Shown: piece by piece, positions 1-64,000 of the stretch
Layout of the letters: the number at the start of each line of letters is the position of its first letter
Numbering within the stretch: position 1 is the first letter of the stretch
Source of the DNA: Schmidtea nova
Lineage: Eukaryota
Assembly (NCBI GenBank): GCA_044892505.1
Contig: CM097882.1
Coordinates: forward strand, 283,030,001-283,094,000
Direction: 5' to 3'
Length of the DNA: 64,000 nucleotides
The notes under the pieces: model-generated
Told to the model about the DNA's origin: nothing
Seen by the model: the letters and a program-made list of their open reading frames with translations, nothing else
Database searches by the model: none
Program-made: the position numbers and the translations under genes

Positions 1-1
1 A

Positions 2-3000
2 ATTGGATATATCTTTGTAAGTTATCGTCTTGGTTAGCGATTTTGTACACCATTCCCTAATATTCCTGAATAATGCTTCTTTTTCACTTTCGAATTTACA
101 CTCTTCTTTGTTTTTGGACATTATGATATTTCCTCTATCTAATAGCGTTAACAGTGTTTTCTGATCACAAACGAATTTTAATAGAAATCGTAATAACGCG
201 TTTTGTCCTTTGCTATATACTTCGTTTATATTTAACACCCATGTATCATTTTCGGATCTTTTCCATTTTATTAGCTTGCGTATTGTTTTGCAGTTACCGA
301 TTTTTATTGCTTCCTTTATTATATCACCTTTGATCAGTTCATCTATTTCCCAAGTGGCCTTCTCGATTATTTGTTTGAGCATTATCTGATTTGAGCTCCA
401 TATTGCGTGATTCAAGACTGTTTTGTTTTCTCTATCGCGTTCTGTCCAGTTGAAATCGGCATTTATCAAAAGGTCTATTATTGCTTTATCCGATTTGTAG
501 ATGGCTGCTACCATTAATGGTGTTTCTTGTTCGCTATTCCCAAAACCAAGGTGTTGGTTTGTTTCCTTAGCGATTTTTAGAAATTCTTTTACTCTCTCTA
601 CTTCTCCCCATTTTATGGCGTTATGTAATGCTGGTTGTCCTCCTATGTCTTCTAGTGAAAGTATTTCTGGAATCTTTTCCAGTAGTTCTGAAATGACTGG
701 TTTTGTTGGTAGTCCCCTTGCGTAATCACTAATTATCGACTGAATATCTCTTAATATATCGTCTCTGAAATGCCATTTTCCCATTATTTCTCTGGCTTTT
801 AGTACAATTTCCTTGTTTCTTTTTTCTCGTTGATTGTTCTCTGCTTCGGTGCTTTCATTGGTTGCTCTGAGCATATTCATTCTGGCTGTCTGGGATCTGG
901 TTATTATTCGTTCTTCTGGCGCTGTGGTTATTGTCTTTGGTACTTTTTTACATCTGCATGTATTAACGTATATTGGTCGTATCAATGGTCGATTAACAAG
1001 TTTTACCTTCACATTGTTTTCCTTTTTGTATATAACTTCGTAAGGGCCTTTTCCTGGTCTTTGTAGTTTTTTAACGGTTCCTGGTATTATTTCTGGGGTT
1101 TCTATCATTACCCAATCTCCGGGTTTAAGATCATTTGTTTTAACATTTTTCTTTTGATCGTGTAGGTCCTTGTAACTTTCTTGATAAAACTTTATGTTTA
1201 GTTCTGCTGTCTTCCATATCTCTTGCATTCGTTCTTTGAATTTGGTGACGTAATCATCTTCCTCCATATATTGAGACAAAGGTGGTTGATATTCAAGATC
1301 TATTGGCATATTGCATTCCCTTCCATACATTAATTGAAATGGACTCAATTTTGTTGCTGCGTGTATCGACATTCGGTATGCCATTAGACATAGCTTTATG
1401 TACTCATCCCAATCTGTTTGGTGTTTGCTTACATAATTGGATAACATTCGAATCAATGTGCCGTTAAATCTTTCCGTTTGTCCATTAGTTTGCGGATGAT
1501 ATGGTGACGTTCGTAATTTGGCTATTCTGAAGTAATTTGTTACTTCATCTAGTATTTCGCTCATAAAATTTGTTCCTTGATCTGTTAGTATTTGTTTCGG
1601 GGTTCCGTATCGACAACATATTTCCTCTACTAAAATTCTTGCTACGGTCTTTGCTTTTTGATCCGGCATCGCAAATGCTTCAGGGAATTTAGTCAAATAA
1701 TCCGTTATTACCAATATATATTGATTCCCGTTTAAACTTTCTGGCAATGGTCCTATTACATCCATCGCAATGGTAGTCATTGGTTCCGCTGGTATTGGCA
1801 TGGGTTTTAAGGGATTTTTCCATTTCTTCCCACTATCCTTTCTTGTGGCACAAGTTAAACAGTTCTTTATCCATTCCTTTACGTCTTCGTCCATTGTTGG
1901 CCAATAATATTTTTGTCTCATGCGATTTAATGTTTTCTTATCGGACATGTGTCCTCCCAACTTTCCGTCATGGTATTGAGTTATTATCTCTTTTCGTCTA
2001 TTACCTGGCAGACACATTAATCGTTTCTCTCCATCTCGTATTAATAACCATCCTTTTTCTATTGTGTATCGATGTTGGTATTTCCTCATGTGTTCCTTTA
2101 ACTCTGCATTGTCTTTGAATACATCCATATTTCGTGAGCTTAGGAATTCTATGATGGGTCTTAGTTCTTTATCCTCTTGCTGATCTTTCTTTAACTCACT
2201 GAAATCCAAATCCTCTGCTATCATTATGCATATTCTTTGCACTTCTGGGTCTGTTAGTTCTGGAAACGTTAATCTTGACATGCAATCTGCGTTGGCATTC
2301 GCTTTTCCTGATTTGAATTTTATATCTGGTGAATATTCTTGTAATTGCATCGCCCATCTCATTAATCTGCTGGATGTTTCCTTATGTTGTCCTAGCCATA
2401 CAAGTGGTTGATGGTCTGTGGTTATGCATATGACGTGTCCCCATAATAGATATTTGAAGTGTTTTATTGCTAATATTATTGCCAATGCTTCTCTTTCCGT
2501 TACTGAATAATTCTTCTCGTGTTTCTTGAATGTTCTGCTATAATATCCGATTACCCGCTCTTTTCCCTCGTCATCATATTGTCCTAACACTGCTCCTGCT
2601 GCATATCCACTTGCGTCGGTTGCGAGTAAAAATGGCTTTTTGAAGTCCGGGTGAACCAATATTGGTGCAGTTATTAGCTTATCTCTCAATGTTTCAAAGG
2701 CTGTTTGTTGTTCGCTTCCCCATATGAACGATACGTCTTTCTTTACTAGCTCCTGGATTGGTTTTGCAATCCCTGCGTAATCCTTTATGAATTTTCTATA
2801 GTAACCGCATAATCCGAGAAATTCTTGGATCTGCGTTATCGTCTTTGGTACTGGACATTCTTTTACTTTATCAATGTTTCTGGGATCTGGTTCCTTTCCT
2901 TTTGCGGACACAATATGTCCTAAGAATGTCACTTTCTCCTTTGCCCAATCGCATTTCGATGGTTTGAGCTTGAGTTTCCATTGTCTCAATCTAACAAATA

Positions 3001-6000
3001 CATCTCTGATATCTTGGATGTGTTGTTCAAATGTGCTTGAGTAGATCAGTAGGTCGTCAATGTAAACCATGCATTGTTTTATGCCGTGGGTAACGAAATT
3101 CATACATCTTTGAAATGATGCTGGCGCATTGGTTAGTCCGAATGGCATTTTCCTAAATTGGTACAAGTCTCTTCCGATAGTGAAAGCAGTTTTCTCTTTG
3201 TCTTCCTCCTTCATTTTAATTTGCCAGTATCCGCTTTTCAAATCTAATGATGTAAAGTATGCCGCTCCTTGTAATGTCAATAACATCTCGTTGATGTCTG
3301 GTAATGGGTATGTATCCCTTTTTGTAACTGTATTTAATCTCCGATAATCAATACAAAATCGTTGTGTTCCGTCTTTCTTTTTCACCATTACAACTGGGAA
3401 TTGCCACGGTGAGCAGCTTGGTTCAATTACTTCTGCGTCTAGCATTTTCTGTACCTCTGCTTCTGCTACTGATTTTTGCGCTTCAGCTAACTTGTATGGT
3501 CTTAAAGCAATCGGCGTTTCGTCTGTTAGTGGAATCGTATGTAGTGTGACGTCACATGTCCCTAGATCTAAATCGGATGCCGCGAATATGTCTTTATATT
3601 CTATCAGTAATCTTTCTAGCTGTTTCTTTTGATCCTCATTCAATAGTTGGCTATCAATGTTCCAAGTGGGTTCTTCCTCTTTTACTCCTTCTTTTATTGG
3701 TATTTCGATATCTATCATTGGAGTTAGTTTACCTAATCTTTCATTTTCATAAATTATTTTATCCTCTTCATCGAAATTTACTACATTTATTGGGATTTCT
3801 CCGTTGTCATTCGCACTCACTAATCCCCTTGCCATTGGCAACGACTTTCTCTTTTCAAATCTTTTACTGGGTTCAAAGATCATGTCACCTTCTATTGTAG
3901 GATCTATTTTTACGAAACATATTTTCTCTCTCCGTGCTGGTACGATTATTTGTTTCGAACTTGTTACTTTTGCTTCTATTGCGCATATCTGTCCTGTCCT
4001 ATCCTTCAATCTCATTGTTCCGAGGTCAATAACTATTTCTTTAAATAATGCTGGCATTAAATCTGTGCCTATAATGCATGGTACGCTTAGTGCTGGTATT
4101 ACTGCTACGTACGTTTCGATTTCCGTGTTTTGATGTTTTATCTTTACCCACCATCTTCCGGCAACTTCTACTACTTCTTTACTGCATGCTATTACGTGAA
4201 CGTTGGTTCTCTCGATATCCCGTCTTTGTTCTTGTGGTATCCATTTTATATCTATTGCTGAGATATTTGCTCCTGTATCGATCATCGCTTCTATTTCCCT
4301 TCCGTTAATTTCGATTGTTGTAGTTAATACTGGACCGGTGTTTGATGACATTACTGCAATTGTATGTGAGTCTCCTTGCGGATCTACGCTTCTGCACCGT
4401 CTCGTTCTATAGTCTTCTGGTATCATAGGATATATGTTTGTCATCGGCATCATTTGCATTGTATTTTGTCTCATCCCTGGTGTTGGTTCTTGGTACATGG
4501 TTGGTGGGGGTGCGTAACACTTCCACATTTCCGCTGGATTCTTTTCGACATACTGTGGTACTTGATTTTTAAATACTTGACCTCCTTCGTTATCATCATC
4601 ATCGTCGTCACTGGAATCGTCTTGGGTTCTGTACCCTTTCATTCTTTCCCATAGTCCTTTTCTCTCTTTCTTTAGTTGTTGTCTTGCTTGCTCGTTATTC
4701 ATTATCTTTTTAAATTTTCGTCCCACCTCTTCATCGGTTCCTTTCATTTTTGCCAGTATTTTTAGGAGTCTCTTTATTCGGTGAATATCTTTTGAATGAC
4801 CGTGTAATACCATTGTTTTAGCCAAAAATGGTAAGAATCCTACCACCAATTTCCAATTTACTTTCTTTTCTCTTTTATAGATGTCAAAACAGGCTAACAT
4901 TTGCGTTATTATTACCCGTATTATTTGTATAATTAGTATAACACCAAGTATTCCTGCCATCATTTGTCCAAATATTAAAAATCTTCCCCACATCGCTTTC
5001 ATCATGTTTTCCGTTGCCTTCTTAAAGTGGGCTGGTGACAATAATAATTCGTAATTTGGTCCACTTTGGTAATTTGTTCCTCCTGTTATTGTTACAATAC
5101 TGGATAACACCGCTTCTCGTCTTGCCGGAAATAGTATGTTTTGTCTTGCTGCTTCTAAATCCTTTGCACTATAGAATCCCATATTGCTTACATCTACGTC
5201 TTTAAATTTTCGTCCTTTTGATAGTTGCATTAATTCAAATTCTCTTGGTGCTGGTACCTCTGTTCTTGACGGAAACATAACCCAATTTCCGTCTGGTTTT
5301 TGGTATAGTGGTCCATATGCGTTGCTACAATTGAAAGGGTTTGGTTCGAAACTTACTGGATTTATGATTCTTGTCACTGGTTGTACATATCTTACTTTCC
5401 CTTTATATTCGATTTCTAGTTCGTTAGTACACTGACCTGGTTGTAGTTTTGTCATTGTCGCTACCTTCGCATTTGTCTTTTTACATATGTATACGTACAT
5501 GACCTCTCCGACTACTCTTCCAAAATGACCTTCTCTTAATGGTAATAATGGCATTGCACTATCCGGGTTTGTGATTGCTACTGCTAATTTTGTCTTTAAT
5601 ATTTCCCTATTTAATATGCAATCGTTGTTTATTAAATCGTAATACACTTTTTGTAGTGACGCTTGTCCTCTATGGAATAGAAAATCCATTTTATTGTTCA
5701 TGTAAAGGTGTAATTTAACATCGTTCGTGTGTACTTTGCGTTTCGCACTAGGTACTTCTTGTTTTGATACAAAAATGCCGGGGTAGTTGGTTTCCAACAT
5801 GGCTACTCCGCATTTCAAGGCTGTTTTTCCTTTTACAAACCTCATTCCGATATCTGCATCTGAGGTAATTAGTACCGTTGGTGTATTTCTCATTTTAATT
5901 TGTTTTTCTTGTGTTCGGGTTTCAATCTTTTTCTCTCCCCGTACTGTGTCTTGAAGTATTTTTCCTCTTGCTGCCTCGTCTTCTTCTTCCTCTTGGAAGG

Positions 6001-9000
6001 TTTTCCCTTGTATCTCATCGAATTCTGCTTCCTTTAACAGTTGTAGTTGACATTCCTTCCCTCGTATCTGGTAGGTTAGGGTTGACATACCAGTCTGACA
6101 AGTGTTTGACTCGATTTTGCACATAGGTAGAGTTTTCATTTCTCCCGTCGTTGGATCGAAGAATGCCTCGTACGTTTTTAGTTCCACTGTATACGTATCT
6201 ATTACCACTAGGTTTGTTGCTGCTACTCCGAATATTGGATATGTTGCTCCTTGGCAGTACCCTTCTCCTCCCGTAATAGCTCCTGCTACATAATATGTTT
6301 GTTGCAATATCACTCCCGTTTTTCCTCTTATCTTTACTCTATCTCTAGTCTCTACTTCTCCATGTTTAAATAATTTTTCACAGTCTTCTCCTTGCAGCAT
6401 TACCGATTCTCTTTCCGTTCCTGGCATCACGATTGCTGAATAATGGCGGTGCCCACAATAAAAAGCAAATCTGGTTTTATAAACTTTGCATTCTCTGACC
6501 ATTGTTCTTATCAGTTCAGCTTCCTGATATACGTGGTATAATTGTCTCTTTTTTAATGTTTTTAGCTCCGTTGGGGTTGCGTCTTTACATTGTTCTGTCC
6601 CTCGTAATGAGTATTTTTCACCTAATGCCATTTGATCACAATCGAATACTTCAAATGCTGTTGCTCCGTCAGTACTAATCATCCATATTAATATCATCAT
6701 AATGATAGAACTCAGGTTTAGTGATGATTTCCCGTTTCCTGTTCCCGACTTTTCCTTTTCCAATTCTCCCAATATCTCTTCGAATTTCTTTTTCATATTT
6801 TTGGCTTGGTTTTTCTTTTGGTTCGTTTTTGTGAATGTTTCCCATCCTCCTTTACTGATGATGTACGGTTCTATTTCTTTCTCTATAATTTTGGCTGTAT
6901 TCTTTATATGTCTTTCAAGTGCTGTGGGTTTCAGTCGACCTCTACTCAGTGTCAGCAGATTGTAGATGGTGTATGCCATAGCTATTAAATATTTGTTATC
7001 CGTCTCTGCTCCTTCCGTTACCTTCTTTATCAACATCGTGGTTCCTTGCCAATCTAGGTGGTTTGACCTTGTCTTCTCTTTTATTAATTCTGGTAGGATT
7101 GGTGCGATGGCGCTATGCAGTGATTTCGCCCTTTCGCTTATTTCATTTATTCTCCACCATTTCTTTAATTCTGGATCGATTATTGCCAGTATTTCCATTA
7201 ACATCTTTGATATCCATTCCTCGCCTTGGTATGTTTGTGTTGTTTCTTTTTCTTTCGTTTCGGCTATTTTATTTAGTTTCTTTAAACACAAATCCCATTG
7301 ATCCCGTCTTTTTTCCTCTCTTGATTTTATAACTACATTTGCTGGATCCATCTTGGGTCTACCTCTAGGTCGTTTATCCATTGTCGTGCCCGTTTCTACT
7401 AATCTTGTTTCTCGTCCAGTTTCTTCTGTGACGTCTCTTGGTTCATTGGCTCTTTCTTCTAACCATCTTTCCATTTCTTGTGTGAATTGTACGTTTTCTA
7501 CATTTGCCCTCCTTGCTTCCTCTTCTGCTATTTCATTTACTTCTTCTATGATTATTTCTTGTTCGACTTCATCTTCGGTGTTGGTTACCGGTATTGCTGT
7601 TGGTAATTCTTGAATTCTTTCGAAAATATTATCATCTTTCTCTTTTGTTAGCTCTATTAACTCCTCTAACATATCATCGCTATCTGTAAAAATTTCGTCT
7701 TCATCGTATGGTTCCGGTGGTGTTCTTTCTCTTGTCTCTCTTGGTGTTGTTCTAGTTTGTTCTGAGCTTGTTCCTGGAGTCATTACCGATTTCATTGGGC
7801 TCGGCGTACTCATACTTCCTTTTGGTTTCTTTTCCTCTTTCAATTTCAATGGTTGGCCTGCTATTGCTGCCACTGTCAATGTATTTGCGATATCTAATTG
7901 CGCTGGCGTTATTCCAATTTCCAAGCTGTTATCTAATGATCGTCCTTGGTGTTGTAAATGGAATGGTGGTTCATATCTCAATTTCTTTTTAATGTCTCGA
8001 ACTTTCTCCGCTATCCCTACCCAAAACTCTTCCTTTTCTTGGTTCGGATATACTATTCTTAGGTGTACTTTCTGTGGCGATTCCTGCGAGAATTCTTGGT
8101 TTCTCCATTTTTTAATTACGTGATCCAATTGTTCTGGACACCACTCGTTAACTCTTTTGTATTCGGCGATTGCTTTTGCTACTTTACGCAAGCATGTTAT
8201 GTCTTCTCCATTAACTACGAAAAAATCTGCGAGACCTTTTACTACTTTTCTCTTGCCGTGCGCATTGGTTTTTAATATTTCGACAAATTCCTCTGTTTTT
8301 TGTTTCTCTCTTTCCAACCACATGGTTGCCGTTTCTGGTCCGTCTATATCAGCTGGCATGGCTTTTCTTGTTACCATACAAACCCTTCCCGTTTCCGGTT
8401 TGTGATCGTCTTCTATGCCTATTTCGTATTCCTCTTCGTATTCGCCTGCTTTTGGTTCCCAACATTTTCCTCGTTCGTTCCACCGTTTTTCTACAGGTGT
8501 TCGTAATCGTCTGTTGAGATTGAGTTCTTCTAATACATCTTCCCATTCTGGCCAAATCCGCCAATTTCGATAAATGTCTACTATTTGTTGTAATTTATGC
8601 ACAACTTCTTTTTGTCGTTCCCGTTCTCTTTTCTCATCCTTAGCCGTTTCTCTTGGTGTATCGTCCATTCTGATAACGTGGATGGTTTGGTGATTATCCC
8701 ATATACCAATTTTATATAGCCGTCTTTCATCGTGATCCCATAATACATGTTCGTTGTATTTCATGATTATGTCATCTTCCCATTCTTCTTCTGGTTCTCT
8801 TTGTAATAGTGTCTCGTTGATGACATTTACTAATTCTTTTATGGTACAATCTGCTACCACTTCAATTTCTTTGGTATCCTCATTAGGTAACTCTACTGCA
8901 ATTTTCAGATCTGTTATTTTCCCTTGTCTGAACATTGCTTTTCCCATTTTGGCAATTACTTTTCCGTATGAGATCTGTGACCATCTCGTGTGACTTGTGT

Positions 9001-11701
9001 CACGTATGCACTCGATACATCGTTTCAACTTTTTGTATTCGCTTCTCATTAACTCCTTTCTATGTTTTTTGATTTGTGGGATGATTTGTTCTATCATGGA
9101 ATTTAGATTTCCTCGTAAGATTCGTCCTTTCTCATATTCTAACCGTGGTTTTATCTTCTTCTCGAAACACGTATTTGCTTCCTTTGCTACTTCTTGTAGG
9201 TTCTCTTCTCTCTTATCATCGCATATCGATAATGTTGTCACCTCTCCTGGCCATATGCCTGTTTCTATCAAATGCGTCCTTTTCTTCACTAGTCCATTCT
9301 GTGAATAGAGGAATTTGTTTTTATATGAACTCCCTAATCTATCCTCTACCCATTGGTAAATATCTTCCGTGAGTGGAGTTTTGATCCAAATCCTTGGCAA
9401 ACATGTTTTTATCTCTATTAGGATTATATATTCATGGAGTGGTTCTTTTAATAATTTTCCTAGGTATTGGCTTAGTGTTTCTACTTCCCGGCCTGGTAAC
9501 CACTCTTTATAGTTCATTTGTAATATCGCTCTCATGAATTTCCGATAGTGTTTCTTGTCGATGAACTCCTCATTATATATTACTTCTAGCGCGTTATCTA
9601 ATAATTTCTGGATCTCGTCCTCTTTTACTTGAATAGTTTCTGGCGTCTTTACTACTTCTATCTTTTTGTCTTCAATTTCCGGTTCGTTTAGCATATCTCC
9701 GGCTAGACTACTGACGTCACTATCCTCTTCGTCATCTGAAAAATTCTTTGCCTGGCCTCTCAACATGTTAATGTGTTTTATCTGGTTGATTTCACTTGGT
9801 GTATTTTCCGTTGATCTTGTTTCACTTTTAATAGCTTTTTGTGTTGATTCACTCTTGTCGTCTACTACTTCGACCTTTCTCAATTTTCGTTCTAACTCGT
9901 CTATTTCTCTCAACCGTCTTCGTATCATTTTCCCTTTAAATATTCGACTGATTCGTGTTTCGTGACGCACTGGCGATGGGATTCCTTCTGGTTCTATTTC
10001 CTTGATTACCATCACATTTCTTTTTGTCTCTACTACTCCCATGTTTTCCCATGTATCCGTTAGTTTCAATTTTACTTCTGGTGCACCTTCTATTTTTAGG
10101 AATGCTTCTCTGGGCAGTTTCGTTACTCCTGGAGCCATTTCATTCACTTTATTGAACAATATTTCTACTTCTTCCTTTATGTTATATTGGAATCGAAACA
10201 CGTGCTTGTTTGGCAAAATTACCATCATTCCTCTTTTCCCGAGTTTCCTTTTCTCTTCTTGGTTCCCTTCTTTTTCTACTTCCTTTTCTGTTTCTTTTTC
10301 TGCTTCTTCGTCTTCTTGTATTATCTCTTTTCGGCCTTCGTTGTTGGTTGGATTCGAGTTTGTTGGATTTATTTCTGGTACAGTCTCTTTCTCGTGGGTA
10401 TTTGTTTGATTGGTTGCTCTCATCATATTAATTCTTAGAGGTTGTCGTTCTCTTTCTTGCTGTTTTTGTTCCTCTTCTCTTTGTATTCTTGCCCATTCCT
10501 GAGCATGTCGTGCTTGACTTTCCCGATTCAATCGTTCGTTTTCGCTTTCTATTTTTCTCATCATATTGATTTGTTGTTGACCTGTTTGCGGATTTCCTCT
10601 GTTTGTATTGTTTATCAGCTCCGTCAATCTTTGAACCTCTTGCATTAAATGTATCTCTTTAGTGGTATTTTTATTTTGGTTATTATTATTACTATTTGGT
10701 TGGTTTCCGTATTCCGGTTGGTTTCCATTATTTGGCTGATTTCCATAATTCTGTCGGTTTCCACCAGTTGGTTGGTTTCCATAGTTTTGTCGGTTTCCGG
10801 TATTCTGCCAATTTCCTCGTTGATTGCTTCTTTGTCCGCAATTTCTTGATAGGTGTCCAGGTCGTCCACAATTAAAACAGGTTATTGTGTAACATCTGCT
10901 CTCTGAATGCCCTTTTACTCCACATTTTCCACAATTCAAGTTCTGATAACATTCTTGTTGCCAATGTCCCAATTTCCCACATGTTTTGCATTGTTTCGTT
11001 GGTCCTTGGGGGTTGTAATTGTTTTGATTTCCGTAATTTGATACTTTATTCCCTTCATTCCTTCGTTGCGGTGGTGGTCGGTTTAATTGTTGTGAATTTG
11101 GGATGTGGTTATTCAGGTTCACTTCTTGTTCGTTTTGTGCTGTATCCATAGCTAAATAGATTCTACCATCATTTCCTATCATGTGTAGTTCAAATCTATT
11201 AGCTGTTTCTAGTGCTTGGTCGATGGTTTTACAACCTTGGCATCCAACTTGCGCTCTTATGTCGGGTCTTCTTAATCCTCCCACAAAGATAGCTGCCATT
11301 AACTCCTCATTTATTGGACTGTCTTGATTGAAAATCAACTTTGCTAACTTTTTTAATTCGCTTGCATATACCGCATTCGATTCATTTATCTTTTGTTTCC
11401 TCATTGAGAATTCCGTGAATGCCTCATTCAATACTTTGTTTATTCCAAAGGTTTGTTGGAAAAAGTCCTTTATCGCTGACCAACTTGTAGGTGGATTAGT
11501 TCCATTTTTTGCTTCCAAATATAGATCTAATGCGCTATCTTTCAAATATAGCTGAATTCTGCTTACAGTTGTTTCTGGTTTCCACTTGCATACTTCCACG
11601 AATATGCCAAATTCCTTTAAGAAAGTTTCCAGTTTACTCGCATCTCCATTAAACGGTTCTCCGGAAAATTTGTCTTTTATCTCTTCTCTGGGTTCGCTCA
11701 T
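2..11701 (-). CDS. Single Gag-Ubl-Bcl2-Env-PR-RT-RH-IN-ankyrin polyprotein, at least 3900 aa, open at the window edge
   Basis: Anchor codons all share one frame (lowest codon coordinate = 2 mod 3): ATG 11699-11701, CCHC 10865, Ubl 8885 and 8063, GGW 6842, FYCG 6452, DTG 4277, YIDD 3053, GGH 1949, ankyrin 623. No ORF ending in this frame is listed in the track, consistent with no stop before position 1. The frame is open upstream to a TAA at 12161-12163. Confidence 0.9.
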   Translation of the reverse strand, partial: MSEPREEIKDKFSGEPFNGDASKLETFLKEFGIFVEVCKWKPETTVSRIQLYLKDSALDLYLEAKNGTNPPTSWSAIKDFFQQTFGINKVLNEAFTEFSMRKQKINESNAVYASELKKLAKLIFNQDSPINEELMAAIFVGGLRRPDIRAQVGCQGCKTIDQALETANRFELHMIGNDGRIYLAMDTAQNEQEVNLNNHIPNSQQLNRPPPQRRNEGNKVSNYGNQNNYNPQGPTKQCKTCGKLGHWQQECYQNLNCGKCGVKGHSESRCYTITCFNCGRPGHLSRNCGQRSNQRGNWQNTGNRQNYGNQPTGGNRQNYGNQPNNGNQPEYGNQPNSNNNNQNKNTTKEIHLMQEVQRLTELINNTNRGNPQTGQQQINMMRKIESENERLNRESQARHAQEWARIQREEEQKQQERERQPLRINMMRATNQTNTHEKETVPEINPTNSNPTNNEGRKEIIQEDEEAEKETEKEVEKEGNQEEKRKLGKRGMMVILPNKHVFRFQYNIKEEVEILFNKVNEMAPGVTKLPREAFLKIEGAPEVKLKLTDTWENMGVVETKRNVMVIKEIEPEGIPSPVRHETRISRIFKGKMIRRRLREIDELERKLRKVEVVDDKSESTQKAIKSETRSTENTPSEINQIKHINMLRGQAKNFSDDEEDSDVSSLAGDMLNEPEIEDKKIEVVKTPETIQVKEDEIQKLLDNALEVIYNEEFIDKKHYRKFMRAILQMNYKEWLPGREVETLSQYLGKLLKEPLHEYIILIEIKTCLPRIWIKTPLTEDIYQWVEDRLGSSYKNKFLYSQNGLVKKRTHLIETGIWPGEVTTLSICDDKREENLQEVAKEANTCFEKKIKPRLEYEKGRILRGNLNSMIEQIIPQIKKHRKELMRSEYKKLKRCIECIRDTSHTRWSQISYGKVIAKMGKAMFRQGKITDLKIAVELPNEDTKEIEVVADCTIKELVNVINETLLQREPEEEWEDDIIMKYNEHVLWDHDERRLYKIGIWDNHQTIHVIRMDDTPRETAKDEKRERERQKEVVHKLQQIVDIYRNWRIWPEWEDVLEELNLNRRLRTPVEKRWNERGKCWEPKAGEYEEEYEIGIEDDHKPETGRVCMVTRKAMPADIDGPETATMWLEREKQKTEEFVEILKTNAHGKRKVVKGLADFFVVNGEDITCLRKVAKAIAEYKRVNEWCPEQLDHVIKKWRNQEFSQESPQKVHLRIVYPNQEKEEFWVGIAEKVRDIKKKLRYEPPFHLQHQGRSLDNSLEIGITPAQLDIANTLTVAAIAGQPLKLKEEKKPKGSMSTPSPMKSVMTPGTSSEQTRTTPRETRERTPPEPYDEDEIFTDSDDMLEELIELTKEKDDNIFERIQELPTAIPVTNTEDEVEQEIIIEEVNEIAEEEARRANVENVQFTQEMERWLEERANEPRDVTEETGRETRLVETGTTMDKRPRGRPKMDPANVVIKSREEKRRDQWDLCLKKLNKIAETKEKETTQTYQGEEWISKMLMEILAIIDPELKKWWRINEISERAKSLHSAIAPILPELIKEKTRSNHLDWQGTTMLIKKVTEGAETDNKYLIAMAYTIYNLLTLSRGRLKPTALERHIKNTAKIIEKEIEPYIISKGGWETFTKTNQKKNQAKNMKKKFEEILGELEKEKSGTGNGKSSLNLSSIIMMILIWMISTDGATAFEVFDCDQMALGEKYSLRGTEQCKDATPTELKTLKKRQLYHVYQEAELIRTMVRECKVYKTRFAFYCGHRHYSAIVMPGTERESVMLQGEDCEKLFKHGEVETRDRVKIRGKTGVILQQTYYVAGAITGGEGYCQGATYPIFGVAATNLVVIDTYTVELKTYEAFFDPTTGEMKTLPMCKIESNTCQTGMSTLTYQIRGKECQLQLLKEAEFDEIQGKTFQEEEEDEAARGKILQDTVRGEKKIETRTQEKQIKMRNTPTVLITSDADIGMRFVKGKTALKCGVAMLETNYPGIFVSKQEVPSAKRKVHTNDVKLHLYMNNKMDFLFHRGQASLQKVYYDLINNDCILNREILKTKLAVAITNPDSAMPLLPLREGHFGRVVGEVMYVYICKKTNAKVATMTKLQPGQCTNELEIEYKGKVRYVQPVTRIINPVSFEPNPFNCSNAYGPLYQKPDGNWVMFPSRTEVPAPREFELMQLSKGRKFKDVDVSNMGFYSAKDLEAARQNILFPARREAVLSSIVTITGGTNYQSGPNYELLLSPAHFKKATENMMKAMWGRFLIFGQMMAGILGVILIIQIIRVIITQMLACFDIYKREKKVNWKLVVGFLPFLAKTMVLHGHSKDIHRIKRLLKILAKMKGTDEEVGRKFKKIMNNEQARQQLKKERKGLWERMKGYRTQDDSSDDDDDDNEGGQVFKNQVPQYVEKNPAEMWKCYAPPPTMYQEPTPGMRQNTMQMMPMTNIYPMIPEDYRTRRCRSVDPQGDSHTIAVMSSNTGPVLTTTIEINGREIEAMIDTGANISAIDIKWIPQEQRRDIERTNVHVIACSKEVVEVAGRWWVKIKHQNTEIETYVAVIPALSVPCIIGTDLMPALFKEIVIDLGTMRLKDRTGQICAIEAKVTSSKQIIVPARREKICFVKIDPTIEGDMIFEPSKRFEKRKSLPMARGLVSANDNGEIPINVVNFDEEDKIIYENERLGKLTPMIDIEIPIKEGVKEEEPTWNIDSQLLNEDQKKQLERLLIEYKDIFAASDLDLGTCDVTLHTIPLTDETPIALRPYKLAEAQKSVAEAEVQKMLDAEVIEPSCSPWQFPVVMVKKKDGTQRFCIDYRRLNTVTKRDTYPLPDINEMLLTLQGAAYFTSLDLKSGYWQIKMKEEDKEKTAFTIGRDLYQFRKMPFGLTNAPASFQRCMNFVTHGIKQCMVYIDDLLIYSSTFEQHIQDIRDVFVRLRQWKLKLKPSKCDWAKEKVTFLGHIVSAKGKEPDPRNIDKVKECPVPKTITQIQEFLGLCGYYRKFIKDYAGIAKPIQELVKKDVSFIWGSEQQTAFETLRDKLITAPILVHPDFKKPFLLATDASGYAAGAVLGQYDDEGKERVIGYYSRTFKKHEKNYSVTEREALAIILAIKHFKYLLWGHVICITTDHQPLVWLGQHKETSSRLMRWAMQLQEYSPDIKFKSGKANANADCMSRLTFPELTDPEVQRICIMIAEDLDFSELKKDQQEDKELRPIIEFLSSRNMDVFKDNAELKEHMRKYQHRYTIEKGWLLIRDGEKRLMCLPGNRRKEIITQYHDGKLGGHMSDKKTLNRMRQKYYWPTMDEDVKEWIKNCLTCATRKDSGKKWKNPLKPMPIPAEPMTTIAMDVIGPLPESLNGNQYILVITDYLTKFPEAFAMPDQKAKTVARILVEEICCRYGTPKQILTDQGTNFMSEILDEVTNYFRIAKLRTSPYHPQTNGQTERFNGTLIRMLSNYVSKHQTDWDEYIKLCLMAYRMSIHAATKLSPFQLMYGRECNMPIDLEYQPPLSQYMEEDDYVTKFKERMQEIWKTAELNIKFYQESYKDLHDQKKNVKTNDLKPGDWVMIETPEIIPGTVKKLQRPGKGPYEVIYKKENNVKVKLVNRPLIRPIYVNTCRCKKVPKTITTAPEERIITRSQTARMNMLRATNESTEAENNQREKRNKEIVLKAREIMGKWHFRDDILRDIQSIISDYARGLPTKPVISELLEKIPEILSLEDIGGQPALHNAIKWGEVERVKEFLKIAKETNQHLGFGNSEQETPLMVAAIYKSDKAIIDLLINADFNWTERDRENKTVLNHAIWSSNQIMLKQIIEKATWEIDELIKGDIIKEAIKIGNCKTIRKLIKWKRSENDTWVLNINEVYSKGQNALLRFLLKFVCDQKTLLTLLDRGNIIMSKNKEECKFESEKEALFRNIREWCTKSLTKTITYKDISN
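250..650 (-). other. Ankyrin-repeat region fused downstream of integrase (element 1)
   Basis: GQPALHNAIKWGEVREVKEFLK, EQETPLMVAAIYKSDKAIIDLLINADFNWTERD and ENKTVLNHAIWSSNQIMLKQII match the ankyrin TPLHxA...V.xLL pattern at about 33-aa spacing. Confidence 0.8.
1000..2000 (-). other. Integrase domain (element 1)
   Basis: YHDGKLGGH...CLTC zinc motif, AMDVIGPLP, LTDQGTNF, PYHPQTNGQTERFN, and C-terminal GKGPYEV. Confidence 0.97.
2290..3560 (-). other. Reverse transcriptase and RNase H (element 1)
   Basis: RFCIDYRRLN, LDLKSGYWQI, MPFGLTNAPASFQR, VYIDDLLI, FLGLCGYYRKFI, LATDASGYAAGAVL, YSVTEREALA, TDHQPL. Confidence 0.98.
3990..4330 (-). other. Retroviral-type aspartic protease (element 1)
   Basis: IEINGREIEAMIDTGANISAI ... 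CIIGTDLM. Confidence 0.95.
4800..6720 (-). other. Envelope glycoprotein, chuvirus-G / herpes gB-like (class III fusogen-like), element 1
   Basis: Hydrophobic signal SIIMMILIWMISTDGATA, then a Cys-rich ectodomain of about 550 aa (FEVFDC, YHVYQE, VRECKV..FYCGHRHY, NDCILNREILK..AITNP, GRVVGEVMYVYICK), then TM FLIFGQMMAGILGVILIIQII. Family assignment is from recalled motifs. Confidence 0.75.
6830..7300 (-). other. Bcl-2-like domain (element 1)
   Basis: BH2-like TAKIIEKEIEPYIISKGGWETF, preceded by BH1-like IKKVTEGAETDNKYLIAMAYTIY. It occupies the same position as a clearer copy in element 2. Confidence 0.6.
7860..10228 (-). other. Cluster of 2-4 ubiquitin-like/UBX-like beta-grasp domains (element 1)
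   Basis: About 8670-8910: LKIAVELPNEDTKEIEVVADCTIKEL...MKYNEHVLWD..RRLYKIGIWD..TIHVI. About 7860-8070: KVHLRIVYPNQEKEEFWVGIAEKVRDIKKKL..FHLQHQGRSLD. Weaker candidates at about 9225-9430 (LIETGIWPGEVTTL) and 10005-10228 (MMVILPNKHVFRF..LKLTDTWENMGV). Confidence 0.55.
10830..11701 (-). other. Gag (capsid-like region plus three CCHC zinc knuckles), element 1
   Basis: PFNGDASKLETFLKEF...YLKDSALDLY, then CKTCGKLGHWQQEC, CGKCGVKGHSESRC, CFNCGRPGHLSRNC. Confidence 0.93.
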
Positions 11702-12677
11702 TTCAATTCCGCTGTCTGTAGTTATTTTACTTTCGTTTCCTCTTGTTTCTAGTTCACTGTTAGGTTCGTCACTCGAATTTCGGTCGATCTCAGTTTCTTT
11801 TGCTGATTCGTTATCTGATGCTTTACTATCGTTATCGGTATCGTCACTTTCTGTTTCTTGTTCTACTTCGTCTTCTATTTCTTCTATATAATCGTTGTTG
11901 GTTTTGTCGACTTCTATTTCACTTATTGGGTTTCTCTCGGGTTCTGCTTGATTTTCTTTGTTGCTTGAACTGTTGCTTGTTACTGATAATTTATCGTTTT
12001 CGATAATCGACTTTTGTATTATTATCTGCCTTGCTTTACTTCCTTTTGGGCCTTTCTGATTATTATTCTTGGTAGCTTTATTCTTTTCTGCTGGTTTTAT
12101 TATGACACTCTTTTCTCCTTTTCTCAACGGAATTACTTTTGTATACTCAATTTTCCTGTCTTATCGTGTTCCGATTCTTTTCTTCCTTAGTTGATTGGTT
12201 TGGTTTGATTGATTTATCTAAAATACAAATGTCACTTCAACGATACTCTATTGTTATCGTTGCGCTTTTATTCCCTTTTTACGGGACTTCTCATTACTGG
12301 GTTTCTATTATTTTTCCCCATTCCCAGATTCCCCTTTATTTAAGTCTATTTAAATTATCTATATACTAGTCACAATTATCTATTTAGTCATAACAATTAT
12401 CTATCGGTTATTAAAATACATCAATTATTTTTCCCGCGGTCTCCCAATTTATTTGTCGTTCGAACGCTCTAATTCCCTGAGTCATTTGACTCGATTATTA
12501 TTTTATCATCTCTTTATCTTTCTCTCTGCTAGCCTCTAATTATTAATTCTGCCGGTCTTTCCGGTCAGCTCCTATTTCTCAATTCTACTTGCATGCATTA
12601 TTTTAGGTCGCATAATCAGCTTTACTCGCATTTCTCTATTATCGGTGCGCACTATTCTCATTATCGTCGACGATCAC

Positions 12678-13075
12678 AACTCTGGGCCTATATTCCCTCT
12701 GTTGTTATTTCTTATCACTTGCAACCCTGGGCCTATATTCCCTCCGTTGCTACTCAAATGATTGTAACCCTGGGCTTATATTCCCTCCGTTAATATCTTC
12801 CTTTAATTTTAAATAATTGCAACCCTGGGCCTATATTCCCTCCGTTGCTACTCAACAATTGTAACCCTGGGCCTATATTCCCTCCGTTACTATATATCCG
12901 GATATCCCTATTGGCTCCTTTGGCCTCTAATTAATATCAATTATCTCAAATGGCTCTTATGGCCTCAAATTCATATTTCATTATCTCAAATGGCTCTATT
13001 GGCCTTAAATTCATATCTCAATTATCTCAAATGGCTCTATTGGCCTTAAATCATATCTCTCAATAACGCCTAGCT
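12678..13075. repeat. Two short tandem arrays in the 5' leader of element 1
   Basis: About 5 copies of caaccctgggcctatattccctccgtt (12678-12890) and about 4 copies of atctcaaatggctctattggcct (12930-13060). Confidence 0.85.
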
Positions 13076-13103
13076 AGGTCATTCAATATGGCTCTTTGGC
13101 CTC

Positions 13104-13317
13104 AACCCTTTGTTTCAAGGGACAAACCGCTGATAACCCTTTGTTTCAAGGGACAAATTCTAATAACCCTTTGTTTCAAGGGACAAACCGCTGATAACCC
13201 TTTGTTTCAAGGGACAAATTCTAATAACCCTTTGTTTCAAGGGACAAACCGCTGATAACCCTTTGTTTCAAGGGACAAATTCTAATAACCCTTTGTTTCA
13301 AGGGACAAACCGCTGAT
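13104..13317. repeat. Alternating 31/30-bp tandem array (ABABABA) in the leader of element 1
   Basis: Core aaccctttgtttcaagggacaaa followed alternately by ccgctgat or ttctaat; unit starts at 13104, 13135, 13165, 13196, 13226, 13257, 13287. Confidence 0.95.
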
Positions 13318-13794
13318 AACTTTTCCTTAACCGGTTAATCGTAATTCTTAACTTCGCTAGCGACTACAATTTCTCAGCTGAGTTCTCTCAATTTCATGCG
13401 AGCTGATTATGCACCTCTTATTTTTCTCTATAATTCCTCGATTCTTTGTTTTATTACTAATTCTTTCGCTGATCAGTCATAATTCAATTTTTATTATTTT
13501 CTCTGCGCGCATCTTACCTCATCAGGGTTTTCCCTATTTCTCTCCCCAACCAAAATATACAAAAAGATCGCGTTGGTCTACTAATGCGGGATGTGGTGAT
13601 CAATCACATCACAAAAGCTTTCCAACATTTGCGATTGGCCCCTTTCTATATACCCCGAGTGGGTTGATCAACTGGTACCTCCCAATGGGTGCTTAACGGA
13701 CTACTTGACAGTAGCTCAAAAATTAATTAACATTGTTGATTGCTCCCTTGACTTTGTCATTCGATACAATATATTAACACACTCTAAATATTTA

Positions 13795-14256
13795 TTATAA
13801 ATAAACTACAATTTTATCAGCTACAGAGAAATTGCACATGGGGCACTCATCACACTTATTCGCACAGTTTTTACAGAATCGAAAATGTCCACATGGTAAA
13901 AACATTATTTGGATTTCACTGTTTTCGCATATGTAACATTGTTTATATTGTTTTGCTGCCTCGACCCCTTGCGACATCCATCGGTTATATGTTAGGCTTA
14001 ACTGCTGTTCTATATGTCGGCATCTGATATTCAACTCGGCATCCTCTAATCGTGCTTTGTACCATTTATATCGCGTATTTATATCGAGTTTATTTACTTT
14101 CTCTATGATTTTTATTAACTCAGTTGTTTCCTCAGTTTGTGTCGTAGGTTCCTCATATTCGGATGCTCTTATTCGGGTTATTTTTTCGCAGACTGTCTCA
14201 AATGTTTCGTTCTCGGTGTTGAAAAATTCCTCGATTTCTTTCAGTTTTTCCTCCAT
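13795..14256 (-). CDS. IAP/MDM2-type C-terminal RING-HC protein (153 aa, no BIR domain) between PBS and gag
   Basis: CYICENSEIQIMFLPCGHFRFCKNCANKCDECPMCNFSVADKIVVYL-stop: C3HC4 spacing with the short hydrophobic tail typical of IAP RINGs; coiled-coil-like N-terminus. Confidence 0.85.
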   Translation of the reverse strand: MEEKLKEIEEFFNTENETFETVCEKITRIRASEYEEPTTQTEETTELIKIIEKVNKLDINTRYKWYKARLEDAELNIRCRHIEQQLSLTYNRWMSQGVEAAKQYKQCYICENSEIQIMFLPCGHFRFCKNCANKCDECPMCNFSVADKIVVYL

Positions 14257-14562
14257 TTCCTAGATAATTTATTTAATTACTGTGTTAATATTATTCGAAA
14301 AGTAGTACTGTGTTTCGTTTCTGACAGTTTTATAGCCTCCCCCCGTGTTTCGGTAAAATGTCGTCCCGACCTGTTATTTATGAATGCATTTGTTTAATTT
14401 ATCTACTAATTTGTTTTAATTCTCTGTTTGTAATTATCTATTTCCACGCAACTCACTCTTATCTCGATTACTCTTTCGGTTACTATTTCTACTCACAAAA
14501 TTCTGATTTTAAATTTCTCTGTTGTCATTGGGTTCACATTTTCCGCATAAAAACAAAGTTGA

Positions 14563-14580
14563 ATCCCGGCTGAGCCCCCA
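14563..14580 (-). promoter_or_regulatory. Primer-binding site, tRNA-Pro-like (element 1)
   Basis: Minus strand TGGGGGCTCAGCCGGGAT matches the canonical tRNA-Pro PBS TGGGGGCTCGTCCGGGAT at 16/18. Confidence 0.8.
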
Positions 14581-15114
14581 AATTTATGCTGGGATTATGG
14601 GTGGGTTTTAAGTAATTCAAATAAACAATTAATCATACTAGGGATTCCGCGCCCATAACCATACATAACATGACTACTACACGCGTATGCCCTTGACTAT
14701 TCCCTACTAGTCAAGTTGGTACTGCATACGGTGGTGGAAAAATGATGGGCAGGTGAGCTTTGTCGCCAAAACTACTCCCCATTTATCTTCCCTCGGGTTC
14801 TTGCTGCCGATAGAAGGTCTTACGCATTTACATTCTATGGATGTTCGTTTCTTACTGCATTTTATACTACATATACTTATGATCTATCACACGCTTTTCC
14901 CAATGACGCTCTCCCTCGCTGTTCTACAAGCCGACGAAAACTCTCGCTGCTAAGCAACGGTCGGTGTAGGTTTTACGATGCGATTTTCAGTTCTACGAAT
15001 TACTTATGTAGTCTTATTTTATTTAGTGAAATCACAAGATGAGAGAAAAAATTTACCCAGTAATACTTTTATTGAAATAATAAAGACAGGTTGTTATTTT
15101 ACATTGAGGTTTTC

Positions 15115-15699
15115 CTATTCAAACTCCAGGCTAATCTCCTGGATTAACTCTGCTTCGGTTAAGGAATTCAGGTGGTGGATTTGTTCGTCCAGGCGCTTTG
15201 CAAATTCTCGGCGACGACGGCGCTGTCGCGATCCCATTCGATGTTTTCGAAGCTGTTGGTTTATGACCGGTGCTGACGCTATTATTCTCGGGGGATCACT
15301 GAGAAAAATGGGCAAATCTTCCGTTGTAAGAGTGGGTGCCATGATGATATCATCTTCTGTCCCGCAAGCGACATCTTGGTGAGTGCATGGTATCCAGCGC
15401 TGAGCCGTGATCGGCCGGATTAGCGCTCGCAATTCGGAGTCGATGTAACTTCTTGTTACTGCGTTCAGGCAATTTCGGAGTTCTCGCTGGACGGCATCCA
15501 GTTCCAATTTGGTTGTAGCCAATGCTTCCTGCACTCGCTCGAGTTTTTTCGACTGGTCCTTCATCTGTTCGGGCGAGAACCACTTCGCTTTCAATTCATC
15601 ATTGGCGACCGTGAGTCGCTTGATCTGTCGCTGCTGGTCCCTCAGCTTTCTCTCTTGAATTTGTCCCATGATTTTCTTCGAATTTTCTGAAGCCGGCAT
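15115..15699 (-). CDS. Unknown 194-aa coiled-coil protein with Arg-rich motif, inside the candidate LTR
   Basis: ATG-started ORF, GC-richer than its flanks, heptad-like N-half, RQRRRRR motif, and AATAAA on the minus strand at about 15068-15073. Confidence 0.55.
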   Translation of the reverse strand: MPASENSKKIMGQIQERKLRDQQRQIKRLTVANDELKAKWFSPEQMKDQSKKLERVQEALATTKLELDAVQRELRNCLNAVTRSYIDSELRALIRPITAQRWIPCTHQDVACGTEDDIIMAPTLTTEDLPIFLSDPPRIIASAPVINQQLRKHRMGSRQRRRRREFAKRLDEQIHHLNSLTEAELIQEISLEFE

Positions 15700-16015
15700 G
15701 TTGTCTGAAGATTATAACGATAAATCCACTGGAGGGCCTATCAATAATGTTATTTTATTTAAACAACTATTATTATTATTACACGAGATGTATATTAATG
15801 TTTTTAATTGTTGAGTTCTCTACAAAATTATTTAACTATCTAATCATTGAAGACTCAAAAGGTTTATTGAACTAATTTTATATTAATAAATGAATTTCCT
15901 AATGACTATAACAACTACAATACTAAATCTACATGACAACACTATTAACAAAACGAACATTTCAGAATTCTTTAAAACATTTATTTAATTTAAAAACAGG
16001 CGGCCATTGGTTCAG

Positions 16016-16492
16016 CTATTCATCCTCGGTCATTTTTCCTCGATACGAAAATACCGAGCGGATCTGCAAATTTGTATGGATTCCTGTGCTATTGGACGAG
16101 GCCTGCTGGAAACGGATTCTCTCAGCTTCTCGGAGGGGTCGGATGGCTGTATTGAACTTGAACCCCAATTCCTTGAAGGTAGAGGCTGGAATGAACCCCC
16201 AATAAATGACACATCTCGGGAATCCACCTTTGTCCAACATCATGATGAACCAGGCGGCGTGCCATGATTCGTATTCCTCGTCTGGAATGATTGGCCAACT
16301 AGCGCATCCCCGGTACCATACGTGATGCCGTGGATGGTCCCATACTGTAAATGGACAGGCGGTTTCGAGCTCTCGGCGCCATGCCCACATCTTTTGGTGA
16401 ATTTGCTGTAAAATCTCGAAAGGAGCCGGCTTTAATGGGCTAACTCGGGCTCGTTCTTGTCGTTTTTTGATAGTGTATCTATGCTTAGCCAT
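16016..16492 (-). CDS. Unknown 158-aa Trp/His-rich protein, inside the candidate LTR
   Basis: ATG-started ORF, GC-richer than its flanks, same strand as the element; no family recognised. Confidence 0.5.
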   Translation of the reverse strand: MAKHRYTIKKRQERARVSPLKPAPFEILQQIHQKMWAWRRELETACPFTVWDHPRHHVWYRGCASWPIIPDEEYESWHAAWFIMMLDKGGFPRCVIYWGFIPASTFKELGFKFNTAIRPLREAERIRFQQASSNSTGIHTNLQIRSVFSYRGKMTEDE

Positions 16493-18105
16493 GATTCCAA
16501 AATGATGCTGAATTTTATAATAGTTACAATTTACATCAATAATTAATCATAGTAAATGTTATCTCTCATCGTGATTCCCTTATTATTTGCCTTCCCCTTA
16601 GACCTTAGCTGAAATCAAGAAAAAACTGTTGTTTGTTACAGTATACATTACTCTCGTATCTACTTAGATTTATCTGTTTACGATCAAGTTGATAGACGAA
16701 AAATTGATGATTTGTCTGCTTGGATTTTCAAAATATTGGTACCTCAAAACGGAAACTCTCTCCCGTCATGTATCCCTAGTTTATTCGAAAAAACGCTCTT
16801 TTGTACCAAACGCGGTCGACATAATTTTCCTAAGGTTTATTAGACGTTTATTAAACAGCGGCGCTGTGGTGAGGGTGAAAAATTGTGCCTCCTCCCGGTT
16901 AACAACTTCTTTCATATCTTTAAGCTTTATCAAAAAATTCTCGTCCCCTCTGTAACTAAAATGATCAGAAAATAATTTCCCGGATTTGTTGGGTGTCCCA
17001 TGTGCAAGTCTCAACCACTACTAATAAAATTGTGCTTTACTATTTATTACTTTACCGTGTGTGGAGCCCTCGAGCACCACGCCACGGACGGACACCTTGG
17101 GAACCTAAAGCTCCCAACGGCGCAAAATTAATATGATCATTATATATTTTAATGTTGAGTCTAATCACAATAACGTTTAATTCATATAACAAATTTCAAC
17201 ACATGAATGCATAAACACATAAATAATTAGATCAATAGATAAATGACAAAGCAAATGACACAATCATGAATAAAATAATACAGAAACCAAAATACCTAAT
17301 TCGTCTGGGTTTGCTTCGATCGGTTCGTCTAGAATTCAAAGTCTATTTGATTAGTGAGCTAAATTTTACACTCTCAACTGACGTTGTAAGATTAGGTATT
17401 AAGTCTGTTTTATCCAAAGTCTGATCAGTATTTATACTGATCAGTCTGATCTAGACTGACCAATCGGATTTGGCCGATTTCATGGTGGGTTTTAATTATT
17501 GTTTTTGATTCTAATTAATTTTTATTTTTTAGATTGTATTCTTCCTTGGAGGTCCGGGTTTCAAAAACAATTATTCAATAACAAGTACTTTTATTTGGTT
17601 TTAATTATTATTATTTGTATTTTATTTGTTTTTAGATGTCTCCTGGGCCCGTTAATATCTATAAATTCATTTATTTTTATTTATAGCTTGTACTTAGTTA
17701 TTCTATATTTTTACTATATTATTCCTTTCTTTTAATAAATAAATATTCCCCTTTTTACCTTATTTTTCTCTTTTTTGTTTTAATTAATCTACTTTTATTT
17801 CATTTTTTTCTCTATTTGGCTGGCCCAACACAAATATCTTGATAAAATGTTAAATAACCTCAATATTAAATTACATTCATTGATTAAAACAAAAAAAAAC
17901 AGATTGATAAATAATAGGATTACAGACATATGGAGATAAGTTATAAGAAAATTAATATAATTAATACGGTATACATGTCAACCTGATATAGATCATTACA
18001 TTTTTAAACTCAAGGATGCCGGAAAACGGGATGACACTAAATATAGTAATTGTTATTTTGAACTGTTAAAAGTAGAAACTTTGATTAAAAACAAATATAA
18101 TTTAC

Positions 18106-18449
18106 GGTAAGTGCCGGTTTTGATACTATTTTGAATTTTTAATACTATTTTGAATTTTTAATAANNNNNNNNNNNNNNNNNNNNNNNNNNNNNNNNNNNN
18201 NNNNNNNNNNNNNNNNNNNNNNNNNNNNNNNNNNNNNNNNNNNNNNNNNNNNNNNNNNNNNNNNNNNNNNNNNNNNNNNNNNNNNNNNNNNNNNNNNNNN
18301 NNNNNNNNNNNNNNNNNNNNNNNNNNNNNNNNNNNNNNNNNNNNNNNNNNNNNNNNNNNNNNNNNNNNNNNNNNNNNNNNNNNNNNNNNNNNNNNNAAAA
18401 TTCAAAATAGTATTAAAAATTCAAAATAGTATCAAAACCGGCACTTACC
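18106..18449. mobile_element. Small TIR element (MITE-like) spanning an N gap
   Basis: ggtaagtgccggttttgatactattttgaatttttaatactattttgaatttt at 18106 is the reverse complement of the sequence from 18397 to 18449; the interior is N. Confidence 0.6.
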
Positions 18450-18518
18450 TAATTTACAAATAACAATTCTTGTCACTTAAAATGAAGAGCAGCAAAAATT
18501 GAATACATAAACTGAGTC

Positions 18519-18846
18519 AATTCTCAGTCTAATGACTCTAAAATCATTGCTATTTATAAGAATTTCAGTTGTTATTAGCTATTGAAACCTTTAAAATAGA
18601 GCATACAGTAAATCGAGCTCAGAATCGCATCATGCATTACACATTACATTTAAAAAATACACACAAATACAAAAACAATTAAATTCTCAGTTTAATGACT
18701 CTAAAATCATTGCTATTTATAAGAATTTCAGTTGTTATTAGCTATTGAAACCTTTAAAATAGAGCATACAGTAAATCGAGCTCAGAATCGCATCCTGCAT
18801 TACACATTACATATAAAAAATACACACAAATACAAAAACAATTAAA
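18519..18846. repeat. Direct tandem duplication, 2 x about 163 bp
   Basis: aattctcag..aatgactctaaaatcattgc...tacaaaaacaattaa starts at 18519 and again at 18682, nearly identical. Confidence 0.9.
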
Positions 18847-19788
18847 GTGGTGGATGTAATATTATTTCATTTTGGCAATTTTGATATTTGTTTTGATGAA
18901 ATTTGTTGAACCAGTGTTGCCTTATTTGTCATCAAGTTGAGATTCTGTGAACCTTAACAATATTAGTAAAAAAAGAATAAATAGCAATATTTTATTTGAC
19001 TCAATATTTCAAACATTTACTCGTGCGGAAATATATTTATTCAATAACATTTTTACACAATCACCGACAAGTCTCAATAATGGATTAAATTTTTAATCAG
19101 TTTAAATTAAGCATGTGGAAAATAGAAAGTAAATTAAATCAAGGAAAGTCAGATGCAAATAAATGAAAAGTTGTTCTAGTGTTAATTGAACCAAGAAAAT
19201 GTGAAAATTGGAAAAGTTAAAACAAGTTTGTTAGCTATGCTATCGTAGGCATAAGGCAAAAATAACAACAGAAATCATAAAATTGAAGAATTATTTAAAA
19301 TCTAATTAAAATTTTTTTGTAAGTCCTCAGGATTGTATAATAACCTCAAGATCATTAATGGAATATTGGAAATTAAAATTTGAAGCTAAAATAATATTAG
19401 CTAGCAGATAATTACAAAATTATTCCTAGCACAATAGTTTAATAGAAAGACAGTTTAGGAGTCTGAGATCAGAGTAGGATTCGAAAAAGACAATAAAGAT
19501 TGGTGAAGGGATTTTTGCATTAAAATTAGTAGAGAATGGAATCAGAGCAAAAATGATTTTAACTAGAAAACAAAGACAATAGCAAAGTCTAGTTCAAGTT
19601 TATTTTAATCATAAAGAATAACTTACAGGAACGTTTACAATTACAAAAGTTACAATGGAAGTTTTGAATTGCAAAATCTTTCAGAAAAACTATTAAAAAT
19701 ATTGAACGGTTTTAAACTTTCAGACGATATGGAAAAAAACATGCAAAAATACTTGAAATTTTGCAAAAATCTTTTGGTTTTATATTTT

Positions 19789-20571
19789 TTAAACATCTTC
19801 ATCGGAATCTGAAAAATCCATAAAATCGCGAACTTTTGGTTGATGTTTTTTCTTTCTAATTTTAATTTGAAATGGTTTGATTTTGCATTTAAGATTTAAT
19901 TTGAAATTTTCAATAATATTTCCAGAAGTATTTTCATTTAGAGTTTTGTCTATATCAATTTTATAATATGGATTAGAAATTTCTTTTTCGTTAACTGATT
20001 TGTTTTTGTTAACTGAATTTAAAGGTCGTTTCAAAACTTTAAATATATTGTTATTGGCAATTGTAGCAGCGTTAGTTTTAATATCATTGGATTTCATTTT
20101 GACTAAGATATTATTAGAATTTTCCATTTCAATAGTTGGTTTGTTTGTGCTACAAACTAGATTTATAGGAGCACATTTAAATTTATTTTTAGAAATTATG
20201 TTTGCTTGTTTAGCTTCAAGTTTATTTCTTGTAATTGATAATGTTGAATCAGCTTCCAGCTTTGGACTTACTATTGCTTTCATTTCCATTGTATCACAAT
20301 CTAACACTGCAATTGGTTTAATTATTGTTTCTACTTCAATTTTTTTTCGTTCTAATTTCAATTTAATTTTTTTAGCTTTGACTTTTGTTCCTTTCATAGA
20401 ATTTTCAGTTTCTTTTTTAATTTTTTCAATAATATTGTCTTTTGTATTTCTCCAATAACTGATAACAGCTGATGATCGCTGACAAAAATTTGCTACATCT
20501 TTTAGACTCATTCCATTTTCTAACATTTGAATAATTTTTAATTTTTCTAAATTAGGCATTTTATTTTTCAT
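19789..20571 (-). CDS. 260-aa ORF with an N-terminal psq/CENP-B-type helix-turn-helix and a Lys/Asn-rich tail
   Basis: KLKIIQMLENGMSLKDVANFCQRSSAVISYWRNTKDNI resembles the pogo/Tigger N-terminal HTH; no DDE domain follows. Confidence 0.5.
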   Translation of the reverse strand: MKNKMPNLEKLKIIQMLENGMSLKDVANFCQRSSAVISYWRNTKDNIIEKIKKETENSMKGTKVKAKKIKLKLERKKIEVETIIKPIAVLDCDTMEMKAIVSPKLEADSTLSITRNKLEAKQANIISKNKFKCAPINLVCSTNKPTIEMENSNNILVKMKSNDIKTNAATIANNNIFKVLKRPLNSVNKNKSVNEKEISNPYYKIDIDKTLNENTSGNIIENFKLNLKCKIKPFQIKIRKKKHQPKVRDFMDFSDSDEDV

Positions 20572-23004
20572 TTTAAAACACTTAAATAAATATATTCGCA
20601 GAATTAAATAGCTACTTTAGAATTTTAAAATGTTTTTAATTAAATTCTATTGGATAAATAAAATGGGAAATATTTATTATATTTTCAAAATTTAAATTTT
20701 GATAAAAATGAATTTTAAAATTTCATAATTAAAGCTCAAAACAATAATATATTTATAATATGTGAACATTTTAATTTATAAAGTTGTTAGGGTTGATTTA
20801 AACAGACCCAAAATTAAAAAATACACAGAAAACCGGGTAAGTGAAAAATGTCGAGCAATATAGGAAGTCCGAGTAGTAAATAAAATGACTAATGCCATTT
20901 AAAGGAAGCCATCCGCCAGGGCAGTCCTGAAAAATAGCTACGGAACTACGGAAATAATTTTCAAAGAACGATTATTATGTTTAGACAATGCCAGTATGAA
21001 AACCAAAGCTGTTGAAAGACAAGGGACAAGCAATTTAATAAAGAAAACCTGCTAATAGAGTCTGAGCGTACGCATCAACTATAGGTTGGCAAAATCAGAA
21101 TATAAACAAATTAGCGTCTAAAGTTTTAACCATATTGATGTCCAAAGTTGAGTTCCTCTTGGATAATCTGCCTTACGTCAATCAATTGTGTTGCCGACAG
21201 AAGAGAGCAAATCTAGTAACAATTGTGATTTATTGTTTTGAAGATAAAAATAAATTGTTCTGTGTTGGGTTTTTTTCAATTGATTTATAAAGAAAGAACA
21301 CGAGACAGAAAATAACTGACTTGTTAAATAATAACCCAACACAAGTAATTAAAGTTTTTAGGGTAAATTGAAAACTCGGGAGGTAATAAAACCCAAATTG
21401 GAAATTATAGAATTAAAATGCAGAGAAACTCCGAAAGATAAAAAATGAAAATTTTACTTTGCTGTCAAATTGAATTAGAACTCACTAAAATTAGTCTCTA
21501 TATAAACAAAAGCAAATACTCAAAATTTGCCAATTGGTCGAAGATAAATATATTGTTGTGGGTAATTCACTAACGAAGGGATAAGTGTAGTAAAACGTAT
21601 AACGATAACGTCAGCCTAATCAGATCAATTATTGTGTACCCTAATGTATCCAATGACAAAAACATGTGGTCAGCTCTGTTTAACGTGGTTAATAAAAATG
21701 TTTAATAAATAAATATTTGTTTTGAAATTTTTTCATTTTTAATTAAATTGTTTTTGAAAGATTTTACGTTGCGGTAATCTAGTTTGTGTGTGCGTCAAAT
21801 TCAGAATTAATAACTGTTGTCGCCGAATTATTAAAGAAATTAAAAACAAGTTGAACAACAAAATTATATGTCAAGAAATATAAAAGAAACAATAAAATAT
21901 AAGTTTTTCAAAATAGATTTATTATTTTAGATATTCAAAATTTTTATTATTTAATAATAATATTTGCATTTAATTTTATAACTATATTTGAATTTGTCTC
22001 ACCATTTGGTATCCTCTTATACCAGTTTCCCCCGTTAAATGTTTATTTTTAATTTTTGTAAATTAATAATTAATTTGTGTACTTTAATTATCATTATTAT
22101 AATTTGTGTTTTTTCATTGATTTCCACATAAATTTGTGCTTTTTATTTTTATTGCATGCTGTGTTGAGGCAACCCCAATATATTTTTCATAATTTAAATT
22201 AACCAATCAGAATTAGTTTACTATTTTAATAGATTTTTATTTATTTATATTTATCTGTGCACATACACATAATTGTTTTTTATGCATAATTTTTAATATT
22301 TTTTCTTTATAATTTACGGATTATATCTGAAATATTTTAATGCCTCAATTCATGATGAAAACTATCATGAATCGATGGAAAGTTATTATTCCCACATCCA
22401 TAACCACACCATGTACCAATTAAAATAATAATATTATTATTAATAAAAATATAAACCTTTTGTGAGCAGCTATTAAATTTGACAAAGTCTGGCTTTATGT
22501 TGTCTAATGTTCTCCTACAAAAAATTAAAATTAAGATTCTAGTCTCTAACGAGCCTTATAAGCAAGAATATCGCTCCCGTCAAAAAGAAGCATTTTAGTC
22601 TCTTTTGAGCCTTGGAAATGAAAAGTGAAATAAGTCTTTATCGAGACTNNNNNNNNNNNNNNNNNNNNNNNNNNNNNNNNNNNNNNNNNNNNNNNNNNNN
22701 NNNNNNNNNNNNNNNNNNNNNNNNNNNNNNNNNNNNNNNNNNNNNNNNNNNNNNNNNNNNNNNNNNNNNNNNNNNNNNNNNNNNNNNNNNNNNNNNNNNN
22801 NACTAGTATTGCTACTTATATAGAGTTTTATACCTTACATAAGGACCACTTGAATCAATTTTTATCATCTAAAAAATTATTTTTAAATAATAAAAATAAT
22901 TATATTATTAATAATATAAAAATTATCTTTTTTCAGCTTTGATCTTTTTTTACTATTAATATCAATAATTCCCATAATTATTTTACCATAATTACTCCCA
23001 TAAT

Positions 23005-23150
23005 TACTTTACTTAATAATAATATTATTATTAATAATTAATATCAATAATTTCCATAATGGATGACTATAGATCAAAATTTCTATAGTCATCCATTATG
23101 GGAATTATTGATATTAATTATTAATAATAATAATATTATTAAGTAAAGTA
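23005..23150. repeat. Near-perfect fold-back palindrome (69-bp arms, 8-nt loop)
   Basis: ...ccataatggatgactataga-tcaaaatt-tctatagtcatccattatgg...; the arms extend to tactttactt / aagtaaagta with about 2 mismatches. Confidence 0.92.
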
Positions 23151-23290
23151 AAACGCCATTTAAACAACAATCGAACAATATATTTCAAGAGACTCCCTGC
23201 CAGTATCAGGTATCCATAAAACTAAGCTAAATTAATGCTAAACAAACAATTATAAAAAATAGTTAGATAAGGATATTAACTTTTTTATTT

Positions 23291-23417
23291 TTTAGAAATT
23301 TTTTCAAACATTTCTTATAAAGTACAAATTTTAATTTATCAAGAAACAAACCACAAATTAACTTTTAAAAATGATTAATTATTTAAAAATTATAAAATAT
23401 TTTTAAATAAAAAAAAA

Positions 23418-23459
<42 letters not shown>

Positions 23460-23943
23460 CAAAAACATTTTATTTATTAAATTTTAACCCAAAACTAATT
23501 CAATTTAATAAATTCAATTTAAATTTTTATTTAATTTTATCATTCAATTTAATAGAACAAACCAAACAAACTATTTAAAAACATTCAAAACAACGTGTTC
23601 ATAGGATTCTGCATATTAATTTTACGATTCAACGATCTTATCAAGAAACGATCTTATCTTAGAAATTTTTTCAAACATTTCTTATAAAGTACAAATTTTA
23701 ATTTATCAAGAAATAAACCACAAATTAACTTTTTAAAATGATTAATTATTTAAAAATTACAAAATATTTTTAAATAAAAAAAATATTTATATATATTTAC
23801 AAAAACATTTTATTTATTAAATTTTAACCCAAAACTAATTCAATTTAATAAATTCAATTTAAATTTTTATTTAATTTTATCATTCAATTTAATACAACAA
23901 ACCAAACAAACTATTTAAAAACATTCAAAACAACGTGTTCACA
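23291..23943. repeat. Direct duplication of about 300 bp, differing mainly in a (TA)n tract
   Basis: ttagaaattttttcaaacatttcttataaagtac...aaaacaacgtgttca at 23291-23601 and 23659-23941. Confidence 0.9.
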
Positions 23944-24963
23944 GCATTCTGCATATTAATTTCAACGATCTTATCAACAACGCTTCACATATAATGATAA
24001 TTAAGATTCTTTGATAAGATTTTAAAATCAGACATACCAATCTATCTGTTCCATATTTTATTAGGATCATTAATATTGGACACTCCCTTCTGTCTACCAT
24101 GTTAAAGAACTCAAGTACAGAGATGACGGTCAGTTTCTCCAATGTATGTGGCATTACACCCATTACATGTAAATTGATAAACGAGATCTGAACACAATCC
24201 AACCGGAGTTTGTGACTTATTAACAAACATACTACTCACTTTTCACGAATTGGAGACAATCCTGAAGTTTAAACCACTCAATTGCTTTCCTATCTTCCTT
24301 TCATATGCTCAAAACCCCTCCGAATACAGCAATGCCATCGTGAATTTAGAATATTCTTGTTTGATAGATCCTATACTGCTATTCGCTACATCATCCAAAA
24401 TGTTATTATTAATAATGTTGGGTTATTAGCGAATAGTCGGTTGGTATCTGACTCTTGTATTCTTTCTTTGACAATAATGAATGAACACAATAAACACAAT
24501 AAATTAACACAATAAACAAACATAATAATCTTTTTGTTCAAACTGATCAAACAGAATTTCGATTACACAAAGTTATACAAATGTTCTTTTGCACTCTTTT
24601 TGCGTTAGGGTAGGCAATTCAATGGAAAATCTCTCTTTCTGGTACACAGGAAGAATTTATAAATCGTCACTCTAACCTTCAGTTCTCGTTCAAGCTCCGT
24701 TTTCGTCGTAACTTATTATCACCTCAAATTATAAATTTTTGCTTCGACCAAACTGGCGATTACGGCAAGTCTGTCAGTTTTATAGTGACTTGTAGCTTGG
24801 TCCTGTCACATCTTAATTAAGCTGTCAGCCAACTAATTTAATTTGGAGTTGCCCTTAAATGGATTTGTGGCTTCAATTAATCAATTAATTTCTTTAATTA
24901 TATGAATTTGTTGATGCCCCAGGACATTGTCATTTTCTTGAAGGATTGTCATTTTTTTACAAA

Positions 24964-26108
24964 ATGGCTACTCTGAGAGAGCTTACAGACTTTCAAAAAG
25001 GCATTATTTACTTATGTTACCTTTGTGAAAAAAGTCAGAGTGAAACTACTGCATTGACTGGCCATCCCAAAGGAACTATTAACTACTTCCGGAGGAAGTA
25101 CCGCCAGGAGCAGACACATGGCAACAAGCAACGTTCATCCTGCCCTAAACTTCTGAGCATCCATACACAACGGTAGCTGAAACGACTTGTGGTGGCTCAT
25201 CATCGGTTTCCCATATTCAAGTTAGTGTCCGCCTTTCGTCGCGCATTACATTTTCATGGTTACTATGGCAGATACTGCGCAAGGAAGCCTTTGATTACAG
25301 AAACAATTCGTCGTCGTCGCTTGAAGTGTTACCGGGAGAGAAGGAGTTGGACAGCAGATCAATGGCGTTCAGTCATTTGGAGTGATGTATCACCTTTCAC
25401 TATTTTCAAATCAGAAGGACAGCAATTCTGCTGGCGTCGTGTAGGAGAATGGTCACACCATGACTGCATTTAGCCAACTGTGAAATATGGAGGAGGCTCT
25501 ATCATATTTTGGAGTCTTTTCTCCGCTCGTAAACCTGGCCTTCTAGTGAAATTCAGCAATCACATGACCTCAGTGGAATATGAGTTTGTTTCCTTTCTCC
25601 CAGAAATTGAGAGGTTCATTTTCCAACAGGATAAGGCACAAATCCATACTTCGCACATTATGAAGGAATTCTTTCTGCAGCACAGCATCAACGTTTTGGA
25701 TTGTGTTCCACAAAGCCATTATCTGAATCCTATTGAGTTTCTGTGGGACGTCCTTGTTAGACGAGTTTACAAACATATTTCCATAGCACGTAACGCCGTT
25801 GAACTGGAAACACATCTGCATGAGGAATGGTCACACATATCCTCTGATTTCCTGGCAAAAGTGGTCGATGCAATGTCTTAACGAGTGTAACTTGTTATCT
25901 AGATGAAAGGTAATATAAGGAAGTACTAACTCTCAGCACTACAGACATTCAGTATTCGTATGTGTTTGTGACATTTGTTTCCATTGCTGTTCATTATAAA
26001 TTGTTCATTATAAACTGTTCATTATAAACTGTTCATTATAAACTGTTCATTATAAACAGCAATATGTAAATAACTGCCTAACTAAAGACTTTTGGTAGGC
26101 CGGGGTAT
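24964..26108 (+). mobile_element. Decayed Tc1-family DNA transposon (transposase with in-frame stops; one candidate TIR)
   Basis: Three track ORFs share one frame: HTH, RKPLI, VIWSD(V), VKYGGGSIIFW, FQQDKAQIH, PQSHYLNPIEFLWD. A TIR-like end ...cttttggtaggccggggta-TA lies at about 26085-26108; no left TIR found. Confidence 0.88.
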
Positions 26109-26149
26109 TACAAATTTTTATATAATAGTCCTTGCGGAAAGACTGTTGA

Positions 26150-26880
26150 AAACTTTAAGAAAAGCCTTAATCTAAGATTGTGTAAATCAGTATAAAAACT
26201 GATTACATATACATTCAAACCTATCTTTCGCAAAATATATAAGATTGATGACTACTTGATCCCTGTGCTTCTAAATAATGACTCTGTATGTTTATATAGA
26301 CGCAAATATATCGGTCAAACCGTACTTGATCTATCTAAACTTAGAATGTATCAACTCCAGTATGAATAATTACAACAATATCGTAATGAATTCAACTGTG
26401 AGATTAATATAGTTGCTGGCAATACAAACTCTTTTTTCTTGGAGGTTAAAAATTGTAAGTTGGATATTTTTTGTCGGCTATGGTTGGATAAAGGTTTTTA
26501 GACACTTCAAACTATGATCCGGATCATCCCTTGTACTCTAGGAACCTAGATTCCGTCATTGGCAAGTTCAAAGATGAGGAAAAAGGACTCAAATATAAGG
26601 AGTGGGTGTTTCTTAGATCAAAGTGTTACAGTGTTTTAGATGAAAAAGAAAGTATTAAGGTTAAGGGTATAACATTGAAGAATACAGACCCCAAACATCA
26701 GTTGAACTTGGATTGTTGTAATAATAATTCGATAGTTTTGGTCGACCAGTGGAGAATCTTTAGTAAAAATCATCAAAATTTTACTAATAAAATTTCTAAA
26801 ATAACTTTGACGAACCTTGACGATAAAATTCTTTGGATAAGTAAAATCAGAGTCTGACTTATGGTCATTATAGGGGTATA
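26150..26880 (+). pseudogene. C-terminal fragment of a Polinton/Maverick-type protein-primed family B DNA polymerase
   Basis: YIGQTVLDLSKLRMY, DTSNYDPDHPLYS..VIGKFKDE, FLRSKCYS, KVKGI, LTNLDDK, with stops and frameshifts. Confidence 0.8.
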
Positions 26881-27297
26881 GATGAGGTTATGACTGTGAG
26901 TGAAGATGATTAATTTGTCGATGAATTAATTTTAAAATATTTTGTGTTTTTTGATGTTTCTTATAATTTTTATGAATTTTATAAAGTTTTTTATTGTTTA
27001 CCATTCAATTGTAATTATTTTGTTATAATAATCTTTGAATTCTGATCATTTTAAAAGTTTTGGAAATTGTAAGAGCTGATCCTTGTCCGCGGACATTTAA
27101 AATTCTTCATGTTTTTCTTAATTTGTTGAAAAGAATTCGAATAAATTATTAAATTTGAAAATATTTGAAAGTTTTTGAAAATATTTGAAAGTTTTTGAAA
27201 AATAAAATAAAATAAAATAAAAATACAGTATTATGTCATCATATACGTAGCAAATGTATATATATATATATGAAATATTACATAATATATACAGGGT

Positions 27298-27368
27298 CTC
27301 CCACCCCAATCTAACATCGTCTCACCCCAATCTGACATCGTCTCACCCAAATCTGACATCGTCTCATC
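27298..27368. repeat. 21-bp minisatellite (about 3 units)
   Basis: caccccaatct(a/g)acatcgtct repeated. Confidence 0.85.
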
Positions 27369-28789
27369 AATTTTTGACAAGCGCCTGAAATATATAGTAT
27401 GATTAAAAATCATCAATGAATATAAAACTCTTCATTTTGTTAATATCAAGTAATATGTTAAAATAAATGTCGGTAAAATATTAGTACACAGTTATTACAA
27501 ATTCAGGAATCAAGAAATGTCATTGTTGGTTCGAACCAGAAATATTCCCAGCATTACGTCTACTGAAATTTGATCCAGTATGTGTCAACATATTTTCAAG
27601 TGGTAAAATTGTTATTCTTTGAATAAAACTTTGGATTATAAAAATTATGTATTATTAATTAAAATTATTAATTAAATAAATTTCGTTTGTATTAATTGTT
27701 ATTCATTGATTATGAAAATTTAAAAAATCTAAAAGTAAGAGTATTTTTATTTTAATTTTTATAATAATTTATTCTTTAGTTTATTTGTTAGAAGTAGTTC
27801 TCAAATAAATTCAAAAACTATACACGAAGATTATAAGTAATCTCGATTATTGTGCCCCCGAGTTGTTGGTACAAAATTTATACCATTACACGGGGATCAA
27901 TATCGAAGAGTTGCTCGAAATGCATTATGATATGGTGTTTGGGAGTGAAATCAAGTGTGTTGACAATTGCGTTGTATGTAAAGATTCAATGCGAATTTCA
28001 TGTACCAATGGATGCACTTGTTGTCATGACTTTAAAAGACAACAATCAGTACATATTTTGGCTACCAAAATTCGAAAGGCATACTATGATGAACTTTACA
28101 ATACAAAGAAATTGCTGAAGATTTATTTAAATAAAGATATAAAGAAATACTTTGTGCTTTTTGTTGTTTTTATAGTTTTTATGATTTTTTTATTGTTGAC
28201 GGTTAAAATATGAGTATTTTGATGTAAAGGTTTTTCGTGTAAGTTTGATCGCAGAAGACCAATTTTTCATGTTTTTACCCTTTTTTGTTCACCATTATAT
28301 TCTAGTAGATTGGTATAAATATTATTGAATTCTGAGCATTTTTTGATTTTTTGAAATTGTGGGAGTTGACCGTTTTTACATGTAAATTGACCGCTAACTT
28401 TAACATATCAATGTTTTTGTTGAAAAAATTAATTTATTTTTAGGTTTTGAAAAAAATTAATAATGTTATAATTTTTGATAATATTAGAAAAATAAAATTA
28501 AAATAATAAATTGTTCAGAATTGCATAATCAATCACGCAATGTTTAAGGTATTATGTAATGTGTCAGTGTTGTGTAATCGTTTACATAATACATAAAGTA
28601 CAGTGTAATAAAATGCTAAACATGTAAAATATTATGTAATATTCATAATATTACGTAATGGATGTATAACGATTACATAAGATTTACAACATTACAACAT
28701 TACAACATTATTATGTTGTGATTACGTAAGACATGTGAAAATTACGTACCACCGTGAAATTTACCCCGAGTCACTGTATAAATATTTCG

Positions 28790-28825
<36 letters not shown>

Positions 28826-30875
28826 CTTAGGATTAAATGACTTGTGCTAGACCACTCACTTTCTCCTACTTATTATGTCGTAGAAAAGGAGATAGAAAAA
28901 ACATAATCACACACAAACACAAAACATAGAAAGAAACAGGTGTAAACTTTCAAATGCGTTAACCATTTCATTCAGTAGTCTCACATAAAATTTTAATCAT
29001 CAGAAATATTGAAAATTAAATGGCCGATAAAATTTCTTTAAATGAATCTGAGGAATTAATCTTGAGTTTTCATGAAAATTATGAAATATCATCGTAAGTA
29101 ATTTAATTTAAGTTATAATAAATATTTATTTTCACAGAATTCAAGAAAATTCATTCTAACCCATTCCATTTTGTGAAGATGAATTTGGAGTACGGTCTCA
29201 CTTGTTTTTATTTATTAGAATATTTACTATGTTCTTAGCCTTTCAGATATTCCAACTCGACCAACTACACTACGTTCAATACCCGAACAAATGTTCGAAA
29301 ATCGTAAGTTGAAATAATATATGTTTAAAAAGTTATTAGAATATTATATGATTTCAGATATTGAAAAAAGAGGAATATATGCTAAGGAAAATAAATAAGA
29401 CTAATTTCATTTGGGAAGTTTACTTGGGCTTTCAAAAAATTCGATAAGAAAAATATTTTATAAATATGAAATATATGGCCAATACAAGTGGATAATACAC
29501 ACTTGATAAACGCTGTGCCGAAATATTGTGTACTTATTTAAAGAAATTTTGATCTATAGTCTTACCATTATGGGAAATATTGATAATAACATTACATTTT
29601 TATATATAAATTTTATTTTTATTATAATTTTTATATCTATACTGTAGTAAATAGAGAAATAATTACCAACAATAATGAAAGTTTATTGAAATAAAATTGT
29701 TTCTGTGCTATGATTTGCTTGTTCTGCTTTGACTCCATCTTCATATGCGTTATATCTATCACGAAGATGGTTCTGTTGTGGTTCTATCGCCTCCTAGGGT
29801 GCGACAGTTAATGTCTAAGATTGAATTAGACTGCAGCTGGGTAGAAGAAGAGACTAAAGAACCAATGTACGACACGTAGAATGACGTCTTGTCACTGCGA
29901 AGCGATGTGGCAATGTCGGTGTGTAGATCGGAGGTAACGGCGATTTCCCGTATTCTGTTATTAAAACGAGTGAGAATATAGGCTGGTAGAATCGGCCTGA
30001 TGAAATGAAAGTAAATTGTGGTTGAATAGTATGATGTTGAGGCAAGCACACTCCGAGATTGTGAATAATGCTTCTGTCAAAGACTTGTTGCGGCGGTTGA
30101 TGAATCTGATTGACCATATTATGCTGATTGGATACGGGAAGTTGCATTAGAACATCAGAATTTATTGAATAGGCTTCGTGAGCTACTGAACTGAGAATAG
30201 GATCGTGAATATATTGAAGATTTGTTAGGCTAGGTTGTGCTATTAGCTGTTGCTGGCATGTAGAATATGAAACAGATCCAAGAGGCAACGTAACTGTGAA
30301 TTGTGCAATTGTTGAGGGTAAACTATTCTTAGAAATTTTCTGTGAAGGCATAACATTCGTTTGATGAGATGACGAGAAATGTTCATGATAATTTGAATAG
30401 AAATTTACATTTTGTTCCGTTGATGATTTGTGAGAAAAATTTCAAGCCGTTTTAAAAGAAGTACAGGAAGATATCTTTTTAATAAATGTTTTATTTTATC
30501 TTATTAACTTTTGTTTTAGGGGTATCGGCAACGAAAGTTGCAACCCCGATATATGCATATTTTAATTTAATATATACATATATTATACATATATTATACA
30601 TTATTTAATTAATATATATAAATACATATATAGATATATGACGGAGGCACTACAATACTATAAAGTTCAATATTTTACTTTAAAGTAATTACATTATATA
30701 AAACAATTATTTATTTATTTGAGATAATTATTTATTTAACTGAGAAACCCTGTATAAATTATTAAAAAGTTTATTTCCGGTTTTATATTCTACATAATAT
30801 ATTGAAAAAGGAAAAACAAATGCGCTGTGCATATAAAAATGAATATATATTATTAAAAAATAGAAAAAAAAATTT

Positions 30876-31697
30876 TTATTTATCTTGCATAAATAAAATA
30901 TTTTGAAGATCTTTTACTTTTAACATTAAAAGCAGAAAACGTTCACTGTCGGTATATTCTTTACATATAATCAGTTTTTCATAGAGCTCTTGAGCTTCTT
31001 TACTTGATTTATCTTCGATTAGATTGAAAGCGCTTATAATTGCTTCATTTAAGTCAATATGGTACCTAAATAACCTATAAAACACTTCATATTCATGAGA
31101 ACAAATAGGACGTAAATGGCCTTCATATTTCAAAATATCATAGTAACTTTTAAAATTTGAAAGATGTTCATCTGTAAGTTCTTCGGACTCTGATCCTGAT
31201 GTGTAAATTGATTCCATATCGGAGTCTTCGTCGCTTATATCTATGCCCATTTCATTTGGATCGTCTTTATTATCACCGTCAGTGGACAAACTCAAACATA
31301 AAATGTTGTCCGTTTTATATTGTAAGCAAGTGGGATCATCTAAGATGTCAAGATATTCCCAATTTTTAATTTTTTCATTTCTTTCATCTTCCGAGTCAAA
31401 AAATATTTTTAATATGTCTGTAGCATGTTTTTCCAGTAGTTCTTTTCTGTTTCTTTCATAGTGTTTTACTTGTAATTTTTCAGAACTATTAAGTTTACAT
31501 GCAAAATTAATATTTATTGGTTTATCAAGTAAATATTTAGTATTGGTTGATATAATATTTTCATTTGAAAAATATTTGTTCATTTTTTTATCTTTTTTAT
31601 TATTTTTAATTTTTATAAGACTTTGATAAAATTCATTACTGGAATTAATATTATTACATTTGTTTTTTTCAGTGTTTCTGGTATTGATTGTATCCAT
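30876..31697 (-). CDS. Intronless 273-aa ORF of unknown function (Asn/Lys-rich N-terminus, acidic middle, helical C-terminus)
   Basis: Long intact ATG-to-stop ORF in DNA of very high AT content, where such lengths are unlikely by chance; no family recognised. Confidence 0.5.
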   Translation of the reverse strand: MDTINTRNTEKNKCNNINSSNEFYQSLIKIKNNKKDKKMNKYFSNENIISTNTKYLLDKPININFACKLNSSEKLQVKHYERNRKELLEKHATDILKIFFDSEDERNEKIKNWEYLDILDDPTCLQYKTDNILCLSLSTDGDNKDDPNEMGIDISDEDSDMESIYTSGSESEELTDEHLSNFKSYYDILKYEGHLRPICSHEYEVFYRLFRYHIDLNEAIISAFNLIEDKSSKEAQELYEKLIICKEYTDSERFLLLMLKVKDLQNILFMQDK

Positions 31698-32150
31698 AAA
31701 ATAATAATTTAAGACAACAAAATTTAAAGGAATAAAATATATATTTATTTACAATTATTTAAACAAATAAAATATTATGACAACTTATTATCTAAATTAT
31801 TTTTTAAAATATTATTCATATCTATCTTAAAACGATACACTAACTTAAATACGCTAACAAATATTTTATTAAAAATAATTTCTTTAAAATTTTATAAATT
31901 CAGATTAAATTTAAATTTTTTAATATTTTAAATAAATTTTTAAAATAATTTAATTAAAAAAAATATTTAATTTTAAATGTCATTGTCTTACAACTTTGCT
32001 TTCTTTTTTTTCAAAATTCAAAACAATTCTATATATTATTATTATAAATAATTTCCATAATGGATGACTATAGATCAAAATTTCTTTAAATAAGTACACA
32101 ATATTTCGGTACAGCCTTTATCAAGTGTGGAAACAAAAAGATAATTACGA

Positions 32151-32235
<85 letters not shown>

Positions 32236-34381
32236 AATTTTTTTAGTTAAAAAATATTTAACAATATTTATATTTTTTATTTTTAAAAAAATTTAAAAAA
32301 TATAATTAGAAATTTTTTTTAAGATTTATAAAGTTTTAAAAAGAAAAATTTTTTAAATATTATCATATTTTCACCAACGCTATTAAGTTTCCTAAAAATT
32401 TAATATACCTGCATTTTTTGCAATTATTGTCGTTGATTTTTTCTTAATTAACTTTCTTGTTTAATTTACAATTAGCTTTATTATTTTTCCATTCAATATT
32501 CTTGCTCTCATTTCTAATTGCTTTTTTAAATTCCTTCACTAATTTTTCTCTCTTTTACTACAGAAAATTAGTCCGTTATGTGCACAAGAGCTCAGAAATG
32601 TTTTGGTCCTACATATACTGAAGTGTGCTACCGCCATTTAGTAAAGGGATTTTTAAAAGAGGTGTATAATTTAGAGAAATAAGTAAATATTGTCTCACTG
32701 GAGACAGTCAACGATTGATTAATTTTGAAATTAATTTATTACCAAGTATATTGTGCAGAATATTTATTTGGATAGGCGTCTGTTGTTAATTATTCTAGTG
32801 CCATGTTTTCTGTGTTATGTATTGAATAAAAATTAATAATTAACTATGGTCAATCCAAATAAATAATATTTGGGTTTAAAAAGATCTTTTAGATTTTATT
32901 GTAATTTTATCATTTTTTTGTTTTGTCGACTCATGTTTTATTTTCAACTTGTTATCATTACAAAATAGTTTTGATCAGTTTGTTATTTGCTGTTAAGATG
33001 ATCGAACTTTAAACATATACTGTTGTGTATAATTTTAACACATATCAAACGCCATTTGATAAGGCATTACATATGTGTTATCGGATGCCACGATTAGTCT
33101 TTTAAGAATCTTAACCGTTTTCTGAGAATCATCCAAGAAAATTCAGCATTGGCACATGTTAATATAATCCGGACTTGGAAGTGTCATATACAATTGAACT
33201 AGCTTTTGAATAATTAGATTTTTAAATTATTTATTTTCAACTAATGTCATTGATTCTGTAAATTCACATTGAAGCATCTCTTCTTTGTCTTGTAACATCT
33301 GGATGTCCCTTACAAACCTGTTCAATCTATGATTTTGTAGTCTAATACCTAACGTTTGTTTATGTTGTTGATGTTTGTAGTGGTCTAAAAATTGATGATT
33401 ATCTATGAAGCGATTGTACCTCACGACACAATAAAATACAAAGCCAACAAACAATGACTGATGTGCTTTGGTTTCGGAAGGTTTCAGCGCATCAAGTTTG
33501 GTGGTCTCTCAACAAAAACCCAAGCTTTAAAACTCGTATCCAATTTGAACGCAGATAAATCGTTATTTTGTTTTAATTATTTAGTTTTTTGAGCTTTTGA
33601 AATCTGCTGCAATCGCTATTTTCTCACCATCAATTTATATCGTTCTCTATATACAGTTCTGGCATTAATTGGTTCGTTCTCATCTTGGTGAAGAAGCATT
33701 ATTTGCAACAATGTACATTGTTTGGATCGACTCATGTGACACTGCTAATGATAGGCACTTCTTCGCATTTGATGATTGACAATTTATTCAATGTATTTTC
33801 AATGACAGTTGCTAGAAATTTATGTAATGATATTATGACAAATATGGTTGGGTTTTTCGTCGGAAGTAGTCCGCTAATTATATTTTATTCATTGGGTTTT
33901 GTTTATATTTTCTCTCAAGCCTTGATCAACTGGCCAGAATTTTATTCTCTACAAGATGGCCAACTTGAAAATTCAAAATCTTTGGTGTTTTGCGCGCCGC
34001 ACACGTGTTTGTTGATATTGATTGGTTTACTTTGATGAAGTAATAAAGATAATGAGTTTTCACATTAACAGTGTATATGTAGAATTTAATTTCTTATAAA
34101 ATGACCTAAATAAAAATATAAAATTAGTCATTTTCGTGTTGCACACATTTTTTATTGTTACTTTTGTAATTTTGAACAATTTAAAATAATTTTATAGAGT
34201 TTTCATTTTATGTATAAATTTTCCACTAAATTGTTTGATTAGAAAATAAAAAGTTATCGTTTTACTGTTACACACTGGTTTTGTTGTAAATAATGTTAAT
34301 ACTTCTAAATCTGCAGATTCACAGTAATAAATTATTTTATTTAATTTTCCCCTATCAGTTACACATATAAATTATTTATAT

Positions 34382-35870
34382 CTATATAAAGAAGCTCAGT
34401 GTCGTCGGAGTGTTTATTACCAAGTGGTAATCCACCACGGATCCCCCTTTGAAAAAGTTATACATCTCCATATCTTGAAGCAATTCGATTGGAGATTTCA
34501 AAGTCATCAAAGTGGAATTCCATGACATGCCTGGAATTCCCAAGAAATTAAGAGGCTCAAGTTGGTTATGTGGAATGTACTTTACCCTAAATTGCTGAAA
34601 AAAGTCGGCAAGTAAGAAAACATCCAATTTCAGGTATGGCATCATATAATAAAACAATGTTTCACAATTAAATTCATCCCATATATGTTGAGCTTTTTCA
34701 TACTCGTCGATATTAACTCCCTCCCAAATCGGTGGCAACTCGTATGTATTTTGTAAAACCTCGAAGGAAGTTGCAAAATTATATGTGAATATGCCTTTGG
34801 AAGTAATAATAGTCTGTATAAATTCAGATGAAGTAAGAGGAAAATCTGTCTTTACAGCATCGTTTAAGCTGCAGCTTACAAATTGGCAAGAATCGAGAAA
34901 TTTAATAGTTAAACTATTGACTCTTGCATATAAAGTCAAAAACTTTTCATTTGTAGTAGAAATACAACTTATATTCCAATTTGGAAATTTATTTAAACCA
35001 TACTTGAGGATATGATGTAAATCATATCCACGAGAATTATGAAATGTTACTGGCATGATTAATCTTATTTGCCGAGGAAAATTGCCTTTAAGAGCAAGCC
35101 ACGCCCAAGTATTTACCTGTATAATGGTCATGATCTTTAACCGGATTTTTCAAAGGTTTATTACACAAATAACAAATTGTAGAACGAAATGATCTTATTT
35201 GTGCAGGGGAAAAATATTCCATTTTCCTTTTGGAATTATTTATAAAGTAAGGTAAAACTACTTTTTCTCCTATATCATTGATTTCAGTCAAAAACTCTTC
35301 TACAAAATTAAGACCATAAAAGCTTTTATACGATTTTTCTCCGATTAAGTTATTAATAAGCAACAACTTAGCAGAAATAGGCAAGTAAAGTTGAAAATAC
35401 TTATCTTCCTTGGGTAAAACAGCCTCAAAATTGGCATATACGACGAAAGGAGGGGTAAAAATCTTTTACCAATCTTTAAATTTCAATTTCTTATCTGAAG
35501 GTAGTGTATAAAGTTGTACCTAACTGGTTTTTGTACATAAAGCCTGATGTTTCTCAAAAGCTTCAGTCAATCTAAATCCATTTAAGAAACACTCGCACAA
35601 AATGCTCTAAATTATAACATTAGAAAGAGTTTGGCAATTCAAGAGCCTGTCAAGATTGGTAACTCCTATATAATGAAAAGAGTCACTTTCCTCTAACAAA
35701 ATCAAATTAATTGGAGTGCCACCTACAACCTTTGACCTATGAATAATATCTACGAATGGATGTTTCATGACTTCATTCTCCTCATTAATATTATTTAGAT
35801 CATACTCGTCATATGAAAGGACAATAATAGCTACCAAGGGTTTTTCGCTTCAAATTTGGATACATTACAT
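34382..35870 (-). pseudogene. N-terminal/exonuclease part of a Polinton-type polB with an endonuclease VII-like domain
   Basis: NLILL..HYIGVTNLDRLL, FVVYANFE, ICYLCNKPLKNPVKDHDHYTGKYLGVAC, FHNSRGYDLHHI, KFLDSCQF, YLKLDVFLLADFFQQFR, DMEMYNFFKGG; frameshifted and truncated. Confidence 0.85.
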
Positions 35871-38054
35871 AATTTCATTGGAAGATCAGAAGGATCCAAA
35901 ACAAGGTCTAAGGAATTTTAATTAGATGCTTTTTTTCTGTTTCGATGATTGTTATCTACGTTATCGTATTTTAAAATAGCCAAAATGCTATATATAAAAC
36001 ATAAGATCAGTATTTTTTACATCGACAGTTAAATATAATATTTATATAAAATAATTTTAATTAAAATTATATAAAACTTATTACAAAATGAATTTAATGA
36101 TGGTGGGTTGAACAAGAACCGTAACCACTCAATATACTTATTTGTGAATACTTTGTAAGTTTAAAGCTTATTTCTTTAATTTTATTAATTTTTTTTTAAT
36201 TAAATTACTAATTAATTAAATTTTTAATTAAATTACTTTGTTTTAATTAATTACTAATTGCTGTTATTTTCGCAGACTTTAGTCATTTTTTCGCTTAATA
36301 GAGCAATACATTCATCTATAAAGGTATCACTCATGGGTTTTGCAGAATTTGATATTATAAAAGATTGGAATTGTCTACCATTTTCAAATTATACATCAAT
36401 GCAAAATTGTACTTTTACATATCCTATTTTGGAAATAATTGAATTAAATTTATTTAATAAAGCGAAGGGATAATTAATTTATTTAAATATAAAGAATTCA
36501 CATCCATTTTTACAATGGCATGCGATTTTTTAAAATTATATTTAACCAGGTTCAACAGAACCGCCATATTGGACAACATTTAAATTAGGAATAACTAAAA
36601 CATCGTCATTTGATGAATGAACATCTTCATCAACGGAAATTATAATTACTTTTGCTGGTTTAGGACAAGCGCTAACAGTTCGTCGTTTATTTTTATTAAT
36701 TAATGCAAAAAGATTTTTCTTAGTACATGAGAATTGATTTAAATGGAAATAATGTTAAAAATAAAAATCAATATATGTTATATTTTGGGTGCTCTTACAA
36801 ATGGGTCATAAAAAGAAGATGACTTGGTTAATTATAAAACGATATTATTGTTCCATTAATTTGTGGCAGTCGTTATGATTTGATGAATTACAATAATTCG
36901 GATAAAAATTACCTTAAATATGAAATATTTTTAAATTTATCCGAAAATCATTAAAATATAAAAATAAATTAATAAAAAATTAGAATTAACAGAAAATCAA
37001 TATGAAATTTAGAATAATTATTAGTTAAATATAATATTTATATAAAATAATTTTAATTAAAATTATATAAAACTTATTACAAAATGATAATAAATTAATT
37101 TGTTTAAATTAATTTTTTAAGAAAAGTAAAAATTATTTAAATTATTACAAAATATTATCAAAATTACATATTTACAAATATTATACTAAAATAATTTACT
37201 AAACTAATCAAATTAATTAAAATTAATCAATACTTACATTGAATGTTTATTGATTCATTAGGTATGATTCCATCAATCATAATATTTTTGTCACTAACAA
37301 TCTTTATTTGGACGTGATTTTGATCATTCATATTTGCATTACCTAAATTAAAAATTAAATAATATACTAAATTAAAACTTAAATACCATTTTCTTCCACA
37401 TTTTCTAAAATCGATTTCCCAATTGAATAATTGATATTACCTAAATTAAAACTAATTGATAATAAATTAAAAAATAAATTTATCATTTTCTTTGTCACTT
37501 GGTTTTTCGTTCATAAAACTAGTTGTTCTAGCTTTCATTTTAAGTTTTCTGTATTTGTTAAAGTGAATAATGAATAAAAGATTATTATTTATATATCAAA
37601 GTTATTACACACACATAACTTTTGGCCAATCAAAATCGAGTAAAGTGTAGGAAATTTATTCTTATCAGAGAATCAGAATCGAGTAAAGGGTAGAAAATTT
37701 ATTATTATCAGCAAATAAAATTCAAGAAATGGTTAAAAAATTATGACTTAACATTTATTGCGTCGCAGTATTTTAAAAAACTAAATAATTTTTTAAAAAC
37801 CGATTTGACGCTATAATTTAGTTAAAATCATATTATTTCACCAAATTATAATTTACATCAAAGTTATAAAATAATTCAATAAATTCCATATACGTCATAT
37901 TATTACAATAAATTTGATTAAATATTTGAATGAATTACATCTAAATTACATTACAGTAATTACGTCAGTTATAAAAATTATTGTAATAATTTTTGATAAA
38001 ATATATTAGAATTGTCAATAACAAACATACACATAAAACATATATATATATATA

Positions 38055-40406
38055 CAGTTGAACTTCCCTAAGTCGAATAACCATAGTTCACTGAAAAAAA
38101 TTCGAGTTATAGAAATAATAACTCCAAAATGTGTAGAGTAGACGTTAAACAATCTTTTGACAGTAAATATGTACATATTATGAGTATCTATAAACAAAAA
38201 AATAACATTACATTATTATTTATTGTTTTATAAAACATTATTTTTTTAAAAAGTCAGTAATTTTTGTTAAACAATTCTTTATCCATAAAGTTCTCTAAAG
38301 TTGATAACGCGCGATACACTTCGTCTGTAAGATTCGTTTTTGAACACAAATATTCACTACACTTACTTAAAAAATTACGCATTTCTTTGTTTGTAGGTAG
38401 AATCGGCACTGGAAAGGTATTTTGGATGCTCGAAAAGACATTGACATTGTCATCTTTATCTTCTCTTCGTGATTTTTAATCATGTTTAAAATATCGAAAT
38501 CTGTTGGATAGTCCGCTCTAACCACGTCTTCATCTACAGACAAAAAATCACCAAGAGACACTGTATAGCCGAAATTTTGTTGATTATAAATGTCAAACAC
38601 AGATCTCAATTCTGACAGAGGCATATCATCTTCTTCACTACAATTGCTTTCGCCGTGTTTTTTGAAGCCAGCCTTTGTGAAACAATTTTTTATGGTTGCT
38701 TGCTGTAGATCGGTGTTCCACGCTTTCGACAAGTTTGTTATAGCATCCCATAAAGTAATATTTCCCGCTTGATTGTCTTCTTCTAAGGCAATTAAAGTTT
38801 TTCTCGTAATTCTTGTTCTATAGTGCAATTTCATATTGTTGATAATTCCTTGGTCCATAGGTTGTAATTTTGCGTCATGTTTGGTGGGAGAAAAACTACA
38901 CGAATCGAATTAAACTGCTTAGTAATTTTTGGATGTGTCGGACAGTTATCCACAAACAGCAAGATTTTACGTTTTTCGGCATTAAATTTCTTGTCTAAAC
39001 TAGAAAGCCATTCTTCATAAACTGCGCTTGTCATCCAAGCCTTTTTGTTGCTTCTGTATATCACTGGTAAAAAACGTTTTCCTTTGAAGCAACGCGGACT
39101 TTGGGATTTTCCAATGACCAACAGTTTTTTTATTTCGATACCACACATATTGGCTCCTACCATGACGGTGATTCTTTATTTGATGTGCTTTCCGCCGAAG
39201 CACTTTTCGTCTTTAAAGGTTAACGTTTTATCAGGCAAACATTTAAAAAATAAGCCCATCTCGTCAACGTTAAAAATGTCTTTTTCATGATAAGATGCTA
39301 TATTTTCCGGTAAAATATTGTTGCGCCACTCTTCACAATTATGTTCATTAACATCTGCACTTTCACCACACAGAACCTTTTGAATAATATTATGCCTCTT
39401 CTTAAACTTATCTAACCAACCTACACTGGCGACGAAATTTGTGTGTCCCAGACTCTCAGCAAAATAAAGTGCCTTTTCCCTAATAAGTAGGCCAGACATT
39501 GGTACATTCTTATCCCGAGCCATTTTAAACCATTCCAAAGTAACTTTGTCAATATCTTCGTAGGCACAGTTTTGAAACATTTGCGATCAGTAGTAACACC
39601 ATTTTCGGCCTTCTTCATAACTTCTTCGCGGTTTTTTATAATTGAAGAAAGTGTATTTGGAGGAATCCCAAAGTCTTCAGCAATCACATTTTTCTTTTTA
39701 ATGCCTTTATCAACTTCACTTATCAACCTCACTTTGTCAGATAACTACATCGTATTTAGTTTTTTTTTCTGGCCACTCATATTCGCAATTGTTACGGCAG
39801 AAGAAAGAATGTGTTTAAACTTACAAATTTGATTGATTTATAACTCTTTTACTATAAAAAATTAATATCTATATAAATCTCCCAGAAGCTATAATGCTAT
39901 TATCAGCAATTATATTCATACAGTAGCATATTAGAAAAACGAATGGATTTAATTTTATAAATTTTTTACCTAATAACCAGTTCGTCTATTATTTGTTTAT
40001 TTGTATGCAGAAAAAAAATTTCTGTGAAATTATATTATTTTTAATGCGATTACCTATTATACTTACAGATACATATTTGCTAATAGCTCTCGGTATTACA
40101 GCCAATAAATACTTTACAATCTTTTTATGTCAGCAATATTTGGAGAGATTCGTTACAATAAAAAGAAATATACATTTTGGGAAGTACGCAGTAAAAATAA
40201 TTCGAGATATAGCAATTATTTTATATGTAAATTTGACCAAATTGACAAATTTTAACTTCGAGTTATGGGAAAATTCGAGCTATGGAAATTTGAGTTATGG
40301 AGCCTAATTCAAATGGAAAATGCTATCTAAACGTATGAATTTTTTAAAAAATTCGAGTTATATTAATATTCGAGATATATAAGTTCGAGTTATTGAAGTT
40401 CAACTG
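38055..40406 (-). mobile_element. Tigger/pogo DNA transposon, apparently full length, with a disrupted transposase (about 38367-39780)
   Basis: TIRs begin CAGTTGAACTTC at both ends with flanking TA. The transposase has CENP-B HTH, SVGWLDKFKKRH, FNVDEMGLF, NKKAWMT, LFVDNCPTH, FLPPN and MDQGII, split by frameshifts and a stop. Confidence 0.93.
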
Positions 40407-40509
40407 TATATATATATATATTGAGTATGCAATAGAAAACTAAATTCTATCTATACATGAACACAATAAATATTCAATAAATCTATGCTAAATAGCCGAA
40501 AAATTCAAT

Positions 40510-41285
40510 ATTTTAATATAAAAGTTTTAATCAAACCATTTTGTAAATACATACATTTATCTTTACTTATTGACTATTAAAACTCAATACAATTATTTTA
40601 AATAGGTTAAATATACAAATTTGATTACAAAACACGTGTGTAATAAAAGTACATCAACATACTAAATTTTCAATCAAACCATTTTGTAATAAATTTTATA
40701 CATACAATATTATAATGAAAACTTAAAGTAATTTTAGTTAGATGAAAAATGGAAAATTAATTACAAAACATGTTTGAAACACGAAAAGCGGGAACTTTTA
40801 AATTTCTAATCAAGCTATTTTATACTAATTTTATATATACTAAAATGAAAACTCACTAAAATTACTTTTTATAGTTTAAAAATGCAAAGATTAATAACAA
40901 AACACGTGTGCATCACAAACTAGGATAATTTTCAAATTTCTAATCAAGCCATTTTGTAGGAAATAAAATTTTATCGCTACATTATTACAATTTAAACTCA
41001 TTAAAATTAATTTATATATATGTGAAAAATGCAAATTTAAGTGCAAAACAAGTGCATATTAAAAACACACCAACACACTAAATTTTCAATCAAGCCATTT
41101 TGAACATTTAAATTTTATACATACAATGTTACAATGAAAACACAACAAAATTATTTTATATAGGTTAAATATAAAAATGAATAACAAAGCACGTGTGCAC
41201 AACACAACCACAACAGTTTAAATTTTGAATAAAGTCATCTTGTAGAGAATTAAATTCTGTCTATACATTGTTACACTTAAAACCT
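40510..41285. repeat. Diverged tandem array of about 140-bp units (about 6 copies)
   Basis: aatcaa(a/g)ccattttgt recurs at about 40529, 40672, 40808, 40942, 41088 and 41228, with acaaaacacgtgtg at the same phase. Confidence 0.75.
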
Positions 41286-41390
41286 GATCAGACCAGAATA
41301 AAGTGCCTAAAACCTCGTTAGAAAAAACAGGAGAGAAGGTATATGTGTGGAGTCAAACACAAAGACATGCGTGGGCGTAAAATTTTAAAC

Positions 41391-41612
41391 AAAGACATAC
41401 CCTCTCTCCCTCCCCCCGGGGTAGAAATATTTTCTTTATGACTCATCGCGATGACTCATTTTAAATTTGAATTTTAAATTTGAATTTTCCAAGGTCAGAT
41501 AAGGTCAAACCTTCAAATAAGGGTACCATTTGAAAGTTCTTTGAGAGATCTTTTCAAAAATCATACCCTCGAAGGTTTATGGAGGGTCACAACCTTCAAG
41601 GGGTCAAAAAAC
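41391..41612 (+). repeat. Terminal-like sequence with an inverted partner at 61750-61992
   Basis: aaagacataccc..atgactcatcg..atgactcatttt..aaggtcagat..ccctcgaaggtttatggaggg is a diverged reverse complement of 61750-61992. Confidence 0.75.
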
Positions 41613-42106
41613 CTTTAATTTTTTCAAAATCAATAACAATTTAAGTTGCAAGGAAACTATATGGATCAACAACCGAAAAACCCGTTTCCATGATGCTTTC
41701 CAATCTATTGAATGCAAGGATCAAGAAAATTGGTTTATTACCATAATCATTAAGTGAAATAAAATCGATACAAAATATGTTATAACTCCAATTTGGAGAA
41801 TTGACAGTGCACGATTTGTGTAAATGTTATTCAATAAATTTTACTATTATCAATTTTATCTTTTTATATCAATCCTTATTTTCAAATTAAGAACGTTAAT
41901 TGTGAATCAAAGCCAATTCTAAAATCAGGAATTCAAATATCTGACGTATGTCAACAATCAAATGCTTCTTTTGATGATTTCAAGTTAATCAGTGATATCT
42001 TTGACATTATGACAAACGAATTGCTTACTGGTGAAATAAAATGATTAACCGAAATGTTTGATGACACAATAAAATGTTTAAATGAGGTCTTGGATCAGTT
42101 AAAACA

Positions 42107-44056
42107 TGGTAGCAGAGCGTGGTTCCCTTCGAGGGGCCACGCACAGATTTTCGGAATGATAGCTCAGGTGAGGGGCTTCCAAGATTGATCCAGCCTCACC
42201 ACAATGAAGGTCCTAATAAACATAAACTAATTTTAATATTATTTGGAAAGGGGAACCGGAGAACCCACCAACTCGAGGAACTACCTCCAAAATTGGATGA
42301 CCAGACATTCGAACGTTTTTGCTATAAAAGTGATTTTTATTTTGAATTGGTCATTTATTTTTATATTAAATATCATTATTTGTACAATGTTTATGTAAAA
42401 TTATCCATTCCTCTCTCCCCCTCTTCTCTTTGCGACATTCTGGTACAAGTTTAACGCACTAAGGGACCGGAAAAGGTGCTGCTATGAGCCCCAGCATTCT
42501 TTTCAATTAAGAAGGATTTTGTAGAGAAAAAGACTGGAGGAAAACATCATAGTTTGTTACATATTTGAAGAATGAAAGAATCGGGAGAAGACAACAATCA
42601 AAGACCTCAAACACATATCACTAGGTTGGTTACAGGTAAAAAGTCAAATGATATGTGCTACATAAGTCTCAGGACAATACGTATTATTTTAGAAGAGAAT
42701 GGAAAGAGAATAAAGGTCAACGCATTGCTAGACGATACAAGTACGGTTAGTTACGTTAGTATGTATGTGTCTAGAGAACTACAATTATCAGGATCAAAAA
42801 TTAATGTTCCAGTTAGAGTAATAGGAGGCAAAAGAGAAAATATAGAAGCGCACAGAGTCACAATGAACTTAATAAGTGTAGATGGTATGATGGTCAAAGA
42901 ATTTCATGCTTGGTCGGTAGAGAGGGTAACAAGTGAATTGCGAGTGATCGATTGGAAAAAAGCAATTCATAACTGGGATCATTTGAGACAAATCAGATTT
43001 GCAACGGCTGGAAATAGATTATCAGTGGATGCGCTTCTTGGGGCTGACTATGCAGGTCTACAAAGAGCAATAAGAGATATGTGGACGTGAAGGAGAACCG
43101 ATAGCTAGGTTAACTCCATTGGGATGGGCTTGCATCGAGAAAGAACGATCGAGTATTCCGTGCAGTAAACAGACTCACTTCATTCAATCTTATTTTACAA
43201 CAAATGAAGTGTTACAACAACAGCTCCAACAATTCCGGGAGGTTGATATAATTGAGATAGATGAAGTAACAATGTCACCAAATGACTACAAATTGGATGA
43301 CCAAATAAGAAAAGAAATGATTAAAACGTACAAGACATTAGACCCGATAAAATATGCTTTAGTTAAAGAACTAGTTTCGTCGAAAATTGCCTTACAAATA
43401 AATATCGACAAACTTGAGGAAACTGTTGATGTACTTTCAAAGGAGTCATTTGTTACAAAGAATAGATTAATCAATGCTCTGGACGATAAACAACATTTAC
43501 AAGACGAACTAAAACAAATTAAAGACAGATTTTGTAAACAGAGAAATATAGGAGAGAAAAACCTAAAAAACAAAGAGACATTTTTGCAGAATACAAAAAG
43601 ATTGCGAAAGATTCAGTGTAAGGTCCAAAGATTCAAAAACAATAAATATCATCAACAAAGACTATGAGGTCATTGATCATTCGAAATTTATAATATTGGA
43701 ATGTGAAAAGTGCAATGAAAGATCTCTTAATCATCGTTATAAAGATAAACCAGGGAGTGGTGTTAACACTGATGTCGAACAATCAACGATTAATAATGAA
43801 GTTCGTTGGGTATTCTTTTCAACGATTGCCCCATATTTTGAAGGAATATTTGGAGCTATAATGAAGTGTGTGACAATAGCGGTTAATGCGGTTTTAGAGA
43901 AGGTTGATATAACGGTTGAAAGATTGAGTGGTGTATTTATCGCAGTGGATAGAATGCTGAATTCCCGACAGCTGGTGATGCAAAACACGAGAGAAAAAGA
44001 AAGAAAAGCTAAATGTTGCATTCGGATTGACACTAATGTGTCAAGGGGGAGGAATG
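42107..44056 (+). mobile_element. Internally deleted BEL/Pao LTR retrotransposon remnant
   Basis: PBS-like TGGTAGCAGAGCGTGGTT (tRNA-iMet-like) directly after CA; Gag ..GKHHSLLH; protease ALLDDTS..SY, WDHLRQIRF..VDALLGAD, PIARLTPLGW; integrase tail APYFEGIF..RMLNSRQL; purine tract AAGGGGGAGGAA then TG at 44055. No RT/RNase H seen. Confidence 0.8.
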
Positions 44057-44984
44057 GATAATCGTGGCTCAAAAATTTGAGCCTATCTGTGTGCGCGTTA
44101 ATATTGTTTATCGCGTCTGTGTGCGAGTTTCATGTTTTTTTGGTTTACTGCGTCTGTGTGCGCATAATTTTGGCTAAATTATTCGCGTCTGTGTGCGCAA
44201 CCAGATGTATGATATTCGCGTTTTGTGTGTGCAGGTGTTCATTTTTTTCTAGTTTATCGATTTGAATTTCTAGGAATAATTAATTTTAGAGCTTTTGTTT
44301 ATTCGGAGCGTTTTCAACTGAATTTCGAACAGATATTTTGATTTGGGCTTAGAAGATTATATTCAAATATTTTGCGGAGTAATTCTTACCAGTTGACTGG
44401 AATTCTTTTCAAATGACGTAAAACTTGATCTCGTTACAATTCAATCATATCAGCAACGTTCGCACACAAGAAGATTCTAATTCGATGGTTGATATTCAAA
44501 CTGAAGACGATGCTTTGGAAATGAAAGAGTGTATTTCTATAGATTGTGAAAATAATATTATATCACCAAGAGATATCAATCCTTCTTTTCAAATTAAGAA
44601 CGTTAATTGTGATTCAAGTCCAATTCTAAAATCGGGAATTAAAATATCTGACGTATGTCAACAATCCAATGCTTCTTTTGATCATTTCAAGTTAATCAGT
44701 GCTATCTTTGACATTATGACAGACGAAATGAGGTATTNNNNNNNNNNNNNNNNNNNNNNNNNNNNNNNNNNNNNNNNNNNNNNNNNNNNNNNNNNNNNNN
44801 NNNNNNNNNNNNNNNNNNNNNNNNNNNNNNNNNNNNNNNNNNNNNNNNNNNNNNNNNNNNNNNNNNNNNNNNNNNNNNNNNNNNNNNNNNNNNNNNNNNN
44901 NNNNNNNNNNNNCAAATTTTATAAGTTAATGTGTGTGTCACATATCTTTGTTTATCATCTTGCAATTTCTTTGTCAACTTTGAC

Positions 44985-45160
44985 GTGTATTGCAATGCTT
45001 TTGTTAATATTGCATATGGATTGCATTATCTTTGTTAAGCTGTATCTGTAATGTAATGTCTTTGTTAAGTTGCATCTGGATTGCAATGTCCTAGTTAAGT
45101 TGCATTTGCAGTGCAATGTCGTTGTTAAAGTGCATCTGCATCTGCATTGCGATGTGCTTG
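44985..45160. repeat. 30-bp minisatellite (about 5 units)
   Basis: tgcaatgtc..gttaagttgcatctggat consensus; reads as a 10-aa repeat in ORF 44955-45221. Confidence 0.75.
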
Positions 45161-45277
45161 TGTAAATTGGAGTAGGAAATTTTTTAAAATAGTGGTAAAA
45201 AAAGTTTTCAATTACGCACACACACCATCTCGGTTATGATACTCATCTGTCAATTACCTTTTGTTTGATATACATAT

Positions 45278-46071
45278 TGTTGGGTATTTTGTTGAAAGTC
45301 GGTTCTAATTTCTGACTCCTGGTGTTCTTTTAACAAATAATTAACCCAACACAATAACCTTTATTTCAATATCACACTTTATCACAATGATTGAACAATA
45401 TAAGAACTGTCTTTTCACACTGAACTTAACTGCTTTCAAGTCACTTGCTGCAAGGGATAAGTCTCCCAACGGAAGATCTCCCTTTCTGGTGCGCAAACAA
45501 ATGAATTAAATTTTACTCTACAACACTACCTTTTCGGACTCTTCTTCTAATTTTAATCTGTTCATTTTGAAATCTTATCTCTTCGACCACTGGCCCCACA
45601 TTGCAATTTGCTTCTCCTTTTATAGTGCTTCCTCCTTAATGCTTGATTGTTCTGTCTCCCAATTTTGACATTTTAATCTACGACTCAAATTAAACTGTCA
45701 TATTGTAATTTAGTAGCTCTCGCCGTTTCCACATCCTTAGAGCAAATTGAACTGTCACTTCGCTTGAGCGGGTTTCTCTCCTCTCTCGGGCTCTCCATTG
45801 GCTCGGGTTTCCCATTGTCTCGGGCTTTCCCTTAGCCAATTAATTCTTAATTAATATTTTAAATTTTTAATTGTTTCTTTCTGGGGACCCCCCATCGATT
45901 TTATTTTTATTTATTTGAATTCGTCTCATAATTTGGCACACACCCATACCAATTTCCCCCATGATATATTAATTTTAAATTTTATTAATTTTTTAATTAA
46001 TGTTTTAATATTTGGTGATTTTTGCAATTTTATTACTTTTAAATTTTGAGTCACTTTGACAAACCCCAACA
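45278..46071 (-). repeat. 3' LTR of element 2 (794 bp)
   Basis: TGTTGGG...CCCAACA termini; identical to 60038-60831 except at 45769 and 45922. Confidence 0.98.
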
Positions 46072-46086
46072 TATCTCCCCCCTTTA
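46072..46086 (-). promoter_or_regulatory. Polypurine tract of element 2
   Basis: Minus strand AAAGGGGGGAGATA immediately before the 3' LTR TG. Confidence 0.9.
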
Positions 46087-47058
46087 ATTAAGATTCGTCC
46101 TCTAATCTATCTTATAATTCAATATATAAATATGAGAGCACCCCGAAAGGCAACTTTTACTGCTACTAATAATAATAATTCTACTAAATAGAACAATAAT
46201 AAAAATAATATTTTGTCCGTCCAAATCTAAATTTACTTTTCCAAAATATTTAACACCTCTTTTTAACGAGAAGGGATGTCAATGACNNNNNNNNNNNNNN
46301 NNNNNNNNNNNNNNNNNNNNNNNNNNNNNNNNNNNNNNNNNNNNNNNNNNNNNNNNNNNNNNNNNNNNNNNNNNNNNNNNNNNNNNNNNNNNNNNNNNNN
46401 NNNNNNNNNNNNNNNNNNNNNNNNNNNNNNNNNNNNNNNNNNNNNNNNNNNNNNNNNNNNNNNNNNNNNNNNNNNNNNNNNNNNNNNNNNNNNNNNNNNN
46501 NNNNNNNNNNNNNNNNNNNNNNNNNNNNNNNNNNNNNNNNNNNNNNNNNNNNNNNNNNNNNNNNNNNNNNNNNNNNNNNNNNNNNNNNNNNNNNNNNNNN
46601 NNNNNNNNNNNNNNNNNNNNNNNNNNNNNNNNNNNNNNNNNNNNNNNNNNNNNNNNNNNNNNNNNNNNNNNNNNNNNNNNNNNNNNNNNNNNNNNNNNNN
46701 NNNNNNNNNNNNNNNNNNNNNNNNNNNTCTTTATCTCGTTTATTTTTTTTGAGCCAGTGAACTGGCAAAAATCTAAATTTAAATTTAACTATGATATTAA
46801 ATCCTGTCATTCACGGAGCAATGGGCTGGCGAATGATGGGTGTTTATTCGTATTATAAAAGAAAATATCGAGACATATCAATCTTCCACTTCAGAATTTA
46901 GAAAATATCGACCTTTGTATAGAACTTTTGAAAAATGTATACTGCATTTATCAGAAGCAATGAAATTCGGCTTAATCTGACTATCTTAAGCTTTATTTTA
47001 AGTAATCTCGGAGGCATCAAAATAAGGGAAAATTCTCACGTAATTTTTTTATTTATTT

Positions 47059-47101
<43 letters not shown>

Positions 47102-47237
47102 TTAATAATAATAATAATAATGTGTTATTTATTGTCAAAAAATTAAATATTCATTGATATATTCATCAACGATGTTAGCAACTGTTGTAATAGATAATAA
47201 GTAGTGTGTTCGAGAAAAAAAAATTTCAATGATAATG

Positions 47238-47276
<39 letters not shown>

Positions 47277-47729
47277 TACCTGATCCTACCTCCTTATCTC
47301 ATGCTCATAATATTACTATAATACTAATAATAAGTGACGGTCGCCTTCTTCAGTCCCTGTCCAGGGATCCAAGCCCCGGTGACTGAAATTGGACACTTTC
47401 ATTTTATTATTATGTCCATATTTAATTTCAATAACTTTGTAACTTTGATAACGTCGGTGTATAATAACAATGCTGATATACTACAATTAATAATACGATT
47501 CTGATACTATTAATAATAATAAACTCTGAATTTTTAAATCATTGATTATAATTCTGACAATTTTTATTTTGATAATAAATTTTTTTTTTGATTTTTTTTT
47601 TTTTTTTTTATATTTAATTAAATTTTGCATTATTTTTATCAATAATGATTTGGGGGTTACCATTAAACAAATAAGAGACAAAATTCGCTAAAGTTTTATT
47701 TATAAATTTATAAATACAAATATAAAATT

Positions 47730-49134
47730 TTAATTGAATTTTAACTCAAAACTTTCTTCACCATGGCAATATTGGACAATTGTTCCTTTTCGCACATACG
47801 TCTTCCCTGCATATGTTATCGAATTTTCTATTTGCAAATTTGAACCCACTTTTCTTTTCCTAGTTTCTTTGGCTGTTGAACCCTTTATAAGTGTTGACTT
47901 TGCTCTTCCACTAATTGAGCTTGTAAATATTGCCAAACTTTCTTCGATGGGCTCTAGACTAGTTTCCTCTGCAAAATTCAATTGTATTTCAATTTCCATT
48001 ATTGATGGTTCTTCTATTGTCAGATCCACTGTTGTTGTCATTTCCGATGTGCTCTGTGTTGCTCGTAAATTTCTGTATTCCTCCAGTGAATATATTTTTG
48101 AGGGCTGTTTCCTGGGAATCATCACATCATCGATCCATTGACTCTCCACTTTCAAATAAACTTTTCTAATGCTTTTCACATCTTCCAACGCAGTGTGGAT
48201 GCTTGTTTGTGTTTTTCCCGCATAATTCTTCAGTGATTGTTTTTAACTTAAACCATTCTCCTTTTCGGCTTACCTTCATTGATTTTAACACTTGCGCTGC
48301 TGCTAAATCTCGAATGCCATATACTTTATTGATCCAAATTCCAAGATTATTCAATTCCGCTTGGAGATCATGACCAATCAGTATTTTCCCTATGGTCAAC
48401 CTCTGAATATCTTTCATCTCCTGATATTGATCTGCCTGATTTCTACTGGCCACTTCCGTTATTCCGTGGATTTTGGAATTAAAATGTCTTATTTTCCCTC
48501 TTGGTGTAATGTATGTATTTTTTATAATTTTTCCATAATAATTTAGGATTGCGATTGACAACGGAATCATTTTTCCGCTTTCGGAGCTTCCATATTCCGC
48601 ATCGATAAACAAAATTCGATTACGGATTTCTTCTATATCCATCTCCTTTCTAACAAATGAGAGCTTCCTTTTTAACATTTCATCTGAAATTGCCATCAAA
48701 TTCTCATCATTAGCTTCTGTCGGATGTGTACTTGGAATTTCTCCAGCTTCATTTTCAATTCTGGTTTCGATAACCATTATGGCATCCTCGTTTGCGGCTC
48801 GCAGCAAATTGAACATTATTTCCCTCTGCAGTTTCCACGTAGTAAATTTTTCCAATTCCTTCCGAATCTGATTCCTTTCGTTCAACATTTCTACCGTGCC
48901 TTTTATTATGTGGAGGTAATATTGTTCTTTTCTTGCTAACTGCATTTCCTCTAATAACTTCATTTTGTTGTTTCTGTGCACTTTTAGAATTTGTATTTTC
49001 ATTCTTCTGTCATCACTTCGAAGGTAGTTGGGAATTTGCAGATTGTTGTTGATCTGGAATTTTTGTCCGGCATGGCTTCTGCTGAGTCTGGCGTAACTGT
49101 CGTATACCGATCTTGGCCATTGTAATTGTTCCAT
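47730..49134 (-). pseudogene. REX4/ISG20-like DEDDh 3'-5' exonuclease, frameshifted near 48190-48215
   Basis: ILFIDAEYG (ExoI), KIHGIT, ILIGHDLQAEL (ExoII), IRDLA, FKLKTITEEL, then in the adjacent frame IHTALEDVKSIRKVY (ExoIII HxxxxD). Confidence 0.85.
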
Positions 49135-49551
49135 TTGCTAAAATTATTGAATTTTTAATTTACTTTAATTTTAGAATTTGAAACTATGATCGAGGTTGGG
49201 CACCCAAAGGATATCGTCTCAATCAATAGTTGTATAAATAAAAATATTTAATTAATTACCTATTTATTTGAATTTGAAAAATTCGGAATCTCAGAAATTT
49301 TGAAATTCAAAATTTTGAGTTTTTGAAATTTTAAATCTAACGGTTTAACACGTATCCTATATACCCTCTTAAATTTCCTTCCCCTTTTTAATTTCTTCTT
49401 TTTATCCAATCAAATTCATTTGCCAAGCGATCCTTGAAAGCAGTTTTACATCAAAAATAAAAAGTGTTTCATAAAATGTAATGCTATCAATAAATAAATA
49501 ATAAATTCGACACTACTGTTACTCATATTGCATGCAGAAATCATTATCTTA

Positions 49552-50720
49552 CTACACAAATGTCTCATCGTAGACAAACCAAGGTCTCGAAGGTTCGGAT
49601 TGATTTGCCGGAGATTGAAATGATTTTTCGAATATGCACAATACGATAGCAATGATAACTGTTAGAATTACTGCTAAAGAAATGATGATTATAATCAATG
49701 TTATGCACATTTTTTCATTATTCATTTTTTGGAACAATTTAGTTTGATTTTTTACAATTGATTTTTTGATAGGAATGTTATTAAGAAATGTTGTGGTTTG
49801 ATATTGGTGTGAATCGTTTGGGTATGCTTCATCATATGAGACTTGAATGAGTTTATTTTCGACAAACGTTATCTGCCATAGATTTGAATATAGAGTACGA
49901 CGATAATATTTGATTTTTACGAGAACTAATTTCGACATTGGGTTTGCTTGCGATTGTTGAAAAATTATTGTTTGAGATTGTCTTTTGCTGTCTAGAATTG
50001 CTTGCATTTTCCCATAACAATATATAACCGCCTTTTGATTCGGGTCTGTTTGCCTGGTGACTTTTATTGCTTGATGGTAGATGTGAAATTGAACTCTTCG
50101 TTTCATTAATTAATGTTATCGTTTGTTGACTGGTGTGAACTTTAACCCATTGATTCTCTGTATTGGTGCCATTTTCATATAAAGTCTTCTCATAATAGTG
50201 AATCACAACATTATAAGTCTGAAATAACTTTAACTTAATATAATTTATGAAGGGTTTTCTACTATTCAATGTGTCTATTGCATAATTTTGGAAAATCGTT
50301 TTTACTTGTTGGGATTCTTGGGGTTCCCAATATACATTAATACTATTTATCGAAGGTTCAATTGATACCAAATTGTTCCGATTTTTTGTCCAAATTTCTA
50401 GGCGTATTATATTACGTATTTCCGTAGTATTCTTTTTAGGATCTAGCTGTGCTACCAGCCAGGGATATTTGTAATTCATTGTCAGATGACGTGCAACATG
50501 ATAATTATTATTATAATTCAATTTCACCGGGGGTTCAAAATAATTTAATAAATTATTTATTTCTACTTCCTCATCTTTTTCACAGGAATAAATCCACACA
50601 ATCTGAGTACATGTTGCAAATGTATTGATTCTCTCTAACAATGGGATTCGTTTTGTTGCAACCGTTGGAAGAAATCGTACTGCATTCGCACACAAAACAT
50701 TCAACATCATTACTGTAGAA
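49552..50720 (-). pseudogene. Second type-I membrane glycoprotein downstream of integrase (frameshifted)
   Basis: Signal-like KILLISTVMMLNVLCANA in ORF 49853-50977, a beta-rich ectodomain with NxS/T sites, and TM MCITLIIIIISLAVILTVIIAIVLCIF plus a short tail in ORF 49552-50106. Confidence 0.6.
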
Positions 50721-50967
50721 ATTAATAAAATTTTATTAATGTAGCTTGATGGGGCTGGATTTCTATTATACCTCTGTTTGATTGCTTCATCTTCCTTCCG
50801 TTTTGATCGTAATGGGTATTGTTTTAACTCTTCCACCGGCACCTTTTTACAGCGGTTTACATGAACAACTATTGTTCCAGCTTTTTTATTATTCTGTGGA
50901 CGCAACTTTAGATTAGTCTCTGTAGCATCACATACTACATATGGTCCTTTAAAAGGTCTTTGCAGTT

Positions 50968-53640
50968 TCACTGACAATCCTTTAGTCGGCTCTGGTTTAT
51001 TTCATACACTAAATCTCCAATTTTAATATCATGCGCATGTGCGCGTTTATCATAGCACTCTTTATAAGCTTCTTGATGGTGTTTTATTTTAAGACCTGCT
51101 TGACCCCATACTGACTGCAATCTCTCTTGCATAATTACTTTATAATCGGATACGTCCATATATTGGGAAATCGGTGGCGGAAATTTCAAATCAATTGGCA
51201 TATTATTACGTCGTAAATACATAAGGTAGAAAGGTGTTTCACCGGTACTTTCATTAACTGCATTCCGATATGCAAATAGGCATGGTTTAATATACAAATC
51301 CCAATCTTTTTGCTTTCTATTTACATAAGAAGATATCATATTTATTAGTGTTCCATTGAATCTTTCCACTAAACCGTCTGTTTGTGGATGATAAGGTGAT
51401 GTACTTATTTTCATTATTCCGAATAACTCCGTGACTGATTTGAATAAATCACTTTGAAAATTTGTTCTTTGATCTGTAAGTAATTTTTTTGGTGCTCCAT
51501 ATCGGAATATTATGTTTTCAACAAATATTTTTGCTACTGTCTCTGCTTTTTGATTTGGCATAGGATAAGCTTCTGGCCATTTTGTTAAATAGTCACAAAA
51601 GACAATAATGTATTTATTTCCATTTGTCGTTTCTGGTAGTGGACCCACGATATCCATTGCCGTCATTTCCATCGGCGCTTGTGGTACTGGCATTGGCTTT
51701 AAAGGAACTTTAATTTTCTTTCCTGTATTTCTCCTGGTTAGACATATTTCACACGTATGACACCACTGTTTGACCTCTTGCTCCATCGTGTCCCAATAAT
51801 ATTTTTGCTTTAATCTCGATAATGTTTTACGTGCTGATAAATGTCCTCCCAATGCTCCATCATGATACAACAACAGTAATGATCTTCGATGTTTTGTTGG
51901 AACGATAATTAATAAATTTTCATTTTTCACACATTTTAGCAAACCGTCATGGACAACATATTTATGTTTTTCCTCAACAACATGTTTCCAGTCACTCTCT
52001 TTTTTGATGGTGACAGCATGTTGACGTAGCCGATTTAATTCAATATCACTTTCTTGATCATTTTGTAATTCTTTTAGATTATTTACAGTTTTAATTGCCA
52101 TAAATATTGTATTTTCATAATTTATTTCATTTCTACCATCCACATTTTCGTCATTAATTCTCGATAACGCATCGGCATTGGCATTTGACCTTCCTGTACG
52201 GTACTTTATATCGAAATCATATTCTTGCAGCGCAATTGACCATCTGATTAATTTGCTGGCTGAATCTCTGTGCCTCATGAGCCATTGCAGTGGATTATGG
52301 TCTGTAAAAACAATAAACTTTCTACCGATTAGGTATTGTCTGAAAGTAGTTATTCCATATACCAACGCTAAAGTCTCTTTTTCGATTGTAGAATAATTCT
52401 TTTCATGTGGCTTTAATGTTCGACTAGCATAAGCAATTACATGATTTTTTTCACCTTCCACTTGTTGACCCAACACTGCTCCTAATGCGAAATTACTGGC
52501 ATCTGTCATTAATATGAACTGTCTCTTAAAGTCTGGACATCTCAAAATCGGTTGTTTTAATAAACTTTCTTTCAGAATATCAAATGCATTTTGTTGAGCC
52601 GTCATCCATTTAAATTTAGTTTGCTTTTTAAGTAGTATATTCAAAGGTTGTGCTACATGCGAAAACTTTTTAATAAATTTTCTATAATAACCTGCTAAAC
52701 CAAGAAATTGTCGAACTTGATCAACATCTTTTGGAATTGGATAATTTTTGATTTTCTCTACATTTTCGGGATTTGGCTGTAATCCACGTCTTGAAATAAT
52801 ATGACCCACATAAACAACTTCATACTTTCCCCATTCGCATTTTGATGGTTTTATTTTTAGATTTGCTTTTAATAATCTTTTGAATACTGTTTCAACATCT
52901 TTTAAATGCTCTTGAAAACTGCCTGAAAATATTATTATGTCATCAATATAGACTAATGCATGTGGAATGTCTCGCAATACGAAATTCATGCCTCTCTGAA
53001 AAGTAGCAGGTGCTCCAGTTAATCCAAATGGTAAAACGTTAAACTCGTATAGGTCTTTACCATCTGAAAATGCAGTTTTTCTCTTGTCATCCTCTTTTAC
53101 TTTAAATTGGTTGTATCCTTTATTTAAATCAATTACTGTGAAAAATTGTACCTCGCCCATTTGATCAAACATTTCCTGTGGAACTGGAATAGGATATGTA
53201 TCTTTTCTCGTGACCTGATTCAACTTTCGATAATCTACACAAAATCGCAAATCTCCATCTTTCTTTTTAACAACCACTATCGATGATGACAATGGTGATG
53301 AACTGTCTCGTATAATATTGAATTCCTTCATTGCTTTAATTTGTCGATCACTTTCTTCTTGATAAACGTAAGGAATTCTATATGGTCTCAATTTGATAGG
53401 AGTTTCATCCAGCAAAGGTATCTCATGCTCAATTATTTGAGTAAGTCCCAAATCGTATTCATGTTTAGCAAACACACTTTTGTATTTCATCAATAGTGCT
53501 GTAAATTCTTGCTTTTGCTCAGCTGTTAAATCATTGCTTGTAACTTGAGGTTGCTTATAAATTTTGATATTTCTCGGTAGCTTTTGAGCTTCTTCAGCTT
53601 CGATTTTTGTCAGTTTCCCCACTTTTGTTTTGGGTTGCAT
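50968..53640 (-). CDS. RT-RNase H-integrase portion of Pol (element 2)
   Basis: FCVDYRKLN, LPFGLTGAPATFQR, YIDD, TDASNFALGAVL, TDHNPL, YHDGALGGH..CEIC, MDIVGPLP, PYHPQTDGLVERFN. Confidence 0.97.
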   Translation of the reverse strand: MQPKTKVGKLTKIEAEEAQKLPRNIKIYKQPQVTSNDLTAEQKQEFTALLMKYKSVFAKHEYDLGLTQIIEHEIPLLDETPIKLRPYRIPYVYQEESDRQIKAMKEFNIIRDSSSPLSSSIVVVKKKDGDLRFCVDYRKLNQVTRKDTYPIPVPQEMFDQMGEVQFFTVIDLNKGYNQFKVKEDDKRKTAFSDGKDLYEFNVLPFGLTGAPATFQRGMNFVLRDIPHALVYIDDIIIFSGSFQEHLKDVETVFKRLLKANLKIKPSKCEWGKYEVVYVGHIISRRGLQPNPENVEKIKNYPIPKDVDQVRQFLGLAGYYRKFIKKFSHVAQPLNILLKKQTKFKWMTAQQNAFDILKESLLKQPILRCPDFKRQFILMTDASNFALGAVLGQQVEGEKNHVIAYASRTLKPHEKNYSTIEKETLALVYGITTFRQYLIGRKFIVFTDHNPLQWLMRHRDSASKLIRWSIALQEYDFDIKYRTGRSNANADALSRINDENVDGRNEINYENTIFMAIKTVNNLKELQNDQESDIELNRLRQHAVTIKKESDWKHVVEEKHKYVVHDGLLKCVKNENLLIIVPTKHRRSLLLLYHDGALGGHLSARKTLSRLKQKYYWDTMEQEVKQWCHTCEICLTRRNTGKKIKVPLKPMPVPQAPMEMTAMDIVGPLPETTNGNKYIIVFCDYLTKWPEAYPMPNQKAETVAKIFVENIIFRYGAPKKLLTDQRTNFQSDLFKSVTELFGIMKISTSPYHPQTDGLVERFNGTLINMISSYVNRKQKDWDLYIKPCLFAYRNAVNESTGETPFYLMYLRRNNMPIDLKFPPPISQYMDVSDYKVIMQERLQSVWGQAGLKIKHHQEAYKECYDKRAHAHDIKIGDLVYEINQSRLKDCQ

Positions 53641-54696
53641 CTAAATAGTTTTTGTGCCACAATTCGCTATTCGCACTGGCACTAATTTATTTTTGACTCT
53701 CACTATCTCATCACACATAGGTAAATCATATTTTTCTATTAATTTTAGATTTGGTTCGAATATGCATTCTTCACCTGGTGCATTCGTTACATCTGCATAA
53801 TATATTATTTCGCTTTTTGATGGTATATCAACTAATTGATTTATGAAAACTTCTCCTACCTCCTCAATAACCTCACCAGTTTGACCTTTTATTATTTTCC
53901 CGGTATTTAAATCAAGTGAAATTCCTTTTAACTGTTCCATAACGTCCATACCGATAAGGCATTTTACGGGGCTTCTTCTCATTACTGTTACCCAGTGAAT
54001 AATCTCCTGATCTCCAATCTTCAATTTTGCGTTAACTTTTCCTATAATATTCAGCAGATTATGCGACATTGATTTGATACGCTTATTTGTCGGCCTCATC
54101 TCTTTTCTTTCTCGACTCGTTAATAATTCCTCTGACACTATCGTATGACTTGAACCTGAATCTAGTAAAGCTTGCACTCTTCGACAATTAAACAAAACAT
54201 CGATCCGAGGTTGTTTTCCTTCCACCTTCATTGTCATTAATGCATAACTGCACGGTAATCCAAGCATATTTTTGCGTTCGATTTCCGCACTTGTTGGTTC
54301 AATTTTCTCTGATGTAATTCGAATCTCATCATCTAATGGTTTCATCTCTTTTAATTTTTCGTTTGGATATACAGGTGCTGTTGGTACAAATGTTGGAGTA
54401 TACCATCGTGTTAACGTATCAATTCCGCCTAATTTTGGCATTGGTTCGAGCAAGAACCTAGTTTCTGGTTCTGTTTTATTTTTCAATATCCCTCTTCGCA
54501 AATATTTCAACTCGGTATTACCTCCGTCATTGTTATTGTTCTGACTATTGATCTCTTCCGATTGACATAATGATTCCTCACTTTTTTGATCCTTTCTCAA
54601 TTGTGCTCTTACATTTGCCATTTCTTTGTATTGATGATTTGTAATGAAAAATCTGGCCAAAAATGGATACAACCGATTATTATTTTCCATGACCAT
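53641..54696 (-). CDS. Env cytoplasmic tail/linker plus aspartic protease (element 2)
   Basis: VQALLDSGSSHTIV...CLIGMD; same frame as the RT ORF, separated from it by a single TAG. Confidence 0.92.
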   Translation of the reverse strand: MVMENNNRLYPFLARFFITNHQYKEMANVRAQLRKDQKSEESLCQSEEINSQNNNNDGGNTELKYLRRGILKNKTEPETRFLLEPMPKLGGIDTLTRWYTPTFVPTAPVYPNEKLKEMKPLDDEIRITSEKIEPTSAEIERKNMLGLPCSYALMTMKVEGKQPRIDVLFNCRRVQALLDSGSSHTIVSEELLTSRERKEMRPTNKRIKSMSHNLLNIIGKVNAKLKIGDQEIIHWVTVMRRSPVKCLIGMDVMEQLKGISLDLNTGKIIKGQTGEVIEEVGEVFINQLVDIPSKSEIIYYADVTNAPGEECIFEPNLKLIEKYDLPMCDEIVRVKNKLVPVRIANCGTKTI

Positions 54697-57600
54697 CCGG
54701 AAATAGCGTATATTCTATGTGCTGACAACACTTGCGATACTATCACTTTCATTGTTACTGCAATTACGTAGATTCCAATTAAACCGGCACAAGCTTGCCC
54801 TAAGAACATAAATTTACCCCAAATCTTTTCCATTGTTTTATATGTGGCTCTTTTGAAATGATCGGGTGTTAACAAATATTCGTAGTTAACTTTTCCTTCT
54901 CCATTTGGTAATATTGTATCAACCATTTCTGAAATTACCCTTTCCTTTTTTGATGGAAATAGCAAGTTTCTTTGAGCCTCTTCGATGTCTTCACTCGCAT
55001 ACAACCCCATTTGTGCCATTTTATTCAATGACGTAAAATTTACCAAATATTCTAAATTTGTTAGCTCTAATTTATCAGGAGTTTTAACTCCTCGGTAGTC
55101 TGGTAACGCTACCCATGAATCCGGCGTTAAGCGATATAACGGAGCAAGTAATCAATTACATTGTAATATTTTTGGTTTAGCCTGTACTTCGAGCAATATT
55201 CGAGTGATTGGTTCCATAAATCGTAACTTGCCACCAACACTTACGGGTAATTCATTCGTACATTGTTCATATTTCGCAATCTTTACAGCAACTTCCTTAC
55301 ATTTGAAGCTGTACAAAGCTTCTCCAAAAATTCTCGTGAAGACCCCACTTTCCGATATCAACATAGGTGCTACCAAATTTGGGTTTGTGACTGCCATAGC
55401 CATCCGATTTCGAAGAATCTCTTTATTTAATTTACAGTCATTTAGGATCATTTCTCTATATACATTCTCCATGACGTTCTGACTAAAATGGAATAAATAA
55501 TCAATTTTATTATTAAAATAGTGCGTTAATTTAATGTCGCCTGTATAAACTCTCGTTTTTGCGTCTTCAACTATTCCCTTTGATACATAGACACCTTTAT
55601 AATTTGTTGCATACACCACTCTTCCACATTTATTAGTAGGTTCCTTTTTTATGAAACGCATGCGGTCCGTTGGCGATGTTGACATCAACACTGCACTTGT
55701 TTGTCTGGTCATTATCGGAATCGATTTAATTGACTCTTTTGGTTTATAATTCAGAGCAAAACTATCAGGTCTTTCTTTGAATTGTTCTCCGATTATTTCT
55801 TTAAAATTCATTGTCTTTAAATGAGCCAAATTACATTTATTTACTTTAACATCATAAACTAAAATTGATTCTCCCGTTTGACAATTTGTCTGTTTCATAT
55901 TGCAAAATGGATGTGTTTGCAATTTACCTGTATCATCATCAAATGCTCCTTCGAACTCTCTCAATTCTGTAAGGTACTCTTCAAGTACTACCGTTTTATC
56001 CACAATTTTACCATCCATTTTATACGGTTCACCTTCGCAATCACCATTTGCTTTCATGGTTCCTTTCACAACTACTGTCTCTCTCGTTCTATGATTCAGT
56101 TTGGCTTTTAATCGAATTTCCGAACTTATTTTTAATTCTCCGGTTTGAAATGCTGTTAAACCATTTTCTGGAAAAATTTCAACGGGTCTAGGTATTGCTC
56201 TCACTTTTATCAATGACGTGTGACTCCATTTTCCACAATAAAACACAAATGTTGTATGTTTGACAATACACTCTCTAACTTTAGTTCGTCGTAAATCTGA
56301 CTCTTGATACACATGGTATTTTACATCATTTTCGATTTGTAATTTACTCGGATAGGCATCTGGGCATTCTGACATATCTACCACTGAGTAAATCTTTCCA
56401 ATTTCGGTTTGGGAGCAATCATATGCAACCAATGACGTCGCTTGTGCAATAACTGTACACAAGATAATCATTGTAAACATCAACCATGGGAATATTCCGA
56501 TTCTCTTTGTTTTCGAACTGACTTTATCACATAATTCTCTTGTCTTTTCCTCATTTTCTTTTATATCTAGTGGTGGACACAATATCTTCCAGCCACCCTT
56601 TTCTTTTACCCAATTTATTAAATATTCATTAAGCATCCTGGCTGCCGTATCTATTAAATCATCCAACTCTTTCGACTTTACAAACGCATACGTTCCTATC
56701 TCTAAAATCGCATACGTCAAACTCGTCAATACTACCTCCCTATTCACTTCCTTTTGGATCAACTCTTCAAAAACCTTTCTCTCACAGAAATTATTTCCTC
56801 TACCAAATCGTTGTACTACTTCAGGAAGCCTATTTTTCAATTCTTTGACTATCTCTTCCACATCTTCCTCCACTTGTAATTCTATCTTAAACATTGGATA
56901 TATCGTTTTAAGCAGATGCTTTAATATCTGTTTTGTTTCATCTACTTCTTTTTCAACTCTTACCAAATTTCTCTTTATTTCATACAAAGTTCTAGGTTTC
57001 CCATTTTTATTGCTAACTTCATTAAGCACATCTGATTTTTGTCTTTCCGCTTCCTGTACCTGATCTCTCACTATTGGATTCTTCTGAAAACTGCCATCTA
57101 TAATAGTCTCATTTTCTTCAGTTTCTTCGATTTCCTCTTCCCCTTCGTCTGATTCTGAATTATCTAATTCTTCCATTCTTCCTACTTGTACTTCCTTCAC
57201 CGCTACTATTCGATTTATTACATATCCATTACTTCCCTCCATACTTAAATATCCCTCTTCATTTACTTCTAACGGTAAACACCCGCAATCATATAGATAC
57301 TCGTCATCATCTAGCAGTTCCCCTTTATACCTCAACGTTATGATTCCATCCGTTCCTAACATTTTCGAAGCTCTTCTACGTACCCTTTTTACCTTTGTGC
57401 ACCAATGCTCTTCAGTATATTCCGTCTTTCCACGCTCTTCATAATCTATTGCTATAACTAAATGATTCTGCTCGACTCTGTCTTTTCTAAGCTCTTTACC
57501 CATTTTCCTCAATAAGCTTTTAAGCTTTTTACTGTATCTAGTTCTCCCAAATAAATATGGTCGTATTAAATTCGCGATTTCTACTTTATCTTTAGATTCA

Positions 57601-58520
57601 AGCTCACATTCCTCGATCATTTTTAATTTGTCATTTATTTCATTTTCATCTCCACTATATAATGCATCATTTAACTCTTTTGTAATTTCAACTGGATCTC
57701 TTTTAATTATCACACAATCTTTTTGTAACGTAATTATTTGCAACTCGTTTTCATTACCTGGAATAAACCCACAATCTATTAAATATTCGTTATCTTCTAA
57801 TTTTCGATTTTTAAATCTCAACTCTCTCATTAATCCATCTCGTTTGTCTGTTAATTTATTTTTTAAATCTCTCACACAATCATTGGCGTCACAACGTATA
57901 CAATTTACACTTTTATCACTCTCATCAACAACATCAATAAAAATAAAATCTAACCATTCCTTTTCTCGAAACATTTTCCCAAATATTTTCATCATATCTT
58001 TTATTTCGTCTCTATCCTTTGAATTCACTTCACAATAACTCGCACATACATTAATTACACTTTTTAATTTCCTCATATTCAATGACATTTGACTCAATTC
58101 TTTTAGCGAACTCATTATTTTGGATGAATCTTCTCTTCTCGCTTCTATTAATTTTTCAATTCTTGTTATAATCATTGTCGATAATTCAATTCCTAGATCA
58201 TCTTTCACATCTTTTCTCCTCGATTCTTCTTCCGTCTTTTCTTGTGGATCATACATCATATGGTTATCCATTTCCTCGTCGGATTCAAATTTAGACATTA
58301 GCCGATCCAAACGTCGACCTATTTCTTTAACTTCGCTTTGGATTCTTTCTTTGAAATCATCGGGCTGAACAAATGCTACATTGTCATTCAGAGATTTATC
58401 ATTTTGAAATCGGATTGTCTTCTTTAGTATTGGTCTTTGGAACTTGTCGTTATTTCTGGGACATGATCTGGCGATATGTCCATACCCTCTACATGAGTGG
58501 CATTGAATTTGACCTTGCAA
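54609..58520 (-). pseudogene. CCHC - Ubl x2 - Bcl-2-like - signal peptide - gB/chuvirus-like Env - TM (element 2), with an in-frame TGA at 55152
   Basis: ORFs 55152-58520 and 54609-55046 share a frame. Ubl at about 57730-57955 and 57260-57465; BH1/BH2 at about 56580-56790; signal IGIFPWLMFTMIILCTVIAQA; env motifs co-linear with element 1; TM FMFLGQACAGLIGIYVIAVTM. Confidence 0.85.
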
Positions 58521-58586
58521 ATTAACCTTGTCTCTTTGTGGTGACGGTGATGTTGACGGAGATCTTGATTTAGCATAACAATTTCT

Positions 58587-59632
58587 CTACACATGTCCTT
58601 TCTTTCCGCAATTGTAGCAGTGCAGAGTATCATTGTTTCGTTGTTCCACATTGCTAAATTTATTAAAACTTTTATCACCATTACCTTTCATCCACTCTGG
58701 CCACATTCGCCTTGGGCTCTGCGTACTACCTTTGAACCAACATTGACTACTATTATGACCCATCTTTTGGCAATTATTACATTGGATTGGAGTTGGGCTT
58801 CTTTGGGATCTGTTTTTGAGCCAACATTGATTCACATGATGTCCCATTCTTTGACAATGGCTGCATTGTATTGGCATTTCTTTCTCCTCCATTGGAGCAT
58901 TAGTTGTTTGACTTGATTGGAATTTGGCTTTGAATTTTGGCGAAGGACTGCTATATTGTTGAAATCTGTTGTTCTTCTCAGGAGTTACTGATCGTTCTTG
59001 TTTTTGTTCCATCATTGCAAACGATTCTGAATTTGATTGTGTACTTTTCAAATTAAGCTCAATTTTCATGGCCTTTTGATTAATTCATCGAAGTTGTTGA
59101 AATCGACATAGCATAAAGCCTTTTTGATTTCCTTTTTAACTCCCGATAAAAATTGATCTTGCAACAGTTCCCTTACTTGCTTTGCCACTTCTGGTTGATC
59201 GGGTTTGGTTTCGAAAGCTTTTTCTGCAAGAGTCGTTAGATGATAAGCAAATTCACTTACAGATTCATCAGATTTTTGCATTCGATTGTAAAATTTTTGG
59301 CGCATAATCCTTTTGATATCTCCTCCGATCAATTTAGCGGCTAATGAATCTTTAAGTCTCATCCAGTCATTTCCGATTGTCCTTTTGTCAATTTGTTGCC
59401 ATACTTCTCTGGCTGCTCCCTTTAAATACAAGGGCAATCTTTGTATCATCGTGGCTTGGCTCCATCCATACGCATTGGCATACATATAATAGTCTGCCAT
59501 GAAATCGACAAATTCAACTGGATCTCCTCCATATTGGTTAACTGGTAGCTTTTGACAACTAGCGAGATCATTGCCATTTCCTGCATGACTTGTCGACATC
59601 GGCGCTTCATCATTACTATTTGAATTGCTCAT
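58587..59632 (-). pseudogene. Gag of element 2 (frameshift near 59066; TAG inside the third zinc knuckle)
   Basis: YGGDPVEFVDF..RLPLYLKGAAREVW, then CSHCQRMGHHVNQC, CNNCQKMGHNSSQC, CYNCGKKGHV*RNC. Confidence 0.9.
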
Positions 59633-60016
59633 ATTATTCTGATATTTCGTTTGGCTTCTTAATTGACAAAATGGTCGAGTTGGTAACGTTTTCTCTCGTC
59701 TAAATTTTAAAATATCAATTATTAAATTTACCCTTTATTAGTCTTTATTTTCTCAAACTTCAATTTTCACTTTTTCACGATTCAACTTTTATTCACACAA
59801 AAATTTCCAATTTATTTCTAAGAATTTACTTTTCAATATAATTAATTTATTTTCACAATTCTTTTTCAACTTTTTCAATATTTTCAATTTATTTTCAATG
59901 CTTTCAGTTTCAAATTTCTCTCAATATCTACTCTATTCACTAACGATATCACCGCTTTTCACACGTTTTATTGTAATTTATTCAATTAATTCTCCACCAA
60001 TTCTTCACCGACTTTG

Positions 60017-60034
60017 ATCACGTCGGGCTCACCA
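60017..60034 (-). promoter_or_regulatory. Primer-binding site, tRNA-Trp-like (element 2)
   Basis: Minus strand TGGTGAGCCCGACGTGAT matches the tRNA-Trp PBS TGGTGACCCCGACGTGAT at 17/18; 3 nt from the LTR end. Confidence 0.88.
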
Positions 60035-60037
60035 AAA

Positions 60038-60831
60038 TGTTGGGTATTTTGTTGAAAGTCGGTTCTAATTTCTGACTCCTGGTGTTCTTTTAACAAATAA
60101 TTAACCCAACACAATAACCTTTATTTCAATATCACACTTTATCACAATGATTGAACAATATAAGAACTGTCTTTTCACACTGAACTTAACTGCTTTCAAG
60201 TCACTTGCTGCAAGGGATAAGTCTCCCAACGGAAGATCTCCCTTTCTGGTGCGCAAACAAATGAATTAAATTTTACTCTACAACACTACCTTTTCGGACT
60301 CTTCTTCTAATTTTAATCTGTTCATTTTGAAATCTTATCTCTTCGACCACTGGCCCCACATTGCAATTTGCTTCTCCTTTTATAGTGCTTCCTCCTTAAT
60401 GCTTGATTGTTCTGTCTCCCAATTTTGACATTTTAATCTACGACTCAAATTAAACTGTCATATTGTAATTTAGTAGCTCTCGCCGTTTCCACATCCTTAG
60501 AGCAAATTGAACTGTCACTTCGCTTGAGTGGGTTTCTCTCCTCTCTCGGGCTCTCCATTGGCTCGGGTTTCCCATTGTCTCGGGCTTTCCCTTAGCCAAT
60601 TAATTCTTAATTAATATTTTAAATTTTTAATTGTTTCTTTCTGGGGACCCCCCATCGATTTTATTTTTATTTATTTGAATTTGTCTCATAATTTGGCACA
60701 CACCCATACCAATTTCCCCCATGATATATTAATTTTAAATTTTATTAATTTTTTAATTAATGTTTTAATATTTGGTGATTTTTGCAATTTTATTACTTTT
60801 AAATTTTGAGTCACTTTGACAAACCCCAACA
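60038..60831 (-). repeat. 5' LTR of element 2 (794 bp)
   Basis: Direct repeat of 45278-46071, adjacent to the PBS. Confidence 0.98.
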
Positions 60832-61992
60832 ATATTATAAGGTTTTAAAAATTTGAATCTTGGACCTTTCGAGGATATGAGCTTCGAACTCACCTTTGAA
60901 GTACCTTTACTTTGATATCTATATTATACATATACTATATAGTTTTGAAGATTTTGGATCCCTTGAAAGTTTTAAAGGTTTGAAGGTTTAACACTCACCA
61001 TTAACCTTTGTAAGTATGAGCATGATACTCACATTTCAAATACCTTTTGTTTGATATGTATATTATGAGGTTTTAAAATTTTTGAACCTTGGATTCTTTA
61101 AGGGTATGACCTTCAAACTCACTATCAAAAGTCCTTTTGAATGATATATAACTTGTAAGGTTTGAAAAACATTTAAGTTTGGACACCCCTTGAAAGTTAT
61201 TGACACACCATAAACCTTCGATGGGATGACCATCATACTTACCTCTCGAATACATTTCTAGTGATATATATATATATATATATATATAATAAGGTTTGAA
61301 AAAAGTTGAAGGTTTTAGACCTTTTGAAGGTTCAGGACCCTCCATAAACCTTCAAGGGTATGGCCATCCTACTCAACTCTCAATTGCCTTTCGAATGATA
61401 TATAACTTGTAAGGTTTAAAGATTTTTGAAGGTTTTGCACCCTTTTAGGTAGTATCACCCACCAACCTCGAGAGTTTGACAATAATACTTACATCTCAAA
61501 TACCTTTTGAATGATATATAATATATAAGGTATGAAAAAATTTGAAGGTTTTGCATCCTTTAAGGGTCGAGCATCCATTTTAGACCTTCGAGGGTACAAC
61601 CGTCGTGTGCACCTCNNNNNNNNNNNNNNNNNNNNNNNNNNNNNNNNNNNNNNNNNNNNNNNNNNNNNNNNNNNNNNNNNNNNNNNNNNNNNNNNNNNNN
61701 NNNNNNNNNNNNNNNNNNNNNNNNNNNNNNNNNNNNNNNNNNNNNGAAGGTTTTAGACCCTTTGAAGGTTCAGAACCCTCCATAAACCTTCGAGGGTATA
61801 ATCCTTGTATAGACCTCTCCAAGACCTTTCGAACGATACCCTTGTTTGAAGGTCTGACTATATCTGACCTTTGGAAATTCAAATTTGAAATTTGAAATGA
61901 GTCATCGATGAATGATAATGATGAAACATCGATGACCTCATGCCGATGAGTCATAGAAATTTTTATAACCCCCCCCCGAGGGGTATGTCTTT
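60832..61992. repeat. Diverged GAAGGT-rich tandem array ending in a TIR-like segment
   Basis: Recurrent tacc(t)tttg..tgatatata..taaggttt..aa..tttgaaggtttt..accc units of roughly 110-150 bp, ending ...gagtcat..ggggtatgtcttt. Confidence 0.75.
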
Positions 61993-62009
61993 ATTATGAT
62001 TCATTTTCT

Positions 62010-63845
62010 TTGTCTCCAGTACGCACACTGTGTAATTATTACGCAGGACTGTGTAATTATTACGCAGGACTGTGTAATTATTACGCAGGACTGTGTAATT
62101 ATTACAGAAAATTTATAAAGAATTATTCAAAATTTGCACGAATAATAGAATCGGTGTGTGGAAACGATAAAGACAAATTAGTTTGGTCACAAGAATGTGA
62201 AGGAAGTTTTGAGGAATTGAAGAAAGCATTAGCAACTACACCTGTTCTAATATATCCTGATTATTAGAAAGAATTTATTCAGGATACGGATGCTAGTTTC
62301 AACACCATATGAGCTGTTCTCTCACAGATTGATTACTTAAGTAATGAACGTGTTATTACCTATGGTTCACATACGGGGAGTAAACATGAAATAGGATACT
62401 GTATCATGAGAAAGGAACTTTTAGCAATTTATTACTTTGCACAGCATTTTAAGCATTATCTTTAAGGTAAGCGATTTCAGATAAGAACGGATCACGAGGC
62501 TATAACATTTATGATGACAACTAAAAAATCTATAACAGCAGATTTTCAGACATGGATAAACTTTTTGAGTGGTTTAGATATGAATATTAAATATCGAAAA
62601 GGAATTGATCATTCGAACACTGATGCGTTTTCGAGAGATAAATGTGAGAGATGTACACAGTGTATGAAAATTCATGAAGATGAAAATACAGAAAATGTAA
62701 AAACTAGATTGTTGGCAATGACAGCTACTAAACAAGGATTTCAATGACAAAAAGGTAATAAAGAGGTAAAACATATGAGAAAAACAATTAATAAAATTGA
62801 TACAAAAAGATTTAAAATAGACGAAGATTTAATTTTAACAAGAGAAAATTAAACTTGGATTCCAAAAGAAAATAGAATAGAATTTGTGAAAAGCATGCAC
62901 AAAATGCTGTGTCACGCTGGATGTAAGAAGGTAATCGATTATATTAAAGTTAATTACGATATGGAAGAATTAAATACAATTGCGACTCAATGTATACAAA
63001 GTTGTGAAATATGTCAGAAAAGAAAACTTTGACAACAAAAACAAAAGAAATAATTGTAAAAACAGAAGTTGTGGAACCTTTTGAAGTTATAGCGATAGAT
63101 TTTTGTGTACCTTTACAGACGAACATTTATGGAAAGAAATATATGTTGGGAATTATTAATAAGTGTAGTTGATACATTTCGTTAACAGCAGTTGCAAAGC
63201 AAGATGAAAAGCTACAGAGGATACTATTATGAAATTCTGGATATTAAATTATGGGGCACCTATAATTATTCAAGTTGATTGTGGCAAATTATTTGAGTCT
63301 AACTTGATAAAAGAGTTGACAAAGAATCACAATATACAGCTACAATTTTCTAGCCCTTATTATCATAATACTAATGGTTTGATTGGAAGACAATTTTGAA
63401 CAATACGAGATTTTATCAGTACATCATTAAATGACAAGCTTAAGAGGAATTGGGTTGAAGTGTTACTTGAAATCGAGTTTACTTTAAATGCAACTATTCA
63501 AAGCACAATTGGAAAGAGCCCCTCAAACGCAGTATTTGATTTCCAAATATCTAGAGAATGGAACAATAATAATAGAAGATACAACGATGGAAGTAAAATA
63601 GGACGAAGTACAATCAAAACAAAGAAATGTAAATTATAAAAATGAGAACCGGATACACCGAGATTTCGATATAGATGAAGAAGTTTGAGTTAAAGTAGAT
63701 GTGAGAAAAAAGAGGAAGACTGATAAATAGAACCTTTTATCGTTCTTAGAAAAATACATGCAAATAGCTATGAATTACGTGACAGAGATGGAAAAATGAT
63801 GGTCAGGAACGTTGAATGGCTAAAGCCTTTTAAACAAGGGGGATT
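62010..63845 (+). pseudogene. Third, heavily decayed Gypsy pol fragment (end of RT, RNase H, integrase)
   Basis: GLCNYYRKFIKNYS, TDASF, RKELLAI, RTDH, HKMLCHAG..CEICQKRK, SPYYHNTNG, with many stops; purine tract AAGGGGGA at about 63836. Confidence 0.88.
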
Positions 63846-64000
63846 TTATGGATATTTAAATAGCTAATTTATAAATAATATATATTGTATTATAAGTAAT
63901 CAATATTATTATATAGTAAAATTATTATAAGTATAAATGCTGGCATACATAACTGTCATTATTATTTAATTGATTAATTCGCCATTTTAAATCTTTGTTC

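Follow-up and report, generated by a model that had tools for sequence, protein, structure and literature searches.

Do the two long terminal repeat (LTR) elements found in one stretch of the Schmidtea nova genome (the window: 64,000 nucleotides of contig CM097882.1), which differ in nearly all of their DNA, belong to one lineage with an envelope gene (env) in frame between gag and pol? Our results make it very probable that element 2 inserted recently and has since been broken, that its Ty3/gypsy family of 15-17 kb is present in many copies, and that this family shares a clade with the 28-kb Burro-type element 1 and, likely, with the published flatworm GAG-ENV-POL errantiviruses. Note that this layout and lineage are already published for planarians, so that the main claim adds little, element 2 being a further example.

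Structure and decay of element 2

Element 2 (45278-60831, minus strand, 15.6 kb) carries all the DNA hallmarks of Ty3/gypsy (Metaviridae) elements, namely TG...CA LTRs, a target duplication, a primer site and a polypurine tract, and its copying would be primed by tRNA-Trp:

60038..60831, minus strand: 5' LTR, 794 bp, TG...CA
45278..46071, minus strand: 3' LTR, 794 bp, TG...CA
45274..45277, partner 60832-60835: target-site duplication ATAT, 4 bp, flanking the element
60017..60034, minus strand: primer-binding site, 18-nt complement of genomic tRNA-Trp(CCA)
46072..46087, minus strand: polypurine tract

The coding parts agree with this assignment, since the pol order (protease, PR; reverse transcriptase, RT; RNase H, RH; integrase, IN) and the gypsy-type RT fit Ty3/gypsy. 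They include ubiquitin-like (Ubl) and Bcl-2-like domains:

58455..59734, minus strand: Gag (capsid and four CCHC zinc knuckles; Retrotrans_gag E 1.6e-7, zf-CCHC)
57717..57962, minus strand: Ubl domain 1 (Pfam ubiquitin E 0.03, below cut-off; model and Foldseek)
57237..57482, minus strand: Ubl domain 2, 3' of a short helical bundle (model and fold search)
56547..56909, minus strand: Bcl-2-like domain (Pfam Bcl-2 E 5e-4, below cut-off; W-x5-GGW motif)
56445..56501, minus strand: hydrophobic segment before env, predicted internal signal anchor (hydropathy scan, unbroken sister copy mapped to the window)
54612..56429, minus strand: envelope protein of Monjiviricetes/gB type with transmembrane segment (PF24664 E 2e-52 and 1e-25)
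53929..54204, minus strand: aspartic protease
50971..53640, minus strand: RT, RNase H and integrase, beginning past the stop at 53643-53641
49555..50740, minus strand: post-integrase tail, predicted to comprise a signal, a beta-rich ectodomain, a transmembrane segment and a short end with the residues ETFV
47733..49137, minus strand: separate accessory ORF with ISG20/ISG20L2-like DEDDh exonuclease domain (467-469 aa in unbroken copies)

In unbroken relatives, a single frame of about 3,400 aa encodes Gag, two Ubl domains, the Bcl-2-like domain, env, PR, RT, RH, IN and the tail, and the exonuclease is likewise a separate ORF. The window copy is interrupted by stops at 58589-58587 (gag), 55154-55152 (env) and 53643-53641 (before RT), and by four frameshifts in the polyprotein, near 59075 (gag), 54660 (env), and 51000 and 50095 (post-integrase tail); a further frameshift lies in the accessory ORF, near 48200. 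Indeed, the preliminary description, which had rejoined the separate ORFs into one polyprotein by repairing three stops and several frameshifts, placed the stops correctly, and the window breaks are open in 19, 19, 19, 18, 19, 19 and 16 of the 19 other copies compared. As each break is open in 16-19 of them, the breaks represent private decay of this copy. With only two substitutions between its 794-bp LTRs and yet seven breaks in the frame, one might suppose that readthrough or frameshift signals make the breaks a programmed feature, or that the family encodes env as a gene of its own; however, each of these places is open in at least 16 of the 19 other copies, which carry breaks of their own elsewhere, and 28 of the 68 env matches scored in the genome sit in stop-free frames of 3,390-3,401 aa. 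Both suppositions are thus largely refuted at the DNA level and very improbable; as the preliminary description implied, env in natural copies is not a separate ORF but stands in frame with gag and pol, although a spliced env message may also exist. No joint common to both was found in the two sequencing runs examined as contigs, a result that has no bearing on splicing.

Element 2 belongs to an abundant family. All 40 of the DNA matches scored (of 1,152 candidates) were 90-100% identical to it, 22 of them at 98% or more, and such multiple near-identical copies are a feature shared with flatworm GAG-ENV-POL errantiviruses. Five of the 19 comparison copies were unbroken, which is not a rate because seven of the 19 were chosen partly for long frames. 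None of the 12 fetched copies at least 96% alike to element 2 had an unbroken frame, and its own subfamily may therefore be dead. Comparison of sister families (78% alike) gave dN/dS values of 0.02-0.29 where measurable, and these substitution patterns show all tested parts to be under purifying selection between them. As an example, env (dN/dS 0.03, 85% identity with near-saturated synonymous sites) is under the same constraint as pol.

Relationship with element 1

Element 1 is represented by the following features, its two LTRs (3,244 bp) being 100% identical and a 4-bp target duplication being present:

2..12160, minus strand: polyprotein frame, 5,140 aa stop to stop, running past the left edge of the window
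14563..17830, minus strand: 5' LTR (14587-17830) and tRNA-Pro primer site (14563-14580)

The differences between the elements on which the preliminary description insisted are real. Self-BLAST of the window detected no similarity between the 794-bp and 3,244-bp LTRs; the primer sites are 18-nt complements of different genomic tRNAs (tRNA-Trp in element 2, tRNA-Pro in element 1); and the sole DNA match between the elements covers 334 bp of integrase at 71%. Protein identity amounts to 24% in gag, 36% in env, 26% in PR, 51% in RT, 50% in RH and 58% in IN, and BLAST found no match over the Ubl/Bcl-2 region or the post-integrase tail. The likeness claimed there holds equally well, since the domain order is identical and all five quoted env motifs occur in each element.

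Phylogenetic analysis answers the opening question more directly. Both elements fall in one 15-row clade among the 128 rows of the RT-RH tree (built without P0022; SH-aLRT 98), in one 13-row clade among the 80 rows of the IN tree (49 of 129 rows, with integrase short or absent, being left aside; SH-aLRT 99), and together in the joint RT-RH-IN tree, whose outside group was 14 randomly drawn rows (support 100/99). The two RTs are consequently not of unrelated clades. The RT clade of element 2 also includes a 4,993-aa family of the same genome as well as element 1; named Burro and Smed pol sequences were outside the scope of the trees. These data support the view that elements 1 and 2 are one Ty3/gypsy lineage with env in frame. 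The preliminary description had spoken of a lineage of enveloped-virus-like Metaviridae, of which the single clade is confirmed, while 'enveloped-virus-like' is a reading of sequence.

Ubiquitin-like and Bcl-2-like modules

The architecture gag-Ubl-Bcl2-env-pol is present in both elements, as had been proposed, but as a property of the lineage it holds only in part, the Bcl-2-like domain being patchy within the clade. In element 2, the Ubl model has beta-grasp topology, with Foldseek matches to ISG15, SUMO and ubiquitin, and domain 2 matches domain 1 of a sister family (28%, E 6e-4); the hhalign comparison of element 2's own two Ubls was set aside, the same rows standing in both alignments. 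The Bcl-2 scores in front of env are weak, and the fold is suggested by profile matches (Bax and Bcl-xL, E about 0.002), the model being of low confidence (pLDDT < 50); the domain contains W-x5-GGW, which we take to be a BH2-type motif. Both modules would, in our view, probably act to weaken cell death or ubiquitin signalling in the host.

It is somewhat unlikely that only the env and pol ancestry is shared and that the two elements acquired their Ubl and Bcl-2-like modules independently or exchanged them through recombination, in which case the full layout would not be ancestral. Some pol relatives nearer to element 2 than element 1 is have no Bcl-2 match, so that Bcl-2 does not define the clade; indeed, element 2 groups (98/97) with env-in-frame relatives of this kind to the exclusion of element 1, two of them (P0002 and P0003) are complete from gag to env, and a tree forced to keep the Bcl-2 bearers together gave p-AU 0.045. 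That value is borderline, however, some no-match rows may be N-terminally cut short, and a single Bcl-2 gain with later losses fits the tree equally well. Similarly, the Ubl/Bcl-2 region shows no BLAST similarity between the elements, and the match between their Ubl parts is weak (E 2.5e-4 to 1.6e-3 in three segments and 0.065-0.14 in two others), whereas the two Bcl-2-like parts, which match by profile only (hhalign probability 88.7, E 2.5e-6), occupy the same position ahead of the env signal, and both profiles are matched by six public proteins.

Known relatives and membrane-associated parts

In the available part of one report, planarian Burro1-4/GYPSM1 are described as encoding one polyprotein with Gag, a Ubi/SUMO-like and a BCL2-like part, in-frame env and then PR-RT-RH-IN (PMC6431247). 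Element 1 is close to this type: it is 28 kb long, has LTRs of 3.2 kb and ankyrins, and contains a 5,140-aa frame as well as a TRAF/MATH ORF apart from it; the same source mentions a Dugesia tigrina element with such features (PMC6431247). Element 2 resembles Burro as there described (PMC6431247) in having Gag, env and pol in one frame with env between (in unbroken relatives, the window copy being broken), and in having Ubl and weakly scoring Bcl-2-like domains ahead of env. At 15.6 kb, with LTRs of 0.8 kb and a frame of about 3,400 aa, it is nevertheless roughly half as large, and it has a primer site for tRNA-Trp and a predicted exonuclease ORF. It gave no ankyrin, MATH, BIR or RING match and lacks the giant size (about 30 kb, multi-kb LTRs); small and without giant-type cargo, it is therefore a relative of Burro and not Burro proper.

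Smed_errantivirus_1 to _6 are flatworm GAG-ENV-POL errantiviruses, multi-copy and with an HSV/gB-type env (cysteine type C1a), and the available text assigns all six to RT clade E and IN clade Y (PMC13524379). Like them, element 2 has a gB-type env (PF24664) upstream of pol. Over the first 156 aligned residues, 120 (about 77%) are identical between its env and that of Smed_errantivirus_1, as are 70 of 157 between the env of element 1 and that of Smed_5, by visual count (PMC13524379); the tie to the published Smed and Burro elements is this env likeness read by eye together with the layout. The main text of that report mentions neither Bcl, Burro, in-frame, single ORF nor fibronectin, and in its available part lists neither LTRs nor primer tRNAs of the Smed elements and presents neither cargo nor a link to Burro (PMC13524379). 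The window thus links two literatures: one radiation, with several young families in a single genome, appears to include both the giant Burro elements and the GAG-ENV-POL errantiviruses of 15-17 kb.

A simple hydropathy scan, from which the topology was deduced, found four hydrophobic segments that occupy corresponding positions in two families of the element-2 type and in two public relatives; in element 1, three of the four pass the cut-off. The polyprotein may accordingly be pictured as threading the ER membrane four times, so that Gag-Ubl-Bcl-2 would remain in the cytosol, held to the membrane through the env signal anchor, with env in the lumen, pol in the cytosol and a second type I membrane protein after integrase. 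Host signal peptidase and the element protease would cut the polyprotein, so that capsid, enzymes and fusogen would all be on a single membrane, ready to bud. The preliminary description had held the cargo after integrase to be variable, and its content is; however, a hydrophobic, likely membrane segment is kept there in 14 of 17 clade members, against none of 62 other gypsy pol proteins. This segment offers a concrete target for asking whether particles are produced by the elements and what determines their choice of cells. The ectodomain gave no Foldseek match at E 0.001 or better (model mean pLDDT 41), and VIA-align reached a best Z of 6.0, within background, so that its weak top matches to class II fusogens are given no weight and no fold is assigned; a search of solved structures with the env sequence gave nothing at E under 0.3.

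At its most ambitious, and rather improbably in our judgement, the clade would be a two-glycoprotein, enveloped, retrovirus-like lineage spreading between an animal's cells, with a gB-type fusogen between gag and pol and a fast-evolving attachment protein behind integrase, both freed by signal peptidase from a membrane-threaded polyprotein, Gag held through the anchor segment of the env signal, and a nuclease of ISG20 type countering host RNA defence. Conversely, env and cargo might simply be carried along by ordinary retrotransposons spreading only within the cell, env acting on internal membranes or for the host, which we also consider rather unlikely. The enveloped-virus reading is one of sequence, and the single frame would yield equal amounts of Gag, env and pol, which is not the case in classic errantiviruses; against this, constraint on env equals that on pol when sister families are compared, and its signal and membrane segments are kept across the clade.

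We found no published description of the post-integrase membrane segment and the exonuclease ORF, although both may already be covered by Grohme 2018 or by Lee 2026, a Dev Cell paper on Burro1; the available Burro account mentions neither a post-integrase membrane protein nor an exonuclease (PMC6431247). Missed by Pfam, the exonuclease was found by PDB search, with the DEDDh enzymes ISG20L2 and ISG20 as best matches (E 2e-11). According to the available text on bdelloid rotifer LTR retrotransposons, these carry a DEDDy exonuclease as ORF3 (PMC5408684), and in element 2 a DEDD exonuclease is likewise predicted, on an ORF of its own that follows pol; unlike the rotifer enzyme, its own is predicted to be DEDDh, with Glu at the ExoII Asp position, and its env lies inside the polyprotein. 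The predicted ExoI (D-x-E) and ExoIII (H-x4-D) motifs, and the Glu in ExoII, were present in all three families compared.

Anatomy and lineage of the two elements

The preliminary description of element 2, a compact Ty3/gypsy element at 45278-60831 on the minus strand, rested on a real observation and was read correctly, and the element belongs to an already known kind. It displays LTRs of 794 bp (TG...CA, with 2 sites differing between them), an ATAT duplication on either side, a purine tract immediately before the 3′ LTR, and a primer site with an 18-nt complement to tRNA-Trp genes of the same genome. Element 1, its giant Burro-type neighbor, is ~28 kb long and runs beyond the left edge of the window, with identical LTRs of 3,244 bp, a tRNA-Pro primer site, and a 5,140-aa frame plus a separate TRAF/MATH ORF. 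Pfam gave the same domain order in both (gag, zinc knuckles, PF24664 env, PR, RT, RH, and IN). The five env motifs were recovered in place, as were the three stops of element 2 (58587, 55152, and 53641), besides which four frameshifts break the frame.

RT identity between the two elements (51%) is about equal to that between element 2 and unrelated gypsy elements, so that a tree was required. In an RT-RH tree of 128 sequences, including the 119 nearest public matches to element 2, one 15-row clade holds both elements (FastTree 0.99; SH-aLRT 98), in agreement with the integrase tree (a clade of 13 of 80 rows, support 99) and the joint RT-RH-IN tree (100/99), which bears out the proposed shared lineage; rooting of the trees was at midpoint or on other gypsy elements. 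Further families in the genome have frames of 3,232, 3,401, 4,993, and 5,115-5,147 aa, with the same env in all where tested. When the element-2 family is compared with a sister family that is 78% alike, synonymous changes approach saturation, and selection is visible in dN/dS values of 0.02-0.29 where measurable (env 0.03, Bcl-2-like domain 0.13, tail ectodomain 0.13). This is an old clade, and selection maintains its cargo.

PMC6431247 describes Burro elements in which Gag is joined by Ubi/SUMO-like and BCL2 parts and env lies in frame between gag and pol, terms them probable proviruses, and reports for Dugesia tigrina an ORF1 of 5,140 aa and an ORF of its own for MATH. PMC13524379 reports six Schmidtea GAG-ENV-POL elements with a gB-type env, forming one RT and IN clade; the env of element 2 resembles that of Smed_1 therein (120 of 156 residues alike, by eye), a likeness that also points to a planarian as the likely host. 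PMC13465017 cites work from 2026 on Burro1 and its B-IAP. Further features of element 1, partly at L011 (the locus left of the window), were as follows:

Window 13798-14259 (-), RING-finger ORF between 5′ LTR and gag (zf-C3HC4_3, E 2e-11), consistent with the B-IAP cargo cited for Burro1
Window 15118-16546 (-), two ORFs of 198 and 176 aa within the LTR, neither with a Pfam match
L011 4785-6191 (-), complete TRAF-like accessory ORF with a RING-like part, TRAF zinc fingers, and MATH; two coiled-coil ORFs (368 and 193 aa) come after it
L011 6741-9998 (-), polyprotein tail after integrase, in which ankyrins precede a signal-like segment, a set of repeated modules (fibronectin-type in look, judged by eye), and a transmembrane segment; this type of membrane module is doubled in one relative (L125-L126)

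Env within the polyprotein

An env-region DNA search of the genome, with 40 of 1,152 candidates scored, returned all 40 at 90-100% likeness, and an env family profile search gave stop-free frames of 3,390-3,401 aa around 28 of 68 scored matches. A further 19 copies were retrieved. Over the stretches matching the seven breaks, an open frame of some kind exists in 19, 19, 19, 18, 19, 19, and 16 of them, the remaining three at the seventh place being one broken and two without a match. A single frame runs from gag to tail in 5 of these 19 copies, among which some were chosen because their frames were long. The 12 copies at least 96% alike to element 2 all lack an unbroken frame, and each carries breaks of its own. 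Since the frame is open elsewhere at the break places and the copies have their own breaks, the breaks of element 2 are decay. At the DNA level, the element-2 family encodes env within the polyprotein.

Cargo before env and behind integrase

In the pre-env region of element 2, the predicted model contains two beta-grasp domains, for which Foldseek returned ISG15, SUMO, and ubiquitin. The Bcl-2-like domain scored weakly (Pfam E 5e-4; Bax and Bcl-xL E about 0.002), with a fold model lacking confidence in element 2; the domains of both elements match by profile (probability 88.7), and both profiles match six public proteins. Env-in-frame relatives without a Bcl-2 match, including two that are complete over gag to env, cluster with element 2 and leave element 1 outside (98/97), and forcing the Bcl-2 bearers together gave a p-AU of 0.045. 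Thus, of the gag-Ubl-Bcl2-env-pol layout proposed as lineage mark, it is the in-frame env that marks the clade, whereas Bcl-2, with no match in some closer relatives, was apparently lost or exchanged inside it.

The ‘variable cargo after integrase’ likewise held in part: the tails of elements 1 and 2 have no sequence similarity, but a membrane pattern is common to both (signal-like segment, ectodomain, transmembrane segment, and short tail). A hydrophobic segment behind integrase was found in 14 of 17 clade members versus 0 of 62 other pol proteins, a contrast that partly reflects tail length, as many of the 62 are short-tailed. Among the three members without it, two stop at most 21 residues past integrase, and P0014, a public relative, ends within a homologous tail. 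Of 18 frames, 14 have Val as the last tail residue and 7 end in S/T-x-V, which resembles a PDZ-binding pattern, several rows being near-copies. Downstream, a separate ORF matches ISG20L2 and ISG20 (E 2e-11) and is present in 3 of 3 related families, with Glu replacing one of the catalytic Asp residues. In a survey where most literature matches were judged by listing and two primary Burro papers lay outside coverage, neither the post-integrase membrane protein nor the ISG20-like ORF was encountered for such elements; for rotifer LTR elements, PMC5408684 describes a DEDDy exonuclease cargo. Two to four aspartic-protease-like domains, some behind integrase, occur in the public relatives P0002, P0125, P0127, and P0138.

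Putative life cycle and genomic surroundings

Reverse transcription would be primed by tRNA-Trp. The polyprotein may cross the membrane four times, leaving Gag-Ubl-Bcl-2 and pol on the cytosolic side and two ectodomains in the lumen, and would be cut by signal peptidase and the element's own protease, with budding presumably at the membrane it threads. From family membership, one may guess that Bcl-2, Ubl, and nuclease act against host defence.

Around the elements, the window also contains:

42569-44058 (+), aspartic-protease-bearing fragment directly left of element 2, BEL/Pao-like by eye
38370-39586 (-), Tc1/pogo-type transposase fragment
25474-25878 (+), Tc1/pogo-type transposase fragment
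19792-20616 (-), Tc1/pogo-type transposase fragment
30879-31748 (-), 290-aa open frame without a Pfam match
34385-35149 (-), protein-primed family B DNA polymerase fragment (DNA_pol_B_2, E 4e-8)
26492-26854 (+), fragment of the same polymerase type, by eye

Both polymerase fragments are likely decayed Polinton-type elements. Elsewhere in the genome, two very large tandem tRNA arrays were observed, with 1,984 matches of the tRNA-Trp end at ~282-bp spacing (L136; C3, about 128.0 Mb) and 899 matches for tRNA-Pro at ~308-bp spacing (L140; C1, about 459.6 Mb).

Follow-up and report, generated by a model that had tools for sequence, protein, structure and literature searches.

An exonuclease gene between pol and the 3′ LTR

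Why would an LTR retroelement carry an exonuclease of its own, and is the reading frame that suggests one really a gene of the element? The window (the whole 64,000-nucleotide stretch of DNA analysed) raises this question on its reverse strand. There, the frame 49137..48166 (−) has an ATG at 49134 and contains IDAE and GHDLQAE, while the overlapping frame 48242..47730 (−) contains HTALED. Based on open reading frames and genomic copies, the 5′ part of an accessory gene was assigned to 48166..49134 (−), encoding a jelly-roll domain, a linker, Exo I (DAE) and Exo II (GHDLQAE). The 3′ part lies in the other frame (47730..48242, −) and encodes Exo III (HTALED), a variable acidic tail, an RKRK basic cluster and three C-terminal strands. 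The 5′ part leaves the homologous frame near 48210, and this single frame switch falls within the frame overlap. The first-pass annotation had placed one frameshift at 48190-48215, after repair of which all three Exo motifs would be recoverable, and had described a gene with its own ATG, inside the LTR pair and between pol and the 3′ LTR. All of this agrees with what we found, with LTRs at 45278-46071 and 60038-60831 and reverse transcriptase (RT), RNase H and integrase upstream. The accessory exonuclease ORF is a genuine gene of the retroelement.

A Burro-like element smaller than the Burro giants

The LTRs are 794 bp long, 99.7% identical and have TG..CA ends. The 5′ LTR (60038..60831, −) is followed by a putative primer-binding-site-like stretch starting with TGG (approximately 60034-60017), a polypurine tract precedes the 3′ LTR (45278..46071, −), and the target-site duplication is ATAT (4 bp). 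A Burro-like polyprotein gene (49552..59734, −), assigned from open reading frames, Pfam and other copies, encodes gag, zinc knuckles, a fusion glycoprotein of the Monjiviricetes type, protease, RT, RNase H, integrase and a post-integrase extension. Pfam also gave weak ubiquitin-like and Bcl-2 matches in the polyprotein, both below cut-off. The env domain (PF24664, E 2e-52) shares a frame with gag and protease and sits between the two, downstream of the SUMO-like and BCL2-like motifs, which is the Burro-like order. This gag-to-pol domain order is a hallmark of planarian Burro elements (PMC6431247), and a flatworm is therefore the probable host. Like the Burro/GYPSM1 giants of planarians, the element has gag, zinc knuckles, SUMO-like and BCL2-like motifs, a mononegavirus-type env, protease and pol in one frame, in addition to an accessory ORF (PMC6431247). 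However, with 15,554 bp from LTR to LTR it falls short of the giant size of Burro-like elements (over 25 kb). At 15.5 kb and with 0.8-kb LTRs it is roughly half as large as Burro/GYPSM1, ankyrin, TRAF and dUTPase matches are absent, and it has the exonuclease gene, which the Burro section of PMC6431247 does not list. Its RNase H-integrase region is 48% identical to that of a 28-kb neighbour in the window and 54% identical to that of the Burro-like metagenome contig L132.

In the window copy the polyprotein is interrupted in several places, whereas other copies have a single frame of 3,393-3,402 codons. Since about seven polyprotein breaks coexist with LTR differences at just 2 of 794 sites, the window copy appears to have moved in trans from an already damaged parent. 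The post-integrase extension (49552-51001, −; approximately 480 aa) is in frame with pol in other copies and gave no convincing Pfam match. Its C-terminal hydrophobic segment is present in four lineages, and the extension may anchor the polyprotein in the membrane.

The neighbour, element 1 (window 1-17830, plus L075 and L124), is Burro-like and 28.3 kb long, has two identical LTRs of 3.2 kb and encodes an open polyprotein with env and ankyrins; TRAF/MATH and bZIP-like ORFs are located downstream. No exonuclease homologue was found over its entire length. Upstream of its gag, a 154-aa ORF (window 13795-14259, −) has a C-terminal cysteine-rich RING-like motif, which we take to resemble IAP-type RINGs. 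Another ORF (L092:368-5780, −), with SUMO-like, protease and ankyrin matches, no RT and a TRAF gene next to it, is possibly a non-autonomous Burro derivative.

The exonuclease is conserved across genomic copies

A genome search with the exonuclease gene yielded at least 150 scored matches. An intact ORF is present in the family: among the matches listed, 45 of the 61 closest copies have an uninterrupted frame of 460-480 codons. The genome harbours at least eight sequence lineages of the exonuclease, with identities down to 37%. Pol is located directly upstream in nine of the ten element loci whose flanks were examined. Furthermore, the exonuclease was found within 6 kb of 54 of the 58 close integrase matches; the other four comprise one broken form, two internal deletions and one interrupted copy, and counting the broken form the gene is kept in 55. 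The catalytic residues, on whose conservation among copies the first-pass annotation depended, are likewise maintained. All Exo motifs were found in 71 of 77 loci, with all five catalytic positions in one open frame in 68, and the catalytic five are retained in eight genomic lineages whose synonymous sites are mostly saturated.

The exonuclease gene is under purifying selection. For the nuclease domain, dN/dS was 0.07-0.26 in the eight of 28 element pairs with unsaturated dS; in the remaining 20 pairs silent sites were saturated, at protein identities of 51-75%. In addition, a second insertion with different flanks has the same exonuclease break as the window copy and does not share its polyprotein breaks, showing that a genome without a working exonuclease was still copied.

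Two other origins of the frame were considered. A chance ORF or neutral passenger is ruled out by selection (dN/dS), and a host gene that the element happens to enclose is ruled out by the multi-copy state of the gene and its position behind pol.

In one copy (L030/L085), an internal deletion joins integrase in frame to the exonuclease, giving an open frame of 2,633 codons.

The nuclease has an ISG20-like predicted fold and a DEEDh motif

Natural unbroken copies match ISG20 by sequence, profile and fold, and the match is therefore not due to chance. An unbroken copy matched ISG20 with an E value of 1.1e-5 by sequence, and profile searches gave 3e-13 to ISG20L2 and 5e-11 to ISG20. Pfam found no PF00929 match for the two window halves or for the closest unbroken copy, L003; the score was 23.2 bits for L031 and L044 (curated cut-off 24) and above cut-off for the L053 lineage and L132. 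In the L003 model (98-row alignment), residues 1-343 form one folded unit (pLDDT 96.7, pTM 0.90). The predicted nuclease has an RNase T-like fold and aligned with ISG20 over 159 residues (Z 18.7, 2.0 Å rmsd; Foldseek E 5e-10), followed by Pan2 (Z 15.4), SDN1 (14.2), nsp14 (9.6) and RNase D (9.3). The tail varies, is modelled poorly and contains an RKRK-type cluster in six of eight lineages.

Exo I (D-x-E) and Exo III (H-x4-D) are present, and at Exo II a Glu is aligned to the Asp of ISG20. As this acid is Glu in 73 of the 74 readable genomic copies (Lys in one, Asp in none) while other family members keep Asp, the motif is a DEEDh variant. The model thus indicates an ISG20/REX4-clan 3′-5′ exonuclease fold with a DEEDh motif. 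Of the DEDDh exonuclease of REX4/ISG20 type proposed initially, the clan stands and the Asp at Exo II does not. That reading had also overlooked the N-terminal jelly-roll, a splice-acceptor-like site, the dead paralogues and the precedent of exonuclease ORF3s in rotifers (PMC5408684).

The ISG20/ISG20L2/REX4/SDN1/Pan2 clan (PDB 1wlj, 7yw5, 5z9x) provides the best sequence and fold matches and shares the layout D-x-E, GH, H-x4-D. In contrast to this clan, the element-borne protein has the Exo II Glu and a fused N-terminal jelly-roll, at approximately 20% identity. Viral ExoNs (coronavirus nsp14, arenavirus NP) are virus-borne nucleases of the DEDD superfamily and offer an analogy in immune evasion, and nsp14 has the same DEEDh spelling (PMC7654266, PMC7968707). 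However, the element nuclease is distant from nsp14 in fold and lies outside a replicase or nucleoprotein. No zinc-finger cysteine pattern was found among its conserved columns. The DEEDh enzyme nsp14 is active, although some DEDD enzymes, such as Klenow, can be crippled by as conservative a change as D/E (PMC7654266).

A jelly-roll domain without the dioxygenase triad

The N-terminal domain (48754..49134, −; approximately 127 aa) was assigned from folds of L003, fold searches and conservation as a double-stranded β-helix of the cupin/AlkB fold. Residues 1-127 are predicted to form this helix and to pack rigidly on the nuclease. The domain has the fold of AlkB/2-oxoglutarate dioxygenases, with AlkB and cupin matches tied: ALKBH6 (Z 9.6, 3.4 Å, 127 aligned), ALKBH1 (9.5) and a small cupin (9.4). 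The AlkB-type dioxygenase motif consists of an HxD/E..H iron triad plus a 2-oxoglutarate Arg. Neither was found in the domain, where His 75 and Glu 123 are the sole conserved His and Glu. Residues conserved across the family are Y11, P35-N36, H75 and E123.

Relatives with and without the catalytic set form a two-domain family

Word-indexed protein searches returned 1, 0 and 1 relatives, whereas 2,005 proteins at E ≤0.001 came from a full HMM scan; the family is described here from the best 150 of these. Searches of viral contigs gave no relative, and none of 22 clusters examined had an informative name. Genomic context comes from the genome itself and from one element on two metagenome contigs, and we infer that the remaining relatives are element-borne as well. 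The N-terminal domain is covered by 54 rows, counting those from the genome itself and leaving out one that looked cellular. Of these, 23 are DEEDh, six DEDDh and five partial, and 20 do not have the catalytic set. Those 20 retain R212, D235, R275, W334 and the N-domain residues. The N-domain motifs could also be recognized by eye in additional DEDDh members.

A quick unrooted tree of 54 chosen rows split 36 two-domain from 18 cellular ISG20L2/REX4-like rows (SH-aLRT 100), the cellular label being verified for one row; a larger 144-row quick tree was also built. The two-domain proteins did not group inside the cellular REX4/ISG20L2 set, their nearest cellular sequences are ISG20L2/ISG20-like, and the DEDDh members sit nearest the split. 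On L132, a dead gene (L132:5611-7086) and a canonical DEDDh gene (7386-8717) lie in tandem behind pol. A weakly ubiquitin-like ORF follows this tandem, and the polyprotein of the contig has an aspartyl-protease match, with ankyrin repeats after integrase.

A putative splice acceptor precedes the start codon

A TTTYAG stretch resembling a splice acceptor (49138..49143, −) lies 3 nt before the ATG and is proposed from the nucleotide sequence. Such sites were found 2-9 nt before the ATG in five of six lineages, a raw count in AT-rich DNA. A pattern search of the genome gave no spliced retro-copies versus 61 unspliced matches. No spliced read was present in a poly(A) run labelled as another organism; 81 of its 12 million reads matched, on both strands and mostly less than 95% alike.

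Precedents in other retroelements

Exonuclease ORF3s of the DEDDy, RNase D-like type are known from bdelloid rotifers, in the LTR elements Juno and Vesta and in Terminons (PMC5408684). These are likewise separate, lineage-specific exonuclease ORFs behind pol that show a DEDD to DEED change (PMC5408684), which suggests that this change recurs in mobile-element nucleases. In contrast to the rotifer ORF3s (PMC5408684), the enzyme studied here has the Exo III His rather than Tyr and is far closer to ISG20 (Z 18.7) than to RNase D (Z 9.3). It is also joined to a jelly-roll domain, occurs alongside env and has paralogues that are dead. We infer an independent capture, the rotifer enzymes being compared by description only. 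A full-text literature search, with Grohme 2018, Jurka 2007, Repbase and supplements outside its scope, returned no description of an ISG20-clan enzyme with a jelly-roll in Burro-like elements, and the accessible text of PMC13524379 mentions neither exonuclease, DEDD, planaria nor Burro. Relative to the rotifer DEDDy ORF3s, the ISG20-clan type with a fused jelly-roll in Burro-like elements is new. It suggests that a mobile element has taken over an enzyme from a cellular RNase clan noted for acting against viruses.

Possible functions of the exonuclease

The explanation that we tentatively prefer, although we would not call it probable, is that the enzyme serves counter-defence as an RNase that acts in trans and is produced from a spliced message. 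The exonuclease would be translated from a spliced subgenomic mRNA via the acceptor just before the ATG and, having its own mRNA, would be a free protein outside the polyprotein. The Exo II Glu would still support two-metal catalysis, as in coronavirus nsp14, and the basic tail would take the protein to the nucleus. The jelly-roll, lacking the dioxygenase triad, could be a reader of substrate or partner that is fixed against the nuclease. The enzyme could attack host guide RNAs or the precursors of these at their single-stranded 3′ ends, or else by-products of the element that set off silencing or sensing. The dead paralogues may act as decoys or partners, still binding but no longer cutting.

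A counter-defence role fits best because the nuclease appears to be free, optional, likely nuclear and of ssRNA type, has many dead paralogues and belongs to a lineage rich in host-directed domains. The first-pass annotation had put forward three roles, RNAi/piRNA evasion, RNA trimming during reverse transcription and fidelity support, and evasion is the most fitting of them. The gene is not needed in cis, as the break in the second insertion indicates, two deletion derivatives lack it, and it is optional in the wider Burro-like group, given the 28.3-kb relative without it. The lineage also has other likely host-directed domains, namely Bcl-2-like, TRAF/MATH and ankyrin (also PMC6431247). Burro1 is controlled by nuclear PIWI (PMC8532177), SDN1 trims AGO1-bound microRNAs (PMC6123492) and arenavirus ExoN suppresses innate signalling (PMC7968707). 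ISG20, on the other hand, prefers single strands and degrades ssRNA and ssDNA (PMC9157404), which argues against an arenavirus-like role on dsRNA. Several points count against counter-defence or leave it less specific. Selection was strong and purifying rather than diversifying, with no sign of an arms race in dN/dS. Mature piRNA 3′ ends are 2′-O-methylated and may resist the enzyme. Moreover, trans-complementation is common to all retroelement proteins, and the shared break is therefore no specific sign of action on the host.

Instead of acting on the host, the enzyme might help replication by trimming element RNA, the tRNA primer or cDNA at the 3′ end, either while reverse transcription is under way or ahead of integration, a possible but unlikely role. 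The same function has been proposed for the rotifer ORF3s (PMC5408684), and ISG20 acts on both ssRNA and ssDNA (PMC9157404). The strong purifying selection, the retention of the gene in 55 of 58 close copies and the copy with pol joined in frame to the exonuclease are in line with a helper role. However, that fusion was seen once and is the product of an internal deletion. The gene normally lies outside the polyprotein and therefore has no evident route into the particle, the 28-kb relative with identical LTRs has no homologue, and the many dead paralogues are difficult to reconcile with a helper. These paralogues, and the separation of the exonuclease from RT, also speak against proofreading in support of a long RNA genome, as performed by nsp14 in coronaviruses. 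Proofreading would suit the shared DEEDh spelling (PMC7654266) and a length of 15.5 kb, which is long for a Ty3/gypsy element, and fidelity support had been suggested in the first-pass annotation. It is disfavoured here: a 28.3-kb Burro-like neighbour in the same window manages without a homologue, the fold is far closer to ISG20 (Z 18.7) than to nsp14 (Z 9.6), and we regard this role as very improbable.

The enzyme could also reprogramme the host in the manner of REX4/ISG20L2, acting within the nucleus or nucleolus on pre-rRNA, snRNA or mRNA ends and shifting translation or cell state in favour of the element. The ISG20L2/ISG20-like nearest cellular sequences, the basic cluster in the tail and the pre-rRNA processing by ISG20L2 (PMC10899777) point in this direction. 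Yet the long branch from the cellular group and the fused new domain suggest a changed substrate, and we consider such reprogramming unlikely. Finally, binding rather than cutting might be essential. The DEEDh form would then have little activity and, in the same way as the dead paralogues, would be a suppressor that binds RNA or protein. The 20 of 54 two-domain rows that keep R212, D235, R275, W334 and the N-domain residues without the catalytic set would agree with this. Such a role is nevertheless improbable in view of the retention of all five catalytic positions over eight lineages with mostly saturated synonymous sites.

Little is settled about the means by which animal retroelements withstand piRNA and RNA sensing, and the exonuclease gene is a small, well-folded and assayable candidate with many young copies. 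Natural versions predicted to be active or dead allow comparison, and knock-down is routine in the host animal group.

A dead homologue in the host genome

An open 601-codon homologue, P0002 (L105:6409-8211, −; G000:C1, approximately 264.55 Mb), has the jelly-roll and a nuclease without catalytic residues. It is single-copy as protein and as DNA, its surroundings are decayed repeats, and no pol was found within 20 kb upstream. Downstream, within approximately 15 kb, there is a fragment of DNA polymerase B as well as an endonuclease VII ORF. As neither the word-indexed protein search nor the 144-row quick tree revealed an orthologue, P0002 is a candidate only for domestication, as a decoy. A more specific form of the counter-defence model, which we hold to be doubtful, is that the jelly-roll and ISG20-fold nucleases of Burro-like elements destroy PIWI/Argonaute small RNAs, with the jelly-roll reading the modified RNA end, active and dead copies acting as pairs and the host keeping the dead P0002 as a decoy. 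If true, this would give an animal retroelement an enzyme as a weapon against piRNAs and its host a domesticated counter-measure. The genome also contains an uninterrupted host-type DEDDh gene, P0003 (L113:4669-5853, −; PF00929 E 1e-25), which is the sole strong PF00929 match among the matches listed in the genome search and presumably resembles ERI-1.

Follow-up and report, generated by a model that had tools for sequence, protein, structure and literature searches.

The Ty3/gypsy LTR element described here, 15.5 kb long and located on the minus strand of the window (the whole stretch of 64,000 nucleotides that was analysed, from a genome of 1.25 Gb), harbours a second membrane protein. This protein is in frame with integrase and forms the C-terminal module of a Gag–Env(gB-type)–Pol polyprotein. 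Judging from its sequence, we consider the chances about even (a probability of roughly 0.5) that the module acts as an accessory attachment and junction-targeting helper of the gB-type fusogen, and co-translation with gB together with a conserved tail leads us to favour a role in entry or spread.

The element was assigned to Ty3/gypsy by its LTRs with a target duplication (ATAT at 60832-60835 and 45274-45277) and by its PR-RT-RH-IN order. The features of the window copy are listed below in the direction of transcription; signals and helices were called from hydropathy and the (-3,-1) rule.

60038..60831, minus strand: 5' LTR, 99.6% identical to the 3' LTR, with TG..CA termini
58587..59734, minus strand: Gag and zinc knuckles (Pfam Retrotrans_gag 1.6e-7, zf-CCHC), broken in the window copy
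56480..58586, minus strand: zinc knuckle, ubiquitin-like and Bcl-2-like region, then the internal env signal (weak Pfam matches to ubiquitin, E=0.027, and Bcl-2, E=0.012; the env signal is a hydrophobic peak)
54609..56480, minus strand: gB-type (class III) fusogen Env and membrane region (PF24664, 2e-52 and 1e-25), broken in the window copy
50968..54714, minus strand: protease, RT, RNase H and integrase (Pfam matches), broken in the window copy
50804..51001, minus strand: integrase C-terminal GPY region, with GPY at 50947 and a Y-x-L-R-S terminus
50681..50731, minus strand: predicted internal signal (KD 2.1-2.2 over 15 aa), the stretch ending A-N-A
50387..50680, minus strand: ectodomain domain 1, FN3-like at motif level only
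50126..50386, minus strand: ectodomain domain 2, FN3 fold predicted
49830..50125, minus strand: ectodomain domain 3, beta-rich, holding the window copy's frameshift near 50100
49708..49829, minus strand: variable stalk with sequons and with indels between subfamilies
49630..49707, minus strand: predicted transmembrane helix of 26-27 aa (KD 3.3-3.4, the polyprotein's strongest peak)
49552..49629, minus strand: cytoplasmic tail of 25 aa ending E-T-F-V-stop (stop at 49554-49552)
47730..49137, minus strand: ORF2, separate and DEDDh-exonuclease-like, broken in the window copy
45278..46070, minus strand: 3' LTR, preceded by a purine tract

A single open frame of 3,381–3,402 aa was found in 23 of 124 scored copies. 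Two natural unbroken copies (scanned at 3,318 and 3,307 aa) carry the knuckles, gB, PR, RT, RH, IN and the module in one frame, natural copies serving purely for description, and PF24664 was matched in an unbroken natural copy with an E-value of 1e-87 over aa 1010-1670, with the gB-type Env between gag and pol. The subfamilies of the window group share about 56-95% identity. The window copy is broken in gag, env and pol, besides its frameshift near 50100. This last break is private to it: the first-pass annotation had staked its proposal on the two flanking ORFs joining in other copies, and in each of the 11 other close copies a single frame spans the break, which in 7 is open from signal to stop. 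The integrase GPY, signal-like stretch, sequons, transmembrane segment, short tail and single frameshift had all been located correctly, and the ectodomain described in that annotation is present, at about 326 aa instead of the claimed ~350 aa. Its view that the protein sits in the env slot as a separate gene does not hold, since a frame continuous with integrase makes the protein the end of one polyprotein. The LTRs of the element (45278-60831) have diverged by only 0.4%, yet about four frameshifts and three stops lie in its frame; the breaks of the window copy may be recent damage or an assembly error.

A separate spliced message for the membrane protein was considered and rejected. Subfamilies A, C and D and copy L101 have a CAG ahead of the Met pair; because it is absent from B and family E, and because conservation extends to the hydrophobic residues that precede the Met, such a message appears unlikely. 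One RNA run, filed under another organism's label, gave 46 reads of 12 million and no joints.

The module is laid out as an internal signal, three beta domains of ~90 aa, a stalk, a transmembrane helix and a 25-aa tail. Small residues occupy positions -3/-1 of the signal in subfamilies A-D, and hydropathy and the -3/-1 positions are compatible with a cleavable signal in all families. In natural unbroken copies, hydropathy peaks most strongly at the env signal, the env membrane region, the second signal and the last helix. Sequons were found at 50431 (NTT), 50173 (NGT), 50107 (NET), 49818 (NDS) and 49749 (NQT). Sequons are enriched in the ectodomain and stalk of such copies: 6/17 and 7/24 of them fall within these 10% of the polyprotein (p=0.004 and p=0.007, respectively). 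With one transmembrane helix close to the C-terminus and sequons on the luminal side, the protein is predicted to be a type-I membrane glycoprotein, as initially proposed, and its ectodomain is FN3-type in predicted fold.

Domain 2 was folded with AlphaFold2 from an alignment of 17 own-group rows and 14 family E rows with zero known FN3 sequences, an alignment that presupposes homology with family E and from which misaligned domain 1/3 rows were left out. The resulting model (pLDDT 76, pTM 0.62, with four of five models at or above 65) has seven strands. Its top match in VIA-align was the FN3 domain of LAR (Z 8.9, rmsd 2.6 A over 74 aa); Z 8 was reached by 19 chains, and FN3 accounted for nearly all of the 50 rows listed. 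Foldseek, the other check suggested at first pass, also returned FN3 with a probability near 1, but with E-values of 5e-3 and above and TM scores of 0.4-0.55. The leads in the ESM Atlas were all of the FN3 clan (0.85-0.89); an unnamed cluster scored 0.91, recognition being low. No fusogen was among the viral fold matches listed for domain 2. Domain 2 is thus predicted to adopt a fibronectin type III fold. It would share the seven-strand beta-sandwich common to the FN3 domains of LAR, sDscam, DCC, Tie2 and CD45, and the protein would share the type-I topology of these receptors and adhesion proteins, but domain 2 is only 6-18% identical to them, falls below the Pfam fn3 cut-off and lies inside a retroelement polyprotein.

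The other two domains are FN3-like by motif at best, and an AlphaFold model of the whole ectodomain reached a pLDDT of 30. The hallmark of FN3 is a B-strand Trp together with the L-x5-Y tyrosine-corner motif. Both occur in domains 1 and 2, those of domain 1 in register with host FN3, and L-x5-Y is also present in families E, F and G. Local hhalign comparisons to host FN3 gave E=0.018 for domain 1 and E=0.31 for domain 3, both inside the shuffle range, while domain 3 matched domain 2 with E=0.0035 across 14 columns only. Global profile-profile comparison, whether with host FN3 or between the domains, gave no significant result, and at the Pfam fn3 gathering score the module had no match and family E only weak clan matches. 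A search of 5.8 billion proteins at near and longer lengths, run also with family F, returned nothing outside this genome, and no homologue was found in metagenome and viral contigs. Searches of PDB sequences gave only two antibody chains with E about 1, and two motif scans gave no match.

Nearly all intact tails carry a class I PDZ-type motif, for which a ligand role is putative. We picked 43 ORF ends of the ABC group by pattern, of which 3 were other frames and 40 true tails, and all 40 true tails fit [ST]-x-hydrophobic-stop, compared to a background of 162/2009 ORF ends (8%). The tail of L018 is frameshifted, and that of L024, which also fits, was not among the ends picked. In family E the fit was 19/19, mostly as S-T-L-C, only if Cys is accepted; the ELM class I PDZ pattern accepts Cys at the last position. 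The rows of families F, G and H fit in 18 of 20 cases (ETEV, MTRL, LTDL and LTAL), some of these rows being one genomic copy counted repeatedly, and the two misfits were degraded copies. Copies of one and the same family cannot be counted as independent, and the evidence amounts to about five lineages, whose endings are ETFV/ETIL/ETYV, STLC, ETEV, MTRL and LTAL/LTDL. The tail of family F and that of the window share a W..Y.ET.V register. ETEV is also the PDZ motif of the viral protein HTLV-1 Tax, which binds DLG1 and Scribble (PMC5882172), and the tail of HTLV-1 Env is bound by Dlg1 (PMC3395148). The HTLV-1 proteins likewise end in a class I motif (PMC3395148, PMC5882172), that of Tax identical to family F's, but here the motif, a putative ligand, is on a nonfusogenic accessory membrane protein.

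Other gB families were found by a short motif scan and an integrase search of the genome, and four of them (E, F, G and H) have the signal, FN3-like, transmembrane and PDZ-motif layout of the window element. Family E, with a 2,992-aa frame, encodes a signal, one FN3-like domain, a stalk, a helix and a tail; in F (3,550 aa) and G (3,448 aa) the same parts flank about two domains, and family H is represented by degraded copies only. Pol identity to A is 58-59% in F and G and 49% in E and in Element 1, the window's Burro-like element, and the gB identity of families E, F and G is 39-43%. When the L-x5-Y segment was compared with host FN3, family E scored 20.5 against a shuffle maximum of 15.5 (40 shuffles) and F/G/H scored 19.9 against 12.5 (30 shuffles). 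The family ectodomains, which differ in domain number (one to three), had no significant sequence similarity to the window's ectodomain, nor was the first domain of F/G/H significant against window domains 1-3. The Pol tree, ((A,B),((E,Element 1)99,(F,G)100)), places the module in three of the four deep branches sampled; it is unrooted and without an outgroup, and does not give the order of gain and loss.

Element 1 carries the following at the post-integrase position:

1..720, minus strand: Element 1 ankyrin repeats, in frame after integrase (Ank_2 9e-14), Burro-like

The ankyrins are therefore where they had been reported at first pass. Element 1 itself (window 1-12160, minus strand) has an intact Burro-like frame of 5,140 aa and many near-identical copies. 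The accompanying idea of an exchangeable slot stands only in part: Element 1 does hold ankyrins there, but five lineages keep an FN3-like membrane protein. Given that ankyrins replace the module only in Burro-like Element 1, the slot is mostly conserved and not freely exchanged. Element 1 has gB and many intact copies without the module, which is therefore not universally needed by a gB-type Env. A sister family of Element 1 has frames of about 5,685 aa, and an accessory ORF with a RING-like cysteine pattern at its end (13795-14259, minus strand) lies upstream of the Element 1 polyprotein.

Substitution patterns indicate that the ectodomain is under purifying selection. Its dN/dS was 0.055-0.24 in 9 between-subfamily pairs (Nei-Gojobori, with dS near or up to saturation) and 0.37 in the sole within-subfamily pair, which has few changes. 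Between A and B, the ratio was 0.04 for the signal, 0.53 for the stalk, 0.37 for the helix and 0.58 for the tail.

The element type is already published. Gag-Env-Pol order is described for planarian elements (PMC13524379, PMC6431247), and by this homology the host is probably a planarian. Smed_errantivirus_1-4, of the Platyhelminthes GAG-ENV-POL HSV/gB-type and about 14.5-15 kb in length, are multicopy with a gB-type Env, as is the window element (PMC13524379). By eye, the gB of the window closely matches a Smed_1 segment, that of family E Smed_3 and that of family F Smed_4 (PMC13524379). Burro/GYPSM1 shares with the window element a single polyprotein with Gag, CCHC, Ubi/SUMO-like and BCL2-like regions and an in-frame env between gag and pol, but Burro has ankyrin repeats, whereas the window element is half its size and ends in a type-I FN3-type protein (PMC6431247). 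Within the literature searched, including part of the eLife supplements, we found no paper describing the FN3-type protein. The words "fibronectin," "ankyrin," and "accessory" are absent from the main text of PMC13524379, and the parts of it examined, with some of the supplement rows, contain no post-integrase membrane protein. In the Drosophila MDG1 group of retrotransposons, sORF2 is likewise a transmembrane accessory protein, linked to transfer between cells; it is short, FAST-like and replaces Env (PMC11952523), whereas the FN3-type protein is 200-390 aa long, is predicted to have a folded ectodomain and occurs alongside Env.

We propose that the ribosome would make Gag, enter the ER at the env signal and halt at the gB membrane region. 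Pol would then be made in the cytosol, with re-entry into the ER at the second signal and a halt at the last helix, and signal peptidase would release three products: Gag, gB joined to Pol, and the FN3-type protein. Cutting at the two internal signals would leave the membrane protein 1:1 with gB on one membrane. The prediction is a retroelement polyprotein that passes through the membrane several times and has a glycoprotein on either side of Pol; a second hydrophobic segment, which follows the gB helix, may alter the exact topology. The PDZ-type tail would bind scaffolds of the Dlg/Scribble/MAGI type and concentrate budding at cell contacts, where the glycosylated FN3 array would grip the neighbouring cell and gB would then fuse. 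A fuller version, in which one polyprotein holds a two-protein entry system (an ancient FN3 attachment protein, its PDZ tail fixed to junction scaffolds, forming a synapse across which gB would deliver the element into neighbouring stem or germ cells), we hold only tentatively and with the odds against it. If true, it would be the retroelement counterpart of the split attachment and fusion proteins of herpes- and paramyxoviruses. According to PMC13524379, no entry helpers are known for gB-carrying errantiviruses, and how gB retroelements enter without herpes-type helpers is stated there as unknown. The module is a concrete, conserved candidate for such a helper and offers two handles, the FN3 ectodomain and the PDZ-type tail, in a type of host in which RNAi and imaging are routine.

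A surface FN3 protein with a PDZ tail would fit host manipulation equally well. Under this alternative, which we regard as unlikely, the protein is a host-modulating surface protein or decoy that passes for an FN3 receptor or adhesion molecule of the host and ties up PDZ scaffolds, so that, as with the element's other cargo, the host cell is kept alive, quiet or superinfection-resistant. Viral PDZ motifs often disturb host signalling (PMC5882172), the same element carries Bcl-2-like, ubiquitin-like and exonuclease cargo, the Atlas neighbours include cytokine-receptor-like proteins, and the ankyrins of Element 1 put a cytosolic regulatory module at the same position. However, the protein is membrane-anchored and not secreted, domain 2 is strongly constrained (dN/dS 0.11) and not fast-changing, and no donor gene was identified among the 30 host FN3 loci tested.

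Less probable again is that the protein works directly with gB as its trigger or chaperone, as gD/gH/gL do in herpesviruses. Herpes gB requires helpers, co-translation would fix the two proteins at 1:1, and sequons are few on gB and number six to seven on the FN3-type protein. Against such a partnership, the number of domains in the ectodomain ranges from one to three, whereas gB keeps about 40% identity, and Element 1 lacks the FN3-type protein. We find it quite improbable that the module is chiefly an assembly aid, a second membrane anchor for Pol that steers the polyprotein to the budding site and to which the ectodomain is secondary. In favour of this, constraint on the signal region equals that on the integrase C-terminus (dN/dS 0.04) and no other feature is shared as widely as the tail motif, but selection on the ectodomain is purifying and its sequons are kept. 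That the module is a relic of an older env, as the first-pass annotation had suggested, or neutral captured DNA is very improbable despite its position after pol and the broken window copy, because the break is private, dN/dS (about 0.1-0.2) departs from the neutral decay expected of a relic envelope protein, and unbroken copies, the predicted FN3 fold and retention in five lineages together largely refute a relic env.

Further features of these elements were observed. The Y-x-L-R-S motif at the integrase end (50804-50818, minus strand) was present in 7/7 representatives of the module-carrying families and absent in Element 1; we take it to resemble the chromatin-binding motif of foamy virus Gag. 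A term search of PMC6042332 did not confirm this likeness. The Bcl-2-like domain (about 56480-56950, minus strand) directly precedes the env signal, which, once cleaved, could double as a Bcl-2-style tail anchor. Finally, ORF2 lies downstream in every module-carrying family (window 47730-49137, minus strand; L015, L090, L134 and L136). It matches RNase_T in subfamily B (E=1.4e-4), and the A and E versions are 21% identical (E=1e-16). A YAG acceptor-like site at about 49140 on the minus strand, 3-6 nt before the ORF2 ATG, was found in 5/5 copies (subfamilies A and C and two older ones) and was not seen in B. The first acidic motif of ORF2 is apparently intact in A and B and altered in E, F and G, which suggests that the ORF2 proteins of these three families are pseudo-nucleases.
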